This document shows positions 1 to 64,000 of a stretch of DNA of 64,000 bases, in pieces (position 1 is the stretch's first letter; each line of letters begins with the position of its first letter). The stretch is from NCBI GenBank assembly GCA_964638545.1, contig CAZXAM010000012.1, forward strand, positions 6,911-70,910, in the 5' to 3' direction. The position numbers and the translations under genes are program-made. Below the pieces are notes generated by a model that ran no database searches, was not told where the DNA came from, and saw nothing but the letters and a program-made list of their open reading frames with translations. Origin of the DNA: an uncultured Rikenellaceae bacterium. GTDB lineage: Bacteria; Bacteroidota; Bacteroidia; Bacteroidales; VadinHA17.

Positions 1-967
1 TATGGTCCGATCTGTTCCTGGTTGCCCCGGCCACTGCCAATACCATAGCAAAAATGGCAGGAGGGATCGCCGATAATCTTCTTCTTACAACCTACCTTTC
101 TGCACGCTGCCCCGTAATTATTGCTCCAGCCATGGATTCAGACATGCTGAAGCATCCGGCAACGATAATCAACATCGAAACACTGAAAGCATTCGGGAAT
201 ATCATACTTGAACCAGCAGTCGGAGAGCTGGCCAGCGGGCTTGAGGGCAAGGGACGAATGGCTGAACCCGATTTAATAGTGAAGGAAATAATAAACTTCC
301 TTAAAAAAAAAACAGCCCGCTGAAAGGAAAAAGGATTTTGATTAATGCAGGCCCCACACGGGAGCCGCTCGATCCGGTCCGATTTATAAGCAATTACTCT
401 TCAGGCAAAATGGGAATAGCCATTGCTGAGGCAGCAGCAGGCCTTGGAGCTGATGTCGACCTTGTGCTTGGACCTGTAAGCTTGTTACCAACCGCGGAAA
501 ACATCAAGGTGGTAAATGTCATTACTGCTGACTCTATGGCAAAGGAGTGCATTTCCAGATTTCCCTTATGCGACATAGCTATTCTTTCAGCCGCAGTAGC
601 TGATTACGCTCCCGTAAACACTGAAAAGGAAAAAATCAAAAAAACAGGAAATGATCTGATACTCACTCTGAAACCTACAACGGATATTGCAGTGAAACTT
701 GGCAGGATGAAGAAAAGTTCGCAGATACTTGTAGGCTTTGCACTGGAAACAGGCGACGGACTGGTGAAAGCAAAAGAAAAGCTAAAACGGAAAAAACTGG
801 ATTTGATAGTTCTGAATTCTCTTGAAGACAAGGGAGCCGGTTTCGGCTATGATACCAACAGGATCACTATAATTGATAAGTACAATAATATTGATAAATT
901 TGAGTTGAAAACAAAAGAAGCAGCAGCCAGGGATATTCTTGAGAAAATTGTTTCAATGATCAAATAA
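1..967 (+). pseudogene. coaBC: Bifunctional phosphopantothenoylcysteine decarboxylase / phosphopantothenate-cysteine ligase CoaBC; 5' end lies outside the window; reading frame interrupted in an A10 run (sub-ORFs 3..323 and 338..967)
   Basis: Translation from the window edge gives DLFLVAPATANTIAKMAGGIADNLL (CoaC flavoprotein domain) and stops at 321-323. The other frame reads LKGKRILINAGPTREPLDPVRFISNYSSGKMG (CoaB nucleotide-binding motif) through to 967. One extra A in the run at 303-312 would fuse the two parts. Confidence 0.8.
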
Positions 968-974
968 TCAAAAA

Positions 975-1901
975 ATGGACTTTATCCATTTACGGAGATA
1001 TTTAACTATAACCCTTCTGTTCCTCATTCCTGAAGTTCTTCCGGCCCAGGAGCTGAACTGCAATGTCCAGGTCTCTGCGCAGAAAGTGCAGGGTTCAAAC
1101 CGCCAGGTATTCGAAAATATGCAGCGCGATATTTACGAATTCATGAATAATACCGTCTGGACCAACAATGTTTTCAGCTATACTGAAAGGATAGAATGCA
1201 GCATAATAATAAACATCACCGATCAGATATCCGCTGATGAATTTTCAGGGACGCTGCAGGTTCAGCTCAGGAGACCTGTCTACAATACCACATACAATTC
1301 TTCCATCCTGAATTTCATGGATAACAATTTCAGGTTCAGGTATGTGGAGTTCCAGCCGCTGGAATTCGATCCTACAACGCACAGATCGAGCCTGGTTTCG
1401 GTATTGGCATATTATAGTTACCTGATTCTTGGATTTGATTACGACTCATTTTCTCCTTTGGGAGGAACTGAATACTTTCAGATTGCAGAGAAAATTGTAA
1501 CTAATGCTCAAAATGCCCCGGAAACGGGCTGGAAGCCTTACGACGGGTCAAGGAATCGCAACAGGTACTGGCTGGTGAAAAATATTCTCAACAAAGAGTA
1601 TGAAGGTGTCAGAAGGTTCGTCTATGATTACTATATCAACGGCCTCGACAGAATGGAATCCAGGATTTCAGAAGCCAGAGCATCTATGGTCGAAAGCCTG
1701 AGGCTCCTGCAGGATGTTTACCGAAAAAAACCTGATCCGTTCATGTATTTCCTTCAGATTGTAATCGAGGCAAAAGCAGACGAACTGGTGAATGTTTTCA
1801 CGGAATCATTCCCTGAGGAGAAAAGCCGGGTTGTTCAGATCCTTGCCGAGATCGATCCTGCCAATAAATCAAAGTATCAGAAAATCACTGCTTCCAACTG
1901 A
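975..1901 (+). CDS. DUF4835 family protein (PorD-like, T9SS-associated family), secreted
   Basis: 308-aa ORF with a signal peptide (LLFLIPEVLPAQE). It sits between coaBC and recN as in many Bacteroidota. The family was recognised from memory by its N-terminal ELNCNVQV..VQGSNRQVFE pattern. Confidence 0.6.
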   Translation: MDFIHLRRYLTITLLFLIPEVLPAQELNCNVQVSAQKVQGSNRQVFENMQRDIYEFMNNTVWTNNVFSYTERIECSIIINITDQISADEFSGTLQVQLRRPVYNTTYNSSILNFMDNNFRFRYVEFQPLEFDPTTHRSSLVSVLAYYSYLILGFDYDSFSPLGGTEYFQIAEKIVTNAQNAPETGWKPYDGSRNRNRYWLVKNILNKEYEGVRRFVYDYYINGLDRMESRISEARASMVESLRLLQDVYRKKPDPFMYFLQIVIEAKADELVNVFTESFPEEKSRVVQILAEIDPANKSKYQKITASN

Positions 1902-1916
1902 TTAGAATTTCCCTTT

Positions 1917-3587
1917 ATGCTCGTAAAACTCTGCGTTCATAATTATGCGCTGATAAAGGATCTGGACGTTGAACTGGAGAACGGACTGACGATCATTACC
2001 GGGGAAACAGGCGCCGGCAAGACAATACTGTTGGGGGCGCTCTCGCTTATCCTCGGCAGCAGAGCAGACTCTTCAGTTCTCCTTGAGAAAGAGGAAAAAT
2101 GCGTGGTTGAAGGAACATTCAACATAGAAGGCTATGATCTCGAAGAGTTTTTTGTCGTAAATGAGCTTGATTATGAGACCGTCACAATTATGCGCAGGGA
2201 GATTAATCCTGCAGGTAAATCGAGGGCTTTTATAAATGATACACCGGTAACGGTTAATCTTCTGAAGGAACTGGGTGAACGCCTTATCGACATACATTCA
2301 CAGCATCAGACGCTGATGCTTCAGGGCAGTTCTTTCCAGCTGAAAGTAATAGATTCATTCGCAGGGAATGGAAAAACAGCTGATGAGTACAAAAATGTTT
2401 TCAGGAGATACCGCTCCCTGAAAAAAGAATATGATGATGCCAGGGAAAAGGCTGAGAAGAACCAGTCGGACCTTGAGTATTACAGTTTCCAACTGAGCCA
2501 GCTTGAAGAGGCAAAGCTTACTGAAGATGAACAGGAGAGACTTGAAAAGGAACAGGAGCTTCTGACTCATGCAGAAGAGATTAAGGTTGCCCTGGGAACA
2601 TCATCGGAGCTTTTATCATCTGAAACAGGCTCAATCCTGATCCGCCTTAAAGAAGTCAGACAAACCCTTACAAAAATAAAGGAGTTCCTGCCCGGTGACG
2701 GAGAAATTCTGAAGCGTACCGAATCGTCGTATATTGAAATAAATGATCTGGCCGGAGAAGTAGAAAAACTCGCCTCGTCAATAGATGCGGATCCCAAACG
2801 TCTGGCAACGGTGAACGAAAGGCTCGATGCCATCTATTCGCTCATGCAGAAACACCGGGTTACCAGTGTAAAAGATCTGATAGTTAAGCGGGAAGAAATC
2901 AAGAAAATAGTAAGGTCCATTGTTGGAAGCGATGAACGGCTTGCAGAGCTTGATTCACTTCTGAAGAAGGATATCGGACTGATGAAAAGACTTGCGGGAG
3001 ATATTTCCGCAAACAGAATGAGAGTGATCCCGGAAGTGGAGAAGAAGATAACAATGCTTCTTCAACAACTGGGAATGCCGAATGCAAAGTTCAGGATATG
3101 CCTTTCAGAATTACCAGATTTCACTCTCACAGGGACCGATCATGCCGATTTCCTTTTCTCCGCTAACAAGCAAATCGAACCTGAAAACCTGGCGAAGACT
3201 GCTTCAGGAGGCGAGCTTTCGAGGGTTATGCTCAGCCTTAAATCGCTTCTGGCAAAGAATATGAGCCTGCCAACAATTATTTTTGATGAGATAGACTCGG
3301 GAGTATCGGGGGAGGTTGCCGATAAGGTGGGACAAATCCTTTCAGGAATGGGAAAATATATGCAGGTGGTTAATATCACACACCTCCCGCAGGTCGCAGC
3401 CAGGGGGACAAAGCACTACCATGTTTATAAAGATGAGACAGGCAGCTCAACAATTACCCGGATAAAGTTGTTGTCTGCAAAAGAAAGGGTTGTTGAGGTT
3501 GCAAGACTGTTAAGCGGCAGTGAGATCACACCCATTGCCATTAAGAATGCGCAGGAACTGATAAAAACAGGCCAAAACCAGATTTGA
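1917..3587 (+). CDS. recN: DNA repair protein RecN
   Basis: 556 aa. N-terminal Walker A (GETGAGKT), long coiled-coil middle region, C-terminal SMC signature (ASGGELSRVMLSLK) and Walker B (IIFDEIDSG). Confidence 0.95.
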   Translation: MLVKLCVHNYALIKDLDVELENGLTIITGETGAGKTILLGALSLILGSRADSSVLLEKEEKCVVEGTFNIEGYDLEEFFVVNELDYETVTIMRREINPAGKSRAFINDTPVTVNLLKELGERLIDIHSQHQTLMLQGSSFQLKVIDSFAGNGKTADEYKNVFRRYRSLKKEYDDAREKAEKNQSDLEYYSFQLSQLEEAKLTEDEQERLEKEQELLTHAEEIKVALGTSSELLSSETGSILIRLKEVRQTLTKIKEFLPGDGEILKRTESSYIEINDLAGEVEKLASSIDADPKRLATVNERLDAIYSLMQKHRVTSVKDLIVKREEIKKIVRSIVGSDERLAELDSLLKKDIGLMKRLAGDISANRMRVIPEVEKKITMLLQQLGMPNAKFRICLSELPDFTLTGTDHADFLFSANKQIEPENLAKTASGGELSRVMLSLKSLLAKNMSLPTIIFDEIDSGVSGEVADKVGQILSGMGKYMQVVNITHLPQVAARGTKHYHVYKDETGSSTITRIKLLSAKERVVEVARLLSGSEITPIAIKNAQELIKTGQNQI

Positions 3588-3590
3588 TTT

Positions 3591-4433
3591 ATGGAAGGTT
3601 TACTTAAAGGAAAAAAAGGCATTATTTTCGGAGCTCTGAATGAGAAATCGATAGCCTGGCAGGTAGCCCTGAAGGCATGGCAGCAGGGAGCTAAGCTTGT
3701 TCTTACCAATTCACCAGTCGCTGTTCGGATGGGAACTATAAACGAACTGGCAGAAAAAACAGGAAGCGCTGTGATCACTGCCGATGCCACAAAAATGGAA
3801 GATATTGATAAACTGCTTTCACAAAGCATGGAGATCTTCAGCGGCCAGTTCGATTTCATTCTGCACTCAATAGGTATGTCGCCCAATGTCAGGAAGGACA
3901 TACCCTATGAACAGACAAGTTATGAGAACATGCTCAAGACCTTCGATATCTCCGCACTCAGCTTTCACCGGATCCTGCAAACGGCATACAAGCTTGATGC
4001 GATCAAAGAATGGGGGTCTGTCGTGGCACTTTCCTATGTTGCCGCCCAGAGAACGCTTACAGGATACAATGATATGGGCGATGCCAAGGCTCTCCTGGAA
4101 TCAATTGCCCGGAGCTTTGGTTATATATATGGCCGCGACAGGAAAGTCAGGATAAACACGATATCCCAGTCGCCAACACCAACCACTGCAGGCTCAGGCA
4201 TTCATGGTTTCGATTCGCTTGTCGATTTTTCCGACAGGATGTCGCCGCTCGGAAATGCAACAGCCGAAGAATGTGCTGATTATTGTGTTGCGCTGTTCTC
4301 TGACCTCACCCGGAAAGTAACAATGCAGAATCTTTATCACGATGGAGGCTTCTCTAGCATGGGAATGAGCCTCAGGGCTATCGAACAATATAAGAAGAGC
4401 TTTGAGGAGTGTGATTGTGATGAGGAAGGATAA
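3591..4433 (+). CDS. fabI: Enoyl-[acyl-carrier-protein] reductase (NADH) FabI
   Basis: 280 aa. N-terminus LLKGKKGIIFGALNEKSIAW is typical of Bacteroidota FabI, with an SDR fold and the SYVAAQR..Y...AKA catalytic region. Confidence 0.85.
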   Translation: MEGLLKGKKGIIFGALNEKSIAWQVALKAWQQGAKLVLTNSPVAVRMGTINELAEKTGSAVITADATKMEDIDKLLSQSMEIFSGQFDFILHSIGMSPNVRKDIPYEQTSYENMLKTFDISALSFHRILQTAYKLDAIKEWGSVVALSYVAAQRTLTGYNDMGDAKALLESIARSFGYIYGRDRKVRINTISQSPTPTTAGSGIHGFDSLVDFSDRMSPLGNATAEECADYCVALFSDLTRKVTMQNLYHDGGFSSMGMSLRAIEQYKKSFEECDCDEEG

Positions 4434-4514
4434 GTATAAATACCTATTTTACAGGCGATTCAACAGTCAGATGGATCACTTTCTTTAAATTTGATCAGAC
4501 TAAAACCTGCCGCC

Positions 4515-5810
4515 ATGGTGAACCTGATTATTCTCATCGTGTTTTACATCTTGTTTCCCGTGTTCCTTATATGGCTTACAATGAAGTATCGGTTTTTTAA
4601 AAAAATCGGAGCCATTGTTCTTGCTTATGCTACAGGTATCCTTATTGCCAACGTTGGCATTCTGCCGCGTGGAAGCGATGCATTTCGTGAGGCAACCATC
4701 GGAGCAGACAGGCCATCTATTCCCAAAGCGGAGGCTGTTCAGATGGTGGAGGCAGGAACTCTTTCCGAACGTGACCTCAGGGTTAATTCCATTGCCGCTG
4801 TTCAGGACAATGTACAGACAGCATTAGTGCCCCTGGCCATTCCCCTGATCCTTTTTTCACTCAACGTAAAGAGGTGGCTGAGGTTTTCCGGCAAAGGATT
4901 TCTATCTATGCTTTTAGCCCTGGTTTCAGTTATGATCATTGTGGCAACAGGTTACCTTATCTTCAAAGACAAAATTGCCTCAGCCGACAAAATAGGAGGA
5001 ATGCTGATCGGGCTCTATACCGGAGGCTCTGTAAACCTGGCTTCAATTGCACTGGCACTTAAGGTTGATCCGAACGCTTTCATAATGACCAACACCTATG
5101 ATATGATCGTTGGTGCTGTTGTAATACTGTTTTTTATCTCAGTCGGGCCGGCTTTCTTCAGGTTATTTCTTCCTCCGTTCAAAGGGTCACCGGTAAAAAC
5201 AGGGGAGGAAATTGACTTCAAAGGGATGAGCAACCAGATGGCGGAAGATTTTGATGATTTTTCAGGTATATTCAAAAAGGATACCGTTTGGCCTTTATTG
5301 ATGGCTCTCGGACTTTCTGTTGTTATCCTGGGACTTGGTTTTAGTGTCAGTTTCCTGTTTCCCAATGTGCCGTTAACGATTATTGTGATCCTGTCGATAA
5401 CCACCCTTGGGGTTGCCGCCTCATTTATACCGAAGATCCGGAATATTAAAAAGACCTTCCAGCTTGGAATGTACTTCATTATAGCCTTTTCGGTTGTAAT
5501 TGCCTCAAGGTGCGATCTTAGCGTGATCTTCCAGGCAAAATACATTAGCCTCCTTCTTTACATTACCTATGCTTACTTCGGATCATTGTTACTTCACCTC
5601 TTCCTTTCCTGGATATTCAGGATAAATGCGGACGATTACCTTATAACCACAACAGGTTTTGTTTATTCCCCTCCGTTTGTGCCCATGGTTGCAGCAGCCC
5701 TGAAGAATAAGGATGTCATTCTGACAGGGCTGGCTACAGGTATTATTGGATGGATAATTGGCAACTATATAGGTATTGCCTTTGGAATGTGGCTCGATAA
5801 GATATTCTAG
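4515..5810 (+). CDS. DUF819 family integral membrane protein
   Basis: Polytopic membrane ORF. The track starts it at TTG 4491; I prefer ATG 4515 (MVNLIILIVF...). Family assignment is from overall sequence resemblance only. Confidence 0.55.
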   Translation: MVNLIILIVFYILFPVFLIWLTMKYRFFKKIGAIVLAYATGILIANVGILPRGSDAFREATIGADRPSIPKAEAVQMVEAGTLSERDLRVNSIAAVQDNVQTALVPLAIPLILFSLNVKRWLRFSGKGFLSMLLALVSVMIIVATGYLIFKDKIASADKIGGMLIGLYTGGSVNLASIALALKVDPNAFIMTNTYDMIVGAVVILFFISVGPAFFRLFLPPFKGSPVKTGEEIDFKGMSNQMAEDFDDFSGIFKKDTVWPLLMALGLSVVILGLGFSVSFLFPNVPLTIIVILSITTLGVAASFIPKIRNIKKTFQLGMYFIIAFSVVIASRCDLSVIFQAKYISLLLYITYAYFGSLLLHLFLSWIFRINADDYLITTTGFVYSPPFVPMVAAALKNKDVILTGLATGIIGWIIGNYIGIAFGMWLDKIF

Positions 5811-7198
5811 AACAGGTAATTCAGTCCTATCGAAAATCCCAGCTTGTTGCTGTCCTGTGCCTTGAATGCTTTTCCGATATCAACTGCGACTACGAAGTTA
5901 CGGTTCATCACGAACATGATGCTTGTTCCTGCAGTATGGTGAATTGATTCAGCACCGGATTTGAAGAATTCCTCATATTCATATCCTTTAAGCTTACTGT
6001 CGAATGAACCTATTAATGCCGATGAAGAAGGCAGATCAATCTTATCCGTCACCATTCCGAAATCATAAAACAGATTCCATCCTAAATAGCAGTCGGCTTT
6101 TAGGAATCTGAAATATATTGGTTTCCAGCGCAGTTCGATATTTCCGTACAGGATGCCGTCGCCGATGACTCTGTTCCTAAGCACCCCCCTCAGTGAACTT
6201 GCACCTCCGAGGCCTTCATTGGTTGCACCAGTAAGATAAGATGTTATCAGCTGTGACTGATAGAAAAAGGGAACTTCTCCTCCAAGAAGTGTCTGATAAC
6301 CAATTCTGTATACAAATGAAAGATCATCTTTCACAAGAGTGAAGTACTGACGGTGAAGGATATAAAATTTTGTAAAAGCCCAGTCGTTGCCTATGAATCC
6401 AGGTGATGTTTCTATCCCCATTTCGGTCCAGATGCCTTTCATGGGATTCGGGCGGTTATCACGGCTGTCCCACATTATTCCGGCTTTTAACGTATTTACC
6501 CATCCTCCGTCGGCTTCATTATCGGAAATAAGGCCAAGGGAATCACGGTATATTTCGAAGAGTCCGGGCTGCTCTATAATTGATGGCAATCTTTTGTCAA
6601 CATCTTTACCTTCGTTAAGCTTTGCTATATCAACAGACCCGACAGAAAAATTATTTACTCCGAAACCGGCACTCCATTTCAGGTGGTCACCGTAAAGTTT
6701 GCCCTGTATATCTGCTTTTACCCTGAACTGGTTCCTTTCAAACCTGTAAAACATTCTTGATTTGTAAGTTGAAGCTTCATCATCCATCCAGTCTTTGTTG
6801 AAAATTGCATCATACCCGTTGAATCCGTAAAAATCATATGCTTTATCGGGCAAATAGCTGACATCAATCGAAAAATGGGTTTTACCGATCAGGTGATTCG
6901 ATTCATACATCATCCTGTAAATGCCGCTTCCCTTTGTAAAACGAGAAACTTCAGTGTAGGTATGATCGAGAAACTCAGGATAGATGCTTGGATTGCCATA
7001 ATTGAAGAATTCCACAAGAGCGCCATACTGGAATCCAAGGTTAGAGTCGTAAGTTGTTGCCGGGAGAGCTCCGCCGAATCTCCATCCCACCTTTTCTTTG
7101 GGCGGTTTTTTCTCCTTCTTTGCTTTCTTGGTTTCATCCTGACCATAAACGGAGATTGCAATAAACAAAATAAGAAAAACCGATAAAGCCTTTTTCAT
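5807..7198 (-). CDS. Outer-membrane beta-barrel protein (Omp85/BamA-TamA-like surface antigen family)
   Basis: Signal peptide MKKALSVFLILFIAISVYGQ, alternating beta-strand pattern, and a C-terminal aromatic residue (..GLNYLF). Confidence 0.55.
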   Translation of the reverse strand: MKKALSVFLILFIAISVYGQDETKKAKKEKKPPKEKVGWRFGGALPATTYDSNLGFQYGALVEFFNYGNPSIYPEFLDHTYTEVSRFTKGSGIYRMMYESNHLIGKTHFSIDVSYLPDKAYDFYGFNGYDAIFNKDWMDDEASTYKSRMFYRFERNQFRVKADIQGKLYGDHLKWSAGFGVNNFSVGSVDIAKLNEGKDVDKRLPSIIEQPGLFEIYRDSLGLISDNEADGGWVNTLKAGIMWDSRDNRPNPMKGIWTEMGIETSPGFIGNDWAFTKFYILHRQYFTLVKDDLSFVYRIGYQTLLGGEVPFFYQSQLITSYLTGATNEGLGGASSLRGVLRNRVIGDGILYGNIELRWKPIYFRFLKADCYLGWNLFYDFGMVTDKIDLPSSSALIGSFDSKLKGYEYEEFFKSGAESIHHTAGTSIMFVMNRNFVVAVDIGKAFKAQDSNKLGFSIGLNYLF

Positions 7199-7306
7199 AG
7201 GTAATAGTTTTTGTTGACAGGATTAAAGATAAACAAAAGTGCAAATCATAACCTCTTTTTTCAATATTTGTTACCTTAGACAGATATTTTACGACTAAAT
7301 ACTTAC

Positions 7307-8584
7307 ATGCGTTTACTTGTCAAAAATATAAAAGGTCTGATTCAGACTGAAGAGAAGACGCGGATTAAAGTCTGCGGTAAAGACATGGCAGTAATACGCA
7401 TGATATCAGATGCTTATCTTTTCCTGGAGAATGGTCTGATATCCGATTTCGGCGTTATGAAAGATCCGAAAATTAAATCCCTGGTTGGACAACCAGCCAC
7501 AATAAATGAAATTGATGCATCCGGGAAATTTGTCTTCCCTTCTTTCTGCGACTCGCATACTCACCTGGTGTATGCAGGCAGCCGTGAAACAGAATTTACC
7601 GACAAAATACGCGGGCTTTCATATGAAGAGATTGCAGAGAGGGGAGGAGGCATACTTAACTCAGCCAGGAAGCTTCATGATACAAGGGAAGATGATCTGT
7701 TTGAGCAGTCATCGGTGCGAGTCAGGGAAATAATCAGACAGGGTACGGGAGCTGTCGAGATTAAAAGTGGTTACGGCCTTAACCTTGATGATGAACTGAA
7801 AATGCTGAGGGTTATAAAAAGAATAAAGCAGAACTTCCCCGTCGAAATAAAATCAACATTTCTGGGAGCACATGCAGTGCCCCCTGAGTTTAAGGAAAAT
7901 AGAAAAAAATACGTCGACCTGGTTATCAATGAAATGATACCCGTCGTGGCTTCAGAGGAACTTGCAGATTATATTGACGTCTTCTGTGATAAAGGATTCT
8001 TTACGGTTGAGGATACTGAAAGAATTTTAATGGCGGGAATGAAATACGGGCTCCGGGCCAAGATCCATGCAAACGAACTGGACTTTTCAGGCGGAGTACA
8101 AACAGGTGTAAAATACAATGCTCTTTCGGTCGACCATCTTGAACGGTCAGGTGATTCTGAATTCAGAGCTCTTCTGGACTCTGATACCATGCCTACAATC
8201 CTTCCGGGCTCAGCTTTCTTCCTGGGGCTGCCTGATCCACCGGCAAGAAGAATGATAGATTCAGGCCTTCCGGTTGCAATGGCTTCCGATTATAATCCGG
8301 GTTCATCTCCTTCGGGGAACATGAAGCTTGTGATGTCGCTGGCATGCATCAGGTTGAAAATGCTTCCTGAAGAAGCGATAAATGCTGTTACTATCAACTC
8401 TGCGTATGCAATGGGAATATCAGAGACACATGGTTCAATTGCAAGAGGGAAGGTGGCTAATGTTTTCATTACTAAGGAAATGCCATCGTACGAGTTTTTT
8501 CCGTATGCTTTTGGCAGCGATCTGATTGAAACTGTAATTCTAAAAGGCAAAATACACCCCCCTGCCCCCCTGAAGGGGGGATAA
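7307..8584 (+). CDS. hutI: Imidazolonepropionase HutI
   Basis: 425 aa with amidohydrolase metal motifs (FCDSHTHLVYAG, KIHANEL, ASDYNPGSSP). The last 9 codons (HPPAPLKGG) and the stop are encoded by a repeat element. Confidence 0.9.
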   Translation: MRLLVKNIKGLIQTEEKTRIKVCGKDMAVIRMISDAYLFLENGLISDFGVMKDPKIKSLVGQPATINEIDASGKFVFPSFCDSHTHLVYAGSRETEFTDKIRGLSYEEIAERGGGILNSARKLHDTREDDLFEQSSVRVREIIRQGTGAVEIKSGYGLNLDDELKMLRVIKRIKQNFPVEIKSTFLGAHAVPPEFKENRKKYVDLVINEMIPVVASEELADYIDVFCDKGFFTVEDTERILMAGMKYGLRAKIHANELDFSGGVQTGVKYNALSVDHLERSGDSEFRALLDSDTMPTILPGSAFFLGLPDPPARRMIDSGLPVAMASDYNPGSSPSGNMKLVMSLACIRLKMLPEEAINAVTINSAYAMGISETHGSIARGKVANVFITKEMPSYEFFPYAFGSDLIETVILKGKIHPPAPLKGG

Positions 8585-8641
8585 ATTCAGAACAGATTTA
8601 AGCCCCCTTTAGGGGGCAGTCCCGAGTACTCGGGACGGGGG
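8557..8641 (+). repeat. GC-clamp multi-hairpin element, copy A
   Basis: C6-TGAA-G6 (8565-8580), ATAAATTCAG, C5-TTTA-G5 (8603-8616), CCCGAGTACTCGGG (8621-8634) and G5 (8637-8641). Confidence 0.85.
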
Positions 8642-8661
8642 TTAGTTATAAAAGAAGATTT

Positions 8662-10332
8662 ATGGAGAAAAGGATTATAGAGTGTGTCCCGAATTTCAGC
8701 GAGGGAAGGGAAATGTCGGTAATTAAGCAGATAACCGATGTCGTAGAATCGGTTGAAGGTGTCAAGCTTCTTGATGTTGATCCGGGAAAAGATACGAACA
8801 GGACCGTCGTAACATTTGTTGGCGAACCTGAACCTGTCTGCGAAGCGGCATTCCGTGCTGTTAAAAAAGCTTCTGAAGTAATTGATATGTCGAAACATCA
8901 TGGAGCTCACCCGCGAATGGGAGCAACAGATGTCTGCCCTTTTATCCCGGTCTCCGGAATTACCATGGAGGAAACTGTGATTTATGCCCGCAAAGTTGCA
9001 GAAAGGATCGGCAGGGAGCTGAGTATCCCTGTCTATTGTTATGAGAATGCAGCTTTCGAAGAGAAAAGGAGGAACCTGGCAAACTGCAGGGCTGGAGAAT
9101 ATGAGGGTCTCGAAAAGAAACTTGCCGATAAATCGTGGAAGCCGGATTTCGGTCCCGCAAAAATGAACGTTCGCTCCGGTGCCACGGCAGTGGGAGCAAG
9201 GGATTTCCTGGTTGCCTTCAATATCAACCTGAACACTACATCAACACGAAGGGCAAATGCGGTTGCATTCGATGTAAGGGAAAAGGGAAGAACTGTTACC
9301 AATGAAAAAGGTGAAACTGTAACCATTCCGGGGACACTGAAAAAAATTAAGGCAATCGGCTGGTATATAGAGGAATACGGTGTTGCCCAGATTTCGATGA
9401 ATCTCACTGACATATCTGTGACACCCGTCCATATCGCCTTTGACGAAGTGTGCCGCAAAGCCGATGCCCGGGGTTTAAGGGTGACAGGATCGGAACTTGT
9501 TGGACTGATCCCGCTCAAAGCTATTCTGGATGCCGGAAGATACTTCCTTGAAAAGCAGGAGCGGTCGACAGGCGTCCCAGATAAGGAATTGATAAAAATT
9601 GCCGTCAGATCGATGGGCATGAATGATATTCATCCTTTTATTCCTGAAGAAAAAATAATCGAATTCGTTATGGCAGATAAAGAAAAAAGAAAGCTTGCCG
9701 GTATGGACCTGAGAGCTTTCATGGAAGAGACTGCTTCCGAGTCGCCTGCTCCGGGAGGAGGCTCTGTATCAGCATATATGGGCGCCCTGGGTTCGGCACT
9801 TGGAACAATGGTTGCCAACCTTTCAAGCCACAAGAAGGGATGGGACGAAAGGTGGAGGGAATTTTCCATATGGGCTGAAAAGGGCAAATCAATTCAGAAC
9901 AAACTGCTTGATCTGGTTGATGATGATACTGAGGCTTTCAATAAGATAATGGAAGCTTTCCGTCTTCCAAAAAATAATGATACCGAGAAGAAAGTCAGAA
10001 CAGAAGCTATTCAGAATGCAACACGTCAGGCTATCCTGGTCCCGTATAAAGTGATGGAAACTGCTTCTGCCGCTTTCCCGCTTATAAGGGAAATGGTGGA
10101 AAAGGGAAATCCGAGTTCGGTCAGCGATGCTGCGGTTGGAGCTCTGGCAATTCGGGCATGCATCAGGGGAGCCTTCCTGAATATAAAAATAAATGCTGCC
10201 GGGCTTGACGACAAGGAATTCGCTAAAGACATAATCCGGAAAGGATCTGACCTTGAAACCAGAGCGATAATTGAGGAGGAAGAAATTCTTAAGCTAGTCG
10301 AATCGTTAATTTTCAGACAAACCAAATCTTAA
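8662..10332 (+). CDS. ftcD: Glutamate formimidoyltransferase fused to formimidoyltetrahydrofolate cyclodeaminase
   Basis: 556 aa. N-terminus IIECVPNFSEGR..VKLLDVDPGKDTNRTV is the formiminotransferase signature. The C-terminal ~200 aa is helical and cyclodeaminase-like. Adjacent to hutI. Confidence 0.9.
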   Translation: MEKRIIECVPNFSEGREMSVIKQITDVVESVEGVKLLDVDPGKDTNRTVVTFVGEPEPVCEAAFRAVKKASEVIDMSKHHGAHPRMGATDVCPFIPVSGITMEETVIYARKVAERIGRELSIPVYCYENAAFEEKRRNLANCRAGEYEGLEKKLADKSWKPDFGPAKMNVRSGATAVGARDFLVAFNINLNTTSTRRANAVAFDVREKGRTVTNEKGETVTIPGTLKKIKAIGWYIEEYGVAQISMNLTDISVTPVHIAFDEVCRKADARGLRVTGSELVGLIPLKAILDAGRYFLEKQERSTGVPDKELIKIAVRSMGMNDIHPFIPEEKIIEFVMADKEKRKLAGMDLRAFMEETASESPAPGGGSVSAYMGALGSALGTMVANLSSHKKGWDERWREFSIWAEKGKSIQNKLLDLVDDDTEAFNKIMEAFRLPKNNDTEKKVRTEAIQNATRQAILVPYKVMETASAAFPLIREMVEKGNPSSVSDAAVGALAIRACIRGAFLNIKINAAGLDDKEFAKDIIRKGSDLETRAIIEEEEILKLVESLIFRQTKS

Positions 10333-10345
10333 TAAACGGAATAAT

Positions 10346-10380
10346 CGCCCCCTCGCCTTTTCGCCCCCTCTCCCCCTCAC
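10346..10380 (-). repeat. G5-tract element (G-rich on the minus strand) directly after the NlpC/P60 stop codon
   Basis: The minus strand reads GTGAGGGGGAGAGGGGGCGAAAAGGCGAGGGGGCG. It shares GAGGGGGAGAG and GGGGGCGAAA with 17533-17565. Confidence 0.6.
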
Positions 10381-11189
10381 GGATTTATTCTTCTGATGGT
10401 CCTCAGATGATGTGAATAATCATTTATTTCCGCCTTGAAGATCCCCTGATGATCAATTGAATCGATCCGTACCCGTCCGGAAGCGTGAATTATGAGTCCC
10501 TGGGATAGTATCATGCCGACATGTGATATTTTTCCCTTCTCATCGTCGAAAAAAACCAGGTCTCCCGGCCCTGCTTCATCAATGAAGCTTACCTCAGTGC
10601 CTGTTTCTGCCTGCTGCCAGCTGTCGCGGGGAATTGGCTTTCCATGTATTTTATAGACAAGCTGTGTAAATCCTGAACAATCTATCCCTGAAGGAATTCT
10701 TCCACCCCATATGTAGGGGCTGTTCATGAATTTAAGAGATGAATCGGCTATTGAATCCGCTGTTGCAACATGATTTTCACTGAATTCGTTGCAGGTTGCA
10801 TAAGTATGTTTTCCGGCTTTGAAGACCTTATTCTTAAAATCCGGCTCATAAATTTCACAGCCTGCTTCCAGCACTAGTTTCGTTTTATCTTCCTTGAAGC
10901 ACAGAAGCGACCTGTTAAGAACATGTCCCTGCGATCCTGTGTCTGATGTGTGCTGAAGGTGATTTACATCGATCCAGCCTGAATAGTTGTCGAATACCGT
11001 TAAAATTTTCATCCAGTGGCCGACAGAGTCAATCGCTTCATATTTTTCACCAAACAATACCTGGCTCAGCATTTCCGCCTTATGCGACGGACCTGATCTC
11101 AGAGGTACAAAAACGTTCTCGCAGATTAACCTATCCATTAATTTCAAGTTTATTTCAAAATTACTAATATTTTTGTCATTGAAACTCAT
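10377..11189 (-). CDS. NlpC/P60 (C40) family peptidoglycan peptidase with N-terminal SH3-like domains
   Basis: Catalytic motif DCSGFTQLVY...GDLVFF...ISHVGMIL. The true start is probably M18 (MDRLICENVFVPLRS, coordinate 11138). Confidence 0.85.
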   Translation of the reverse strand: MSFNDKNISNFEINLKLMDRLICENVFVPLRSGPSHKAEMLSQVLFGEKYEAIDSVGHWMKILTVFDNYSGWIDVNHLQHTSDTGSQGHVLNRSLLCFKEDKTKLVLEAGCEIYEPDFKNKVFKAGKHTYATCNEFSENHVATADSIADSSLKFMNSPYIWGGRIPSGIDCSGFTQLVYKIHGKPIPRDSWQQAETGTEVSFIDEAGPGDLVFFDDEKGKISHVGMILSQGLIIHASGRVRIDSIDHQGIFKAEINDYSHHLRTIRRINP

Positions 11190-11197
11190 TCAGGGCA

Positions 11198-12604
11198 ATG
11201 TCACAATTAAATACTGAAACTAAACTGGCTGACATCTTCACCAAGACGATTGTCAATTTTCTGCTATTCGTTGCAGCTATGTGCATTGTTACTGCAATAA
11301 TTACGTGGAATCAGAATCCCTCCCGGCTTGTTTTGACCGGAACAGCTATCGTTGTAGCGCTATGCTTCATGGTGCTTTACGTTTTTCTTTTCCAGTTCCA
11401 CAGGGAGGTTCTTCATGTTACCAGGAAGGTTTTCTTTATGCTTATTACAATCATATTTTTTATAGCTGTAATAAAAGTCATAGCAGGCCTTCCTGAGAAA
11501 AATCTTGTTTTTCTGATTCCGTTCGCTGTCATCCCGATTATCATAAGGACATTCTATGATGCCAGGCTTGCACTGATGATCCTTCTGCTTACTTTATTAT
11601 TGTGCAGTTTCCTGGTTCCGCAGCCGTTGGAATTTGTTTTCATTTCTTTCGTCTCCGGCATTACAGCTATTTTTACCCTTAAAAAGATTTATCGTAAATC
11701 AAGGTTGTTCTTTACATCCTTTATTGTCATAATTACAAATGCTGTCGTCTGGACCGGGATCAATTTAATGGAAAAGGGTATACTCCCTGACGACTTCTTC
11801 AATATCTTTCTTCTTTTTACAGCGAACGGATTGCTGGTTCTTATAAGCTTCCCGCTCGTATTTCTATTTGAACAGGATTTTCTGCTTCTTTCAGATGCTA
11901 CTCTGCTGGAGCTTGCTGATACAAACCAGCCTCTGCTCCGGAAATTGGCTGAAGATGCACCAGGTTCTTTCCAGCACTCACTCCAGGTTTCACATTTGTC
12001 GGAGGAGGCCGCAAGGGTGATCGGTGCAAATTATCTTCTTGTCAGAACTGGCGCACTTTATCATGACATAGGCAAATTAGGCAGTCCAAAATATTTTGTT
12101 GAGAACCAGGAAGAAGAGACAAGTCCTCATGATAAGCTCGATCCCAAAGAAAGCGCAAGAATGATAATCAGCCATGTGCGCAACGGAGTCAATCTGGCCA
12201 GGAACTACAAGCTCCCGATCCAGATTATCGATTTTATCAGGATGCATCACGGAACTTCTGTTGCATACTTTTTTTACAAGAAATATATTGACCAGCATCC
12301 TTCAGAAGAATCCCGGCAGGGAAGTGAAAAGCCCTTTACTTACCCGGGGCCGAAACCATTTTCCAAAGAGACTGCCGTGGTGATGATGGCTGATGCCGTT
12401 GAAGCAGCTTCACGAAGCCTGGTTTCATTCAATGAAGAGAGTATCAGCGAACTGGTGGAAAGGATCATTTATATTCAGGAGCAGGACGGACAGTTTTCAG
12501 AAGTTCCGCTGACGTTCAAGGATATGTCGGATATCAAGATGGTATTGAAAAGAAGGCTTCTGAATATCTATCATGCAAGGGTTGTCTACCCGGACAGGGT
12601 TTAA
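11198..12604 (+). CDS. 7TM-HD (HDIG) membrane phosphohydrolase, PgpH/YqfF-like, short form
   Basis: N-terminal multi-TM region followed by an HD domain (HSLQVSHLSEEAA...LYHDIGK...RMHHG). Confidence 0.75.
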   Translation: MSQLNTETKLADIFTKTIVNFLLFVAAMCIVTAIITWNQNPSRLVLTGTAIVVALCFMVLYVFLFQFHREVLHVTRKVFFMLITIIFFIAVIKVIAGLPEKNLVFLIPFAVIPIIIRTFYDARLALMILLLTLLLCSFLVPQPLEFVFISFVSGITAIFTLKKIYRKSRLFFTSFIVIITNAVVWTGINLMEKGILPDDFFNIFLLFTANGLLVLISFPLVFLFEQDFLLLSDATLLELADTNQPLLRKLAEDAPGSFQHSLQVSHLSEEAARVIGANYLLVRTGALYHDIGKLGSPKYFVENQEEETSPHDKLDPKESARMIISHVRNGVNLARNYKLPIQIIDFIRMHHGTSVAYFFYKKYIDQHPSEESRQGSEKPFTYPGPKPFSKETAVVMMADAVEAASRSLVSFNEESISELVERIIYIQEQDGQFSEVPLTFKDMSDIKMVLKRRLLNIYHARVVYPDRV

Positions 12605-13239
12605 CGCATATCAATTACATCAACTCCCTTGTGTTTTGAGGGATCAAATTCGAAGAATCCGGCAGGAATATTCCTGGATAGAGAATATTCAGTCACTTCA
12701 AGAGAAATCACGGTTCCGTCTCTCATCTTGTATTCAAACCCGTTCAGGTCAAGTGAAGGTTTTGCAACTGAAAGCCTGACCCTTATAATTTCGCTCTTAA
12801 TATCGGTAGGATACAGGTCGATGAGATAAGAATTACTCTTTTCCTCGAGCAGCCTGCATTTATATCCTTCCTTGTACATAGTGAAGATCAGCGAAGGACG
12901 GCTCTCGAAGGATTTATCCTTCCTGTCGGGTTCCGTTATTGTCACCTCTTCCTCTGCCGGAAGAAAACTCCATGATGTTACTCCGTTATACCAGATAATG
13001 TTATCAGGAAGGTCAAGCTTGTACGAATCACCCTTGAGGACAACAGAACCTGCAACAGTATCGATTGATTTCCTGACCTGATCGTTTCTGATGAAAAGAA
13101 ATTTCATTGAAACGGAAGGGGATGAAGTAGCCTTCGATGAGAACTTGTCAAGTATGGTGATTGCCTTCGGATCGTTCTGTCCCGAAATGCTTTCTGCCAG
13201 TAAGAATGAAAGTATAATTATCGAGAATAACTTGTTCAT
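12601..13239 (-). CDS. lolA: LolA-like outer-membrane lipoprotein carrier family protein
   Basis: 212 aa with a signal peptide, lying immediately downstream of ftsK, which is the conserved Bacteroidota arrangement. Confidence 0.6.
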   Translation of the reverse strand: MNKLFSIIILSFLLAESISGQNDPKAITILDKFSSKATSSPSVSMKFLFIRNDQVRKSIDTVAGSVVLKGDSYKLDLPDNIIWYNGVTSWSFLPAEEEVTITEPDRKDKSFESRPSLIFTMYKEGYKCRLLEEKSNSYLIDLYPTDIKSEIIRVRLSVAKPSLDLNGFEYKMRDGTVISLEVTEYSLSRNIPAGFFEFDPSKHKGVDVIDMR

Positions 13240-13248
13240 TGTTCTGTT

Positions 13249-15714
13249 TTATTCAAGACCCTTCAAAATCTGTTCCAAAGCTATCAGGTCAGAGCAGAGA
13301 ACATCCCTTGCCTTGCTTCCTTCAAAAGATCCGACTATGCCTGCAGCTTCCAGCTGGTCAATTATCCTGCCAGCCCTGTTGTAACCTATCGAGAGTTTCC
13401 TCTGGATCAGTGATGTTGAACCCTGCTGATGTTGAACCACAAGCCTTGCAGCGTCATCGAACATGGGATCGCGTTTTTTGAGATCGACTTCGACCGTTGC
13501 GATATCACTGTCGTCAATGTATTCCGGCAGATGCATAGCGTCGGAATAGCCCTGCTGTGATCCTATGAATTCAGTAAGTTCTTCAATTTCAGGGGTGTCG
13601 ATAAATGCGCACTGAACTCTCACCGGCTCATTGCCTGATGAGACAAGCATATCACCGCGGCCCACGAGCCTGTCAGCCCCGGTGGCATCAAGAATAGTGC
13701 GTGAATCAATTGATGAAAAGACACGGAAAGCAATGCGCGTCGGAAAATTTGCCTTGATGAAACCTGTGATAATATTCGTTGAAGGTCTTTGCGTTGAGAT
13801 AATCAGGTGAATGCCTATTGCCCTGGCAAGCTGGGCAAGGCGGCCAATAGGTCCTTCAATTTCCCTGCCTGCAGTCATGATCAGATCGGCAAACTCATCA
13901 ATGATCAGTACAATATACGGAAGGTATTTATGACCTTTTTCCGGGTTCAGCTTTCTTGCAATGAATTTTTCATTGTACTCCTTGATGTTCCTTGACTGTG
14001 CTCCCTTCAGGAGTTCAAGCCTGTTATCCATTTCGATGCACAGCGAATTGAGTGTGTTGATCACTTTCTGGGTATCGGTGATGATAGCATCTTCCTCGCC
14101 AGGCAGTTTTGCAAGAAAATGACGTTCAATTTTTGTATAGAGGGGAAGCTCCACCCTTTTAGGGTCGATGAGAACAAATTTCACCTCTGCAGGATGCTTC
14201 TTGTACAGGATTGACGTGATTATAGCGTTTATTCCTACTGATTTACCCTGGCCGGTAGCGCCGGCCACGAGAAGGTGAGGCATTTTTGTCAGGTCAACAA
14301 TATAAGGATCATTGGTAATTGTCCTTCCGAGAGCAAGTGCAATATCGAATTTCGTCTCGAGGAAAGCTTTTGATGTTATCAGCGATTTCATTGATACGAT
14401 TTCCGGCTTCTTGTTTGGCACCTCAATGCCCACTGTGCCTCTTCCAGGGATAGGTGCGATTATCCTTATCCCCAGGGCAGAAAGGTTGAGGGCTATGTCG
14501 TCTTCCAGCGATTTAATGCGTGCCAGCCTGACACCTCTTTCCGGGACTATTTCGTAAAGTGTAACTGTTGGGCCGACAGTTGCCGAGATCTGTCTGATAT
14601 TTATTTTATGGTCTCCAAGAGTCTTGATGATGTTTTCCTTGTTCTCCAGAACTTCATTATTGTCGAAAGCGCTGTCAATTTTATGTTCCTTAAGGATCGA
14701 GACAGGCGGGAACTTATAGTGTGAGAGGTCGAGCCGGGGATCATAGTTTTCCATTATCTGTTCAACCTCATCATCCGGAAGGATATCAGCTGGTTCAGGT
14801 TTTGTTATGTCCATCCCTGATGTGCCTGACTTTTTCATTGCAGGTTTGTCGCTGTCGAGATCGTGGATGAGAGATCCTCCGGCTGTAAAAACACTTTCTT
14901 TTGCGGTTGGCTCTTCTTCATCTTCAATCTGCTCAGAAGGCATAGTGTGATTTCTGACAATGAATTCAACATTGCTCTCATTCTCTTTCCCTCTGGTTGT
15001 ATCTGATTCACCATGAAGGATTGTTGTGGGAACTTCTTCGCCGACATCAGCCGGTTTAGCTTCTGAATCTCCGGGAGAAGGAATCAGGACCTTTCGGATG
15101 AATTCAGGAGGTTTCACGGCAAACCTGGAGGGATGAACCTTTAATGCGAAAATCAAATAGCCGATCGTAATCACTCCAAGAAGGATACCTGTGCCGATCT
15201 TACCCATAAAGCCGTCAAGCCATTTAATTATAATTGATCCATGTGCTCCTCCGGGGCCTCCTCCCAGATATGTATTGGAGGGACCGAAAATATAGCTTAG
15301 CAACAATGAGATGATTATCGCCGCAAAGGCGAACTTGACAGACAGGATAAAGGGTTTTATTTTAGGAAAGTTCAGCATTCGAAGCCCTATTGCTCCGAAG
15401 ATCATCGGTATGAAGAAGGCTCCGAATCCATAGCCGAATTGTATGATCAGGGAGGCAAGGTAATGACCACTTCTTCCTCCCTTGTTTCTCACTGTTTCTG
15501 AACCAGTAATGATATCAGAATTAGCCAGGCTGAGATCTACTTTCCATGCGAAGAGATACGATATGCAGGAGATCAGAAGATAAACGGCAAAACCAGTGAT
15601 AAGTATCCCGAACAGGAACTTAATTCTTTCATCAGTGATAAATGATTTTGATTTTGCAGAATTCTTTGATGTCTTTCCTGCTTTCTTCGGACTCTCTTCC
15701 TTCTCCTTCGACAT
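13249..15714 (-). CDS. ftsK: DNA translocase FtsK/SpoIIIE
   Basis: 821 aa. N-terminal TM segments, an acidic linker, a Walker A motor (AGATGQGKS), and a C-terminal gamma winged-helix domain (STSLIQRKLSIGYNRAGRIIDQLE). Confidence 0.95.
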   Translation of the reverse strand: MSKEKEESPKKAGKTSKNSAKSKSFITDERIKFLFGILITGFAVYLLISCISYLFAWKVDLSLANSDIITGSETVRNKGGRSGHYLASLIIQFGYGFGAFFIPMIFGAIGLRMLNFPKIKPFILSVKFAFAAIIISLLLSYIFGPSNTYLGGGPGGAHGSIIIKWLDGFMGKIGTGILLGVITIGYLIFALKVHPSRFAVKPPEFIRKVLIPSPGDSEAKPADVGEEVPTTILHGESDTTRGKENESNVEFIVRNHTMPSEQIEDEEEPTAKESVFTAGGSLIHDLDSDKPAMKKSGTSGMDITKPEPADILPDDEVEQIMENYDPRLDLSHYKFPPVSILKEHKIDSAFDNNEVLENKENIIKTLGDHKINIRQISATVGPTVTLYEIVPERGVRLARIKSLEDDIALNLSALGIRIIAPIPGRGTVGIEVPNKKPEIVSMKSLITSKAFLETKFDIALALGRTITNDPYIVDLTKMPHLLVAGATGQGKSVGINAIITSILYKKHPAEVKFVLIDPKRVELPLYTKIERHFLAKLPGEEDAIITDTQKVINTLNSLCIEMDNRLELLKGAQSRNIKEYNEKFIARKLNPEKGHKYLPYIVLIIDEFADLIMTAGREIEGPIGRLAQLARAIGIHLIISTQRPSTNIITGFIKANFPTRIAFRVFSSIDSRTILDATGADRLVGRGDMLVSSGNEPVRVQCAFIDTPEIEELTEFIGSQQGYSDAMHLPEYIDDSDIATVEVDLKKRDPMFDDAARLVVQHQQGSTSLIQRKLSIGYNRAGRIIDQLEAAGIVGSFEGSKARDVLCSDLIALEQILKGLE

Positions 15715-15748
15715 GATAAGCTAAAAAATGCACCCCAAAGGTAATAAA

Positions 15749-16432
15749 TTAAATGCTTATCAGCTTATCAATAAAGTTTGTGATCTCCTCTCTCGATATC
15801 CTCTTGTATTTTTCTTTTCTTTCAAACACTTTATCGGGAATATCCTTTTTATATACAGTTTCTGCGGTGAACCTCATTTCTGCATCGCCCATTAAAAAGA
15901 AGAAAGACATCAGCACTCCATCTATTTCGGAAAAAGGATTTGAGATGTTAGGGTTCTTTAATTTTATTTGTTCGGTGTACCAGATCTGATGAATATTACC
16001 CTTGTCGTTGGGAAAAGTGACTTCAGCATTTTTGCAGTCGAAACCGCACATCTTAGTGGTTTTAGATGTTTTTCTTATGGTAATGCCTTCCATTGCATCG
16101 AAGCCAGGCTGCTTTTCCCCTGGCTTTGCAGGGTAATAATATCTCATGGTGAGAAGGCTGATATATGTGTCGAAGATCCCTTTTTCAGGATTTGACAGGT
16201 TCATGATTCCCGAATTGCCTATGGGAGCTGAAATATCAAAAAGGATTTTGTTTTCCTTGAAAGAAACAATAAGCGTCTTTGGCATGATATCCTTAAATGA
16301 TCCCATACTGCCAAAGTATTCAATCGAATAATGGATCTCGCCCTCGCTTAAATTTTTGACACCCTTCTCGCCGCAGGAGTACCCGGCCAAAGCTACGGTC
16401 ACTGCTACGAACAATCCGGTCTTTAATCTCAC
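15749..16432 (-). CDS. Hypothetical lipoprotein
   Basis: 227-aa ORF with a GTG start and a lipoprotein-type signal (VALAGYSC). No family recognised. Confidence 0.5.
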   Translation of the reverse strand: MRLKTGLFVAVTVALAGYSCGEKGVKNLSEGEIHYSIEYFGSMGSFKDIMPKTLIVSFKENKILFDISAPIGNSGIMNLSNPEKGIFDTYISLLTMRYYYPAKPGEKQPGFDAMEGITIRKTSKTTKMCGFDCKNAEVTFPNDKGNIHQIWYTEQIKLKNPNISNPFSEIDGVLMSFFFLMGDAEMRFTAETVYKKDIPDKVFERKEKYKRISREEITNFIDKLISI

Positions 16433-16524
16433 TTGGATTTTTTTTGAATCCTGTAAAATTAGTTTTTTTTTTTAATTTCAGCTTTCCTGCTTGCTTTTTA
16501 TGTAGTTTAAATCCGTATTTGAGC

Positions 16525-16532
16525 TATTTTTG
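16525..16532 (+). promoter_or_regulatory. Candidate -7 promoter box TATTTTTG (arcC)
   Basis: Exact TAnnTTTG match 23 nt upstream of ATG 16555. Confidence 0.45.
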
Positions 16533-16554
16533 AGTCTGATATTCAGGTAAAAAA

Positions 16555-17523
16555 ATGAAAAATAAATTAGCCGTGGTTGCCCTTGGGGGAAATGCACTGC
16601 TCAGAGGCGATCAGGTGGGAACCATAGATGAGCAGGAGCAAAACACGACTGACACACTTGAGAACCTTATCTTCCTTATTGAAGAGGGTTATGACCTTGT
16701 GATAACACACGGCAACGGTCCTCAGGTTGGCAATATCCTCATGCGAAATGATGCAGGTGAGCAGATATACAACATTGCACAGATGCCTGTGGATATTTGT
16801 GTCGCTGATTCGCAGGGCGGGATAGGCTATATGATCGAAAGAATGTTCCGTAATGTCTTGCATAAACACAACATCGACAAAAACGTTGTCTGCCTGGTAA
16901 CATCTGTAATTGTTGATATCAACGATCCTGCATTCAGCGATCCCCAGAAAAGGATAGGCAAAATTTATTCCAGGGAACAGGCTGATGAACTGGCCCTTAA
17001 AAAGGGATGGATCTTCAGGGAGGAAGTTAAAAATGACGGCGGCTTCAGAAGAGTTGTCCCTTCGCCCCTGCCAAAGGATATCATAAACTGGTCGATCATC
17101 AGTGACCTCTCGCGAAAGGGTAATATCGTAATCGCTGCGGGAGGAGGTGGTATACCGGTGTATTTCGATGAAAAGAAAGATGTGAGACCTGCCGAAGCGG
17201 TCATTGACAAGGATATGGCATCTTCCCTCCTGGCCACGCTTATTGGCGCGGATGAATTCTATATCCTTACCGATGTGCCTTATATATATGTCAACTATAA
17301 GAAACCCAACCAGGAGATCAGGGAATTCCTGAACTATTCAGATGCTCTTAAGCTCCTTAATCAGGGAGAGTTCGCAAAAGGTAGCATGGCTCCCAAAATA
17401 CAGGCATGCCTGAACTTTATCAGGCAGGGAGGCAGTATAAGTGTTATAACTGAAGCTTTTAAGCTGGCTGATAAGAAATATGGGTCCAAGATCACTATGG
17501 AATATGAGGATGACAGACGATAG
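16555..17523 (+). CDS. arcC: Carbamate kinase
   Basis: 322 aa. VVALGGNALL...THGNGPQVGN is the carbamate kinase signature. Confidence 0.9.
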   Translation: MKNKLAVVALGGNALLRGDQVGTIDEQEQNTTDTLENLIFLIEEGYDLVITHGNGPQVGNILMRNDAGEQIYNIAQMPVDICVADSQGGIGYMIERMFRNVLHKHNIDKNVVCLVTSVIVDINDPAFSDPQKRIGKIYSREQADELALKKGWIFREEVKNDGGFRRVVPSPLPKDIINWSIISDLSRKGNIVIAAGGGGIPVYFDEKKDVRPAEAVIDKDMASSLLATLIGADEFYILTDVPYIYVNYKKPNQEIREFLNYSDALKLLNQGEFAKGSMAPKIQACLNFIRQGGSISVITEAFKLADKKYGSKITMEYEDDRR

Positions 17524-17532
17524 GCTGAAGAA

Positions 17533-17565
17533 GGGAGGGGGAGAGAGCGGGAGGGGGCGAAAGGG
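17533..17565 (+). other. Canonical G-quadruplex-forming motif in the arcC-argF intergenic region
   Basis: GGGaGGGGGagagagcGGGaGGGGGcgaaaGGG: five G-tracts of 3 or more with loops of 1, 7, 1 and 5 nt, on the sense strand 10 nt after the arcC stop. Confidence 0.5.
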
Positions 17566-17566
17566 A

Positions 17567-17612
17567 GATGCAACTGTGCAACTCCGCGAGACTCCGTGTC
17601 ATCCGTGGTTAA
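17567..17612. repeat. Degenerate ~10-nt-phased CYGYG array (diverged relative of the CTCTGTG arm)
   Basis: caaCTGTGcaactCCGCGagactCCGTGtcatCCGTGgttaaaaag. Confidence 0.4.
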
Positions 17613-17641
17613 AAAGAATCAAACCAAGCAATTAAATTTAT

Positions 17642-17649
17642 TATTTTTG
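17642..17649 (+). promoter_or_regulatory. Candidate -7 promoter box TATTTTTG (argF)
   Basis: Exact TAnnTTTG match 22 nt upstream of ATG 17671. The extended string TATTTTTGCAC is the same as at nusB. Confidence 0.45.
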
Positions 17650-17670
17650 CACCTGTCTAAATAAATAGAA

Positions 17671-18669
17671 ATGAAAATTAACCTGCACAACAAGCATTTT
17701 CTTAAGTTACTGGATTTTACACCTGAAGAAATCAATTATCTCCTTGCTCTTTCTGCTGAACTTAAAAAAGCAAAAAAAGAAGGAAAAGAAAAGCAATATC
17801 TGAAAGGAAAGAATATTGCCCTTATTTTTGAAAAATCATCAACTCGTACCCGCTGTGCGTTCGAAGTAGCGGCTTACGATCAGGGAGCTAATGTTACCTA
17901 TCTGGGCCCCTCAGGATCACAAATAGGTTATAAGGAGTCGATGAAGGACACTGCCCGGGTGCTCGGAAGAATGTACGATGGTATTGAATACCGGGGTTTT
18001 GGCCAGAAAATTGTCGAAGAACTTGCTGAGTATGCCGGTGTTCCGGTGTGGAACGGACTGACAAATGAATTTCATCCTACACAGATACTTGCGGATTTCC
18101 TCACAATGCAGGAACATTCCGCGAAACCTCTGAACAAAATGGTTTTCTGCTATCTCGGTGATGCACGTTACAATATGGGAAATTCTCTTATGGTAGGATC
18201 GGCAAAAATGGGGATCGATTTCAGGATCGCCGCTCCGAAAGAATGCCAGCCTTCAGCAGAACTTGTTGCTTCCTGCAAGGCAGTTGCTGCAGTAACGGGA
18301 GCAAGAATCACCATTACGGAAAATGTTGACGAAGCTGTAAAGGATGCTGACTTTCTTTATACCGATGTCTGGGTATCTATGGGTGAACCAGATGCAGTAT
18401 GGGAGGAGAGGATAAAGCAGCTGCTTCCTTACCAGGTGAATATGGACGTAATTAAGAAAACAGGCAATCCAGATGTGAAATTTCTTCATTGCCTGCCCGC
18501 ATTTCATAACAGGGAAACAAAAGTGGGCGAGGATATCTACAAAAAATTCGGACTCAATGGGATCGAAGTGACCGAAGATGTTTTTGAATCGAAACATTCA
18601 ATAGTTTTCGACGAAGCCGAAAACAGATTGCATACGATAAAAGCTGTGATGGTTGCGACTCTCGGCTAG
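17671..18669 (+). CDS. argF: Ornithine carbamoyltransferase (catabolic-type context; a putrescine carbamoyltransferase cannot be excluded)
   Basis: 332 aa with the motifs [17 protein letters not shown] and HCLPAFH. Follows arcC. Confidence 0.88.
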
Positions 18670-18673
18670 GAGC

Positions 18674-18696
18674 TCTGCGCCCTGCACCCTGCGCAC
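18674..18696. repeat. Short CTGCRCC x3 tandem repeat after the argF stop
   Basis: ctCTGCGCCCTGCACCCTGCGCAc, between the convergent argF and DUF456 genes. Confidence 0.4.
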
Positions 18697-18705
18697 TCAA
18701 TAAGA

Positions 18706-19185
18706 TTATGCAATCCACTCCTTGAAGAAGTAGAATGTCATTATCAGTGATGCGGCAAGTTTTAATCCAACTCCGGTGAGGAAACCGATCAGGCTTCCGA
18801 AACCCGCCTTAAATGCATATTTAAGGTCATCCTTGAAAATTAGTTCCCCGACTATGGCTCCCAAAAGAGGTCCAATAATGATGCCGGCAGGGCCAAGGAA
18901 GAATCCTACAATAAGACCGACGGTTGCACCCCTTGCCCCGTATTTTGAGCCGCCGAATTTCCTGGTACCCCAGATGGGTACGATATAATCAAGGATGGTT
19001 ACAACTATGGTAACAATCCCGAGCACTATAAGAACTGTTTTGGAGAATTGTCCGAATCTGCTGAGATGGAGCAGGATAATGCCGATATAGCTCAGAGGAG
19101 GGCCCGGCAATACGGGAGCAAGGCACCCGATAATGCCAACGATCATTAGTATAATCCCTAATATCAGGAGAATATAGTCAGTCAT
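18706..19185 (-). CDS. DUF456 family membrane protein
   Basis: 159 aa with four predicted TM helices and Gly-rich segments typical of DUF456. Confidence 0.55.
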   Translation of the reverse strand: MTDYILLILGIILMIVGIIGCLAPVLPGPPLSYIGIILLHLSRFGQFSKTVLIVLGIVTIVVTILDYIVPIWGTRKFGGSKYGARGATVGLIVGFFLGPAGIIIGPLLGAIVGELIFKDDLKYAFKAGFGSLIGFLTGVGLKLAASLIMTFYFFKEWIA

Positions 19186-19223
19186 CAGATATCAATTATT
19201 GAGATACAGTGAGGACCTGCAGA

Positions 19224-19625
19224 TTACTTTTTCCCAAGATCGTCGAAGCTGATATCAGTGAATTCAGCTCCTGACGGAGGTTCGCTTGTTTCAACAGTCT
19301 TATCGTCAGGTGAAAGCGCTGAAGGCTTTAGTTCGCTTCTGCCATTTCCGATATAGGCAACTGTCTCTTTCAGCCCTTCTGTGAATTTCTCAAAATCTTC
19401 CTTGTAAAGAAAGATTTTGTGCTTCTCATAAAAGACTTTGCCTTCTTTTCCCAGCCTTTTTTTGCTTTCAGTAATAGTAAGATAATAGTCTTCCTTTCTT
19501 GTGGCCTTCACATCGAAGAAATAGGTTCTTTTCCCGGCCCGAACAACCCTGGTGAAAATCTCCTCTTTCTGATTCTTTTCCTCACCAGTGTTTACAGCAT
19601 CAATTATTCCGGTTTCTTCTTCCAT
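19224..19625 (-). CDS. DUF3276 (PUR-alpha-like nucleic-acid-binding) family protein
   Basis: Motif VRAGKRTYFFDVKATRKEDYYLTITESKK. The track starts the ORF at TTG 19667. A TACATTTG -7 box at 19665-19672 places the transcription start downstream of that TTG, so I start at ATG 19625. Confidence 0.65.
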   Translation of the reverse strand: MEEETGIIDAVNTGEEKNQKEEIFTRVVRAGKRTYFFDVKATRKEDYYLTITESKKRLGKEGKVFYEKHKIFLYKEDFEKFTEGLKETVAYIGNGRSELKPSALSPDDKTVETSEPPSGAEFTDISFDDLGKK

Positions 19626-19664
19626 CGCTAAGTCAGTTAATGTTAGGGTTTTAATTTGTATTGT

Positions 19665-19672
19665 CAAATGTA
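19665..19672 (-). promoter_or_regulatory. Candidate -7 promoter box TACATTTG (DUF3276 gene)
   Basis: The plus strand reads CAAATGTA. It lies 40 nt upstream of ATG 19625 on the minus strand. Confidence 0.4.
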
Positions 19673-19753
19673 ATAATTATTTTTTCAAATCAAAATAGGC
19701 TTAAATCCGTCCTGGTTTTTTTGAGAAGAGCTTTGACTGTTAAGGAAAAAGAG

Positions 19754-19761
19754 TATTTTTG
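19754..19761 (+). promoter_or_regulatory. Candidate -7 promoter box TATTTTTG (nusB)
   Basis: Exact TAnnTTTG match 30 nt upstream of ATG 19791. Confidence 0.45.
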
Positions 19762-19790
19762 CACGGGTAAAAATTTGAGGTTCTTTATAG

Positions 19791-20759
19791 ATGATAAGCA
19801 GAAGATTATTACGGATAAAGGCACTGATGATCCTTTATGCCTTTAACCGCAGGGATGAAAATGATCTGGCGAAAGCCGAAAAGGAACTGATGTTCAGCAT
19901 CGGGAAAACCTATGATCTTTATTTATACCTGATACTGCTGGTCATCGAGATTGCAGATATAGCATCTGACAAAATTGAGCAGGCTCTGCTGAAAAAGATC
20001 CCTTCACCCGAAGACCTGAATCCGAACCGCAGATTTGCAGATAATGCAGTTATTGCGCAGCTCCGTAATAATAATGCCTTCAAAAGGGGTATTTCAGAGT
20101 CCAAGCTTACCTGGTCAAATTACCCCCATATCCCGAGATTGCTGTACAACAGCATGATCGTCTGGGAACCATATATCCTGTACATGAATTCGGAAGAAAA
20201 GGGCTACCTCCACGACAGGAAGTTTGTTATCAGCCTTATTAAAGACTTTTTTGCCGCTTCCGAGGATCTTCTTAACTGCCTTGAGGAACAGAGCATCTAT
20301 TGGAATGATGATATGGAATATGTTCTTGTGATGCTTGAAAAAACTCTCAGTAAATTCAAGGCTGATTCAGGTGAAAAGGCCCAGCTCATGAAGTTGTTCA
20401 AAAACGATGATGATGAGGATTTCGTAAAACAGCTTTTCAGGAAAACCATTATTAACGCCAGCAAAACTTCTGAACTTATCGACAGGAACACCACCAACTG
20501 GGAGGTCGAACGTATAGCCCTGATGGATATCCTCGTTATGCGACTGGCAGTTAATGAGATAATTGAATTCCCTGAAATTCCTGTAAAAGTGACCCTTAAC
20601 GAATATATTGAGATCGCCAAATATTATTGTACCTCAAAAAGCAGTAATTTTGTCAACGGCATCCTCGACAATATTGTAAAGGAGATACGTGAAGCGGGAA
20701 TGTTTAAAAAGTCCGGAAGAGGATTGCTTGGTGAAAGCATAAAAAACAAAAAGAACTGA
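19791..20759 (+). CDS. nusB: Transcription antitermination factor NusB (long Bacteroidota form)
   Basis: 322 aa. N-terminus RRLLRIKALMILYA, and a C-terminal NusB fold (ERIALMDILVMRLAVNEI...VNGILD). Confidence 0.8.
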   Translation: MISRRLLRIKALMILYAFNRRDENDLAKAEKELMFSIGKTYDLYLYLILLVIEIADIASDKIEQALLKKIPSPEDLNPNRRFADNAVIAQLRNNNAFKRGISESKLTWSNYPHIPRLLYNSMIVWEPYILYMNSEEKGYLHDRKFVISLIKDFFAASEDLLNCLEEQSIYWNDDMEYVLVMLEKTLSKFKADSGEKAQLMKLFKNDDDEDFVKQLFRKTIINASKTSELIDRNTTNWEVERIALMDILVMRLAVNEIIEFPEIPVKVTLNEYIEIAKYYCTSKSSNFVNGILDNIVKEIREAGMFKKSGRGLLGESIKNKKN

Positions 20760-20766
20760 TTAAGCT

Positions 20767-21207
20767 ATGCTAATTAGAAAAAGTCTGGCAATTATCCTGA
20801 CATTGACAATCATCAGTGCAGCAGCCTGCAATAAAGGGAACAAACATGGAAATGCCTCATCGGATAGTCATTCTTCAGATACAGGCAAAGCTGTTATTAC
20901 TTTCGCGTCACTCGACCATGATTTTGGCAGGGTAACCGAGGGAGAGAAAGTGGGGTGTATCTTCACTTTCACTAATACAGGCACCTCTGACCTTATTGTT
21001 ACCAACGCCACAACAAGCTGCGGATGCACTGTGCCTAAGTATGACAAAACCCCGATTGCCCCGGGCTCACATGGATCTATCGAGGTTGTTTTCGATACAG
21101 GAGGCCGTAATGGAATCCAGACCAAATCAATCACGATTCTCTCAAATGCAGCTGCCCCTGTAGTGCTTCTTCAAATAAAGGCTGAAGTAATACCAAAAGA
21201 GAAATAA
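20767..21207 (+). CDS. DUF1573 domain-containing protein
   Basis: 146 aa with a lipoprotein signal. FDFGRVTEGEKV...FTFTNTGTSDLIV...SCGCTVP is the DUF1573 signature. Confidence 0.7.
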   Translation: MLIRKSLAIILTLTIISAAACNKGNKHGNASSDSHSSDTGKAVITFASLDHDFGRVTEGEKVGCIFTFTNTGTSDLIVTNATTSCGCTVPKYDKTPIAPGSHGSIEVVFDTGGRNGIQTKSITILSNAAAPVVLLQIKAEVIPKEK

Positions 21208-21245
21208 CCAGCAACTTTTAGCCACCATATCTTTAACGAATGTGG

Positions 21246-21315
21246 CCAGCAACCAATAACCAGCAACCAGCAACCAGCAACCAGCAACCAGCAACCAGCA
21301 ACCAGCAACCAGTAA
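21246..21315. repeat. Heptanucleotide tandem repeat (CCAGCAA / AACCAGC), 10 units
   Basis: Seven perfect consecutive units at 21260-21308. These are flanked by CCAGCAA (21246), CCAATAA (21253) and CCAGTAA (21309). An isolated copy sits at 21208-21214, directly after the DUF1573 stop. Confidence 0.95.
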
Positions 21316-21344
21316 CAAATAAATAATAACCAAACTCAATTACG

Positions 21345-21686
21345 ATGACCCATTTAGCTTTCTTATTACTCCAGACACAGCCGGCAAGGACCGGCGCTTC
21401 GCAGGGCGGAAACATGACCGTGAGCTTTCTTATGCTTCTGGCTGTATTCGTTGTATTCTATTTCTTCTTCATAAGGCCTCAGATGAAGAAGCAGAAAGAA
21501 ATGACCAATTACAGGAGTTCTCTTAAAAAAGGTGATAAAGTTGTCACCAATGGAGGTATCTATGGCAGGATCCTGGAAGTCAAGGATAATTTTGTGATGA
21601 TGGATGTTGGAGGCGACATAAAGCTCAAAGTCGACAAGAGCGCACTTATGAAGGACCCAACAGCTGAGGAAACGGCAAAAGCATAA
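21345..21686 (+). CDS. yajC: Preprotein translocase subunit YajC
   Basis: 113 aa. TM helix followed by FFFIRPQMKKQKE..LKKGDKVVTNGGIYG. Confidence 0.85.
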   Translation: MTHLAFLLLQTQPARTGASQGGNMTVSFLMLLAVFVVFYFFFIRPQMKKQKEMTNYRSSLKKGDKVVTNGGIYGRILEVKDNFVMMDVGGDIKLKVDKSALMKDPTAEETAKA

Positions 21687-21709
21687 TTAACCCGTAAGGG
21701 TGATAAATT

Positions 21710-22159
21710 ATGATGAAATTAAGGAGCGGTAATCCATCGAAAAAAGGATTGCACAGGATTAACAGGAACATCTTTGTATTCTTGTTCTTCCTGCTTCTTT
21801 CTTTCATTTTCTGGTATCTGAACTCACTTTCAAAGGAGATCGATACAACTTTGAAATACCCTGTTTCTTATGCCAATGCCCCTGGCGGAAACGAAACAGC
21901 TTCAAATCTCCCGTCAAAGCTTAACCTGATGCTTAAAGGACATGGCTATTCTATTCTCAGGATCAAGCTTTCAGCGAAGGGAAATCCCTTGACAGTCGAT
22001 TTTTCAGAAATCAGCTATTTCAGGGAACAAAAAAGCGGTTCAGGAAATTGTTATATTGTCACAGCTCCTCTAATAACACGTTTTAGTACCCAGCTCCTTC
22101 AGGGAGCCAGGATCACTTCTGTCAAACCCGATACGATCTTCTTTTCTGTAAAAGAGTAA
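21710..22159 (+). CDS. YbbR-like domain protein (short)
   Basis: 149 aa with an N-terminal TM helix and one YbbR-like repeat. Sits in the conserved position between yajC and coaE. Confidence 0.5.
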   Translation: MMKLRSGNPSKKGLHRINRNIFVFLFFLLLSFIFWYLNSLSKEIDTTLKYPVSYANAPGGNETASNLPSKLNLMLKGHGYSILRIKLSAKGNPLTVDFSEISYFREQKSGSGNCYIVTAPLITRFSTQLLQGARITSVKPDTIFFSVKE

Positions 22160-22207
22160 CACAAGGACTTTAGCGGTATCGGACAGGTTAAAAATGTCTC
22201 AAATCGG

Positions 22208-22819
22208 ATGAGAAAGGCCAACAAACCATTAATGAAGCTGGGGATCACCGGAGGAATTGGAAGCGGAAAAACTTCAGTCTGCAGGGTATTCGGCATTCTT
22301 GGCATACCGGTTTTTTCCGCTGATCCCGAAGCGCAGGAGATTATGAATAGTGACGAAAGCGTTATCAGGGGCATCAATGAAATTGCTCAAAAAAATCTTT
22401 ACCCTGCAGGAAGGCTTGACCGAATGCAGCTTGCTGAACTTATCTTCAAGGATCCTGATGTGCTGAAGAAGGTAAATGCGCTTGTACATCCAGTTGTATT
22501 TGAGCATTTTAATCAATGGGCACTGAACCAGGATACTCCTTATGTGATTATGGAAGCAGCTATTCTTTTTGAAAGCGGAGCCGCTAATCTGGTCGACAGG
22601 GTGGCAACCGTATTTGCACCTGTGGAAGAAAGGATTGCCAGGGTGACCCGGAGAAACAAGCTGACCAGGGAACAGGTCATCGACAGGATCCGCAACCAGA
22701 TGGATGATGAAACAAGAATAAAAATGTCGGATTATGTGATCAATAATTCGGAAAATGATATGATTATTCCTGTAATCCTGAAGATACACGAGGACTTGCT
22801 TAACCACTTATACTCCTGA
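22208..22819 (+). CDS. coaE: Dephospho-CoA kinase
   Basis: P-loop LGITGGIGSGKT. The true start is probably the MKLGITGG Met at 22232. Confidence 0.9.
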   Translation: MRKANKPLMKLGITGGIGSGKTSVCRVFGILGIPVFSADPEAQEIMNSDESVIRGINEIAQKNLYPAGRLDRMQLAELIFKDPDVLKKVNALVHPVVFEHFNQWALNQDTPYVIMEAAILFESGAANLVDRVATVFAPVEERIARVTRRNKLTREQVIDRIRNQMDDETRIKMSDYVINNSENDMIIPVILKIHEDLLNHLYS

Positions 22820-22825
22820 ATCATA

Positions 22826-23551
22826 ATGGCTGGATTGGGAAAATGGCTCGGCGGCGGACTTGGTTTTGTGATGGGAGGACCAATCGGAGCTCTGCTTGGA
22901 TTCCTTGTAGGTTCTATGGTCGACAGCACTCAGGTAACCACTTCATATTCATCCGGAACCAGGGCAACAACACCGGGAGCATTCGGTGTCAGCCTTCTCG
23001 TGCTGATCGCTGCTGTCATGAAAGCTGACGGGAAAGTTGTAAAGTCAGAGCTCGATTATGTTAAGGAGTTCTTTGTCAGACAATTCGGAAGAGAATCAGC
23101 TGCCGAGGCCACTGTGATGCTCAGGGATCTGCTTAAAAAGGAGATAAACCTCGGCGATGTGTGCCGGCAGATCAGCATGAATATGGATTATTCGTCCAGG
23201 CTTCAGTTGCTGCACCTTCTCTTCGGAGTCTCCATGGCCGACAGTGCTCCGAATCCCTCGGAGATCAGCCTGATGGAAAAGATCTCGGGATTTCTGGGTA
23301 TCTCTCTGGGCGATTTCAAGTCAATCAAGAATATGTTCGTCCCTGAAACGGATTCTTCATACAAGATCCTGGAAATTGAACGAACGGCATCAGATGAAGA
23401 AGTCAAGAAGGCTTACAGGAAAATGGCTATGAAATATCACCCCGATAAAGTCAGCCATCTTGGTGAAGATTATAAGAAAGCCGCTGATGAAAAATTCAAG
23501 AAGGTAAATGAGGCATATGAAAAGATCAAGAAGGAACGCCATATGCCCTGA
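22826..23551 (+). CDS. TerB-domain / C-terminal J-domain membrane co-chaperone (DjlA-like)
   Basis: Gly-rich N-terminal TM segment, a central TerB-like region, and a C-terminal J domain ([30 protein letters not shown]). Confidence 0.75.
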
Positions 23552-23623
23552 TATAAGAAAAAAAGAAACCATAATTTAAAAATACGCGTACAAACACTAA
23601 CTTTACACTCAAAATTACGATAG

Positions 23624-24163
23624 ATGGTATTAAAGGATATAATGGCTGTATCAGGTGAACCTGGACTTTTCAGGTTCATAGCTCAGGGTAAAAACGCAAT
23701 CATTGTAGAGCATCTGGAAACGAAGAAAAGAAGCAGCGTATTCGGCACTGCCAAAGTTAGTTCTTTGGAGGAAATATCGATTTTCACTGAAAAGGAAGAT
23801 ATGCCGCTGTCAAAAGTTTTCGATCTTATTTTCGAGAAAGAAAAGGGTGGTCCTGCAATAGACTATAAGTCAGATCCTCAGAAACTTAAGGATTACATGC
23901 TGGAGGTTCTGCCCGAATACAGCAAGGATAAAGTATATCTCAGCGATATCAAGAAACTGTTCCATTGGTATAACATCCTGCATTCGCTCAGTCTGCTTGT
24001 AAAGGAAGAGCCTGAAAAACCCGCTGAGGCTGCCAAAACGGAGCAGGAGGAAGTGTCGAAGGAGGAAAAACCTAAGAAGGAACCTGCGGCAAAGAAAGCA
24101 AAGAGCACCGGCCCCAAGGCAGAGACAACTGCAAAAAAGAAGCCGGCCAAACCGAAAGAATAA
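23624..24163 (+). CDS. DUF5606 family protein with a Lys/Pro/Ala/Glu-rich tail
   Basis: 179 aa with a conserved N-terminal domain (SGEPGLFRFIAQGKNAIIVE). The C-terminal 50 aa is histone-H1-like low complexity. Confidence 0.55.
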   Translation: MVLKDIMAVSGEPGLFRFIAQGKNAIIVEHLETKKRSSVFGTAKVSSLEEISIFTEKEDMPLSKVFDLIFEKEKGGPAIDYKSDPQKLKDYMLEVLPEYSKDKVYLSDIKKLFHWYNILHSLSLLVKEEPEKPAEAAKTEQEEVSKEEKPKKEPAAKKAKSTGPKAETTAKKKPAKPKE

Positions 24164-24182
24164 TAGAGGATCTGTTCTTGAT

Positions 24183-25019
24183 ATGAATTTTGGAGGTGCA
24201 GAAGTCGTTTATGATTATGCCGGGTCAGGTATTATCATCGTACCAGTGCCATATGACGGCACAAGCACCTGGATGAAAGGTTCCGACAAGGGACCTGAAG
24301 CAATCATGGAAGCATCGGTGAACCTCGAGTTCTATGATGTGGAGACCGGCACCGAGGTCCACAAAAAAGGAATTCATACCATAGCTCCGGTCTCAGATAA
24401 CATATCCCCTGATGCATTGGTCAATGCAGTTTATCAAAAGATATCGCATCTTCTGAAAGAGAAAAAGTTCCCGGTCACCGTGGGAGGAAACCATACAGTA
24501 AGCATAGGAGCGATCAAGGCTTTTTCTGAGAAATTCGATGATTTTTCGGTTCTGCAGCTTGACGCTCATTCCGACCTTAGACAGGAATATGAAGGATCGC
24601 GTTTTAATCATGCATGTGCTATGGCCAGGTGCAGGGAATATGCTCCTTCAGTGCAGGTAGGGATCCGCAGCATGTCGGCAGAAGAACTCCCTTATGCTGA
24701 CAAGGAGAGAATCTTTTATGCACACGACCTGTATTACAAAAAGGAGCTGTACCGGAAAGCAGCTGAAAAGCTTTCGGGAAATGTTTATGTGACTATCGAT
24801 CTCGATGTTTTTGATCCCTCCCTGATGCCTTCAACAGGGACTCCCGAGCCTGGCGGACCTGATTATTTCGAATTGATGCATTTCCTGAAAGATGTTGCAG
24901 CAAAAAAGAATATTGTAGGTTTTGATGTTGTTGAGCTTTGCCCGTCGCCGGGCAACAAGTTCCCTGATTTTGTTGCTGCAAAGGTTATATATCAGCTGCT
25001 GAGTTATATATTCAAATGA
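24183..25019 (+). CDS. speB: Agmatinase (arginase/ureohydrolase family)
   Basis: Mn-binding motifs GGNHTVS, LQLDAHSDLR and TIDLDVFDPS..PSTGTPEPGG. Confidence 0.85.
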   Translation: MNFGGAEVVYDYAGSGIIIVPVPYDGTSTWMKGSDKGPEAIMEASVNLEFYDVETGTEVHKKGIHTIAPVSDNISPDALVNAVYQKISHLLKEKKFPVTVGGNHTVSIGAIKAFSEKFDDFSVLQLDAHSDLRQEYEGSRFNHACAMARCREYAPSVQVGIRSMSAEELPYADKERIFYAHDLYYKKELYRKAAEKLSGNVYVTIDLDVFDPSLMPSTGTPEPGGPDYFELMHFLKDVAAKKNIVGFDVVELCPSPGNKFPDFVAAKVIYQLLSYIFK

Positions 25020-25020
25020 C

Positions 25021-25099
25021 CCCCAAACCCCCTGAAGGGGGCCTGGTTTGTGGCTGAATTTATACCCCCTTCAGGGGGTCGCCGCGCAGCGGCGGGGGG
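25021..25099 (-). repeat. GC-clamp multi-hairpin element, copy B (inverted relative to copy A)
   Basis: C5-TGAA-G5 (25028-25041), CTGAATTTAT, C5-TTCA-G5 (25065-25078), CGCCGCgcaGCGGCG (25080-25094) and a G-run. The reverse complement aligns with copy A. Confidence 0.85.
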
Positions 25100-25881
25100 T
25101 CTAGTTTCTTCGCCTCTTCCCATATCACATTCATCTCATCGAGACTCATGCTGTGGAGCGACCTTCCCTTTTTCATGGTCTCATTTTCGAGGTAATTGAA
25201 TCTCTTTATGAATTTTCTGTTGGTTTTTTCCAGGGCTGCTTCAGGGTCGATCCCATAGAGCCGGGAAGCATTGATAAGTGAAAAAAATACATCCCCAAGT
25301 TCCGACTCCATTTCCTCAATGTTATGATCATCAATTTCCTTTTTCAGTTCTCCGATCTCCTCCAGAACCTTATCCCATATCTGTTCACGCTTTTCCCAGT
25401 CAAATCCTACACCTCTGACTTTTTCCTGTAATCTGTTAGCCTTGACAATGGCAGGCAGTGTTGAAGGAACTCCTGACAGAACCGGCTTATAGCCATTATT
25501 CTCTTTGATCTTGAGATGTTCCCAGTTTCTTTCAACCTCGGAGGCGCCTGAAACTTTTACGTCGCTGAAAACATGCGGGTGCCTGTAAACAAGCTTTTCA
25601 TTGATACCTTTAAGGACATCGGTCATGTTGAATATGTTTTTTTCCGAACCGATCTTTGAATAAAAAACAATATGAAGCATAAGGTCTCCGAGCTCATTTT
25701 TTATCCCTTCGTCATTGCCTGAAAATATTGCTTCAGCAAGTTCATAAGTCTCCTCGATCGTCAACTTCCGCAGGCTCTCATTTGTCTGTTTCTTGTCCCA
25801 TGGACATGTTTCCCTGAGCTTATCCATTAATTCCAGGAGTTTCACAAACTCCGCTGCACTTCTTTCCTTATCATTCATCAT
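25060..25881 (-). CDS. mazG: Nucleoside triphosphate pyrophosphohydrolase MazG
   Basis: 273 aa with tandem MazG domains (EETYELAEAI..ELGDLMLHIVF; EEIGELKKEI..ELGDVFFSLIN). The last 14 codons (LDPPPLRGDPLKGV) come from a repeat element. Confidence 0.9.
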   Translation of the reverse strand: MMNDKERSAAEFVKLLELMDKLRETCPWDKKQTNESLRKLTIEETYELAEAIFSGNDEGIKNELGDLMLHIVFYSKIGSEKNIFNMTDVLKGINEKLVYRHPHVFSDVKVSGASEVERNWEHLKIKENNGYKPVLSGVPSTLPAIVKANRLQEKVRGVGFDWEKREQIWDKVLEEIGELKKEIDDHNIEEMESELGDVFFSLINASRLYGIDPEAALEKTNRKFIKRFNYLENETMKKGRSLHSMSLDEMNVIWEEAKKLDPPPLRGDPLKGV

Positions 25882-25890
25882 TAATTTGAT

Positions 25891-26685
25891 TTAAAACAAC
25901 CGGTTGGGAGAAGCTTTTTTAACCCTGGCTTCAATCCTCAGTGCTGATCCTACATTCAGGTCCAGAAGTTCTGAAACATTAGCTCCGTTTATGGAAATTT
26001 CGAGCAGATCAAGTGAATTGAATCTTGCCAGCATTTCTCCTACAGGCACATCGCTGTACTTTTCAAGAATATGATCTGTATAGTTTTTGTTGCTCTGGAT
26101 CAGTATCCTGTACTCTTTTCCTTCAAACACCCTGAGGAAAACTTCCCTTGTTACGTTGGATATTACATTACCGTAAGAGTCAATGAAAATAATGCTTCCT
26201 ATTATAACATCCTTCTCAATAGTGGCCCTCAGCGGGATCATCTCGCTGATCTTCTTCACAGGCTTCCCTAACTCTGAGGGTTTCTTGCCTCTTGCAAGGT
26301 CGGATGCGGCTCTGGCAAACAAATCAAGCTCATCGGAACTTTCAATATGATCTATCCTGACCGCTTCATCGGGTTCAGCATTCAGTATGAGGTTGAAGAT
26401 TCCGTTATCTGCTCCGACAAAAAAATGGTCCCTGGCCTTAACGATCAGGTAATCCTGACCTTTCAAAGCTTCAGAGTGAACGCAAATGAGATGGATGGTT
26501 CCTTTAGGATAATTATTATAAGTATTCCTTATCACGAATGAAGCATGGGAGATGTTGAAAGCCTGAATCCCGGTGGCATTGTCAATGATTATTGCTTCAG
26601 GACACAACCTGCAGAGTTTGCCCTTCAGGATTCCATGGTAAATGTCGTCGGTCTTCCATTCGGTTGTAAGGGTGATAACAGGCAT
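25891..26685 (-). CDS. SAM hydrolase / SAM hydroxide adenosyltransferase family protein (DUF62)
   Basis: N-terminus MPVITLTTEWKTDDIYHGILKG and overall length are typical of the family. Confidence 0.7.
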   Translation of the reverse strand: MPVITLTTEWKTDDIYHGILKGKLCRLCPEAIIIDNATGIQAFNISHASFVIRNTYNNYPKGTIHLICVHSEALKGQDYLIVKARDHFFVGADNGIFNLILNAEPDEAVRIDHIESSDELDLFARAASDLARGKKPSELGKPVKKISEMIPLRATIEKDVIIGSIIFIDSYGNVISNVTREVFLRVFEGKEYRILIQSNKNYTDHILEKYSDVPVGEMLARFNSLDLLEISINGANVSELLDLNVGSALRIEARVKKASPNRLF

Positions 26686-26702
26686 AGGGAAAAATCTTAA
26701 GA

Positions 26703-26710
26703 CAAAGATA
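26703..26710 (-). promoter_or_regulatory. Candidate -7 promoter box TATCTTTG (SAM hydrolase-mazG unit)
   Basis: The plus strand reads CAAAGATA. It lies 18 nt upstream of ATG 26685 on the minus strand. Confidence 0.4.
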
Positions 26711-26829
26711 ATCTTCTAAAGAAAAATAAACTTACTTTGTAACTCCGGGTGGCTTATTTTTATGAACTTTAGGCGGATGGGTGGTTAATAATGCAAAAAG
26801 AACATCAGGGTATAAGGGGCTGAAACTTA

Positions 26830-27792
26830 ATGACAGAGATAGTTATTTTTCTGGAGGATATTGATCCTGTCGATCTGTTCGGCATAAATAATTCACTGCT
26901 CGATAAAATCAGAAGCTTTTTTCCAAAGCTGAAGATCCTTTTCAGGGGCAATGAATTAAAATGCATGGGAGAGGAATCCGAGATTGCCTTTTTCGCTGAG
27001 AAATTCAACAACCTTGTAGAATATTACCGTAAATACAGTCATATTGAAGAGCAGGACCTGGAAAAATACTTATTTGATGCCGATCATATGAAATCTGTAT
27101 CAAATGGCGAATTTGAGCAGGTGCTCGTGTTTGGAACAAGCGGCAAGCCAGTCAGAGCCCGGACGGTAAATCAGCTTGCGCTGGTGAATGATTACAGGAT
27201 CAGCGATCTGATAATTGCTGAAGGGCCGGCAGGAACAGGAAAAACATACACTTCTATTGCACTGGCTGTCAAAGCCCTTAAGGAAAGGGAAGTAAAGAAG
27301 ATAATACTGACACGACCTGCAGTTGAAGCCGGTGAAAGACTTGGTTTTCTTCCCGGGGATATGAAGGAGAAGCTTGATCCCTATCTTCAGCCTCTGTATG
27401 ATGCCCTTCATGACATGCTGCCTTTCAAAAAGCTTGAGACATGGCTGGAGGACGGTACTATCCAGATAGCTCCACTCGCTTTTATGCGCGGCAGAACCCT
27501 TGAAAATGCTTTTGTAATTCTCGACGAAGCACAGAATGCAACAGTAAGCCAGCTTAAGATGTTCCTGACCAGGATGGGCGTCAGTTCAAAATTCATCATG
27601 ACAGGCGACACCACCCAGATTGATCTCCCGAAGAAAGGAGAATCAGGACTTCTGCAGGCTATGAGAATATTAACTGGTATTGAAGGCGTATCAATAATCA
27701 AGTTTGATGAAAGCGATATTGTGCGGCATAAGCTCGTAAAAAAAATTGTGAAGGCGTATGAGCAAGAAGAGACAAGCAAGGGGGCGGTTTAA
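26830..27792 (+). CDS. phoH: PhoH family ATPase
   Basis: Walker A (GPAGTGKTY) and Walker B (FVILDEAQN), with a PhoH C-terminal region. Confidence 0.9.
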   Translation: MTEIVIFLEDIDPVDLFGINNSLLDKIRSFFPKLKILFRGNELKCMGEESEIAFFAEKFNNLVEYYRKYSHIEEQDLEKYLFDADHMKSVSNGEFEQVLVFGTSGKPVRARTVNQLALVNDYRISDLIIAEGPAGTGKTYTSIALAVKALKEREVKKIILTRPAVEAGERLGFLPGDMKEKLDPYLQPLYDALHDMLPFKKLETWLEDGTIQIAPLAFMRGRTLENAFVILDEAQNATVSQLKMFLTRMGVSSKFIMTGDTTQIDLPKKGESGLLQAMRILTGIEGVSIIKFDESDIVRHKLVKKIVKAYEQEETSKGAV

Positions 27793-27811
27793 ATAAAAAC
27801 TATTTAATTCT

Positions 27812-28762
27812 ATGGCTAAGACGATCGTAAATTCAGATTTCAGATTTCCCGGACAGACAAGTGTCTACAAAGGAAAAGTCAGGGATGTTTATAACATCGG
27901 CGGCAAGTACCTTTTAATGGTAGTTTCAGACAGGATCTCTGCTTTCGATGTTGTCTTGCCTGAAGGGATACCTTACAAGGGCCAGGTGCTGAACCAGATC
28001 GCTTCCAAATTCCTTGACGCTACAAGCGACATTGTCCCAAACTGGAAAATAGCAACTCCCGATCCTTCTGTTACGTTCGGACATATCTGCAAACCTTATC
28101 CTCTTGAGATGATTGTCAGAGCTTATCTTACAGGAAGCTCATGGCGCACCTACAAGGCAGGAGCAAGAGAGATATGCGGGATCAGGCTTCCCGATGGCAT
28201 GAAAGAGCACCAGAGATTCCCCAAACCTATAATTACTCCAACCACAAAAGCTGAGCATGGACAGCACGACGTCGACATTTCAAGGGATGAAATACTGAAA
28301 CTTGGCATAATTCCTGAGCAAGAGTATGAACAGATTGAAAAATACACGATGGAAGTTTTTATGAGGGGATCAGAAATAGCTGCCCGTCATGGCCTGATTC
28401 TTGTTGACACAAAATATGAATTTGGAAACAAGGATGGGAAGATATATCTCATCGATGAAATAAACACTCCTGATTCTTCACGTTATTTTTATGCTGACGG
28501 CTACCAGGAGCGATTCGATAAAGGACTTCCTCAGAGACAGCTTTCAAAGGAATTCGTCCGCGAATGGCTTATGGCCAACGGATTTCAGGGTCAACATGGA
28601 CAGAAGGTACCCGAAATGACAAGCGAGTTTGTGAACGAAATATCAGAAAGATATATCGAGCTTTATGAAAAAATTACTGGTGAGCAGTTTGTAAAAACCG
28701 ATATTGAAAATATAAATGAGAGGATAGAAAAAAATTGTCTGAATTTCCTGTCTTCTTTATGA
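27812..28762 (+). CDS. purC: Phosphoribosylaminoimidazole-succinocarboxamide synthase (long form)
   Basis: 316 aa with YKGKVRDVY...SDRISAFD and LVDTKYEFG motifs. Confidence 0.92.
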
Positions 28763-28774
28763 ATTGTAACGTAA

Positions 28775-30748
28775 ATGAATAACATTAAGATATTTAAAAA
28801 TTTACTTGCGGCATTGGTTCTGCTGGTTACCGTGGCCCCTGTCTCTTCACAGGTGCAGGTCGAGAGATCAAAGGATAAGGTAATTATCTCAGGTACAGCA
28901 TACTATGTGCATCAGGTAAAAAAAGGAGAGACCCCATATTCGATTGCGAAGGCCTACGGGATTTCTGTTGAAGAGCTTACCAGGGAGAATCCTCCGGCAC
29001 TGTATGGAATAAAGGAGGGCCAGTCATTAAGGATACCTTTCAGGGAAGCCGGCACTGAGCATCCGGATGCCGTGGAGACACTCCCTTTAAAGCGCGATGA
29101 AACCAGATATGTCTATCACAAGCTGTTGCCCGGAGAGACAATCTATTACCTGTCAAAGCTTTATGGCGTTTCTGAAAATGAAATTATAGCCAGCAACCCG
29201 GGCAAGGAAATCTCCAGGCTTCCGGTGAACGCGGAGATAGCTGTGCCAAGAAGGGATTTTATGACTGAAAGGGTGGAATTTGCCGTCCAGGATTCAGATT
29301 ATATCTTTCACCAGGTGGTAAAAGGTGAATCTCTTGCATCAATCGCTGAGCATTATGGCCTCCTGGTAAAGGACCTGAGGAAGGAAAACAGGAATATCAG
29401 GTTCCCTCAGGTAGGGGATTATCTGAGGATCCCTGTTCCAAGGAAAATTACCACGCAAACCACTGTGGCTCCCGAAGCTGACACTCTGAAAAAGATTGAA
29501 GGAGAAAGCCCGGTACTCTGGACACGTCCTTCAGGGTACACTCCGGTGAAGAACCTGAGCGGATCTTACGATGTGGCTGTACTGCTTCCATTTTATATAA
29601 GGGAAAACACAGCCCGGACAGAGATCGATTCATCGAAGATAGTAAAGGGGAAGCCTGTGTACAGGTTGATAAAGCGCAACTCTGATTGGATATATCCCGG
29701 AACAATAGGATTTCTGGAAATGTACCAGGGAATGCTTCTTGCTGCTGATACCCTTCGTACTATGGGCCTCAATATCAATTTTCACGTGTTTGACATTAAG
29801 TCGGATACGGTCGAGCTTACAAGACTTATCAGAAATGGAGCTTTTGAAGGAGTTGATCTCATAATCGGACCGGTCTATTCACATAACCTGTCGATTATGA
29901 CGGCATATGCAAAACCACTGGGGATACCGGTTGTGTCACCTGTTCCTCAGTTCAGCAACTCATCGCTGACAGGCAATCCCAACCTTTTTATTGCAAATGC
30001 AACCCTTGAGGTGGCCCAGAATGTTATTTCAAGGAAAGCAGGCGAATACTTCGACAATAATATCGTTTTTATCCATGCAGATACCTCCGGTGCAGATAAG
30101 GATGTAATTAATTTTAAACAAAAGATCCTGGCCGAACTGAGCAACAGGATCCCCTATGAGGAGATCCGTTTCAAGGAGTTCATTTTCTACAGCAGGTCTG
30201 CATTTGACAACGACTCCATAAACAGGCTCAGCCATGCGCTCTCAAGGGATATCAATAATACCATAATTATAGCCACCGAGGAACCGCCGGTTATAAGTGA
30301 AACGCTTCAGGAGATACACAGTCTTTCCAGGAATTTCCCTGTAAAAGTATTCGGCTACCCCGCAATCAGAACGATCGAGAACCTTGACCTGAGGTTCCTC
30401 TTTGATCTCGATATTACTGTATTTTCTCCCTATTGGATAGATTACACAAAAAGGGATGTAAGGCAGTTTATTTCCGTTTACCATCATAAGTTCATGACAG
30501 AACCTTCTGAAATGAGCTATTCCTGGCTTGGTTTTGACCTCACTTATTACTTCCTTACCGGACTTGCTGTCCATGGGAAGGATTTCCTGGCTCATCCGGA
30601 GATGCATAATCCGGATCTTCTCCAGACGCAGTTTGATTTTCAGCGAAAAACCACGAATGACGGTTTTGAGAATCAGAAGCTGTACACAATGAAATTCACC
30701 AGGGATTATGAAGTGCTTCTTATTCCGGACGCCGATCAGATACGATAA
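28775..30748 (+). CDS. Secreted protein with three LysM domains and a C-terminal periplasmic-binding-protein-like domain
   Basis: Signal peptide, then three LysM repeats (YVHQVKKGETPYSIAKAYGISVEEL; YHKLLPGETIYYLSKLYGVSENEI; FHQVVKGESLASIAEHYGLLVKDL). Confidence 0.7.
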   Translation: MNNIKIFKNLLAALVLLVTVAPVSSQVQVERSKDKVIISGTAYYVHQVKKGETPYSIAKAYGISVEELTRENPPALYGIKEGQSLRIPFREAGTEHPDAVETLPLKRDETRYVYHKLLPGETIYYLSKLYGVSENEIIASNPGKEISRLPVNAEIAVPRRDFMTERVEFAVQDSDYIFHQVVKGESLASIAEHYGLLVKDLRKENRNIRFPQVGDYLRIPVPRKITTQTTVAPEADTLKKIEGESPVLWTRPSGYTPVKNLSGSYDVAVLLPFYIRENTARTEIDSSKIVKGKPVYRLIKRNSDWIYPGTIGFLEMYQGMLLAADTLRTMGLNINFHVFDIKSDTVELTRLIRNGAFEGVDLIIGPVYSHNLSIMTAYAKPLGIPVVSPVPQFSNSSLTGNPNLFIANATLEVAQNVISRKAGEYFDNNIVFIHADTSGADKDVINFKQKILAELSNRIPYEEIRFKEFIFYSRSAFDNDSINRLSHALSRDINNTIIIATEEPPVISETLQEIHSLSRNFPVKVFGYPAIRTIENLDLRFLFDLDITVFSPYWIDYTKRDVRQFISVYHHKFMTEPSEMSYSWLGFDLTYYFLTGLAVHGKDFLAHPEMHNPDLLQTQFDFQRKTTNDGFENQKLYTMKFTRDYEVLLIPDADQIR

Positions 30749-30785
30749 TATGTTGATATTCAGATATTTAAAATTTCATAAATCC

Positions 30786-30809
30786 GATTGTTAATAAAAA
30801 TTAACAATC
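30786..30809. promoter_or_regulatory. Perfect 10-bp inverted repeat GATTGTTAAT-aaaa-ATTAACAATC upstream of the ECF sigma gene
   Basis: A 24-bp dyad, 23-41 nt upstream of the candidate starts (30832/30850) and 38 nt after the LysM gene stop. Confidence 0.4.
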
Positions 30810-30831
30810 AGGAATAAATTAACCGGAACTG

Positions 30832-31407
30832 TTGTCTATAACTTGTACAATGAGAGGATCCTTCAAGCAGGCCGAAGACAGCGAACTTGTACGCGCATCA
30901 GTAGCAGGAGACAAGCTGGCTTTCGGAGAGATTGTGGACCGTTACAGGAAAATGGTGGCGCGTACTGTCAAAGGGATGCTTGGAGATTCAGTTTATGCGG
31001 AGGACATAGGACAGGAAGTTTTCATAAAACTGTACCATTCCATGTCGGAGTTCAGGGGAGAAGCAAAATTGTCGACGTACATTCAGAAAATAGCAATTAA
31101 TCTTACCCTGAATGAGATAAAAAGACGAAAAAGATTCTTTTCTATGTTCTCACAGAAGGGGAACAACGAAATGTATGAGTATGAAATAGCAGATTTTGAA
31201 ACAGAGGAAAAAAAAGACTCTACGGAATTAGTTAACAAGGCATTGATGGGATTGGAACCAAAATTCAGGATCATAGTGGCAATGAGGATGCTTCAGGGTT
31301 ACTCGACCAAAGAGACTGCAGAGATACTTGATCTCCCCATGGGCACTGTCCTCTCAAGGCTTTCAAGAGCACAGGATCAATTAAAGGAAATTTTAAAAAA
31401 ATTATGA
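30832..31407 (+). CDS. ECF-type RNA polymerase sigma-70 factor
   Basis: Region 2 (EDIGQEVFIKLY) and region 4 (GYSTKETAEILDLPMGTVLSRLSRA). The start may be ATG 30850. Confidence 0.85.
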   Translation: MSITCTMRGSFKQAEDSELVRASVAGDKLAFGEIVDRYRKMVARTVKGMLGDSVYAEDIGQEVFIKLYHSMSEFRGEAKLSTYIQKIAINLTLNEIKRRKRFFSMFSQKGNNEMYEYEIADFETEEKKDSTELVNKALMGLEPKFRIIVAMRMLQGYSTKETAEILDLPMGTVLSRLSRAQDQLKEILKKL

Positions 31408-31763
31408 AAATGAAACCTTCAGAACTAAAAAAGCTGATTATAGGATCACTCGATGAAAATACTGATCCTGAAACTGCTGCAGGCAAGATTGAGGAGGAAG
31501 GGATATCCTTTGATTTCAGCAAAGGATTCAGCGAAAAGGTTATTGACAGTATATTCTCAGCTCCTGAAGCTGTGGTCCGTGAAATTGAATTTGTGAAATC
31601 GATGAGGTTTATCTTCACCCGCGTTGCACTCACAGGAGTTGCCGCGATAATTCTCCTCCTGGTGTCTCTGTTCCTTACCGAAGGGTCGCTGACTTTTAAT
31701 TCCTTCCTCGGCATTGGCAATTCTTACGATGAGGGTTTAGTCTATCTGCTCACCGGCAATTAA
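31404..31763 (+). CDS. Hypothetical single-pass membrane protein, candidate anti-sigma partner
   Basis: 119 aa. ATGA overlap with the sigma gene stop. TM helix at VALTGVAAIILLLVSLFL. No zf-HC2 motif. Confidence 0.4.
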   Translation: MKMKPSELKKLIIGSLDENTDPETAAGKIEEEGISFDFSKGFSEKVIDSIFSAPEAVVREIEFVKSMRFIFTRVALTGVAAIILLLVSLFLTEGSLTFNSFLGIGNSYDEGLVYLLTGN

Positions 31764-31772
31764 CTTGAAGCA

Positions 31773-32297
31773 ATGAAAACAAAACCAATAATTCTAGTAA
31801 TAGTAACCTTGATCATTGGATTTATACTGGGTATGCTGACATCAGCGCAATTAAGGATGCACAAACTGAAACCGGTAAGAGTCTATTTCTCAGAAGAGCG
31901 TTTTATGGAAGGGTTCTACAAGATCATCGAACCTGACGACAAGCAGAAAGGGGAAATTCAGAAGATCATTCAGAAATATGCAAAAATCAATGGCGACCTT
32001 CAATCAGATTTCAGAAAGCAGTTCGAAACCAATATGAAGGATTTCAGGAAAGAAATGGATTCGAATCTTTCAAAGGAACAACTGTCCAGGCTTAAGGAGA
32101 TGGATGAGCAGCGCCAGGAAATTATCAAGCAAGGCTGGAGAGACCGTGATTCATCCAACAGGAACAACCCCGGGCGATTCGACAGGAATAGAAGCCGCTA
32201 TCCGGGCAATCAGCCGCCTCCTGGAATGGAAAGACCTATGTCGCCACCGAATAGAATGCCTATGCGCGACTCAGTGCATTCAGGCGATCGAGAATAA
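31773..32297 (+). CDS. Periplasmic Spy/CpxP-like (LTxxQ-type) protein, putative envelope-stress chaperone
   Basis: 174 aa with an N-terminal TM/signal segment, helical repeats with LSKEQLSRLKEM-type motifs, and a Pro/Arg/Asn-rich tail. Confidence 0.4.
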   Translation: MKTKPIILVIVTLIIGFILGMLTSAQLRMHKLKPVRVYFSEERFMEGFYKIIEPDDKQKGEIQKIIQKYAKINGDLQSDFRKQFETNMKDFRKEMDSNLSKEQLSRLKEMDEQRQEIIKQGWRDRDSSNRNNPGRFDRNRSRYPGNQPPPGMERPMSPPNRMPMRDSVHSGDRE

Positions 32298-34514
32298 AAG
32301 GTAGTCCAGAAGTATTGGTAGATCGTCCTTGTTTACTCCCAGCTGAATAAGCAAATTCCAGTCATCTGAATAGATTGATATGAACTGCTCCCGGGTCAGC
32401 TCACCGCTCATAATGCTTTTCCTGTAGAGATCGACAGCCTCTTTTTTTCTTCCCTGGCACAACGCAAGATGACCCATGTTGATAAGATCATGCGGTATAA
32501 GTTTCTCAGCAGAGAGTCTTTCATAATATTTTGCTGATTCACTGAATTTTCCAAGAGCAAAATAACAGTACGCTATAGGTCTCAGGATCTTCAGATTGCC
32601 CGGATCATTATATTCAACCCTGAAGTAATGGCCCAGTGCTTTGTCATACTCTTTGAGATCCAGGTAACAATGTGCCGTCATGATCGCGGTATGCAGATTA
32701 TCAGGTTCAATTCCGGCAGCCTCCAGATAATAATCGAGGGCTTCCTCATTTCTGCCCAGTCTTCGCAGGCACAGCCCGGTCTTTTTCAGTGTCCAGACCT
32801 TCCTGTCAATAAGCTCTGCCATCTTGTAATAGCTTATGGCTTCCTCATAGTTGTACAACTCCTGGCAGCAATATCCGATCTTCTCGTACAACTGGGCGTC
32901 ATCGGGCCTGCTTGCTGTCTGCTTCAGGTACAGGGTCAGGGCATCTTCATAAAAATCCTTGCTGAAAAAATAATCGGCGAGCCCGGCTTCAGCTTCAGAT
33001 GCGTTGCATGTGATCCTGAAGAATTCTGAATTGTAAATATCAAGCCTGCCGGTGAAGATATCTTCAAATTCTTTTCTGTATGGCGACAGTTTAAAGAACC
33101 TGTAGATATCCTGAAGGTACTGTGTTACATTTGTCCTGAATTTCTTGTTGGGATCTGTCAGCGATTCTTCGTCGTCAATCTGCCCCAGGCCTTCAAGCTC
33201 CATCCTGAAAACCTTGAGCATCATGCTTTTCTGAGCTGCCGGAAGATACTTTAAGTTGAGAATAAGGGAGTATTTATCGGAATTGCAGATGAAAGGAGTT
33301 TTGTACATGGCTTCGGCCATCTGATTAGTTCCGGGGCCAAGTACCTCATCCCTGAATATCTCGTCTACAACTTCATGGTCGGGATAGAATGGTATGAACC
33401 AGTTCTGGAAATCCTTGAAGAAATCAAAATGCTTGAGGTTTGCAAAAGCCGACATGTAAACATCTGCTCCTTCCATCTGGAGTTTTGTCAGCTCTTCCAT
33501 GGTCTTGAATATCTCTTCGGAATCATTGAACATTGAAGCCCAGTCCGGATTCTTTCCTTCGTTTTTTTCATTGGGAAGAATGTTGTCGAGGTCGAGCTTC
33601 TCCTCAATTCTTGGTCTAAGCCTGGCTACCTGCGGCAGGATCTCATCATGAAGCTTTTTACTTAGTTTTTCTGTTTCCCTTGACCTGATTATCTGCAGGA
33701 CGATTATCCTGCAGTGTTCCCTGAATCCGTGGGTCCCGGCCATTTCAATTATATGTGTGCTGATCTCAGGGTAGAGAAGTATTCTGCCATTATAGTAATG
33801 CAGGTTAAGGATAAGTCCCGACAAGGCTCTCTCCATAACTTGTTCCTGGCCCGATTTGTAAATGTCGATCAGGTAAAGAAGCTTTTCTGTTTGCCAGCTT
33901 CTGAAAGAGCTCAGTGTTATTGCAGTTGTAAAGATACATGCCTCATACCACCTGAATTTGCCTGAATTCAGTATTATTTTAATGAGGCTCTCTTCAGCCT
34001 CGCCGTAAAAATCAGTAAGCCAGAGGTGATTGAAGATGTTCTTTATCAGCTGCTTGTGTTTTTTCGATATTTCTGATTCCGGATCAGGATTTATCTCGTT
34101 GCTCAGCCTGAGCCATTCGTCAAGCTCCGATTTAAACATCAGGTCATCGACTGTCTCAACAATTGTTTTTCCGGTCAGTTTCTGCTCTTTTTCTGCCTGC
34201 TGCTTCACCCAGTAGGTGTTCCATCCTGAATTATGTGACAATATGTCCTGTCTGACTCTGTCGGATAGCTCCAGTATTGACTGGATGAGCTTGATGTAAA
34301 CCTTGTTCCTCTCAGGATCGTTGATCCCTTCGATTGTATATGAGAGCATGTTCCTGTAGGTCATTTCCAGGTTGCTGTACTCGTCGCGTAACTGTCCGGT
34401 TGTTGCGGTAGTGATCATATCAGACAGAATATCAAGGCTTTGCTTGATCTTCCGTTCTGAAACGAGAGAACAGATCTGCTTATGCTGCTGTATGGTTTTC
34501 TTAATATCCATCAA
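32280..34514 (-). CDS. Large conserved hypothetical protein with C-terminal TPR repeats
   Basis: 744 aa. The C-terminal ~250 aa has recognisable TPR units (ALTLYLKQ..YEKIGYCCQELYNYEEAISYYKMA...). Confidence 0.6.
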   Translation of the reverse strand: MMDIKKTIQQHKQICSLVSERKIKQSLDILSDMITTATTGQLRDEYSNLEMTYRNMLSYTIEGINDPERNKVYIKLIQSILELSDRVRQDILSHNSGWNTYWVKQQAEKEQKLTGKTIVETVDDLMFKSELDEWLRLSNEINPDPESEISKKHKQLIKNIFNHLWLTDFYGEAEESLIKIILNSGKFRWYEACIFTTAITLSSFRSWQTEKLLYLIDIYKSGQEQVMERALSGLILNLHYYNGRILLYPEISTHIIEMAGTHGFREHCRIIVLQIIRSRETEKLSKKLHDEILPQVARLRPRIEEKLDLDNILPNEKNEGKNPDWASMFNDSEEIFKTMEELTKLQMEGADVYMSAFANLKHFDFFKDFQNWFIPFYPDHEVVDEIFRDEVLGPGTNQMAEAMYKTPFICNSDKYSLILNLKYLPAAQKSMMLKVFRMELEGLGQIDDEESLTDPNKKFRTNVTQYLQDIYRFFKLSPYRKEFEDIFTGRLDIYNSEFFRITCNASEAEAGLADYFFSKDFYEDALTLYLKQTASRPDDAQLYEKIGYCCQELYNYEEAISYYKMAELIDRKVWTLKKTGLCLRRLGRNEEALDYYLEAAGIEPDNLHTAIMTAHCYLDLKEYDKALGHYFRVEYNDPGNLKILRPIAYCYFALGKFSESAKYYERLSAEKLIPHDLINMGHLALCQGRKKEAVDLYRKSIMSGELTREQFISIYSDDWNLLIQLGVNKDDLPILLDYLLFSIA

Positions 34515-34604
34515 TTTTAAGTTGTTTCTGAAACAGATGACAAATTTTCATCTGACCTTGTTCAAATTATATATGCAACAATCAGGCCGATGAAGATTGC
34601 TTTT

Positions 34605-36908
34605 TCAGAAGTTGAATCCAATGCTGAGATACCCTTTGAAATTGTTGAAATAGTTATTGTATGGATCCCTTCCATACATCATGCCAACCTTTATGGGCCC
34701 GACGATAGTCATATACCCTGCTCCAGCTCCGAATCCTGCCAGGAGATCATAGCCACTGTCCATGTAGATGCCCTGGGCAGCAAAAACGTCCGTTGTAAGC
34801 GTAATATGAAAATCATTGAATGCCTCAATATCTAATTCAATCCCACCTCCGAGGGCCTTCTTTACCGGCATCTCCGATGTATGGAAGCCCGTCATGGCTA
34901 TCGATCTGTTACTGATTGACTGCAATCCGCCAAGAAGATAGAAATTATTCTGTGTTACAGCAGAATCACAACGGCTTACATATACTGCATCTGCATGAAC
35001 TGAAAAGGTCACATTCCTGGATTTAGAGAAATATTGCCGGAAGCCTCCTTTTAATGTATAATACCTGTCGAAGCTGAAGTCACCTTTTTCCACTATATCA
35101 AAATTTCTCCTTTCAATATTGGTCCTGATGCTTGCCGAGATCAGCCGGGAAGTGTTTCCCATTATGTCAAAAGTCATCCCCTTGTTTGGGAAGTACTTAG
35201 TATCCAATGTGTTAATGTTATATTGGACCGTTGGTTTGATATAATTGTAAGAAATGTTATCCAGTCCTGATGCCGAGACATAGACGGGAGTCAGATCAAG
35301 GTTCTCATAAATCCCCGATATATTGAGCATATGATTGAGTCCGATCCTCTTCGAAAAGTTAAGTCCCATGCTTAAATCTCCAAGGATTACATTGCCTGTT
35401 TCATCGTTTATATGAAGCACCGGTACAGGTGTCTTATCGTAATTCAGGTTTACCGATATGTTCCATTGTTGTTTCCATCCAAGGTACTGAAGAAACAATG
35501 CCTTGATCCTGTAGTATCTTCCCAGGAATGTATTGATATTTATCACGGAACCGGGGAAGATATAATTCTTTGAGGAGAATGCAAGCAGAGCCCCGGGTCC
35601 CGTTGCATTATCATAATGCAATGCGCCATAGAGCATTGCAGGCGGCTTCTCAATGCATTCTAATTCAAGAATGAGCGAATCATTTCGTGGTATAAAGCGG
35701 TATTTGACCTTTTCGAACCAGTTCTTACCATAAAGCAGGTTGGTCTTTTCCATCAGCGTGTACTTGTTCACCGAGTCTCCGCCCCGGAGATCCAGGATAC
35801 CTGTAATCTGTCTGTCGGAGTAATTTCTGTTTCCCTTGATGTTGATCCTGTCAATATGATAATACTGCCTGTCGAGTATATCAGCGATCGGTTTCTGCTT
35901 CCCGAACCGGTTCAGGGAATCAGCAAGCCTGACGAACTTTTCCTTAAACGGGAGAGCGGCAGCATATCCTCGCTGGTAAATTGTGTCTACCCTGCTGAAA
36001 TCGAGGGATGAAAGACCTTTCAGATCAGGTATGATAAGGTAGTTTGCGAGCTTTCTCTGGTGCTCGAAATCGTTATAGCTCAGTGAGAAGCTTATCTGTT
36101 TCAGAATGTCGGCAACATTGTCGAGCTCATTTTCTTCTTTCCAGCGATAACCTGTGTATGAACCTATTATGATGTCGGCGCCCATTTCAACAGCTTCCTG
36201 CGTGGCAAAATTCCTGTATATCCCTCCGTCAAGCAGCAAAGCAGAATCAATTTTAATAGGGGTGAATACAGAAGGAATAGCGAGGCTTGCCCTTATCGCA
36301 TCCGGGAGATAACCTTTCTTCAGATCCACTACTCTGGCTGTAAGGATATCTGATCCTACGCAGGTAAAAGGTATCGGGAGTTTTGAAAAATCATCAATGC
36401 CTGCTGCAGGCCATGCAAAAAAACTCAGGAAGCTCTCAATTACCTGGCCGTTACTGACACCTGAAGGCAGGTTTACTTTTTTTGATGTTACGGGAATTGA
36501 AATGATGTTATTGCGGAAGTTATTCTTTTCAAGGTATATGATCTTGTCTTCATCTATCTGGTTAGTAATTACACCGGCCAGATCCTCTGATTTTAACATC
36601 TTCAGAATGCTGTCGGCACTGTAACCGATAGCATACATGCCTCCGATAACGCTTCCCATGCTGACTCCTGCAATACAGTCCGGTCTGAGACCAGCTTCTT
36701 CCATGACTTTTAAAACGCCGAGATGCGCAATTCCAAGAGCGCCTCCTCCGCTGAGAGCCAGTCCTAACGATGGTCTTTTGGCCGGTTCCTGCGCCCTGAC
36801 AGCCGGATTTACGGTCAGAAGGCTTATAATTATGATCGCAAATATTCCGTGAAATCTCTTATGTGAAAAGAAAAAGCTTAATGGGTAATATGTTTTTGCC
36901 AATTGCAT
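34605..36908 (-). CDS. Patatin-like phospholipase fused to an Omp85-type beta-barrel (PlpD-like)
   Basis: Patatin motifs GLALSGGGALG and GVSMGS, a DGG catalytic Asp region, a POTRA-like middle region, and a C-terminal beta-barrel ending in ..SIGFNF. Confidence 0.8.
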   Translation of the reverse strand: MQLAKTYYPLSFFFSHKRFHGIFAIIIISLLTVNPAVRAQEPAKRPSLGLALSGGGALGIAHLGVLKVMEEAGLRPDCIAGVSMGSVIGGMYAIGYSADSILKMLKSEDLAGVITNQIDEDKIIYLEKNNFRNNIISIPVTSKKVNLPSGVSNGQVIESFLSFFAWPAAGIDDFSKLPIPFTCVGSDILTARVVDLKKGYLPDAIRASLAIPSVFTPIKIDSALLLDGGIYRNFATQEAVEMGADIIIGSYTGYRWKEENELDNVADILKQISFSLSYNDFEHQRKLANYLIIPDLKGLSSLDFSRVDTIYQRGYAAALPFKEKFVRLADSLNRFGKQKPIADILDRQYYHIDRINIKGNRNYSDRQITGILDLRGGDSVNKYTLMEKTNLLYGKNWFEKVKYRFIPRNDSLILELECIEKPPAMLYGALHYDNATGPGALLAFSSKNYIFPGSVININTFLGRYYRIKALFLQYLGWKQQWNISVNLNYDKTPVPVLHINDETGNVILGDLSMGLNFSKRIGLNHMLNISGIYENLDLTPVYVSASGLDNISYNYIKPTVQYNINTLDTKYFPNKGMTFDIMGNTSRLISASIRTNIERRNFDIVEKGDFSFDRYYTLKGGFRQYFSKSRNVTFSVHADAVYVSRCDSAVTQNNFYLLGGLQSISNRSIAMTGFHTSEMPVKKALGGGIELDIEAFNDFHITLTTDVFAAQGIYMDSGYDLLAGFGAGAGYMTIVGPIKVGMMYGRDPYNNYFNNFKGYLSIGFNF

Positions 36909-36970
36909 CTTTTAAATGCTGTATTATGAAGACTAACTACCAAGTTACCAAATTTCGCTAAATTTATGAA

Positions 36971-38785
36971 ATGAAAGTTAATCCCGGGACATATAACGGA
37001 TGGCTGCCATCATCCAGGAAAGAGGTTGAAGCGATTGGTTGGGACGAGCCGGATGTCATCATATTCAGCGGGGATGCATACATCGATCATCCTTCGTTCG
37101 GACCGGCAGTAATAAGCCGTGTCATTGAAGATGAGGGATTCAGGGTAGCTATCGTTCCACAGCCTAACTGGAAAGATGATCTCCGCGATTTTAAAAAACT
37201 GGGCAGACCGAAATATTTCTTTGGCGTCACCGCCGGAAACATGGATTCGATGGTGAACCATTACACCGCAGCAAAGCGCCTCCGTTCCGATGATGCCTAT
37301 ACACCGGGAGGGAAAGCAGGTTTCAGGCCTGACTACCCGACAATCGTATATTCAAGAATATTAAAGGATCTTTTTCCTGATGTGCCGGTAGTGATCGGTG
37401 GCATCGAGGCTTCGATGAGAAGGCTGACGCACTACGACTATTGGAAAGACAAGCTGGAGCCTTCAATACTGATCAGCAGCGGGGCAGATCTGCTGGTATA
37501 TGGAATGGGAGAGCAGCCAATAAGGGAGATTGTCAGATTGCTTGAAAAGGGAGTTCCGTTTGCTTCACTTAAAACGATAGCCCAGACAGCTTTCTTTCAG
37601 AGCAGGGAACTGCCTCTTCCTAATCAGAAAATGTGGAAGGATATTAATCTTCATTCATACGAAAAGTGCCGGAGCGATAAAAAGCTGTTTGCTGAGAACT
37701 TTGTTGCATTCGAGAAAGAATCAAACAAGCTTGAAGCAGCCAGGTTATTCGAACCGTCAGGAGATAAGGTTGTTATTGTAAATCCTCCTTTTCCTCCAAT
37801 GGATGAAAAAGAATTCGACCAGTCTTTCGACCTGCCTTACATGTTCGGTCCTCATCCACGATATGAAAAAAAAGGCGCTATACCTGCATGGGAGATGATC
37901 AAATTCTCGGTTAATATTCACCGGGGTTGTTTCGGAGGCTGCAGTTTTTGTGCTATAGCTGCTCACCAGGGTAAGCAGGTTGTGAGCAGATCAGAAAGAT
38001 CAATTCTTAATGAGATTGAGAAGATCATTCAGATGCCTGATTTTAAAGGCTATCTTTCTGATCTTGGAGGTCCATCAGCCAACATGTACAGGATGAAGGG
38101 CAAAAACATGGAGATCTGCCTCAAATGCTCGAGGCCTTCATGCATCTGGCCGGCTGTCTGCAATAACCTCGATACTGATCATAGAGTGCTTACAGAGCTG
38201 TACAAGAAAGTCAACAGGATGCCTGGCATTAAGAAAGCTTTTATAGGCAGCGGTGTCAGGTACGATCTTCTTTTTCCTGAATGGAACAGGAGTGCAGGCA
38301 GATATGAAAACGAATATCTCAACGAGCTGGTAAGGAATCATGTATCAGGAAGGCTGAAAGTTGCTCCCGAGCATACATCGCCGGCAGTGCTGTACCAGAT
38401 GCGCAAACCTCCTTTCAATCTTTTCCGAAGCCTGAAACGCAGGTTTGATGAGATCATGAAAAAAGAGGATCTGAGATATGAGATAGTACCTTACTTTATA
38501 TCTTCACATCCGGGCTCCACAAATGAGACAATGAAAGAACTTTCTGATGATGTTAAAAGTATGGGCGTAAGACCGGAGCAGGTCCAGGATTTTACTCCCA
38601 CTCCTATGACTCTTTCAACACTTATTTATTATACTGGTTTTGATCCTTATACCGGTAAGAAAGTTTATGTGGCACGAAAACCGGAAGAGAAAAAACGTCA
38701 GAAAGAATATTTCTTCTGGTATAAGAAGGAAATAAACAAAACCAGTGGAAATAATATTAATCTTCAAAGAAAAACAAGAAACTGA
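36971..38785 (+). CDS. ygiQ: YgiQ family radical SAM protein
   Basis: 604 aa. Cys cluster RGCFGGCSFCAI and a basic C-terminal tail typical of UPF0313. Confidence 0.85.
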   Translation: MKVNPGTYNGWLPSSRKEVEAIGWDEPDVIIFSGDAYIDHPSFGPAVISRVIEDEGFRVAIVPQPNWKDDLRDFKKLGRPKYFFGVTAGNMDSMVNHYTAAKRLRSDDAYTPGGKAGFRPDYPTIVYSRILKDLFPDVPVVIGGIEASMRRLTHYDYWKDKLEPSILISSGADLLVYGMGEQPIREIVRLLEKGVPFASLKTIAQTAFFQSRELPLPNQKMWKDINLHSYEKCRSDKKLFAENFVAFEKESNKLEAARLFEPSGDKVVIVNPPFPPMDEKEFDQSFDLPYMFGPHPRYEKKGAIPAWEMIKFSVNIHRGCFGGCSFCAIAAHQGKQVVSRSERSILNEIEKIIQMPDFKGYLSDLGGPSANMYRMKGKNMEICLKCSRPSCIWPAVCNNLDTDHRVLTELYKKVNRMPGIKKAFIGSGVRYDLLFPEWNRSAGRYENEYLNELVRNHVSGRLKVAPEHTSPAVLYQMRKPPFNLFRSLKRRFDEIMKKEDLRYEIVPYFISSHPGSTNETMKELSDDVKSMGVRPEQVQDFTPTPMTLSTLIYYTGFDPYTGKKVYVARKPEEKKRQKEYFFWYKKEINKTSGNNINLQRKTRN

Positions 38786-38791
38786 ATAATC

Positions 38792-41506
38792 ATGAAAAAG
38801 AACCTTGCAGTAATCATTCCGCTTATAGGAATTCCATTGGTATTTCTGGTATACTCCTGCACAGGGGGAAGTAATACCGGGAAATTCAGTAAGCCAAATG
38901 TTGCCGTACTGGCAACAGTTACAAGTCCTGCACGGGGAGGACAATCAATCGTACCGGCGCTGAATGACGGGTTGATCCCCGATAGCGTACCTGAAGGATT
39001 CCGTCAGAGATCTGGTGCTCCGGGAAGACAGGGAAGACCTCAGCGCCTTGGTGTACTGCGGTACGAATGTACGTGGGAGACTCCTGTTAATATAGATGAA
39101 TCTGCTGTATTCTTCTATAATTACGACAGCCTGACTAAACTGCCTGAGGCCTACCGCTATAAATACTGGAATGGCAGCGATTATGTTCCGGTGGAGAATC
39201 CGGTCGGACTGGGATTGGCAAATGATCAGTACAACAGTACGACTTTTACAGCTGTGAATACAACTAAGCTGATGATTGAGATCGACTCGGTTCAAAGGTT
39301 TATGCCTCCAGTCCTTGAGTGGCTCGTATTTAAATCGAAAGGCTCTCCGGAAATAGCTCCGCTAATCAGAGCCGGAGGCGACAGAAGTGTAATAACAGGA
39401 GGGAAGACCTACTTGTCGGGAGTTATTAAATCCGTGGGACCTCTGAAGAATACACAATGGACAGCAACGGGACCCGGACAGGTGATGTTTGCAGATCCCG
39501 GGTCTCCTATAACCACAGCAACTTTCAGTGCACCCGGTGAATATGTTCTGACACTTGCATCACAAACCGGAAAGGTAAGCTCCTCATCTTCGATAAGAGT
39601 CAAAGCGTGTGAGCCTCCGGAAAAAGAAAGGCTGGATGTTGTATACACAAAACGCTACACCATAGATAATCCGCTTTGGAGCGACAGGGCAAAAGCAATT
39701 ATTACCAACTGGATACCTCATTGCATTCGCCAGATCGAAAGAACCGATCTTACAACCGGGCAGGGAGGACTTGACAATTTCATTGAAGCGGCAAAAGCCC
39801 TTCGGGGAGAGCCTCATGGCAAACATCTCGGCTATGTGTTCTCTAATGCCTGGGTCCACCAGACGATTGAATCAATGTGTATTGCCCTGATGGTAGATCC
39901 GGCAGGCGACAGGGAGATCATGGCGGCACAGGAAAAAATGAAAAAGACACTTGAAAAATGGATACCCATAGTGCTTGCAGCACAGGAGCCTGACGGATAC
40001 CTCCAGACTGCATTTACCCTTCGCGATACAACAAGATGGAAGGAGAGGTGGGCTCCTGAAACAAGGGGAAATCATGAGGGCTATGTAGCCGGCTATTTCA
40101 TTGAATCGGCGATCAATCATTATACCCTTACCGAAGGAAAAGACACGAGATTATATAATGCCGCGAAAAAGCTTGCAGATTGCTGGGTTGCCAATATAGG
40201 GCCCGGTAAAAAAGAATGGTATGATGGTCACCAGGAAATGGAGCAGGCCCTTGTCAGGTTCGGTCGTTTCGTAAACGATATGGAAGGAGGAGGTAAAGGC
40301 GACAGTTATATCTCACTGGCAAAATTCCTTCTTGATAACCGGAATGGAGGGAGTGAATACGATCAGAGCCATGTACCCGTGCAGCAGCAGTATGAAGCTG
40401 TAGGCCATGCTGTTCGGGCGGTTTACAATTATTCAGCAATGGCCGATATCGCTGCCGAAACAGGCGATATTGATTACCAGAGTGCAGTAGTATCTCTGTG
40501 GGACAATATGATTAACAAGAAATACTATGTAACCGGCGGGATTGGAAGCGGAGAGACTTCGGAAGGATTTGGCGATAACTATTCACTGGGCAACAGTGCA
40601 TATTGTGAATCCTGCTCAAGCTGCGGACTGATATTCTTCCAGTATAAGATGAACCTCGCTTACCATGATGCGAAATACGCCGATCTCTATGAAGAGACTA
40701 TGTACAATGCATTGCTTGGATCACTTGACCTGGAAGGAAAGAACTTTTTCTATGATAATCCGTTGTCATCGTCAGAAATGAGATACGACTGGCATGTGTG
40801 CCCATGCTGTGTGGGCAACATACCACGCACACTTTTAATGATCCCCACATGGACCTACACTAAAAGCAAGGAAGGGATCTATGTAAACATGTATGTCGGC
40901 AGCACAATTGAAGCCGGGAAGGTAGCCGGAACAGATGTGCAGATGGTACAGAAGACGGATTATCCATGGAACGGAAAGGTTGTGATAAATGTCAATCCGG
41001 CACAGAATGCAAAATTCACTGTTTTTGTACGCGTCCCCGACAGAGAAACCAGTAAACTTTATAAGCCGGTCCCTTCTGTCAATTCACTTAAATCCCTCAC
41101 TGTTAACGGAACACCTGTTCCGATAGCAGTGGTGAAGGGATATGCAGGCATTTCCAGGGAATGGAAAAAAGGCGATAAGATAGAGCTCGAGATACCAATG
41201 GATGTACAGATCATAACAGCTGATGACAGAATTGAAGCCATCAGGGGCAGGATCGCTCTTCGTTATGGCCCGATGATTTATAACCTGGAAAAGGCTGATC
41301 AGCCTGATCTTGATAAAGCGATCGGAACAGATCCTTTATCTGCAGAGTGGCAGCCTGGATTGCTGAGGGGTGTAATGGCAATAAAAGGAACATGGGCTGA
41401 TGGAACTCCCCTGCTTGCCATACCTGACTTTGTGAGATTGAACAGGTCAGTCATAAGACCAGAGGAAGACAGATCTCCAACGTCAGTAATCTGGATTAAG
41501 AGATAG
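38792..41506 (+). CDS. Glycoside hydrolase family 127 (beta-L-arabinofuranosidase-like, DUF1680) with N-terminal accessory domains
   Basis: 904 aa, lipoprotein signal (LVYSC). GH127 hallmarks include HEGYVAGYFIESA, the Zn/catalytic Cys region YCESCSSCG and CPCCVGNIPR. The N-terminal ~270 aa are extra beta-rich domains. Confidence 0.85.
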   Translation: MKKNLAVIIPLIGIPLVFLVYSCTGGSNTGKFSKPNVAVLATVTSPARGGQSIVPALNDGLIPDSVPEGFRQRSGAPGRQGRPQRLGVLRYECTWETPVNIDESAVFFYNYDSLTKLPEAYRYKYWNGSDYVPVENPVGLGLANDQYNSTTFTAVNTTKLMIEIDSVQRFMPPVLEWLVFKSKGSPEIAPLIRAGGDRSVITGGKTYLSGVIKSVGPLKNTQWTATGPGQVMFADPGSPITTATFSAPGEYVLTLASQTGKVSSSSSIRVKACEPPEKERLDVVYTKRYTIDNPLWSDRAKAIITNWIPHCIRQIERTDLTTGQGGLDNFIEAAKALRGEPHGKHLGYVFSNAWVHQTIESMCIALMVDPAGDREIMAAQEKMKKTLEKWIPIVLAAQEPDGYLQTAFTLRDTTRWKERWAPETRGNHEGYVAGYFIESAINHYTLTEGKDTRLYNAAKKLADCWVANIGPGKKEWYDGHQEMEQALVRFGRFVNDMEGGGKGDSYISLAKFLLDNRNGGSEYDQSHVPVQQQYEAVGHAVRAVYNYSAMADIAAETGDIDYQSAVVSLWDNMINKKYYVTGGIGSGETSEGFGDNYSLGNSAYCESCSSCGLIFFQYKMNLAYHDAKYADLYEETMYNALLGSLDLEGKNFFYDNPLSSSEMRYDWHVCPCCVGNIPRTLLMIPTWTYTKSKEGIYVNMYVGSTIEAGKVAGTDVQMVQKTDYPWNGKVVINVNPAQNAKFTVFVRVPDRETSKLYKPVPSVNSLKSLTVNGTPVPIAVVKGYAGISREWKKGDKIELEIPMDVQIITADDRIEAIRGRIALRYGPMIYNLEKADQPDLDKAIGTDPLSAEWQPGLLRGVMAIKGTWADGTPLLAIPDFVRLNRSVIRPEEDRSPTSVIWIKR

Positions 41507-41510
41507 AATG

Positions 41511-41543
41511 AAAAAAGCCGGAGTCATGCGACCCCGGCTTTTT
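41511..41543. terminator. Bidirectional intrinsic terminator between convergent GH127 and hydC
   Basis: AAAAAAGCCGGaGTCatgcGACcCCGGCTTTTT: a GC stem flanked by an A-tract and a T-tract. Confidence 0.75.
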
Positions 41544-41571
41544 AATAACCTAAAAACCAATCTAAAAATTT

Positions 41572-42054
41572 CTATTCATATTCTTTCAGGATGTTCCTGA
41601 CATCGTCAGGAGCGACCCGGCCGTATGTTTTATCGCCGACCATGACAACAGGCGCCAGTCCGCAGGCTCCAACGCATCTCAGGCTCGACAGTGAGAATTT
41701 GCCGTCAGGAGAAGTCTGTCCAACCTGCATTCCAAGCTCTTTCTTGAACTCATCCAGTACTTTCTCAGCACCACGCACATAACAGGCAGTGCCCATGCAA
41801 ATGCTTATCGGGTGCTTGCCCTTTGGCGTCATAGTGAAGAAAGAGTAAAATGTCACTACTCCGTAAATTTTTGCAATGGGAACCACAAGTTCGGAAGAGA
41901 TAACCTCCTGCACTTCGGCAGGAAGATATCCGAAATGTTCCTGGCATTTGTGAAGGACATTGATCAGCTCCTGCGGATCATTTTTGAAAGATGCGCAGAT
42001 CTCTTTGATCTTGTTAACATCTTCCTGTCTCAGTTCTATTTTGATACTTGACAT
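41572..42054 (-). CDS. hydC: NuoE-like [2Fe-2S] subunit of NADH-dependent [FeFe] hydrogenase (HydC)
   Basis: 160 aa with the thioredoxin-like 2Fe-2S pattern CMGTACYVRG...CVGACGLAP. Confidence 0.85.
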   Translation of the reverse strand: MSSIKIELRQEDVNKIKEICASFKNDPQELINVLHKCQEHFGYLPAEVQEVISSELVVPIAKIYGVVTFYSFFTMTPKGKHPISICMGTACYVRGAEKVLDEFKKELGMQVGQTSPDGKFSLSSLRCVGACGLAPVVMVGDKTYGRVAPDDVRNILKEYE

Positions 42055-42087
42055 GACATTGAATTTTATGTTGTACCTGAAGGTAAC

Positions 42088-43866
42088 TTATTGTTTAACA
42101 ACTATTTTCTTCTTCTTGTCAAAATAATGTGTATGAAGAAGGTGGTGAGCTTTCTCACTGTTAGGCTTGCCTAAGAACTCTTCATACAGTTTAATAATGA
42201 AAGGATTCTCATGCGATTTTCTGAGTGGTTTCTGTTTGTCTTCCCTGTAAAGTGCTGCGGCCCTTGCCTTGATTATGTCTGAGTTGCCATGGTGAAGCGG
42301 TTGTCCGCCGCCGCCGATGCATCCTCCCGGGCAAGCCATGACTTCAATTGCATGGAACTCCGATTTGCCGGCTCTTACGTCATCAAGGAGTTTTCTTGCA
42401 TTACCCAGGCCGTGAGCTATGCCGATCTTGATTGGCAGACCATCAAAATCTATTGTGGCAGATCTTACACCTTCAAGTCCTCTCAGCTCAGTGAAATCCA
42501 GCCTGTCGAGTTTTTTACCGGTATGTACCTCATAGGCGGTCCTTGCAGCAGCTTCAATCACGCCTCCTGTGGTTCCGAAGATAACACCTGCTCCCGTCGA
42601 TTCGCCGAGAGGAGCATCGAATTCACCTTCTTCAAGGTTGTTAAGGTCCAGATTCGCCTGCTGGATGAAAGCCGCAAGTTCCCTGGTGGATATTGAAAAA
42701 TCGACATCCCTGTTGCCGTCAACTGAAAACTCATCTCTCTGGCATTCATATTTTTTAGCCAGGCATGGCATTATTGAAACAACCACGAGGTTATTCCTGT
42801 TGACTTTGATCTTATCGGCAAAGTAAGTCTTGGCAATAGCGCCGAACATCTGCTGCGGTGATTTTGAAGTTGAAGGCACATCCTTGAGGTCAGGGAAATA
42901 TTCTTCGAAGAAATTTACCCATCCCGGGCAGCAGGAAGTAAGTATCGGGATCCTTGCGGATTTGTCTCCTTTGAGGTGCCTCGTCAGCCTGTCGAGAAGC
43001 TCTGTGCCTTCTTCCATAATGGTAAGGTCGGCAGCAAAATCGGTATCAAATACATAATCGAATCCCAGAGCCCTCAGAGCTGTTACCATTTTGCCTGTAA
43101 CAAGTGTTCCTGGTTCCATTCCGAACATCTCACCCAGCGCGGCACGTACTGCCGGAGCAGTCTGAACTACGACGGTTTTTGTCGGGTCAGCAAGCGCTCT
43201 CAGAACATCCGGGGTATGATCAACCTCAGTAAGCGCTCCGGTAGGGCAGACGGCAACACATTGTCCGCAATAGGTGCAGGTTGAATGTTCAAGGTTTTGC
43301 TCAAATGCAGGAGCAACAGTTGCCATGAAACCCCTGTTAATAGCTGATAATGCTCCGACAGTCTGAACAGTGTTGCACATCATCTCACAGCGACGGCACA
43401 TTATGCATTTATCCTGATCTCTGATAATTGAAGGTGAAGTGTCTTTTTTATACGTCGACTGTGCAGCATATTCCTGACCGGGTATTTCCCTTATTCCGAG
43501 CTGGTGTGCCATTGACTGTAGCTCGCAGTTCCCCGATTTTGCGCATGTCAGGCAATCTTTGGGGTGATCGGAGAGGATGAACTCCATAACTGTTCTGCGT
43601 GCATTGAGCACTCTGGTCGTATGTGTCTTTACAATCATTCCCTCTTCACATTTTGTAGCGCACGAAGGAGCAAGATTTCGTCTGCCCTGAACTTCAACAA
43701 CACAGATACGGCAGCCTGCAGGTTTGTTTTCGATGCACAGGTCGTGCAGTTCCATGTAGCAAAGCGTGGGTATATCAATTTTGAGCTCTTTGGCCGCTTT
43801 GTTAACCGTCGTGCCTTTTGGCACTTCGATTGTTTTGTTATCTATTGTAAGCTTTACAGTTTCCAT
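42088..43866 (-). CDS. hydA: [FeFe] hydrogenase catalytic subunit, group A (HydA)
   Basis: 592 aa. N-terminal 2Fe-2S and 4Fe-4S domains, with H-cluster motifs TSCCPGWV, MPCLAKKYE and ACPGGCIGGGGQP. Confidence 0.95.
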   Translation of the reverse strand: METVKLTIDNKTIEVPKGTTVNKAAKELKIDIPTLCYMELHDLCIENKPAGCRICVVEVQGRRNLAPSCATKCEEGMIVKTHTTRVLNARRTVMEFILSDHPKDCLTCAKSGNCELQSMAHQLGIREIPGQEYAAQSTYKKDTSPSIIRDQDKCIMCRRCEMMCNTVQTVGALSAINRGFMATVAPAFEQNLEHSTCTYCGQCVAVCPTGALTEVDHTPDVLRALADPTKTVVVQTAPAVRAALGEMFGMEPGTLVTGKMVTALRALGFDYVFDTDFAADLTIMEEGTELLDRLTRHLKGDKSARIPILTSCCPGWVNFFEEYFPDLKDVPSTSKSPQQMFGAIAKTYFADKIKVNRNNLVVVSIMPCLAKKYECQRDEFSVDGNRDVDFSISTRELAAFIQQANLDLNNLEEGEFDAPLGESTGAGVIFGTTGGVIEAAARTAYEVHTGKKLDRLDFTELRGLEGVRSATIDFDGLPIKIGIAHGLGNARKLLDDVRAGKSEFHAIEVMACPGGCIGGGGQPLHHGNSDIIKARAAALYREDKQKPLRKSHENPFIIKLYEEFLGKPNSEKAHHLLHTHYFDKKKKIVVKQ

Positions 43867-43884
43867 TTACAATTCTTCTTAAGA

Positions 43885-45678
43885 TTACTGAATGATGATC
43901 GCGTCGAACTTGCATTTCTCCATACAAGCTCCGCATTTGATGCAAATCGATGGATTGATAAGGTGAGGTTCCTTTCGTTCGCCTGTGATAGCTCCGACAG
44001 GGCAGACTCTTGCGCATGCCGTGCAACCTACGCAATTAGCCGCGATGATAAAATACTCCATCAGGTCCTTGCATTTGCCTGCAGGACATTTTTTCGCAGT
44101 AACGTGGGCTTCATACTCCTCCCTGAAATTGGTTAGTGTCGAGAGCACCGGATTTGGTGAGCTCTGACCTAATCCGCATAGCGATGTATCCTTAATAACC
44201 AGGCTCATATTTTTTAATCGGTCGAGATCTGCAAGCGAGCCTTTGCCTGTCGTAATCTGCCCTAAAAGCTCGTGAAGGCGTTTATTTCCGACTCTGCAAG
44301 GAGCACATTTACCGCATGATTCTTCAACAGTGAATTCGAGGAAGAACTTTGCTACTGACACCATACAGTCGTCTTCGTCCATTACAATAAGTCCGCCCGA
44401 GCCCATCATCGAGCCGGCAGCCGTGAGGTTGTCGAAATCAATGGGAAGGTCTAAATGCTTTTCAGTAAGGCATCCGCCTGAGGGACCTCCTGTCTGGGCT
44501 GCCTTGAACTTCTTCCCATGTCTTATTCCTCCACCTATTTCAAAAATCACCTCCCGAAGGGTAATTCCCATGGGGACCTCGATGAGGCCTACATTATTTA
44601 TTTTTCCGGCAAGGGCAAAAACCTTTGTGCCTTTAGATTTCTCGGAGCCGATGCCTGCAAACCATTCTGCACCTTTAATAATGATAGGCGAAATGCATGC
44701 GAAGGTTTCGACATTGTTTACGTTTGTGGGTTTTCCCCTGAAACCGGCTTCTGCCGGGAACGGAGGTTTAACTGTAGGTTCTCCGCGAAGACCTTCCATC
44801 GAATGTATCAGGGCTGTCTCTTCACCGCATACGAATGCGCCGGCGCCATAACGGATCTCGATGTCGAAGTCAAAGCCTGTTCCCATTATATTTTTCCCAA
44901 GCAGGCCGTATTCCCTTGCCTGCTTAATAGCGGTTTTAAGGCGTGATACGGCAAGAGGATATTCGGCACGGATATAAATCAATCCGGTATGAGCTTCGAT
45001 GCAATATCCGCAGATTACCATAGCTTCAAGCACTGAATGAGGATCTCCTTCAAGAACAGACCTGTCCATAAAGGCACCCGGGTCACCTTCGTCAGCGTTG
45101 CAGACTACATATTTTTCATCTGATTTGTTTTTATAGGCAATCTCCCATTTGAGACCGGTAGGGAATCCGCCGCCGCCTCTGCCCCGCAGTCCGGAATCCT
45201 TAATGGACTTGATAACTTCAAGAGGCTTCAATGTTGTCAGCACCCTTGCAAGAGCCTCATAGGCGTCGTGAGCTATTGCATCTTCTATGTTCTCAGGATT
45301 TATGACACCGCAATTCCTGAGGACAATTCTAGTCTGTTTCTTGTATACTGATAATTCCTTTTCTGTTGTGACCGGCTTATTTGTTGCATTATCTTTGAAA
45401 AACAACCTTTCAACCTTCCGGCCTTTCATAATGTGTTCATTCACTATTTCCCTTGCATCCTCGGCAGTCACTCTGGTATATACGGTGTCACCCGGCATAA
45501 CCTTTACAATTGGTCCCAGACTGCAGAGTCCGAAGCAGCCTGTTTTTACGACATGCACGTCATTTTCGAGCGCATTGGCCTCAAGCTCCAGCCTGAGGTT
45601 GTCAATGATGGCTTCACCCTGTCCTCCTGAACAGCTTGTCCCGCCGCAAACCATAATTTGCATTTTCTCTCTTGGCAT
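43885..45678 (-). CDS. hydB: NuoF-like NAD(H)/FMN-binding subunit of [FeFe] hydrogenase (HydB)
   Basis: 597 aa. N-terminal Trx-like 2Fe-2S (VCGGTSC..TGCFGLC), FMN/NADH site (GRGGGGFPTG), a 4Fe-4S site (ESCGKCAPCR), and a C-terminal 2x[4Fe-4S] ferredoxin. Confidence 0.92.
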   Translation of the reverse strand: MPREKMQIMVCGGTSCSGGQGEAIIDNLRLELEANALENDVHVVKTGCFGLCSLGPIVKVMPGDTVYTRVTAEDAREIVNEHIMKGRKVERLFFKDNATNKPVTTEKELSVYKKQTRIVLRNCGVINPENIEDAIAHDAYEALARVLTTLKPLEVIKSIKDSGLRGRGGGGFPTGLKWEIAYKNKSDEKYVVCNADEGDPGAFMDRSVLEGDPHSVLEAMVICGYCIEAHTGLIYIRAEYPLAVSRLKTAIKQAREYGLLGKNIMGTGFDFDIEIRYGAGAFVCGEETALIHSMEGLRGEPTVKPPFPAEAGFRGKPTNVNNVETFACISPIIIKGAEWFAGIGSEKSKGTKVFALAGKINNVGLIEVPMGITLREVIFEIGGGIRHGKKFKAAQTGGPSGGCLTEKHLDLPIDFDNLTAAGSMMGSGGLIVMDEDDCMVSVAKFFLEFTVEESCGKCAPCRVGNKRLHELLGQITTGKGSLADLDRLKNMSLVIKDTSLCGLGQSSPNPVLSTLTNFREEYEAHVTAKKCPAGKCKDLMEYFIIAANCVGCTACARVCPVGAITGERKEPHLINPSICIKCGACMEKCKFDAIIIQ

Positions 45679-45698
45679 GATCTTTCCTCCTCAGGGTA

Positions 45699-46118
45699 TT
45701 AATTTATGGATCTGTAATTGACAGGGAGTATCCCGTCGACATACTCGCCGTTCTTGACGTATTTCTCAATAATCTCGTCAGCTTTCAGCTTGTCGACATT
45801 ACCGAAAACGACTGGTTCCTGCCCCGGGCGTTTTACTTCGATGGTAGGTTCTGCATAGCTGTACCCCAAGTCTCCTGTTCCGATAACATCAGCGTCGATG
45901 TTCCTTTTTTCGAATTCCGTCTTAATGAAATCATGTATTCCCTTTGCACCCGATGCAAGTCCGCTTGTTCCCATATGAACTCTGACACGGATCTTTTCGG
46001 TACCGTAGATCCGCTTCAGGGCTTCAGCTTTTAATTTCTTTAGATCTTCATGTGATTTAATTACTTTCATATTCACTTGATTTACAAGTTTATAATGAGA
46101 ATGGTTCGATAAATTCAT
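45699..46118 (-). CDS. Cysteine-free thioredoxin-like-ferredoxin-fold protein; first gene of the hyd operon (HydD-like?)
   Basis: 139 aa. Aligns to the Trx-like 2Fe-2S domain at the HydB N-terminus, but all four Cys positions are replaced. The start may be M17 (46070). Confidence 0.6.
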   Translation of the reverse strand: MNLSNHSHYKLVNQVNMKVIKSHEDLKKLKAEALKRIYGTEKIRVRVHMGTSGLASGAKGIHDFIKTEFEKRNIDADVIGTGDLGYSYAEPTIEVKRPGQEPVVFGNVDKLKADEIIEKYVKNGEYVDGILPVNYRSIN

Positions 46119-46130
46119 TGTTTCCGGTCA

Positions 46131-46138
46131 CAAAATTA
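46131..46138 (-). promoter_or_regulatory. Candidate Bacteroidota -7 promoter box (TAATTTTG) for the hyd operon
   Basis: The plus strand reads CAAAATTA, the reverse complement of TAnnTTTG. It lies 13 nt upstream of ATG 46118 and 61 nt upstream of ATG 46070. Confidence 0.4.
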
Positions 46139-46147
46139 ATATTTTAT

Positions 46148-46182
46148 TTGTTAATAAAATAACAATGTTAATAAAATAACAA
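46148..46182. promoter_or_regulatory. Two tandem 18-bp Rex-like palindromic boxes (TTGTTAATAAAATAACAA, aTGTTAATAAAATAACAA)
   Basis: A perfect 17-bp direct duplication (46150-46166 = 46167-46183). Each copy matches TTGTTAA-N4-TTAACAA with 1-2 mismatches. It lies just upstream of the -7 box of the hyd operon. Confidence 0.45.
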
Positions 46183-46462
46183 TATTTTAAAATTGTTCTA
46201 AATAAGAAGCATTTAGCATTAAAAAGATGCTTTTGTGTTATCAATGGAACAAGTCAATCTTTATGCTCTCTAATTTACAAAATCAATTATTGCCTTAAGG
46301 TAAAAACCTATTTTATCTTGACACCTGCAAGTGAAATAATTAGGATGAAAACTTTTTCAGGATCTTTCACACAAAGAATGTAATACATTTCATCTGCCGC
46401 GAATCCACTGCTTTTATACAATGTCTTCGCTGAAATCAAATGTGTTTATGTTTTAAAAACCT

Positions 46463-46470
46463 TATTTTTG
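46463..46470 (+). promoter_or_regulatory. Candidate -7 promoter box (TATTTTTG) for the S9 peptidase gene
   Basis: Exact TAnnTTTG match 45 nt upstream of ATG 46515. It lies inside the track's longer ORF (46440), which argues for the shorter start. Confidence 0.45.
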
Positions 46471-46514
46471 TTACCCAATCTGAATACTGTAATTATATGA
46501 TCAATGCTATACCT

Positions 46515-48680
46515 ATGAAAAAGACCAGCCTGCAGATAAGCTTGTTAATACTGTTAACAATACTCACTACAGAAAATTCCGGGATCTTCGCTCAAAGGCC
46601 GATGCGTGGTACCGACCAGGCAGCAATTATCGGCTGGACAGATGATACACATTATTTAATGCGTAAACCTGATGACGACAAGAAAATGGTGACTATGAGT
46701 GTAGACATCAGGAGTGGCGTGAGCAAGTTAGTTCCGCCTTCAAAGTCAGAGCGCGAACTGCTGCTTGAATCACTTCCTGCCGGAGTGACAATTGGAATGA
46801 ATGACATTATCAGTCCCGATATGAAAAGCGCAGTCATCTTAAAGGATAATGACCTGTGGCTATACACAAAAGGGGACAAAGAGATTAAGAGGCTTACAAC
46901 CGATGATAAGCAGGAAGTGAATGTCCGTTTTTCGCCTGAAGGAAAAAAGCTGGCATATACAAAAAACAGGGACTTATATGTATATGATATTCAGGCTGGC
47001 AAAGAACTGAGGCTTACAACCGATGCTTCAGAAAATGTTTATAACGGCTACGCCGCATGGGTATATTATGAGGAGATTCTCGGAAGGCCCAGCCGCTATG
47101 CTGCTTTCTGGTGGTCCCCCGACGGAAACAGGCTGGCTTATCTGAGGTTTGACGAAACTGAGGTGCCTGTATTCACTCTTAACCGTCTCGATGAACCCGA
47201 CGGAGTTCACGGGATCCTTGAGGTGGTACATTATCCGAAACCTGGAGATCCGAATCCAAAGGTGAAAATGGGAATTGCAGATATAGCCTCCGGGAAAACG
47301 ACCTGGGTGAAGACTGATTACTCAATAGATCAGTACATTGCATGGCCTTTCTGGACACCCGACAGCAAAAAGCTTGCTATACAGGTTCTTAACCGTGATC
47401 AGAACAATCTTAAAATCATTCTCGCCGATCCATTTACAGGAGATTTCAGCCAGATATATGAAGAGTCGTGGAAGACATGGATCGAGTTCCATGAGGATAT
47501 CTGGGTTATGAAGAACAACAGTGGTTTTATCATCAGAAGCTATAAGAATGGATGGGAAAATCTTTATTACATAAGCTGGGATGGGCGTCAGATAGCACAG
47601 CTGACCAACCTGGCTTTCAGAGTCACATCCATTGACAGGGTTGATGAGGATATGAAAATGGTATACTTCACTGCTACGGGCTCCGAATCAACTGACAGCC
47701 ATGCTTTCCGTGTCGGTCTCGACGGGAAGAACCTCCTTCAGCTTACAAACGGAAACGGGACACATAGTGTTAACATTTCGCCAAAAGGAAGCTACTATAT
47801 CGATACCTGGAACAGTATTTCAAGCACGGGCTCGATAATTGCATATGACCGGAAAGCCAGGATGCTTAAGGAAATTCATAAATTCGAACAGCTGGACTTC
47901 AATCCTGCAGAAAATGCAAAATCTGAATTTGTAAAGATCAAAACCTCTGATGGATTGTTCGATATGCCGGCAATAATAACATACCCTGTCAATTTCGATC
48001 CTTCAAAGAAATATCCGGTAATTTTCAACATCTATGGAGGTCCGGATTCAAAAAACATCTCCAACCGGTGGCAGGGAACCAATGCTTCATGGTATTCACA
48101 GAACGGTATAATAACCTTTGCAGTCGATCACAGGGGATCAGGACAGTTCGGGAAGAGAGGACTTGACTATCTGCACCGTTCACTCGGTAAATGGGAGGTG
48201 CTTGATTATGAGGATGCAGTTAAATGGCTGAGAACTAAATCGTATGTCGACCCTGCAAGGGTTGGGATCACGGGAACCTCTTACGGGGGATATATGACTT
48301 GCATGGCTCTGACTAAAGGCGCAGATTACTGGACCCACGGATTTGCAGGATCATCTGTGACTGACTGGAGACTCTATGATGATGTTTATACCGAAAGATA
48401 TATGGACACGCCCCTGGAAAATCCTGAAGGATACAGGGAAGGATCAGCCCTGACGTTTGTTGCGGGTTACAAAGGCAAGCTATACCTCAATCATGGCGAT
48501 ATGGATGATAACGTCCATATGCAGAACTCGATCTATCTTATCTCGAAGCTTCAGGATGCGGGTAAAACATTCAGCTTCATGATTTACCCCGGAGGCAGGC
48601 ATGGATGGGGAGGAGCCAAATCGTTACACTCACGAAATGAGGCAAATATGTTCTGGATGGAAAGCTTTTTCGGGAAATGA
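46515..48680 (+). CDS. S9 family serine peptidase, dipeptidyl-peptidase IV-like
   Basis: Signal peptide MKKTSLQISLLILLTILT, a DPP-IV N-terminal beta-propeller, and the catalytic motifs GTSYGGY, D..DDNVH and GGRHGW. Confidence 0.85.
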   Translation: MKKTSLQISLLILLTILTTENSGIFAQRPMRGTDQAAIIGWTDDTHYLMRKPDDDKKMVTMSVDIRSGVSKLVPPSKSERELLLESLPAGVTIGMNDIISPDMKSAVILKDNDLWLYTKGDKEIKRLTTDDKQEVNVRFSPEGKKLAYTKNRDLYVYDIQAGKELRLTTDASENVYNGYAAWVYYEEILGRPSRYAAFWWSPDGNRLAYLRFDETEVPVFTLNRLDEPDGVHGILEVVHYPKPGDPNPKVKMGIADIASGKTTWVKTDYSIDQYIAWPFWTPDSKKLAIQVLNRDQNNLKIILADPFTGDFSQIYEESWKTWIEFHEDIWVMKNNSGFIIRSYKNGWENLYYISWDGRQIAQLTNLAFRVTSIDRVDEDMKMVYFTATGSESTDSHAFRVGLDGKNLLQLTNGNGTHSVNISPKGSYYIDTWNSISSTGSIIAYDRKARMLKEIHKFEQLDFNPAENAKSEFVKIKTSDGLFDMPAIITYPVNFDPSKKYPVIFNIYGGPDSKNISNRWQGTNASWYSQNGIITFAVDHRGSGQFGKRGLDYLHRSLGKWEVLDYEDAVKWLRTKSYVDPARVGITGTSYGGYMTCMALTKGADYWTHGFAGSSVTDWRLYDDVYTERYMDTPLENPEGYREGSALTFVAGYKGKLYLNHGDMDDNVHMQNSIYLISKLQDAGKTFSFMIYPGGRHGWGGAKSLHSRNEANMFWMESFFGK

Positions 48681-48697
48681 CTGCCATGAAAAATTGA

Positions 48698-48715
48698 TTG
48701 TTATATTTATAACAG
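48698..48715. promoter_or_regulatory. Rex-like palindrome TTGTTATATTTATAACAG upstream of pntAA
   Basis: Shares TTGTTAW-N4-ATAACAR with the hyd boxes. It lies 46-63 nt upstream of ATG 48761. Confidence 0.3.
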
Positions 48716-48760
48716 TCTGTATTGTTTACTATCTTGGAGCTATAAATAAATCTTAATTCT

Positions 48761-49891
48761 ATGATCATTGGTATACTCAGAGAGTCCGGAGCTGAGAAAA
48801 GGGTGGCTATGCTCCCCGGAGAAGCATCTGTGCTGAAGAAACTGGGAGCAGAAGTCATTGTCGAAAAAGATGCAGGCAGCAGCGCTTTTTATTTTGATGC
48901 GGATTACCAGGATGCAGGTGTGACTGTTTGCCAAAGAAAGGAAGTTTTTTCAAAATCAGACCTGCTGCTGTCAGTCAATCCGGTTCCGGGAAAGGATATT
49001 GAAGCCTGTACCAGTGGAAAAGTTCTCTGTTCAGTCCTTAACCCTGTTGAAAACAAGGAGTGGCTGGAGAAAGCGCGTTTGCAGGGACTAACAGTGCTTG
49101 CTCTTGATCTTGTTCCTCGTACAACAAGGGCGCAGTCTATGGATATTCTGTCATCAATGGCCACAGTGGCTGGTTACAAGGCGGTGCTGGATGCAGCCTC
49201 ATTACTGCCCCGGTTTTTCCCGATGTTCATGTCGGCAGCCGGAACAATTAAGCCATCAAAGGTCCTTATCCTTGGCGCCGGAGTTGCCGGTCTTCAGGCG
49301 CTTGCGATAGCCAGGAAGCTCGGAGCAGTGGTTGAGGTCTTCGACGTCAGGTCGGCAGTAAAGGAAGAGGTAAAGAGCCTTGGAGGAAAATTCATTGAAG
49401 TGGAAGGTGCAAAGGAAGATGCTGCAGCCGGCGGTTATGCAGTCGAACAGACTGAAGAATTTAAAAAGAAACAACAGGAACTTATCCAGCAAAGGGCTGT
49501 CTTAGCCAATGTTGTGATAGCAACAGCCCAGATCCCCGGAAAGAAAGCGCCCGTACTGCTTTTGAAAGAGACAGTTTTCAGGATGAAACCCGGATCTGTG
49601 ATCATCGACCTGGCGGCATCGACGGGAGGCAACTGCGAGCTGACAATCAACGGTAAAACAGAAGTCATAAATGGTGTAACAATTGTAGGTAAATCAGACT
49701 ATCCTTCTGACATGCCTGCAGATGCCAGCAAGATGTTCGGAAGCAATATCGTGAACCTGCTGAAGATAATGATCGATAAACAGGGCGGTCTGGCTCTTAA
49801 TATGCAGGATGACATAATCAGCGGTACAACAGCAGTTCATAACAAAGAATATGTGAGCCAGAGGGTCAGGCAAATGTTAAATATCAAATAG
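48761..49891 (+). CDS. pntAA: NAD(P) transhydrogenase subunit alpha, part 1
   Basis: 376 aa, alanine-dehydrogenase-like dI domain, NAD site (LILGAGVAGLQA). Confidence 0.9.
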   Translation: MIIGILRESGAEKRVAMLPGEASVLKKLGAEVIVEKDAGSSAFYFDADYQDAGVTVCQRKEVFSKSDLLLSVNPVPGKDIEACTSGKVLCSVLNPVENKEWLEKARLQGLTVLALDLVPRTTRAQSMDILSSMATVAGYKAVLDAASLLPRFFPMFMSAAGTIKPSKVLILGAGVAGLQALAIARKLGAVVEVFDVRSAVKEEVKSLGGKFIEVEGAKEDAAAGGYAVEQTEEFKKKQQELIQQRAVLANVVIATAQIPGKKAPVLLLKETVFRMKPGSVIIDLAASTGGNCELTINGKTEVINGVTIVGKSDYPSDMPADASKMFGSNIVNLLKIMIDKQGGLALNMQDDIISGTTAVHNKEYVSQRVRQMLNIK

Positions 49892-49899
49892 ATTCTCAA

Positions 49900-50202
49900 A
49901 TGGAAAATATATTGAATTTCATTTTCATCCACAGGGAAGCGATCTTTCTGGTCATTCTTTCTGTATTTCTCGGGATAGAAGTAATCAGCCATGTACCGGC
50001 AATTCTTCATACACCTCTCATGTCGGGAGCAAACGCCATTCATGGTGTCGTGATAATTGGAGCCATCATAGTTATGGGTCATGCTGATACAACAGTATCC
50101 ATGATCCTTGGATTCCTTGCAGTTGTACTTGGCACACTTAACGTCGTAGGCGGATTTGTGGTGACCGACAGGATGCTTGAGATGTTTAAAAAGAAGAAGT
50201 AG
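49900..50202 (+). CDS. pntAB: NAD(P) transhydrogenase subunit alpha, part 2 (membrane)
   Basis: 100 aa with three TM helices, including PLMSGANAIHG. Confidence 0.9.
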   Translation: MENILNFIFIHREAIFLVILSVFLGIEVISHVPAILHTPLMSGANAIHGVVIIGAIIVMGHADTTVSMILGFLAVVLGTLNVVGGFVVTDRMLEMFKKKK

Positions 50203-50234
50203 TTAACCGGGTGTGAAATTTTAAGATAATCAGA

Positions 50235-51671
50235 ATGAACGAGATACTTCAATTTTCTTCCGGTAGGGCAATCCTCGAGATAACTTATATTGTTGCATCG
50301 GTTCTCTTTGTCATTGGATTAAAGAAACTGAGTCATCCTCTTACGGCACGTAGGGGAAACATCCTTGCGGCGATCGGAATGATAGCCGCCATAGCTGCCA
50401 CAATTATCTGGCATGAGAAGGACGGAAAACATATAGGGAACATACCCTGGATAATCAGTGCAATCGTATTAGGAACAGCCATAGGATGGACTATCGCCAA
50501 AAAGGTCAAAATGACAGCAATGCCTCAGCTGGTGTCATTCTTTAACGGGATGGGAGGCGCTGCCGCTGCTCTGATCTCCATGATGGAATTTCCACATGTA
50601 AGCCCTGAGCTGATTGCCGAAAAAGGAATGTCGAACGGACATGTCCTTGCAATCCTGCTCGGCCTAATGATCGGAACAATCTCCTGGGCCGGGAGTATGA
50701 TAGCCTATGGCAAACTCGATGGATGGATAGGCGACATGAGGATCAAATGGATGAAATATGTCAACCTGACCATACTGGGCGTTCTCATTGGGTTCATAGT
50801 TTTCATTATGACCCGCAGCGTTGATTCAACCGGGGAGCTTACACCTTTAATATATATTATGTTTGCCATAGCAGTGGTCTATGGGGTACTGTTCGTGATG
50901 CCCATCGGAGGTGCAGACATGCCGGTGGTCATTTCCCTGCTGAACTCTTTCACCGGGGTGGCGGCAGCAATGGGAGGATTCCTGTATAACAACCAGGTCA
51001 TGCTTACCGGAGGCATTCTTGTAGGGTCTGCGGGAACAATCCTTACGATCCTTATGTGCAGGGCTATGAACAGGTCGCTTCTGAATGTAATTGTCGGCGT
51101 CTTTGGCGGAGGAGGCCAGGCTGCAGCTGCAGTCGCCGGTACAATCAAGGAGATAAGTCTTTCAGATGCAGCCGTGCTTCTGAGTTATTCGAAGAAAGTT
51201 GTCATAGTTCCCGGTTACGGACTGGCTGTAGCCCAGGCTCAGCATACCTGTCATGAGCTCGACAAGCTTCTCGATGAGAAAGGGGTGGAGGTTAAATATG
51301 CCATCCATCCTGTTGCGGGACGGATGCCCGGACACATGAATGTCTTGCTTGCCGAAGCAGATGTACCCTACGAACAGCTTGTGGAAAGCGATGAGATAAA
51401 TCCTGATCTTCCGAATACCGATGTCCTTGTCGTTATTGGAGCGAACGATGTTGTTAATCCGGCCGCAGAGGATGATCCTTCGAGCCCTATTTTCGGAATG
51501 CCTATTGTAAAGGCCCGTGAAGCAAAGAATATTATTGTGATGAAGCGAGGAATGGGGAAAGGCTATGCTGCTATCGAAAACTTGCTTTTCTTCAACGACA
51601 AAACCAGAATGCTGTTCGGCGATGCAAAAAGCACCCTGCAGAATCTGGTAAATGAAGTAAAAAGCCTATGA
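50235..51671 (+). CDS. pntB: NAD(P) transhydrogenase subunit beta
   Basis: 478 aa. Membrane dII domain plus NADP-binding dIII (VPGYGLAVAQAQH...GANDVVNP). Confidence 0.92.
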   Translation: MNEILQFSSGRAILEITYIVASVLFVIGLKKLSHPLTARRGNILAAIGMIAAIAATIIWHEKDGKHIGNIPWIISAIVLGTAIGWTIAKKVKMTAMPQLVSFFNGMGGAAAALISMMEFPHVSPELIAEKGMSNGHVLAILLGLMIGTISWAGSMIAYGKLDGWIGDMRIKWMKYVNLTILGVLIGFIVFIMTRSVDSTGELTPLIYIMFAIAVVYGVLFVMPIGGADMPVVISLLNSFTGVAAAMGGFLYNNQVMLTGGILVGSAGTILTILMCRAMNRSLLNVIVGVFGGGGQAAAAVAGTIKEISLSDAAVLLSYSKKVVIVPGYGLAVAQAQHTCHELDKLLDEKGVEVKYAIHPVAGRMPGHMNVLLAEADVPYEQLVESDEINPDLPNTDVLVVIGANDVVNPAAEDDPSSPIFGMPIVKAREAKNIIVMKRGMGKGYAAIENLLFFNDKTRMLFGDAKSTLQNLVNEVKSL

Positions 51672-53449
51672 ATGATTCTGTTGAAAAGCTTGCTCAGATA
51701 CGGGCTGCATTAAAACAGGACAGAGTAGATGCTTATATTATACCATTATCTGATCCGCATCTCGGAGAGAATATTCCTGATCACTGGAAGATAATACCAT
51801 GGCTTACCGGATTTACCGGTTCGTCTGCCACTGTCGTAATCACGAATTCATTTGCCGGATTATGGACTGATTCAAGGTATCTTCTACAGGCCGAATCTGA
51901 ACTGGAAGGCTCCGGCTTTACCCTCGTAAGACCAAAATCACTTGCGCCATTGGATTATTCTGACTGGCTTGCAGTTAATATAAATAACAATGGCAGAGTG
52001 GGATTTGACGGCGGAATTTTCTCAGTCACAAATTTCAGAAAGTTAAAGAAAAGACTGAGTATTAAGAACATAGACATATTAACTGATTGCGATATTGTAT
52101 CGGGTATCTGGAAAGAGAGACCACCGATGCCATTAACGGAAGCATGGGACTTTCCGGTAAGCTTCGCCGGGAAGGATCGTTCTCTGAAGATCGCAGCCCT
52201 GCGGGAGGAGATGAAAAAGAGCGGCATCGGCAGGCATCTCCTGACCTCTGTCGATGACATTATGTGGCTCCTTAACATCAGGGGCAACGACTTCCCATAT
52301 TCACCCCTGTGTATTTCTTATGCACTGGCAGAAGAGACAAGATTCTATTTATTCGCAGATCGGAGAAAGATACCTTCAAGCCTGGCTTTGGAATTGGAGA
52401 GGGCAGGGGTGGAAGTACTGCCCTATGATGGATTCTCTGCAATAATTTCTTCCTTATCCGACGGAAAATCAATTCTGTTAACCCCATCGACAACCTCAGT
52501 CTCGCTATTCAACAACATTCCTCCTGGAACAGGTATCGTCGAAGATATAAGCATTCCATCGGTAATGAAGTCGCTGAAGAACAAGACAGAGGTTGAAAAT
52601 ATCTGTAAGGTGATGGTGAAAGACGGTGTCGCATTAATAAAATTCTTTTATTGGTTCGAAAAAAACTTTAGAGCTTTTCCCATGACAGAACTCTCCCTGG
52701 CAGCCATGCTTGAGGTGTTCAGGTCTGAGCAGGAAGAATATCTCGGCCCTTCATTTTCCCCTATTGTAGCATGTGGCGAACACGCTGCTCTGCCTCATTA
52801 TTCAGCTGCATCCGGAGGCGATTCAGAGATCGCGGGGAACAACATATTGCTTGTCGATTCCGGCGGGCAGTATCTGGGAGGAACGACAGACATAACACGG
52901 ACAATTTCAACAGGGGATCCGTCTCCTGAACAGAAGAAAGATTTTACCCTTGTCCTGAAAGGCCATATTGATCTTGCAAAAGCGAAGTTCCCGCGTGGAA
53001 CAAAAGGATGCCAGATTGATATGCTGGCAAGGAGGGCTTTGTGGGATAACGGCTATAATTATGGCCATGGGACCGGACATGGAGTAGGTTATTGCCTTAA
53101 TGTACATGAGGGTCCGATGTCGATAAGTCCTTCCGAAAACAAAACACTTCTCGAAGCCGGAATGCTGATCTCCAACGAACCGGCTTTATACAGGGAAGGA
53201 GAATATGGCATCAGGACGGAGAATCTTGTATTATGCTACCTGGATGAGGAAACTGAATTCGGGGAGTTTCTGAAATTTGATACAGTTTCGTTATGCTATA
53301 TCGACAAGTCTCTTATCGACAAATCCTTACTGACGAAAGATGAAACGGAATGGATTAATTCATACCACTCTGAAGTTTTCGAAAAACTGAGCCCGCTTCT
53401 GAATGAGGAGGAGAAAATGTGGCTCAGTGAGAAAACCGACCCAATCTGA
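51668..53449 (+). CDS. Aminopeptidase P family (M24B Xaa-Pro aminopeptidase), long form
   Basis: 593 aa with creatinase-like N-terminal domains. M24 metal ligands are present (VDSGGQY..GTTDITR..GHGVGY..NEP..E). ATGA overlap with the pntB stop. Confidence 0.85.
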   Translation: MNDSVEKLAQIRAALKQDRVDAYIIPLSDPHLGENIPDHWKIIPWLTGFTGSSATVVITNSFAGLWTDSRYLLQAESELEGSGFTLVRPKSLAPLDYSDWLAVNINNNGRVGFDGGIFSVTNFRKLKKRLSIKNIDILTDCDIVSGIWKERPPMPLTEAWDFPVSFAGKDRSLKIAALREEMKKSGIGRHLLTSVDDIMWLLNIRGNDFPYSPLCISYALAEETRFYLFADRRKIPSSLALELERAGVEVLPYDGFSAIISSLSDGKSILLTPSTTSVSLFNNIPPGTGIVEDISIPSVMKSLKNKTEVENICKVMVKDGVALIKFFYWFEKNFRAFPMTELSLAAMLEVFRSEQEEYLGPSFSPIVACGEHAALPHYSAASGGDSEIAGNNILLVDSGGQYLGGTTDITRTISTGDPSPEQKKDFTLVLKGHIDLAKAKFPRGTKGCQIDMLARRALWDNGYNYGHGTGHGVGYCLNVHEGPMSISPSENKTLLEAGMLISNEPALYREGEYGIRTENLVLCYLDEETEFGEFLKFDTVSLCYIDKSLIDKSLLTKDETEWINSYHSEVFEKLSPLLNEEEKMWLSEKTDPI

Positions 53450-53455
53450 TTCTTT

Positions 53456-53560
53456 ATCTCTGTGTCTCTCTGTGATCCTCTGTGTCTCTCTGTGTAAGTT
53501 CTTGAAACCATTTTATTTCACAGAGGAAATCCGGAGAAGCACTGAGTTACACAGAGAAAG
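53456..53560. repeat. 10-nt-phased CTCTGTG/CACAGAG inverted-repeat element, copy E1 (pyrimidine arm first)
   Basis: CTCTGTG occurs at 53458, 53468, 53478 and 53488. The array ends in CTCTGTGTAAGTTCTT (53488-53503). A purine arm CACAGAGGAAATCCGGAGAAGCACTGAG..TTACACAGAG follows (53516-53556). Confidence 0.85.
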
Positions 53561-53562
53561 AA

Positions 53563-55620
53563 TTACCTTATAACATTCTCAATCAATGTAACATCAATTA
53601 CCGGGAACTCTGTTATTCTGAGTTTTGCACTGCCATACGGAACAAGCTGAACGATTTCGGTGCTGCCCTCCGGCTTAACCGGGCTCCTTGGAGGCAGGTC
53701 AGCGGAATTATCTTTAATGGTCCATCCCGGTATCTTCATGCCACGTACATTTATTATTACCGGTGCATCCTTTTGCCAGGAGAAATATGATCCTGATCGT
53801 TCCGACCATACCATATCCCCTTTATCGGCATACGGGTAATCAGTTATGCTGTTTTCGATAACCTCTATACCTCTTTGCTTCTTCACAGGATCTATCAGCA
53901 ATCCGTAATTCCAGGGACTTGCCGGCTCTATCTCCCAGTCAACGCTGCCCTTATAGCTGAAGTTGTCGTAGCTAAGCTTCACGCTTTTATAATTCTTATT
54001 GATCCTTAAGGAGAAAGTCAATGGTCCGCGGAGTATTGAAACAGAATTATTGAAACGTCTCTCGAATCTCAGGTTTAAAGGTATCCTGAAAGTAATCAGA
54101 TCACCGTTTTCCCACTTCTCAGCCAGCCTTATGGTCTGTCCGGCAGTTCCGCTAAATGTCCTGCCTTTGAAATTAAATGACACAGAATCTGCCCATTGCG
54201 GCACTCTGAGGTAGATCGGAAATCTAACAGGTTCCGCTGTGGTGATCTTTAGTTTAACAAATCCCTTGAAAGGATATTCAGTTTCCTCGCTTATTGTCAC
54301 TTCAGCGCCATTCGCAACTTTGGCTGTCACTCTGCAGGGACTATATGCCACAGCAGCTAGTCCGTTATCGTTGGTTGCCATCCACAAGCTTGCTGCAAAT
54401 TTTGGCCAGCCCTGGTGCATGTTTGCAAGGCAGCATGCAAAATTCGGCATAAGGCCGTATATATTTGACTGGTTTCCGTTGCTCGCCCAGTTCCTTTTCT
54501 GATCTGTGACAAGAACCTGGTTAGACTGCTGGTCGTACTGATGCGCCCACATATCTGGCGTTTCTGTTCCGGGCAATGCGTTGAATACAAGCATTTCAAG
54601 CCTGTCGGCAAAGGAGTTGTCACCAAATATGGCATAGAGTTCTTCGAGCGAGAACATCTCTTCGACAATAGTGCAGAGCTCGGTTCCTCTGTCGGGACTT
54701 TTACCTGAAAGATGTTCATCGCAGGAGAAGCGTCCTGCTGCCTGTCCGTGATAGCGGTCGTACTTTTGAAGAGATGACACTACAGCATTCTTATATCGTA
54801 TATCACCTGACTGCTGGTACCATAATCCGGGATATTTTATAGCCATTCCATTGTTCACTCCATGCGCCGTCAGGCCTTTCCAGGTCTCGGTTGGAATTCT
54901 CTTCTCAGCAAGTGCGGCTGAATCCCACGGAAATTTCTCAAAGTGTGTTGTCCAGTCGAATGAATTTTTTTGTATTGATTCAATAGCTTCAAGGATCCAT
55001 ATTTCCTTGGTCTGTCTGTAGAGCCAGTACCCGGTGACTGCGTTCTCCATTGCCCTGACACCCCTCCATTGGTTATCGGGCCAGTCGGGGCTTACATCGT
55101 GAATATATTTGAAATACTTTTTCAGGACATCCAGGGCACGTGGGTCAGAAGTGGCTTCGTAGTACTGCATAAGAGCTTTATTAGAAACTGCGAGCGGCCA
55201 TCTGTCGGTATTCTTCAGAGGACCGTACCACCCTGAATCCCTGCTGCTGGCCATTATAGGTTCGATCCAGGTTTTTACTTTTTCCTTCAGTCGCTCTTCA
55301 TCAAGAAGGTATGCAAGGGGAACAAGACCATCAAGGAAATATGGACCTCTTTCCCATGCATCTCCGGTCCCCCCTTTCCATGCTGAATTCTTAAGGTCCG
55401 GCCAGAAATCATCAACGTGGCCGGTAAGGCCCTCAGCCTGGACTATGAGCTGGTCCTTGAGCCAGCCTTCAGGTTTTACCGCTCCAAGAGGCAGTTTTAT
55501 GTATGCATTCTGCAGAAGAGGCTCAGGATTGCCTTTGTAGTTTTTATTTTCTTTTCTGCCGGTACAACCAAAAACGACAATTATAATTGACGAAGCGAGT
55601 ATTATAAATATTTTCTTCAT
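53563..55620 (-). CDS. GH127/GH146-like glycoside hydrolase (beta-L-arabinofuranosidase-like, DUF1680 family)
   Basis: 685 aa, lipoprotein signal (VVFGC). GPYFLDGLVPLAY, ELCTIVEEM and FACCLANMHQGWPKF resemble GH127-clan motifs. Confidence 0.7.
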   Translation of the reverse strand: MKKIFIILASSIIIVVFGCTGRKENKNYKGNPEPLLQNAYIKLPLGAVKPEGWLKDQLIVQAEGLTGHVDDFWPDLKNSAWKGGTGDAWERGPYFLDGLVPLAYLLDEERLKEKVKTWIEPIMASSRDSGWYGPLKNTDRWPLAVSNKALMQYYEATSDPRALDVLKKYFKYIHDVSPDWPDNQWRGVRAMENAVTGYWLYRQTKEIWILEAIESIQKNSFDWTTHFEKFPWDSAALAEKRIPTETWKGLTAHGVNNGMAIKYPGLWYQQSGDIRYKNAVVSSLQKYDRYHGQAAGRFSCDEHLSGKSPDRGTELCTIVEEMFSLEELYAIFGDNSFADRLEMLVFNALPGTETPDMWAHQYDQQSNQVLVTDQKRNWASNGNQSNIYGLMPNFACCLANMHQGWPKFAASLWMATNDNGLAAVAYSPCRVTAKVANGAEVTISEETEYPFKGFVKLKITTAEPVRFPIYLRVPQWADSVSFNFKGRTFSGTAGQTIRLAEKWENGDLITFRIPLNLRFERRFNNSVSILRGPLTFSLRINKNYKSVKLSYDNFSYKGSVDWEIEPASPWNYGLLIDPVKKQRGIEVIENSITDYPYADKGDMVWSERSGSYFSWQKDAPVIINVRGMKIPGWTIKDNSADLPPRSPVKPEGSTEIVQLVPYGSAKLRITEFPVIDVTLIENVIR

Positions 55621-55654
55621 GGTTAGATGTTATAATTCTTTTTGCGTTATTTTC

Positions 55655-55802
55655 TTACACAGAGGAAGCCCGGAGTCCCGATAGCTATCGGGACACTGAG
55701 ATCCACTGAGAAAATCTCCGAGTCACTCTGTGCTTCCTCTGTTTAATTCTGTGTAACTCTGTGTAATTCTGTGTAACTCTGTGTAACTCTGTGTAAGTTC
55801 TT
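55655..55802. repeat. 10-nt-phased inverted-repeat element, copy E2 (most complete)
   Basis: Left arm TTACACAGAGGAAGC. An 11-bp perfect stem (55659-55669 pairs with 55732-55742). A perfect 18-nt palindrome TCCCGATAGCTATCGGGA (55676-55693). Six 10-bp tandem units YTCTGTKTAA (55737-55796). Terminal CTCTGTGTAAGTTCTT (55787-55802). Confidence 0.9.
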
Positions 55803-57837
55803 AAAATTCAATATTTGGTATTTCCGGATTTTTGCTTCTGAATATATCAGCACTTTCGACTGCCTGGAGCATATCGAACCAGGCTACACCCGCTGAAGGC
55901 ATCTGTAAGATAACATTTGTTCGCGGAGGCTGGTCGTTGTAATATGGAATTGTAACATTTGTTACATATTCTTTCCATGCTCCGGTAAGTTCGAAACGGG
56001 TTACCGCATAATCGCCAAGGGCTATTTCAAAGAACTGCTTCTTTTCCTCATTCCCGTTTTTCAAACCTTGCTCCGGATCGGCTTTGGCCCAGACCGATAT
56101 ATAATATGATCCGCCATTTCTTCCGTTAAACGGAAAAAACCTCAGCCTGATACTTTTATTTTCAGAAGGTGTTACAAGCCTGACCGAATGGTTTCCCTCA
56201 AAATGTTCCCTGGAATCAAGAAAATAGGTCGCACCCCTGTCGCCTCCTCCGCGGGCATAACATGACGCAGGTACTCCGGGACTCGAGACATCCTCAAATC
56301 CTGGATCCTTTATGAGATTTCTTGTCCATTGCTTCACTGTAACATTCTCTTTCTTCAGCCTGATAAGGTAGGCCTGAGAACCAAATGCCTGGAGATAATC
56401 TGAGAAGTCTCTGCCGTCGGGATTCACCCACCGGTTTTCGAAAAGTACTTTTACCCTTCCGGAGAATGGACTACCGACAGAAAAATCAACTCTTTGCGGA
56501 GAATTAGTTTTATTTACAGCAACAATCAAAAGCTGTCCGTCATGAAGGGCAGATGATACAATTATATTCTGATTTCCCGACCGGACAGGAACGGTCTCTT
56601 CATCGGACAGAAGCCAGGGAGTCATCTCGGCTATCTCCGACGACATTCTTCCGCATTCAGCCCAGGCTGAAGTTGATTTTGGAAATAGGTTAAGTCCCTG
56701 TCTGACAAAATACTGTATTCCCCTGGCTCCTTTTACAATTGATTGGTACGTCATTGACCTGAGCTCCTGGAGCGTCGGTTCCCTTCCCCACCATTCACCT
56801 CCGCCAAAAGCCTGGGGAACTATCCAGACAGGTTTTTTGCCGGTAAATTCGGCTGAGAGTTTGCCGGCAGCATCACCGACCATAGATATGGGGCTGTCAG
56901 GAACAGGGTAGGGGTCAGCCATCACAATATCAAGTGCTTCTGCATAGAGGCGCGACGACATGAAGGGAGCCATGAAAACAACTGTAACAGGGTGCCATGG
57001 ATCAAGTTCCCTGACTAGTTTGTAGATTTCCTGGAGCGAGTCAGGTTTTATCTTATATCCGTTAGGTTCATCTGCGATATACCATGCAAGAAGTGCGGGA
57101 TGGTCCATGAAAGCATTTATCTCCTCCCGGAGAAGCTTTTTCTTCCTCGATTCAGAAAGACCTTCTATAGTAGAGCTTACACCGCCGCCGCCGGAAACTG
57201 AAAGCAGATTGTAATGGACTTTCATTCCGAGCCGGGCGCACCTGTCCATATATGCTTTCCGCGCATTAAAAGTCTCAGGCAATACCCTCTGGTAGGGCGA
57301 TATCATGTTAAAGCCTTTTACAACTTCTTCTTCGGGGAGAGAAGGATGAACCGGTGAGTAAGTATAGAATCCGAAAGGGAAGAATTGTCTTTTGTTAACG
57401 ATAAGTCCTCCCGTGAGCCGGTCGGTTTTAACCTCGTTTGGCTTATAGCTTAGAATCCGCAGGTTGGTTTTTGCCGTGTACTTTAAATTTCCTCCCTCGA
57501 CATTAATATTTGCAATTAATATATATTCAGAAGGCTGCAGATTGAGTGCGATGGGGATCCTTGCTATTTTCTTTCCAGGAACTCCGGTCCATGAACCTAT
57601 AACCTCTCCATTATTTTCAATCTTGACAGATAATTTGCTGTAGAAAAGATCTTGCGGAACAATCAAAAGAACTTCTCCTGTGGATTCAAAGGAATAGAAG
57701 CTATAACGCGTATTTATCGAAAAAGACTTAGAATCAACGGATTGAGGCAATGCACTTTGTTCAGCCACAAGAAGAGTCAATAAAGCAAAGGCTAAAAATT
57801 TAATCCTTCTCTCTATATCCATTATTATTTTAGCCAT
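55801..57837 (-). CDS. Secreted hypothetical protein, putative TIM-barrel glycoside hydrolase with a C-terminal carbohydrate-binding-like domain
   Basis: 678 aa with a signal peptide. The central LLAWYIADEPNG motif resembles a clan GH-A acid/base region. The C-terminal ~170 aa is jelly-roll-like (DPGFED...GNHSVRL). Family not recognised. Confidence 0.4.
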   Translation of the reverse strand: MAKIIMDIERRIKFLAFALLTLLVAEQSALPQSVDSKSFSINTRYSFYSFESTGEVLLIVPQDLFYSKLSVKIENNGEVIGSWTGVPGKKIARIPIALNLQPSEYILIANINVEGGNLKYTAKTNLRILSYKPNEVKTDRLTGGLIVNKRQFFPFGFYTYSPVHPSLPEEEVVKGFNMISPYQRVLPETFNARKAYMDRCARLGMKVHYNLLSVSGGGGVSSTIEGLSESRKKKLLREEINAFMDHPALLAWYIADEPNGYKIKPDSLQEIYKLVRELDPWHPVTVVFMAPFMSSRLYAEALDIVMADPYPVPDSPISMVGDAAGKLSAEFTGKKPVWIVPQAFGGGEWWGREPTLQELRSMTYQSIVKGARGIQYFVRQGLNLFPKSTSAWAECGRMSSEIAEMTPWLLSDEETVPVRSGNQNIIVSSALHDGQLLIVAVNKTNSPQRVDFSVGSPFSGRVKVLFENRWVNPDGRDFSDYLQAFGSQAYLIRLKKENVTVKQWTRNLIKDPGFEDVSSPGVPASCYARGGGDRGATYFLDSREHFEGNHSVRLVTPSENKSIRLRFFPFNGRNGGSYYISVWAKADPEQGLKNGNEEKKQFFEIALGDYAVTRFELTGAWKEYVTNVTIPYYNDQPPRTNVILQMPSAGVAWFDMLQAVESADIFRSKNPEIPNIEF

Positions 57838-57869
57838 ATCATACGTAAATGAAGATCATAAATAATTTT

Positions 57870-58886
57870 TTACCTGAAGGTTATGTTTAGTCTGACTTCT
57901 TCGTCGGTTTTTTCACCATTTCTAATTGCCGGATTCCATGCAGGTCCCTCCGTCACGAGTCTCCTGGCTTCATTTGAAAAATCGTCTCCCGGGCTTGAGA
58001 GCACCTTGAATGATTCAATGATGCCAACAGTTGTGACTTTAAAACTTACGGCAATAACAACACTGTCACCGGTTGTCATGCTGCCAGGCAGTCGGATGTT
58101 TTCTTTCAGATAATTTTCATAGCGGCTTCTCCCCGTAACAGGAAGGGGCGGAGTATCCACCGCCTCCGTCACAACAGATTTTACCGCTGCTGCTTCTGCC
58201 ACCCTGGCGTTCTTTGCCTCTGCCTTGTATTCAGCCACCATTCCGTCGGTTACAGCAGCTGCTGGTTCGGTAACTTGGTCTGCAGCAACTTGTGAAACAG
58301 GATTCTCTTTCTCAGCCACTGCAATTTGTACAGCTGCAGGTATTTCCGTGGTATCTTGTTTTTCCTTGAACGCAAGGATTTCCTCCGTAACAGGTTCTGC
58401 TTCAGCAGAAGTATTCGTAGCATCTGTTTCATCCAAAACAGTTGTCACTTCCTGCGGTTCTGAGGCAATTCCTGTTACCTGCCCGGCAGGTTCTGCATCT
58501 TTCTTTGTATAGGCAGCATCTCTTTTTGATAAGGCTATGGAATCCTTGCTTTTTTCCATCTCTGGTTTATTCCGGTCTATGATTAAATAAACAGAGGTGA
58601 TGATCATAAGCACTGCAATTGAAGCAGCAATCCTGTAAAAAAAAGTATTCTTTCTGCCACTAACTCTTTTCCTTAGACGATTCTCAAGCTGTTTGAGATC
58701 CATGTCTGCGTCACCGGCTGAAATTTCAGAATATCCTTCATCTGCTTCCGAGGCAAAGGGATCTTTCTGCAGCTTTCTCTGGAAAGCATTCTCTTGTCTC
58801 TTTGTCATCTCACCGCGAATGTAGCGCTGGAAATCAGAGAGCGATCTTTGGGTATTATTCTTTTCCTTTTTCATTCTTCTCTTCAA
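57870..58886 (-). CDS. Membrane anti-sigma-like protein with a C-terminal TonB-C-like domain
   Basis: 338 aa. Cytoplasmic N-terminus, one TM helix (IAASIAVLMIITSVYLII), an Ala/Glu/Thr/Val-rich linker and a C-terminal TonB-like fold. Overlaps the sigma gene by 32 nt. Confidence 0.55.
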   Translation of the reverse strand: MKRRMKKEKNNTQRSLSDFQRYIRGEMTKRQENAFQRKLQKDPFASEADEGYSEISAGDADMDLKQLENRLRKRVSGRKNTFFYRIAASIAVLMIITSVYLIIDRNKPEMEKSKDSIALSKRDAAYTKKDAEPAGQVTGIASEPQEVTTVLDETDATNTSAEAEPVTEEILAFKEKQDTTEIPAAVQIAVAEKENPVSQVAADQVTEPAAAVTDGMVAEYKAEAKNARVAEAAAVKSVVTEAVDTPPLPVTGRSRYENYLKENIRLPGSMTTGDSVVIAVSFKVTTVGIIESFKVLSSPGDDFSNEARRLVTEGPAWNPAIRNGEKTDEEVRLNITFR

Positions 58887-59466
58887 TGCAAAGTTTCAGA
58901 TTTCTTTTACCATTCTGAAGATTACTCTTCACCTTTTTTTCGTCGATGCCCAGATTATTTGCTATCTCGCTGTAGCATTTGTTTTCATAATAGAACTGCC
59001 GGATGCATTCTTTCTGCTCACCCTTAAGTCTTTCAACACAATCTGCAAGCACATTGTCAATTTCATAATCTTCGTTGTCAATAGGATGCAAAAAAGTGTT
59101 GGTTTCCATAAAATTCCCGGGATCAAGTGTCCATTCGCTGAAACGCTGGTCTTCTGATTTCTTCGATCTGAGCTGCATTAAGCAATAATTCTTTGTAACT
59201 ACATGAAGCCAGCTCCGGAAATTTTCAATCTTTTGTTTTGGGATCTCAACGATGAGCTTCTCGAAGATCTGCATGACGGCATCCATCGATTCTTCCCTGT
59301 CCTTAAGGTACTTCAGGCACACACCGTATACGAGGTGCATATAGTCCCGGTAGAGTTCACCAAGAACTTCAAGATCACCGGTCGAAGTGAATTCCGTTAT
59401 GAGTTCATCTTCTGATCTTTTCTTCGATATTTTTCCTGAAAGCTTAAATGGCATTAAGTATCTCAA
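58855..59466 (-). CDS. ECF-type RNA polymerase sigma factor
   Basis: 203 aa with region 2 (MDAVMQIFEKLI..FRSWLHVVTKN) and region 4 (KCYSEIANNLGIDEKKVKSNLQNGKRNL). Confidence 0.8.
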   Translation of the reverse strand: MRYLMPFKLSGKISKKRSEDELITEFTSTGDLEVLGELYRDYMHLVYGVCLKYLKDREESMDAVMQIFEKLIVEIPKQKIENFRSWLHVVTKNYCLMQLRSKKSEDQRFSEWTLDPGNFMETNTFLHPIDNEDYEIDNVLADCVERLKGEQKECIRQFYYENKCYSEIANNLGIDEKKVKSNLQNGKRNLKLCIEEKNEKGKE

Positions 59467-59472
59467 AAATTG

Positions 59473-59558
59473 TTACACAGAGGAAATCCAGAGAAGCGCA
59501 GAGAAAAAAACTCTGTGGAACTCTGTGCCTTCTCTGTGTCACTCTGTGTAAGTTCTTC
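59473..59558. repeat. 10-nt-phased inverted-repeat element, copy E3
   Basis: TTACACAGAGGAAATCCAGAGAAGCGCAGAG, an A7 loop, then CTCTGTG at 59511, 59521, 59532 and 59543, ending in CTCTGTGTAAGTTCTT (59543-59558). Confidence 0.9.
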
Positions 59559-59668
59559 TTTATAATTATCTCTAAAGATAATCCAAAATAGAAAAAGTGG
59601 GTTCTCATTTATGGAATTAGGGAAATTCCTGCATCCTATGAGAAAAGTTTAACCAAAATCTCAAAGTC

Positions 59669-61528
59669 ATGAAAAACATTTTAAAAGTATTCGTTATAAT
59701 GCTCCTTGCAGCAATCGTGATCGCATTCACTGAAACAAGGACCATTACAGGAAAAGTCACGAGCAACGGTGGAACTCCTTTGGCAGGCGCTATGGTAAAG
59801 GTGAAAGGAGCTCCGACAGGGACCATCACCGATCTTAAGGGCAATTATAAAATCACTGTCAGTCAGGAAGACAGGGTGCTTGTTTTTTCCCTTTCAGGAT
59901 ATGTCACCGAGGAACGGAAGATTGGAGAACGAACTGTTATTGACGTAATTATGAATCCGGTACCAATTGTTGTGCAGGATCAGGTTCTCATGGAAGCTGA
60001 AAGTAAAAGTAAAAGGGATTACGCTTCCACAGCTTTTCCTGCTGTTGCCGGAATGGCTTATGAATCGGGAACCTATTTCCAGCGATACAACAACAATTTT
60101 AACACGGAAGGTTATGCCTCGGTTAATGAAAACGGTTTTAAGAATGTCAGAAACAACCCGCTTTCAACTTTCTCAATCGACGTTGATAATGCGTCGTACT
60201 CAAACATCCGCAGGTTCATCAACTCAGGAAGTCTGCCACCGGCAGATGCCGTGAGGATAGAAGAGATGATCAATTACTTCAAATATGATTATCCTGAACC
60301 CGGGAAGGAACATCCGTTCTCCGTTTACACCGAGCTGGCAACATGCCCCTGGAATACCAGGCATCAGCTTCTGCAGGTTGGATTAAGGGGAAGAAGCATC
60401 GACAAGGCATCTCTTCCGCCCTCAAACCTGGTTTTTCTCATCGATGTGTCAGGTTCAATGAACTCACCCAATAAGCTTCCGCTCCTGAAGTCGGCTTTTT
60501 CTTTGCTGGTCAACGAGCTGAGACCGCAGGACCATGTTGCAATTGTTGTTTACGCAGGTGCTGCCGGACTTGTGCTCGAATCAACTCCTGGAAACAGGAA
60601 AGAATTGATAATGAATGCAATAGACAATCTTGAAGCCGGAGGTTCCACAGCAGGAGGAGCTGGCCTGAGACTTGCCTATAAGGAAGCCGGGAAAAACTTT
60701 ATAAAGGGTGGAAACAACAGGATCATCCTTGCCACAGATGGAGATTTCAATGTTGGTGAATCAAGCAACGGAGGCATGGAAAGACTTGTGGAGGAAAAGA
60801 GAGAACTTGGGGTCTTCATTACCGTGCTGGGTTTCGGAATGGGTAACTATAAGGATGACAAGATGGAAATAATAGCTGACAAGGGCAATGGCAATTATTC
60901 CTATATCGATAATCTGCAGGAGGCCCGCAGGATTCTCGTCCGGGAATTTGGCGGAACACTTTTCACTATTGCAAAGGATGTTAAATTCCAGCTGGAATTC
61001 AATCCTTCCAAAGTCGATTCTTACAGACTTATCGGTTATGAAAACAGGCTTTTGAACGATGAGGATTTTAATGATGATACTAAGGATGCCGGAGAGATGG
61101 GATCGGGGCATATGGTTACAGCCCTTTATGAGATTGTACCTGCCGGATCAGGCGAAAAGATGCCATCGGTCGATCCACTTAAGTATCAGGTATCGCCAAG
61201 GACAGAAGATGAAAATTATTCTTCCGAGCTCCTGACTATAAAGGTGCGTTACAAGCAGCCTGACGGCATTACAAGCAAGCTTCTGGAAAAGCCAGTGAGA
61301 AGCAGCTCTTTTTCTATCGAAGAGGTTTCTGACAACCTCAGGTTTGCAGCTGCAGTCGTCGAGTTCGGGATGATACTCAGAGAATCTGAATTCAAGGGAA
61401 CAGCTACTCTCGATGGTGCTGCAAGACTTGCCAGATCAGCCAAAGGAGAAGACGAGGATGGCTACAGGTCGGAGCTTGTAAGATTGATTGAAACAGTCAG
61501 AAGCATGAGGACTATTTCCGACAGGTGA
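59669..61528 (+). CDS. von Willebrand factor type A domain protein (YfbK-like) with an N-terminal CarboxypepD_reg-like domain
   Basis: 619 aa with a signal peptide and MIDAS motif (FLIDVSGSM). The C-terminal region is DUF3520-like. Confidence 0.8.
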   Translation: MKNILKVFVIMLLAAIVIAFTETRTITGKVTSNGGTPLAGAMVKVKGAPTGTITDLKGNYKITVSQEDRVLVFSLSGYVTEERKIGERTVIDVIMNPVPIVVQDQVLMEAESKSKRDYASTAFPAVAGMAYESGTYFQRYNNNFNTEGYASVNENGFKNVRNNPLSTFSIDVDNASYSNIRRFINSGSLPPADAVRIEEMINYFKYDYPEPGKEHPFSVYTELATCPWNTRHQLLQVGLRGRSIDKASLPPSNLVFLIDVSGSMNSPNKLPLLKSAFSLLVNELRPQDHVAIVVYAGAAGLVLESTPGNRKELIMNAIDNLEAGGSTAGGAGLRLAYKEAGKNFIKGGNNRIILATDGDFNVGESSNGGMERLVEEKRELGVFITVLGFGMGNYKDDKMEIIADKGNGNYSYIDNLQEARRILVREFGGTLFTIAKDVKFQLEFNPSKVDSYRLIGYENRLLNDEDFNDDTKDAGEMGSGHMVTALYEIVPAGSGEKMPSVDPLKYQVSPRTEDENYSSELLTIKVRYKQPDGITSKLLEKPVRSSSFSIEEVSDNLRFAAAVVEFGMILRESEFKGTATLDGAARLARSAKGEDEDGYRSELVRLIETVRSMRTISDR

Positions 61529-61535
61529 AAGCTTT

Positions 61536-61584
61536 CCCGCAGATTACGCAGATACTGAAAATTGTTTCTGCGAAGATCAGCGGG
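61536..61584. terminator. Two-tier hairpin between the convergent VWA gene and gltD
   Basis: CCCGC..GCGGG forms the outer stem and CGCAGA..TCTGCG the inner stem. There is no clear U-tract. TTACGCAGAT loosely resembles the TTACACAGAG repeat arm. Confidence 0.35.
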
Positions 61585-61591
61585 TGAAGAA

Positions 61592-63013
61592 TCACAATGT
61601 ATTCAGAAATAAATCGATCGCCTTCGCAGTTTTACGTCCGGAGGCGATCGCATTTACCACCAGGCTTGCACCTGAAACAGTATCTCCGGCAGCAAAAACT
61701 TTAGGATGGCTTGTAGCCATTAAGTCGTTTACTTTAACGTTTTTCCTGCCATCCAGTTCCAGTCCGAGTTCAGTAATTAATCCTTCCAGTACAGGATGCT
61801 CAAATCCGAGAGCAAGCAGAACCATATCTGTTTCTATTACTCTCCGGGTTCCCCCGACAGGTCTCATTATAAATTTTCCGTCTGCTTTTTCCCATTCCAC
61901 ATTTTCCACTTCAGCTCCCCTGGTTTTTCTTCCGTCGCCTACAAACCTCAGTGTTGAAATGTTCCAGAACCGTTCAACACCTTCCTCATGAGAGGTAGAG
62001 GTTTTCAGCACCTTGCTGTAAAAGGGCCACGGATTTTCAGGTGTCCTTTCCTGCGGGGGCTTTGGAAGTATTTCTATTTGGGTAACGCTCTCTGCCCTTT
62101 GGCGTATTGCGGTTCCTACACAATCTGAACCAGTGTCGCCTCCTCCGATCACCAGGACTTTCTTTCCTTCAGCCACGATTTTATTTTCACCCGCCGGCAT
62201 AAGGTTCGAATTGACCCTGTTCTGGGCTGAAAGGAAATCCATTGCATAATAGATACCCTCAAATTCGCTTCCGTCAATATTCAGACGCCGGGGATGTCCC
62301 GAGCCAATTGCGATGCAAATCGCGTCGTAGTTGGTTATCAGATCACTCATCGACATATCCTGCCCTATACTTACTCCTGTTCTGATTTGAACACCTTCCT
62401 TTTCCATCAGGGAAAGCCTTCTTTCGACAACAGCTTTGCTAAGTTTGAAGTCGGGGATCCCAAATCTTAAAAGTCCTCCCGCTTTCTCGTCCTTTTCAAG
62501 TAATGTAACAGTATGGCCTGCTTTGTTCAGCAGGTCTGCTGCAGCCATTCCTGCCGGTCCGCTTCCAATAATGGCAACCGTTTTTCCACTTCTCTTTTTA
62601 GGAGGATTGGGTTTGATGTAACCTTCAGCAAAGGCCCTTTCAGTGATTGCTACTTCATTTTCACGGATGGTAACTGGTTCACGGCCGATATTAAGGACAC
62701 ATGCATGTTCACAACTTGCCGGACATATCCTTCCCGTGAACTCAGGAAAGTTATTCGTTGCATAAAGCCTCTCATATGCTGTTCTCCAGTCACCTTTGAA
62801 CAAAAGGTCGTTCCATTCAGGTATCAGGTTGTCGACCGGACAGCTCCAATGGCAGAATGGTATTCCGCAATCCATGCACCTGGCAGCTTGAAGCATCCTG
62901 TCCTCGCTGTTAAGCACCTGTTCAACTTCGCTGAAATCGCAGACTCTTTCATTAATAGGTCTGTTTCCTGCTTCTTTTCTCTTGATTTTTAAAAAACCTG
63001 TTACATCACCCAT
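61592..63013 (-). CDS. gltD: Glutamate synthase (NADPH) small subunit
   Basis: 473 aa. N-terminal Fe-S Cys clusters (CMDCGIPFC), with FAD/NAD sites (VAIIGSGPAGMAAA, VLVIGGGDTGSD). Confidence 0.92.
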   Translation of the reverse strand: MGDVTGFLKIKRKEAGNRPINERVCDFSEVEQVLNSEDRMLQAARCMDCGIPFCHWSCPVDNLIPEWNDLLFKGDWRTAYERLYATNNFPEFTGRICPASCEHACVLNIGREPVTIRENEVAITERAFAEGYIKPNPPKKRSGKTVAIIGSGPAGMAAADLLNKAGHTVTLLEKDEKAGGLLRFGIPDFKLSKAVVERRLSLMEKEGVQIRTGVSIGQDMSMSDLITNYDAICIAIGSGHPRRLNIDGSEFEGIYYAMDFLSAQNRVNSNLMPAGENKIVAEGKKVLVIGGGDTGSDCVGTAIRQRAESVTQIEILPKPPQERTPENPWPFYSKVLKTSTSHEEGVERFWNISTLRFVGDGRKTRGAEVENVEWEKADGKFIMRPVGGTRRVIETDMVLLALGFEHPVLEGLITELGLELDGRKNVKVNDLMATSHPKVFAAGDTVSGASLVVNAIASGRKTAKAIDLFLNTL

Positions 63014-63047
63014 TGCGCCTTGTTTTAAAGTTCAACAAATTTCGCTT

Positions 63048-64000
63048 TTAGTTTCCTGCTCCGAATTCAACATCCATTTCCACACCGGCAATCTTCTTTC
63101 TGAGCTCTTCGAGTTTTTGTTCCTGAAGGACTTTTTTATAATCGTATGGAATAACTTTTATGAACATGGGAAAATACTTATCCGGGTCGTCTATTATCAT
63201 TTTCGCCTTCTTGCTCCCGGTGAAATGATGATGAAGTGTAATGAAGCTGGTCAGCTCCATCATGTCGTTCACATCTTCAACAAGAGAAAGCTCTACCATT
63301 CCCATGTTGCAGTAGTAATCGAAATCGTTGTGTTCGTTGAATACATAAGCTATGCCGCCGCTCATCCCTGCAGCAAAGTTGCTGCCTGTTCTTCCAAGGA
63401 CAACTATGCGACCCCCTGTCATATATTCACAACAATGGTTTCCGACACCTTCCACAACCGCGTTTGCTCCGCTGTTTCTTACGCCGAACCTTTCCCCGGC
63501 AATCCCGGAAATATATATCTCGCCGCTTGTAGCGCCATAAAGGACGGTATTCCCGATAATTATATTCTTGTCAGCTTCGAAGACAGAGCCGGCAGGAGGA
63601 ACAACAATTATCCTTCCTCCGGAGAGACCTTTTCCAAGGTAATCATTTGAATCTCCCTCCAGGTAGAGTTCGACACCCGGAGCCAGGAATGCCCCGAAGC
63701 TCTGTCCGGCAGATCCTCTGAAGCGACACTTTATCGATCCATCCGGAAGGCCTGCTGATCCATATACAGAGGCTATTTTACCGGAGAGCATTGCACCAGT
63801 TGTTCTGTCGGTGTTCCTGATGGTCTTTTCAATCACTGCCTGCTCTTTGCCAGTCAGAGCTTTTTCAGCTTCAGCGATTAACTCATTATCAAGGACATTT
63901 AAGGTTTTGCTTTCCTGTTTTTCCACAAAATGCATAGGAACCGTCTCTGACACCTCAGGCATGGCAAGCAGCCCTGACAGATCGATGTTTTTGATTTTCC
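63048..64000 (-). CDS. gltB: Glutamate synthase large subunit, C-terminal part (the gene continues beyond the window)
   Basis: GXGXG beta-helix domain (GSAGQSFGAFLAPGVELYLEGDSNDYLGKGLSGGRIIV...). The reading frame stays open to position 64000. Confidence 0.9.
   Translation of the reverse strand, partial: KIKNIDLSGLLAMPEVSETVPMHFVEKQESKTLNVLDNELIAEAEKALTGKEQAVIEKTIRNTDRTTGAMLSGKIASVYGSAGLPDGSIKCRFRGSAGQSFGAFLAPGVELYLEGDSNDYLGKGLSGGRIIVVPPAGSVFEADKNIIIGNTVLYGATSGEIYISGIAGERFGVRNSGANAVVEGVGNHCCEYMTGGRIVVLGRTGSNFAAGMSGGIAYVFNEHNDFDYYCNMGMVELSLVEDVNDMMELTSFITLHHHFTGSKKAKMIIDDPDKYFPMFIKVIPYDYKKVLQEQKLEELRKKIAGVEMDVEFGAGN

Follow-up and report, generated by a model that had tools for sequence, protein, structure and literature searches.

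Two adjacent palindromes lie directly upstream of an NADH-linked [FeFe] hydrogenase operon in the window, by which we mean the whole 64-kb stretch of DNA that was analysed, and they raise the question of which regulator would bind there. An initial annotation had proposed that they are operators of Rex, the NADH/NAD+-sensing repressor. The evidence assembled here makes it likely that the two palindromes are conserved as a double operator to which an NADH/NAD+-sensing repressor of the Rex family would bind; this repressor would be encoded elsewhere in the genome, and a rex gene is presumably present in this organism. The window was compared with 80 orthologous hyd loci (L001-L080, 962 kb), fetched after a HydB scan that gave at least 595 related stretches, and with a further set of contigs that carry rex genes.

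The hydrogenase operon and its upstream region

The features of the window to which the text refers are the following:

41572..42054, minus strand: HydC, NuoE-like [2Fe-2S] subunit (Pfam 2Fe-2S_thioredx, E 6.7e-52)
42088..43866, minus strand: HydA, catalytic [FeFe] hydrogenase subunit (Pfam Fe_hyd_lg_C and Fe_hyd_SSU)
43885..45678, minus strand: HydB, NuoF-like NADH-/FMN-binding subunit with Fe-S domains
45699..46070, minus strand: first gene of the operon, encoding a small cysteine-free protein of 123 aa, with a conserved ATG
46131..46138, minus strand: predicted -7 promoter box with the Bacteroidota sigma-A consensus TAnnTTTG
46149..46164: core of the predicted proximal operator, TGTTA-N6-TAACA (46148-46165 as an 18-mer with flanks)
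46166..46181: core of the predicted distal operator, TGTTA-N6-TAACA (46165-46182 as an 18-mer with flanks)
46236..46251: weak site with one mismatch, 54 nt past the distal operator
46515-48680, plus strand: DPP-IV-type peptidase, followed by the pntA/pntB transhydrogenase genes
48699..48714: third perfect site, 46 nt before the pntA start codon
48761-49891: pntA, NAD(P) transhydrogenase alpha subunit

With 904 bits, HydA exceeds the cut-off of 765 set for the NCBIfam model NF040763 ('NADH-dependent [FeFe] hydrogenase, group A6'). HydB matches the Pfam families Complex1_51K, NADH_4Fe-4S, 2Fe-2S_thioredx and Fer4 as well as the NCBIfam model nuoF_fam (482 bits), and HydC also matches the NCBIfam NuoE/HoxE families. 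An H-cluster subunit, a NuoF-like flavoprotein and a NuoE-like [2Fe-2S] subunit are thus encoded in one operon, which is the HydABC type and agrees with the NADH-linked hydrogenase named in the initial annotation. The enzyme is presumably electron-confurcating.

The longest open reading frame of the small-protein gene begins at ATG 46118 (139 aa), and the form that begins at ATG 46070 has 123 aa with the N-terminus MKVIKS. The ATG at 46070 is kept in 7/7 aligned loci while that at 46118 is not (L001 has no upstream ATG), and the gene therefore most likely starts at 46070. Residues 43-139 of the protein, in the numbering of the 139-aa form, are conserved in 78 of the 80 loci. The protein belongs to no Pfam family; a match to the 2Fe-2S ferredoxin family is weak (E 0.0016) and far below the cut-off.

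Given this start codon the non-coding region spans 46071-46514, so that the boundary previously set at 46119 has to be moved. The description of the control region as AT-rich holds, with a GC content of 26.8% for 46119-46514 vs 44.2% for the whole window. An Rfam scan of 45600-46900 at E≤1 returned two chance-level matches only, and this stretch therefore contains no known riboswitch or sRNA.

Within the control region, a repeat search and reading of the sequence place the 17-mer TGTTAATAAAATAACAA at 46149-46165 and again, 100% identical, at 46166-46182. The same repeat had been reported one base out of register, as 46150-46166 = 46167-46183. The 18-mer TTGTTAATAAAATAACAA (46148-46165) matches TTGTTAA-N4-TTAACAA at 13/14 positions and the 18-mer ATGTTAATAAAATAACAA (46165-46182) at 12/14, exactly as first counted. 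Perfect copies of TGTTA-N6-TAACA occur three times in the 64-kb window vs an expectation of 0.02 from dinucleotide shuffles, and no extra sites in the window were gained when G/T was permitted at position 4 of the half-site.

The -7 box of Bacteroidota sigma-A promoters has the consensus TAnnTTTG and occupies positions -12 to -5 (PMC9723704). A box of this type on the hyd strand, TAATTTTG (46138..46131), is found 10 nt from the nearer palindrome and is conserved in the relatives, and hyd transcription is predicted from it to start near 46126 on the minus strand. Relative to this predicted start, the distal site covers approximately -55 to -40 and the proximal site approximately -38 to -23, so the proximal site takes the place of the -33 element. 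Both the -7 box and the position of the palindromes over the -33 region had been recognized in the initial annotation. With the start codon at 46070 the hyd leader is ≈56 nt long.

The leader itself contains a palindrome, ACTTG-TAAAT-CAAGT, which occupies 46075-46089 on the minus strand and ends 5 nt short of the conserved start codon (5-19 nt from ATG 46070). L001, L004 and L005 keep its CTTGTAAATCAAG, L002 and L007 keep it in part, and a hairpin formed by the palindrome could affect translation. On the other side of the intergenic region, a -7 box TATTTTTG is found at 46463-46470 on the plus strand, 45 nt before the start codon of the DPP-IV-type peptidase (46515). The divergent peptidase gene would therefore have its own promoter, separated from the operators by ≈300 nt. 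In L001, L002 and L004 the peptidase gene is not a neighbour of hyd.

Two further sites in the window resemble the palindromes of the pair. The one-mismatch site at 46236-46251 (TGTTATCAATGGAACA) has a counterpart in L001, and L003 and L004 repeat only its ATAACA half; its status as an operator is doubtful. The third perfect site, TGTTATATTTATAACA, would make pntA a possible extra member of the regulon, fitting a regulon of NAD(H)-linked genes. It is absent before pntA in L001, L002, L004 and L005, and for this reason it is not counted as evidence for a regulon. No TAnnTTTG box was seen beside it, and its function is uncertain.

Conservation of the paired sites in related hydrogenase loci

Among the matches listed, the closest relatives of HydB are found in Bacteroidales MAGs, with up to 87% identity; a HydB identical to that of the window is recorded solely on a 3.3-kb Logan read-assembly contig. 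The related hyd loci retain the order small protein-HydB-HydA-HydC. The comparison of orthologous upstream regions that had been suggested showed one or more sites at the 5' end of the cluster in 59/80 Bacteroidales hyd loci. In 34 loci the sites stand right before the small gene, as in the window, and in 25 they are found ≈4 kb farther upstream. The position of the sites is hence tied to the beginning of the transcription unit and not to a particular first gene.

For 7/80 loci the upstream sequence was too short to judge, and in nine others sites are absent although the upstream flanks are long. Several of these nine belong to Carboxylicivirga, Saccharicrinis, Salinivirgaceae or Prolixibacteraceae genomes. 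When the nine loci, and three more with nothing but stray one-mismatch sites, were searched for other motifs, GTTA-N8-TAAC did not occur in exact form, and TGTGA-N6-TCACA was matched, with one mismatch, at a few scattered places only. Two of the 80 loci come from MAGs labelled as Chloroflexota (L012, JBLNAO010000189.1) and Hyphomicrobiales (L064, JBGRPZ010000075.1). They have the same gene order, and their HydB proteins are 75 and 71% identical to that of the window, respectively. Their hyd operons probably represent binning contamination rather than gene transfer.

The motif is far more frequent than the AT-rich background would give. The 962 kb of the 80 loci contain 93 perfect inverted sites, compared with one everted site, one direct repeat and 0-3 sites for control spacers of 4, 5, 7 or 8 nt. 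Sites with at most one mismatch are concentrated upstream of hydB (152 in 410 kb) vs downstream of it (25 in 552 kb). More than half of the site clusters (48/70) are pairs exactly 17 nt apart, and TAnnTTTG follows 8-11 nt past the last site in 44/70 clusters; in another class it is ≈30 nt away. The family-wide consensus is tTGTTAT-wwww-ATAACAa, with T as the base after TGTTA in 109/180 cases. The commonest site sequence across the loci is TGTTATTTTATTAACA, whose spacer agrees with the majority base at most positions.

When the window is aligned with L001-L005 and L007, its six closest relatives, one block proves invariant, [TGTTA-N6-TAACA]-N-[TGTTA-N6-TAACA]-RATAA-nnTAT-TAnTTTTG, and the sequence farther upstream is unalignable. 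The arms of the operators and the TAnTTTTG box are invariant in this seven-way alignment, and the spacers vary. The upstream member of the 17-nt-spaced pair is kept in all six relatives and in many other loci.

These comparisons bear on whether the pair has a function at all. With two copies that are 100% identical, in a region of 27% GC, the palindromes might be a recent tandem duplication without function or a low-complexity feature that arose by chance in AT-rich intergenic sequence. However, relatives whose HydB is only 70-87% identical carry both sites, still 17 nt apart but with spacers that differ; everted, direct or mis-spaced versions of matched composition are 30-90 times rarer than the motif; and the shuffle expectation for the window is as low as stated above. 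Nor are the orthologous loci misassembled copies of one sequence, since both spacers and flanks differ between them. A recent duplication is therefore rejected, and the probability that we assign to either of these origins is close to nil. The initial annotation had spoken of a duplication; the identity of the copies stands, but the pair is not of recent origin, because distant relatives keep it with differing spacers. The copies in the window are identical because both are close to the commonest form TGTTATTTTATTAACA.

The geometry of the promoter might also be taken to mean that the palindromes are part of the core promoter, as an extended -33 or UP-like element, or that they are activator sites and not a repressor site. 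The distance to the -7 box is fixed in 44/70 clusters and the proximal palindrome overlaps the expected -33 TTTG, as such a reading would have it. The sites are dyad-symmetric, however, and they are also found downstream of the -7 box (at 1682 in L050, at 1024 in L053 and at 5013 in L096, one of the rex-bearing contigs treated below). Some clusters fall into the class ≈30 nt from the -7 box, and the distance to the start codons of rex genes varies between 26 and 75 nt. Such placement is not expected of promoter elements, and we regard this explanation as highly improbable.

The motif accompanies rex genes in related Bacteroidales

The shape of the motif alone does not prove Rex, since half-sites with the 5-N6-5 spacing are common to Crp-type sites. 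We therefore turn to the rex genes themselves. No rex could be found in the 64-kb window by tblastn, with nothing below E = 1 for Bacillus and Thermus Rex queries and likewise nothing below E = 1 for two Bacteroidales Rex sequences; the Bacillus and Thermus queries do detect the Rex of L050. This locus, a Bacteroidetes MAG contig, is the only one of the 80 hyd loci with rex within the fetched flanks (1/80). Its Rex has 218 aa with the Pfam domains PF06971 and PF02629 and matches PDB Rex structures at E 6e-32. With the NCBIfam model NF003996 ('redox-sensing transcriptional repressor Rex') it reaches 218.7 bits, where the cut-off is 138.

The L050 protein has 560 homologues at E≤1e-20, some of which are named at NCBI as 'Rex [Bacteroidales bacterium]', '[Bacteroides sp.]' or '[Bacteroidota bacterium]'. 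The rex loci drawn on were L050 and the contigs L082-L096. The Rex proteins that were looked up are encoded on contigs of other assemblies and on one Logan read-run contig, with no overlap with L001-L080.

In L050, rex is divergent from the orthologous hyd cluster and three perfect sites lie between them. The same divergent arrangement is seen in L082, L085 and L096, where the 17-nt site pair lies between the two; across the four loci, the shared rex/hyd intergenic region has 2-3 perfect sites. In every rex locus examined (11/11), the rex start codon is preceded at a distance of 26-75 nt by a palindrome that departs from TGTTA-N6-TAACA in no more than one position, for example TTGTTACGATTATAACAT, TTGTCACAGTAGTAACAT and AAGTTATAAGCGTAACAT. 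The spacers of these palindromes contain GC, so that the arms are the conserved part. Their position before rex in 11/11 loci indicates a probable autoregulation of rex in these relatives. Together with the sites in the shared rex/hyd intergenic regions, it supports the assignment to Rex which the initial annotation had made from the resemblance of the box.

Several of the rex genes are linked to a second class of hydrogenase. In L087, L089-L091 and L093-L096, rex heads a rex-hoxF-hoxU-hoxY-hoxH operon for an NAD-linked [NiFe] hydrogenase, and in L096 it stands between the hox operon and the [FeFe] hyd cluster. A Bacteroidota origin of several of the rex-hox loci fits, as Por_Secre_tail proteins are encoded nearby. 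Several rex-hox loci also have, a few kb upstream, genes for a second hydrogenase of the [NiFe] class, accompanied by HdrA-like and FlpD genes.

The way in which the half-sites vary is a further point of comparison. Among the 25 tandem partners with one mismatch, the change is T to G at position 4 of the half-site in 13/25, and G2 or T3 is changed in 0/25. The substitution turns TGTTA into the canonical half-site TGTGA, and this degeneracy is, by its pattern, Rex-like. The general Rex consensus is TTGTGAANNNNTTCACAA (PMC6391272). In both L021 and L027 a TGTTA-type site is paired with CTGTGAATATTTTCACAA, which agrees with that general consensus at 13/14 specified positions.

The palindromes could still be real operators of another dimeric regulator, either a member of the Crp/Fnr family or an uncharacterised Bacteroidota factor, with a likeness to Rex boxes that arose by convergence. 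Sites of the Crp/Fnr family read TGTGA-N6-TCACA and TTGAT-N4-ATCAA. Like these, the motif is a dyad-symmetric 16-mer with 5-bp arms and a 6-bp spacer, so that Crp sites share its geometry. There is no rex within the 64-kb window, and in L056 and L066 Crp-like ORFs are found just downstream of hydC. Yet in these two loci the sequence upstream of the hyd cluster is devoid of sites. A Crp homologue could not be identified in the window either, by tblastn or by Pfam analysis of its eight ORFs of 190-240 aa; among these eight and two larger ORFs the only regulators recognized by Pfam were two ECF sigma factors. The arms, TGTTA and TAACA, differ from those of Crp/Fnr sites at position 4, and the main degeneracy of the motif is the G/T at that position which is typical of Rex. 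Unlike Crp/Fnr sites, the motif is associated with rex genes (all 11 rex loci and the divergent rex/hyd regions) and with no Crp/Fnr gene. Because the Crp-neighboured loci L056 and L066 are without the motif while the motif follows rex, we consider a regulator of this other kind unlikely, and a Rex-family repressor remains our preferred candidate for the factor that binds the pair.

A proposed model for Rex control and its relation to known systems

In the mechanism that we propose, each inverted repeat of 16-18 bp would bind one Rex dimer. At a low NADH/NAD+ ratio, Rex dimers would occupy both sites, 17 bp apart from centre to centre, and cover approximately -55 to -23 of the predicted promoter. 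Bound in this way, Rex is expected to occlude the -33 region and to block RNA polymerase, and the two dimers may bind cooperatively. When NADH/NAD+ rises, NADH-bound Rex would leave the DNA and the operon would be transcribed. The hydrogenase could then re-oxidise NADH through H2 production, which would close a homeostatic loop.

In most relatives the hyd cluster has a further neighbour that might take part in its regulation. A six-gene module, which encodes in order a DRTGG protein, an HATPase, a HydS-like sensory [FeFe] protein, a second DRTGG protein, a PHP protein and a second HATPase, precedes hyd in 60/80 loci and fills the ≈4-kb interval mentioned above (1729-5476 in L050, for instance, and 1231-4981 in L096). 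The module could not be found in the 64-kb window, and the closest relatives are without it next to hyd.

A more far-reaching and speculative model would be that Rex in Bacteroidales acts through an obligate two-dimer operator, in which the 17-bp phasing replaces the -33 element. In most relatives this operator would work in series with the six-gene module for H2 sensing and phospho-signalling, and rex itself would stand at the head of a [NiFe] Hox operon. In such a phylum-specific circuit, Rex would be the centre at which NADH and H2 signals are integrated over both hydrogenase classes; the lineage of the window would have lost the adjacent module and would depend on Rex alone. We put this forward tentatively and find it rather doubtful as a whole.

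Across anaerobic Bacteroidales the multimeric NADH-dependent hydrogenase is broadly conserved, as seen from the at least 595 HydB-related stretches. In our literature search we found no description of how Bacteroidales decide when to vent reducing power as H2. The same search, which had incomplete coverage, gave no described Rex regulon in Bacteroides or Bacteroidales, in line with the initial annotation, which was aware of no characterised Rex regulon in Bacteroidota; nor did it give a description of tandem Rex boxes. What we offer here is a model comprising a variant of the Rex box, a fixed tandem over the -33 region, autoregulation of rex and a link to Hox, and the motif can be used for reconstruction of the Rex regulon across Bacteroidales genomes. 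It introduces no new principle, since in Firmicutes and Thermotogae hydrogenases are already known to be controlled by Rex.

Rex operators are reportedly found before hydrogenase operons in Firmicutes generally and in Thermotoga. The clostridial operator, named in the initial annotation as the matching variant, does have the consensus TTGTTAANNNNTTAACAA (Ravcheev et al., 2012, as cited in PMC5367854). With the operators of Clostridium acetobutylicum, C. kluyveri and C. pasteurianum the sites studied here share the TTGTTA...TAACAA arms in an 18-bp dyad. Both are also placed at promoters of NADH-linked fermentation or redox genes, and in both cases rex is often found beside its targets and is autoregulated, in the Bacteroidales by prediction. 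Whereas an A follows TGTTA in the clostridial box, a T is preferred here (TTGTTAT-wwww-ATAACAA), and the Bacteroidales box is therefore a variant of the clostridial box and not the same. Further differences from the clostridial operators are the arrangement, mostly as strict 17-nt tandem pairs, the Bacteroidota -33/-7 promoter and the phylum, Bacteroidota.

The resemblance to Thermotogales and to Caldicellulosiruptor/Thermoanaerobacterales is mainly one of regulatory layout. There too, an NADH-sensing repressor acts before [FeFe] (and [NiFe]) hydrogenase operons, and for Caldicellulosiruptor the reported set of predicted Rex targets includes hydrogenases as well as rex itself (PMC6391272). Sensory genes of the HydS/kinase/phosphatase type are associated with hydABC in those groups as well. 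Unlike in those groups, the half-site is TGTTA in most of the Bacteroidales copies, with TGTGA variants in the same architecture. Experimental binding data exist for systems of the Thermotogales/Caldicellulosiruptor type, while the Bacteroidales operators are predicted from sequence. A Rex operator before a hydrogenase operon is thus already known, as in Caldicellulosiruptor (PMC6391272); what is new is the phylum, the variant of the box that prefers T, and the union of a strict 17-bp tandem with a promoter of the Bacteroidota -7 type.

Follow-up and report, generated by a model that had tools for sequence, protein, structure and literature searches.

The window, by which we mean the whole 64-kb stretch of DNA analysed, contains three related elements, E1, E2 and E3. 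E2 separates two minus-strand genes. The product of the upstream gene gave no Pfam hit, and its homologues carry PF02449 / PF02018. The same two genes are only 2 bp apart in the relative L124, which indicates that E2 sits inside an operon junction. E3 occupies part of a divergent promoter region; the start codon (59454) of an ECF sigma gene is 18 nt away, with E3 on its upstream side. The features, of which only the genes have a strand, are as follows.

17524..17612, no strand: related mosaic element of another subfamily, with a G-rich periodic block and a CTCCGTG-type array ending GTGGTTAA
53450..53562, no strand: E1, a permuted copy that takes up everything between two convergent stop codons; it runs from the right arm (53458-53497) through the tag (53498-53503) and the loop (53504-53515) to the left arm (53516-53556)
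53563..55620, minus strand: downstream gene of E2, GH127-like
55655..55802, no strand: E2; TTACACAGAGGAAGC begins at 55655
55655..55664, no strand: E2 left arm, outermost unit TTACACAGAG, which is TTA plus the heptamer CACAGAG
55665..55675, no strand: E2 left arm, 11-nt variant unit GAAGCCCGGAG
55676..55693, no strand: nested GC palindrome module TCCCGATAGCTATCGGGA of E2, in left-arm spacer position, palindromic over 20 nt
55694..55710, no strand: E2 left arm, two inner units CACTGAG-ATC-CACTGAG
55711..55715, no strand: E2 apex or loop AAAAT between the two arms
55716..55736, no strand: E2 right arm, inner units CTCCGAG and CTCTGTG plus a CTTC spacer
55737..55796, no strand: E2 right arm, six 10-bp tandem units (CTCTGTTTAA, TTCTGTGTAA, CTCTGTGTAA and so on)
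55797..55802, no strand: E2 GTTCTT tag, with its last two bases within the stop codon of ORF 55801-57837
55801..57837, minus strand: upstream gene of E2, encoding a 678-aa glycoside-hydrolase-like protein; stop codon 55801-55803
59473..59557, no strand: E3, which runs from the left arm (59473-59503) through the loop (59504-59510) and the right arm (59511-59551) to the tag (59552-59557)

The 11-bp perfect stem of E2 described in the first-pass annotation (55659-55669, ACAGAGGAAGC, versus 55732-55742) was recovered as part of a 22-nt, 86% inverted repeat (55655-55676 / 55725-55746). Its palindrome was confirmed at 55676-55693, and TRF returned the 10-bp tandem units as a period-10 array of 7.1 copies at 55725-55796. 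The outermost left-arm unit of E2 is an exact complement of the CTCTGTGTAA units that start at 55757, 55777 and 55787, and a family variant of its 11-nt unit, GAAATCCGGAG, is also present in E1 and E3. The left arms of the three elements are 83-85% identical to one another, spacers included. GTTCTT comes after TAA on one arm of each element, and a 16-mer, CTCTGTGTAAGTTCTT, is common to all three (3 found versus 0.03 expected in the 64-kb window). In E2 this 16-mer ends at 55802 and shares two bases with the minus-strand stop codon 55801-55803, as had been annotated. It is present in E3 as well, although its true position is 59542-59557 and not 59543-59558. It had also been regarded as forming three identical termini, which is wrong for E1, where it is central because the order is permuted to right arm, loop, left arm. 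E2 and E3 have their tags on the outside and E1 has them on the inside, and perfect 10-11 bp terminal inverted repeats (TTACACAGAG / CTCTGTGTAA) are found in E2 and E3 and are absent from E1-type and solo copies.

Arrays of at least three phased heptamers occurred in the 64 kb only at E1-E3 and in 0 of 20 shuffles. When the window was searched with a profile built from arms of other genomes, it matched only E1-E3, with E-values of 2e-14 to 6e-9 for the right arms; the mosaic at 17524..17612, which lies directly behind the stop of ORF 16555-17523, gave no significant match to the CTCTGTG arm profile. A contiguous heptamer array, (CCAGCAA)x10 at 21246-21316, is unrelated to E2. E2 and E3 were recovered base for base in two independent short-read assemblies, indicating that they are not assembly artefacts.

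At least 119 stretches from species-representative genomes contain the exact 16-mer. Nearly all of them come from Bacteroidales MAGs, and every match showed the same arm structure. E1-E3 are members of a dispersed family in many environmental Bacteroidales MAGs and not a local regulatory device; its copy number and distribution in relatives are those of a large dispersed family rather than of a few local, unconserved copies. An arm of this family normally consists of four CTCTGTG heptamers, spaced 10-11-10 bp and ending in TAA. Exactly four units were present in 137 of the 173 arms found in 897 kb, and the spacing pattern was 10-11-10 in 48 arms, 10-10-10 in 30 and 9-11-10 in 18. With the 10-11-10 bp spacing, the heptamers of an arm all lie on one side of the duplex, one in each helical turn. 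In the sequence logo, the last heptamer is followed by T-A-A, then C (54%) or G, and then A/T-rich sequence, and the terminal heptamers are flanked by T-TA ... TA-A.

E2 had been considered the most complete copy. It is instead atypical, since it has eight right-arm cores, six of them in near-perfect 10-bp tandem, and a nested palindrome, versus the family norm of four units. Its orthologue in L125 has four units. The six-unit tandem of E2 would be an expansion of the terminal unit by replication slippage and not a design feature of the family. The TCCCGATAGCTATCGGGA module is also nested within CTCTGTG arms of L039, L082, L092, L095, L098 and L106, with variants in L033, L107 and L121.

At 51 of the 130 sites the arms were paired with the tags inside, at 26 they were paired with the tags outside, and at 53 the arm was apparently solo; none of the 130 held a direct (same-orientation) pair. 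By a strict test, 20 of 114 arms (~18%) were solo, with no complementary heptamer within 110-220 nt. The loops between arms vary and are rich in A/T, and after GTTCTT their most frequent length is 9 nt; an IHF-like or otherwise conserved loop was dismissed because of this variability. A CRISPR array was also rejected: the cores of 7 nt, the spacers of 2-4 nt and the four units per arm differ from CRISPR repeats of 24-48 bp with unique spacers of similar length.

The copy number per genome can be roughly bounded at tens to perhaps a hundred. Short-read contigs end inside the arrays, as is expected of multi-copy DNA. On viral contigs, all 28 matches to the 16-mer were lone, at chance level and without arrays. 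A few true arrays of 3-4 units with other tails were seen on viral contigs. A BLAST search of plasmids and phages with E1 gave no match, to which the low-complexity filter may contribute.

The family is strictly extragenic: in ~115 element clusters (897 kb), no true array was found inside an ORF. The flanking gene pairs were convergent in 29 cases, co-directional in 52 and divergent in 9, and the array sites were enriched at convergent junctions, whose share among all gene junctions of these loci is 17%. Of the 117 flanking stop codons, 29 lay at most 8 nt from an array with a peak at 3-4 nt, and arrays frequently begin 2-8 nt past the stop codon. The overlap of TAA/TAG with the tag seen in E2 is found likewise in its orthologues in L125 and L126. 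The first-pass annotation had also attributed spurious proteins rich in TQR/HRE/LCV peptides to relatives of the repeat, but a 45-aa translation across an element had no homologue among 5.8 billion proteins.

Among the flanking genes, 181 unrelated Pfam families are represented, and none of the 181 is a transposase family. A recurrent neighbour gene was rejected, as the apparent clusters were Gfo/Idh/MocA oxidoreductases, saccharopine dehydrogenases and orthologous housekeeping genes. No HUH...Y (RAYT/Y1-like) motif was detected in six-frame translations of ~1 Mb of sampled DNA, and no Y1 transposase was found among 130 flanking ORFs; a single-copy factor is not to be expected in a sample of ~1 Mb.

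Three copies lie within 6.1 kb at a glycan-degradation / ECF sigma-TonB cluster and none elsewhere in the 64 kb, and E3 is close to the start of the sigma gene. This arrangement could suggest a locus-specific operator array or a small-RNA gene that controls the neighbouring glycoside hydrolase and ECF sigma genes. However, the elements adjoin about 180 unrelated gene families in other genomes, among them adk, obg, ribosomal protein L19 and pgk, and in close relatives E2 or E3 is missing from the corresponding junctions although the gene cluster is intact. No sigma-70-type promoter site was found in the elements, nor was a Bacteroidetes TAnnTTTG box seen by eye in E2 or E3. A search of the 64 kb against Rfam 15 at the gathering score gave no hit, and under permissive settings it returned only sub-threshold miRNA-precursor models (E ~1 or above), which reflect a generic hairpin shape. 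Control confined to this locus is thus largely refuted by the distribution of the family, and we regard it as very improbable.

When both strands were folded, E1-E3 all fell far below shuffled sequences, with -34 to -46 kcal/mol and z of -2.8 to -5.5. It is conceivable that the paired arms, once transcribed, form a long interrupted hairpin at mRNA 3' ends that serves as a terminator, attenuator, exonuclease barrier or processing site. The start of arrays a few nucleotides from stop codons and their enrichment at convergent junctions are consistent with such a role. Both E2 and a copy between adk and obg lie within operon junctions and must therefore be transcribed through, and some copies are found inside terminator-like outer stems (GAGGCTGTCTCAAAA...TTTGAGACAGCCTC). 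The maintained 3x3 internal loops could also shield the long duplex from RNase III. Several results argue against this RNA-level role. No terminator-like site with a U-tract was present at E1-E3, the arms being followed by A-rich or mixed sequence, and no Rfam model matched. At least 18% of the arms have no partner. There was no orientation bias with respect to transcription: the 16-mer runs along the flanking co-directional genes in 30 cases and against them in 22, and stop-abutting arrays present CTCTGTG first in 30 cases and CACAGAG first in 18. Sense-strand transitions were wobble-compatible in 13 cases and incompatible in 13, so that no G·U strand asymmetry was seen, and variant heptamers are not compensated in the partner arm, as E2 pairs CACTGAG with CTCTGTG. 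The outer flanks are generally non-complementary, and insertion into terminator loops, which holds for 3-4 loci, was rejected as a general origin for this reason. Taken together, we consider a primary role of the transcribed hairpin unlikely.

The spacers of paired arms were less complementary than chance (13% versus 30%; 0 of 2000 shuffles as low) in a single-spacer test, an ungapped 45-nt version being confounded by register shifts of 10/11 nt. This anti-complementarity and the strong preference for inverted over direct pairs indicate that some folded, single-stranded state matters, which may be RNA as well as DNA. The proposal of the first-pass annotation that E2 could be a locus-specific attenuator, processing site or sRNA between co-directional genes is not supported, since the arrays occur at all junction types and in both orientations, ~18% of arms are partnerless, spacers avoid pairing, wobble-compatible changes are not in excess (13 versus 13) and no terminator-like tail is present. 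Its other proposal, an array of protein-binding sites on one face of the helix, one per turn, is the best fit to the 10-11-10 spacing, the four sites per arm, the retention of heptamers while spacers drift and the lack of a strand or orientation signal.

Comparison of related genomes revealed orthologous sites that are filled or empty. L124 is empty at both the E2 and the E3 site, L125 is filled at the E2 site and empty at the E3 site, and L126 is filled at both. In L123 and L124 the corresponding sites hold arrays with other cores (CTTTGTG, CTTTGCG, CTCTAGG), and further filled/empty orthologous pairs were found, including L071/L080. The filled/empty comparisons (E2 site, E3 site and L071/L080) gave no clean insertion boundary and no unambiguous target-site duplication, as a TA or TTA/TAA duplication is indistinguishable from the palindromic termini. 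We therefore infer mobility from presence and absence only.

Such polymorphism, the contig breaks in arrays that fit multi-copy DNA, the perfect 10-11 bp terminal inverted repeats that bound outside-tag copies such as E2 and E3, and the T-TA ... TA-A around terminal heptamers would be accounted for if the elements were MITE-like. They would then derive from a parent transposon with several transposase-binding sites in phase at each end, in the manner of IR/DR-type Tc1-like or Tn7/Mu-type elements, and TA or TTA/TAA beside the outermost heptamer would be the target duplication. However, the supposed termini face each other in the middle of the element in the commoner arrangement (51 versus 26), and strict solo arms exist as well. 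No parent element or transposase gene was found beside any of ~115 copies in the sampled loci, and the junctions of filled and empty sites show no unambiguous duplication. Moreover, old orthologous copies retain their heptamers while their spacers have decayed, which is not expected of dead MITE copies. A MITE-like origin of this kind seems to us rather unlikely.

In orthologous copies, 306 of 315 heptamer positions (97%) were identical, compared with 41 of 83 spacer positions (49%); third codon positions of the adjacent adk gene were 51-65% identical. By this comparison, the heptamers are selectively conserved at sites inherited across species. Since the heptamers are near-perfect and the 3-nt spacers drift near-neutrally, it is likely that each copy is still being read by something, and the conservation of heptamers at individual loci argues for some host function.

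E2 is a copy of a dispersed non-coding extragenic repeat family of uncultured environmental Bacteroidales. We hold with moderate confidence that this family is REP/BIME-like at the DNA level and provides phased docking sites for a putative protein. The heptamers would be candidate docking sites for a sequence-specific DNA-binding protein, which may have spread the family as a transposase-like factor or may be a chromosomal protein for which the arrays now serve as sites. The family would spread by copying, in line with the 83-85% identity of the E1-E3 left arms, and the elements would colonise and persist between genes, especially just behind stop codons. Effects on neighbouring genes, such as protection of 3' ends or a partial block of read-through in operons like that of E2, may be secondary.

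The family resembles enterobacterial REP/BIME in behaviour, not in architecture. Like REP, BIME and REPIN elements, it is short, non-coding, dispersed and strictly extragenic (PMC3733652, PMC3116915, PMC6006769). It also shares with them the concentration at gene 3' ends and convergent junctions, the occurrence as singletons and inverted dimers with the tag outside or inside, mosaics with other small motifs, lineage-specific variants and persistence at orthologous sites; for REP dimers, head-head and tail-tail forms have been described (PMC3733652). A REP unit, however, is an imperfect palindrome of 20-40 bp whose hairpin carries GT[AG]G or CGTC as a conserved tag at its foot (PMC3733652, PMC6006769), whereas in the E-family four phased heptamers in direct orientation make up the unit, which cannot fold by itself and has the tag TAA(G/C). 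For the RAYTs of Bacteroidetes (subclass 2.6), the listed REPs are short GC hairpins, which resemble only the nested palindrome modules and not the heptamer arrays. In addition, no RAYT was found for the E-family in the ~1 Mb of sampled DNA or among the 130 flanking ORFs.

Bacterial MITEs include Correia/NEMIS, RUP and ERIC. The E-family is similar to MITEs in the terminal inverted repeats of the E2/E3 arrangement, the size of 85-150 bp, presence/absence polymorphism and hairpin-forming transcripts. The BrickBuilt MITE of Porphyromonas gingivalis is described as enclosing a minisatellite and is similar, as far as that description goes, in having internal tandem units of variable number and in belonging to Bacteroidales (PMC4596501). 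The E-family differs from MITEs in that no target duplication or parent insertion sequence was found in the loci sampled, that permuted (inside-tag) and solo forms outnumber the MITE-like form, that the repeated unit is a binding-site-like heptamer and not filler between unique inverted repeats, and that old copies are intact.

BOX elements are a repeat family of Streptococcus pneumoniae (PMC3049150). The E-family shares with them the nature of modular intergenic repeats, a variable number of internal modules, a predicted stable secondary structure and locations between operon genes. BOX elements have the modular structure boxA-boxB(n)-boxC, but their modules are of 45-59 bp, not 10 bp, with no helical phasing of a short core. 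We know of no permuted or solo forms reported for BOX. In cyanobacteria, contiguous heptamer direct repeats are known as STRR. Contiguous TAACTGA heptamer arrays occur in Beggiatoaceae, Cyanobacteria and some Bacteroidetes and, like the E-family, have a conserved tandem heptamer, many intergenic sites per genome and a proposed function as protein-binding sites (PMC4679880). In these arrays the heptamers follow one another head to tail without a spacer, which gives a period of 7 nt, and most lie immediately before a start codon, in a single orientation (PMC4679880), whereas the E-family has a period of 10-11 bp and inverted arm pairs and hugs stop codons. We found no published description of phased CTCTGTG arrays, and the comparison with the literature and Rfam agrees with the first-pass annotation, which recognised no described element class.

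More tentatively, it is possible that the heptamers are maintained cis-acting sites of a genome-wide system of Bacteroidales not yet described, in which a dedicated protein would coat four helical turns at ~100 gene ends per genome. As the reader of such a system one can envisage a transposase that has been domesticated, a factor of the nucleoid or of domain boundaries, or a roadblock to transcription, and the core variants (CTTTGTG, CTTTGCG, CTCCGTG...GTGGTTAA) would be lineage-specific and would co-evolve with the reader protein. Look-alike four-unit arrays were also seen in an Acidobacteriota chromosome, which would point to spread beyond one phylum.

The family accounts for the breaking of contigs when these abundant Bacteroidales of soil and wetland are assembled from short reads, and gene callers and RNA-motif scans should treat such arrays as a repeat. 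The contrast in conservation between heptamers and spacers makes the reader identifiable, either by pull-down or by comparing core variants with protein families. REP-like systems are barely characterised in this phylum, and if the reader is chromosomal and not a transposase, the family would resemble REP systems but be recognised by another logic, namely through phased direct sites and not a tagged hairpin.

The features of E2 that the first-pass annotation had described were confirmed in the sequence, as was the underlying observation. E2 is organized as follows.

55655 onward: left end, TTACACAGAG, then GAAGCCCGGAG
55676-55693: nested palindrome, TCCCGATAGCTATCGGGA
After the palindrome: CACTGAG-ATC-CACTGAG, then a 5-nt apex
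Right arm: CTCCGAG, CTCTGTG, and six near-perfect 10-bp units
55787-55802: terminus, the 16-mer CTCTGTGTAAGTTCTT

The exact 11-bp pairing of 55659-55669 with 55732-55742 lies within a 22-nt inverted repeat (86%), and the stop codon of the minus-strand ORF 55801-57837 shares the final two bases of the 16-mer. TRF detected period-10 arrays at 53457-53495 (E1), 55725-55796 (E2), and 59510-59549 (E3). The 16-mer was observed three times in the window against 0.03 expected, runs of at least three phased heptamers were found only at the E1-E3 sites in the 64 kb and in 0 of 20 shuffles, and an arm profile from other genomes matched nothing in the window beyond E1-E3. Independent short-read assemblies from two samples exactly reproduced E2 and E3; short-read contigs stop within the arrays, as is expected of multi-copy DNA. 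The E3 16-mer, whose coordinates had been misplaced, actually lies at 59542-59557, and in E1 the 16-mer is central rather than terminal as first reported. E2 had been taken for the most complete copy. It is instead an atypical one, which departs from the norm twice, by its nested palindrome and by a right arm grown to eight cores instead of four units. Its orthologue in another genome (L125) has the normal four units, and we infer that the six tandem units of E2 arose by slippage on the terminal CTCTGTGTAA unit.

When one genome per species was scanned, the exact 16-mer turned up in at least 119 stretches. Among the matches listed, the carriers were nearly all environmental Bacteroidales MAGs, sampled by soil, fen, and lake projects and in some cases labelled Rikenellaceae, and all contexts followed one common plan, an arm of CTCTGTG heptamers (CACAGAG on the opposite strand) whose terminal heptamer is followed by TAA and then G or C. 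Exactly four units were present in 137 of 173 listed arms, and the spacing counted from the TAA end was 10-11-10 in 48 arms, 10-10-10 in 30, and 9-11-10 in 18, indicating one heptamer per helical turn. The tag GTTCTT follows TAA on just one arm per pair. In the listed matches, 26 sites had inverted pairs whose tags lie on the outside (the E2 and E3 form), 51 had inverted pairs whose tags face inward across an A/T-rich loop (the E1 form), and 53 had arms without a recognisable partner; no direct pairs were seen among them. Strict testing left 20 of 114 listed arms with no complementary heptamer nearby. Such solo arms often adjoin arrays of unrelated short units, which in seven loci of other genomes (L004, L006, L010, L035, L048, L076, L093) were (AAATCCGA)n, (CTCAGGGCGAAGAG)n, (GCAGTCTT / GCGGTCAT)n, and (CGGTTTA / CGGCATG)n. 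GC palindromes, e.g. TCCCGATAGCTATCGGGA and CCTGCCTGCCGGCAGGCAGG, are nested in the arms of many genomes. In these genomes many short-period array families appear to combine as mosaics. Shared patterns of spacers and variant units, such as TTACACAGAG-GAAATCCGGAG-AAG-CAC.GAG common to E1, E3, and three other loci (L044, L104, L114), indicate that the copies derive from one another and did not originate locally.

No true array was located within an ORF among the matches listed. Where both neighbours were called in these matches, 29 junctions were convergent, 52 co-directional, and 9 divergent, against a background of 17, 71, and 12%, respectively, for all gene junctions of the same loci. Stop codons lay within 8 nt of the array in 29 of 117 cases, with a peak at 3-4 nt, or one spacer length, and the median distance to start codons was 105 nt. 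An overlap with the stop codon like that of E2, T-TAA-GAAC-TTACACAGAG, was found in L028, L125, and the window. The neighbouring genes were ordinary and unrelated (181 Pfam families in 130 ORFs, including adk, obg, L19, pgk, and aconitase), and Pfam detected no transposase among these 130 flanking ORFs. In L066, L079, L080, and partly L082, elements with inside tags are enclosed by a terminator-like stem, GAGGCTGTCTCAAAA ... TTTGAGACAGCCTC, followed by a T-rich stretch, and look as if they had been inserted in the loop of an intrinsic terminator; such an enclosing stem is not general across the elements.

All three kinds of junction are occupied in the window. E1 fills the entire gap between the convergent stops of an M24 peptidase gene (+) and a GH127-like gene (-), E2 separates the GH127-like gene from the co-directional glycoside-hydrolase-like gene 55801-57837, and E3 separates a divergent ECF sigma gene, whose start codon is 18 nt away, from a vWA/YfbK gene. 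The flanking proteins have homologues labelled as Bacteroidales or Bacteroidia MAGs. Since the genes flanking E2 abut in the relative L124, E2 sits inside an operon junction, and transcription therefore probably has to pass through it for GH127 to be expressed. A modulating effect of E2 on the adjoining genes is plausible.

Homologues of the 678-aa protein (84, 79, 77, and 73% identical to it) led us to four syntenic loci, in which the orthologous sites were compared.

Occupancy of the E1-E3 sites in the syntenic loci L123-L126
E1 site, L123: other GC palindromes only
E1 site, L124: full same architecture, every unit CTTTGTG / CACAAAG
E1 site, L125: locus ends short of the site
E1 site, L126: near-identical copy
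E2 site, L123: other periodic element, CTCTAGG core (CTCTAGGCA) with GC hairpins
E2 site, L124: empty, genes 2 bp apart
E2 site, L125 and L126: CTCTGTG element
E3 site, L123: element with CTTTGCG / CGCAAAG cores and GC hairpins
E3 site, L124 and L125: empty
E3 site, L126: filled

Further pairs of orthologous sites in the genome loci were likewise filled, empty, or differently occupied. At the adk-obg junction the element was present in four species with only 51-65% identity at adk third-codon positions, which indicates that copies can be old. Over six orthologous comparisons, identity was 306/315 (97%) in the heptamers and 41/83 (49%) in the spacers, indicating that the heptamers are constrained at individual loci, whereas the spacers change at roughly the pace of synonymous sites. 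In two orthologous pairings the whole element was inverted between related species (L024 versus L026; L032 versus L033, L037, and L107), with the GTTCTT tag and loop flipped, which suggests that the inverted arms recombined. A MITE would also fit the inverted termini and the presence/absence polymorphism, but permuted and solo forms are commoner, no target duplication is readable at the filled and empty sites compared, and old copies are intact.

E1-E3 fold much better than shuffled sequences on both strands (z -2.8 to -5.5), although this is not decisive because any inverted repeat folds so. The first-pass annotation had offered a protein-binding array or a local attenuator or sRNA; the former is favoured and the latter is not. 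No Rfam family matched, and no terminator-like hairpin with a T-run was found at E1-E3. There was no bias in orientation relative to co-directional genes (30 versus 22) or in the arm facing the stop codon (30 versus 18). Variant heptamers were not compensated in the partner arm, wobble-compatible transitions were not in excess on the sense strand of co-directional junctions (13 versus 13 incompatible), and solo arms cannot fold. Against these negative tests of an RNA role stands the non-complementarity of the spacers. In 30 pairs of arms, the cores paired at 95%, whereas Watson-Crick pairing of the spacers was 13% compared with 30 ± 5% for random partners, and 0 of 2000 shuffles was as low. 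Together with the lack of direct pairs, this indicates that a folded or cruciform state matters, being either avoided, as long perfect palindromes in DNA are unstable, or used in an interrupted form. The best-supported reading of these sequence patterns is an element acting at the DNA level. Four heptamers occupy one helix face, the arms are paired in inverted orientation, and the cores, which are specific to each family, change on both arms together. This is the layout of a multi-site docking platform for a putative sequence-specific protein.

The source genome is rich in mosaic repeat modules, and the window contains further repeats, of which the first three entries below are mosaics broadly akin to E1-E3.

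8556-8640 and 25020-25100: GC-hairpin chains, CCCCCCTGAAGGGGGG, GCCCCCTTTAGGGGGC, GTCCCGAGTACTCGGGAC, CGCCGCGCAGCGGCG
10344-10378: intergenic C-rich periodic block ATCGCCCCCTCGCCTTTTCGCCCCCTCTCCCCCTC, inverse copy at 17535-17569
17524-17612: mosaic repeat directly 3' of the stop of ORF 16555-17523
21246-21316: contiguous (CCAGCAA)x10 between co-directional ORFs 20767-21207 and 21345-21686
46030-46084: 25-bp repeat, x2.2
46149-46183: 17-bp perfect direct repeat TGTTAATAAAATAACAA x2

The mosaic at 17524-17612 has a G-rich periodic block (GGGAGGGGGAGAGAGCGGGAGGGGGCGAAAGGGAG), of which the block at 10344-10378 is the reverse complement, then ...CTGTG / CTCCGCG / CTCCGTG / ATCCGTG, ending in GTGGTTAA. 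A second arm subfamily is recognised by this tail and occurs in L003, L014, L053, L073, L106, L108, and L124 as well, and CTCCC-type arrays similar to 10344-10378 flank a CTCTGTG element in L043. The TCCCGA...TCGGGA hairpin of the GC chains is the same type of module as the nested palindrome of E2, and related chains occur in L004, L021, L030, and L087. The CCAGCAA array is head-to-tail, of the TAACTGA/STRR kind, and unrelated to E2 in sequence. The last two repeats lie in or beside the divergent intergenic region of ORFs 45699-46118 (-) and 46440-48680 (+), and this arrangement looks like an operator rather than a dispersed repeat. As a look-alike module in another phylum, an Acidobacteriota chromosome (L022, Candidatus Acidoferrales OY969770.1, GC 57%) carries three four-unit CTCTGTG arrays of 9-bp period within 8 kb (3461-3495, 6300-6333, 7464-7498). 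They end in CTCTGTGTAAG, have a GC hairpin GGGTGCCCCACCCTT...AAGGGTGGGC and a pyrimidine-rich stretch ahead of them, and are all co-oriented with the flanking genes. Their occurrence there hints that the CTCTGTG module extends past one phylum.

The family resembles REP/BIME and REPIN elements in being extragenic, in its bias to 3' ends and convergent junctions, and in its mosaics with other motifs and lineage-specific variants. It shares with them the head-head and tail-tail dimers known for REPs (PMC3733652) and the long persistence of REP/REPIN elements (PMC3116915). It differs in two defining REP features, since the CTCTGTG unit is not a palindrome and the family has no GTAG or CGTC tag. 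The REPs recorded beside Bacteroidetes RAYTs are short GC hairpins (PMC6006769) and resemble just the nested palindromes of the family. The ~1 Mb sampled yielded neither a RAYT nor another transposase, but a sample of that size would not be expected to contain a single-copy gene. Rfam and the literature searched gave no description of phased CTCTGTG arrays. A small dispersed intergenic repeat is of a well-known kind, whereas this architecture and conservation pattern are not known. The object belongs to an ordinary class, yet it bears an unusual and testable signature: heptamers that are conserved, with spacers that are free and mutually non-pairing.
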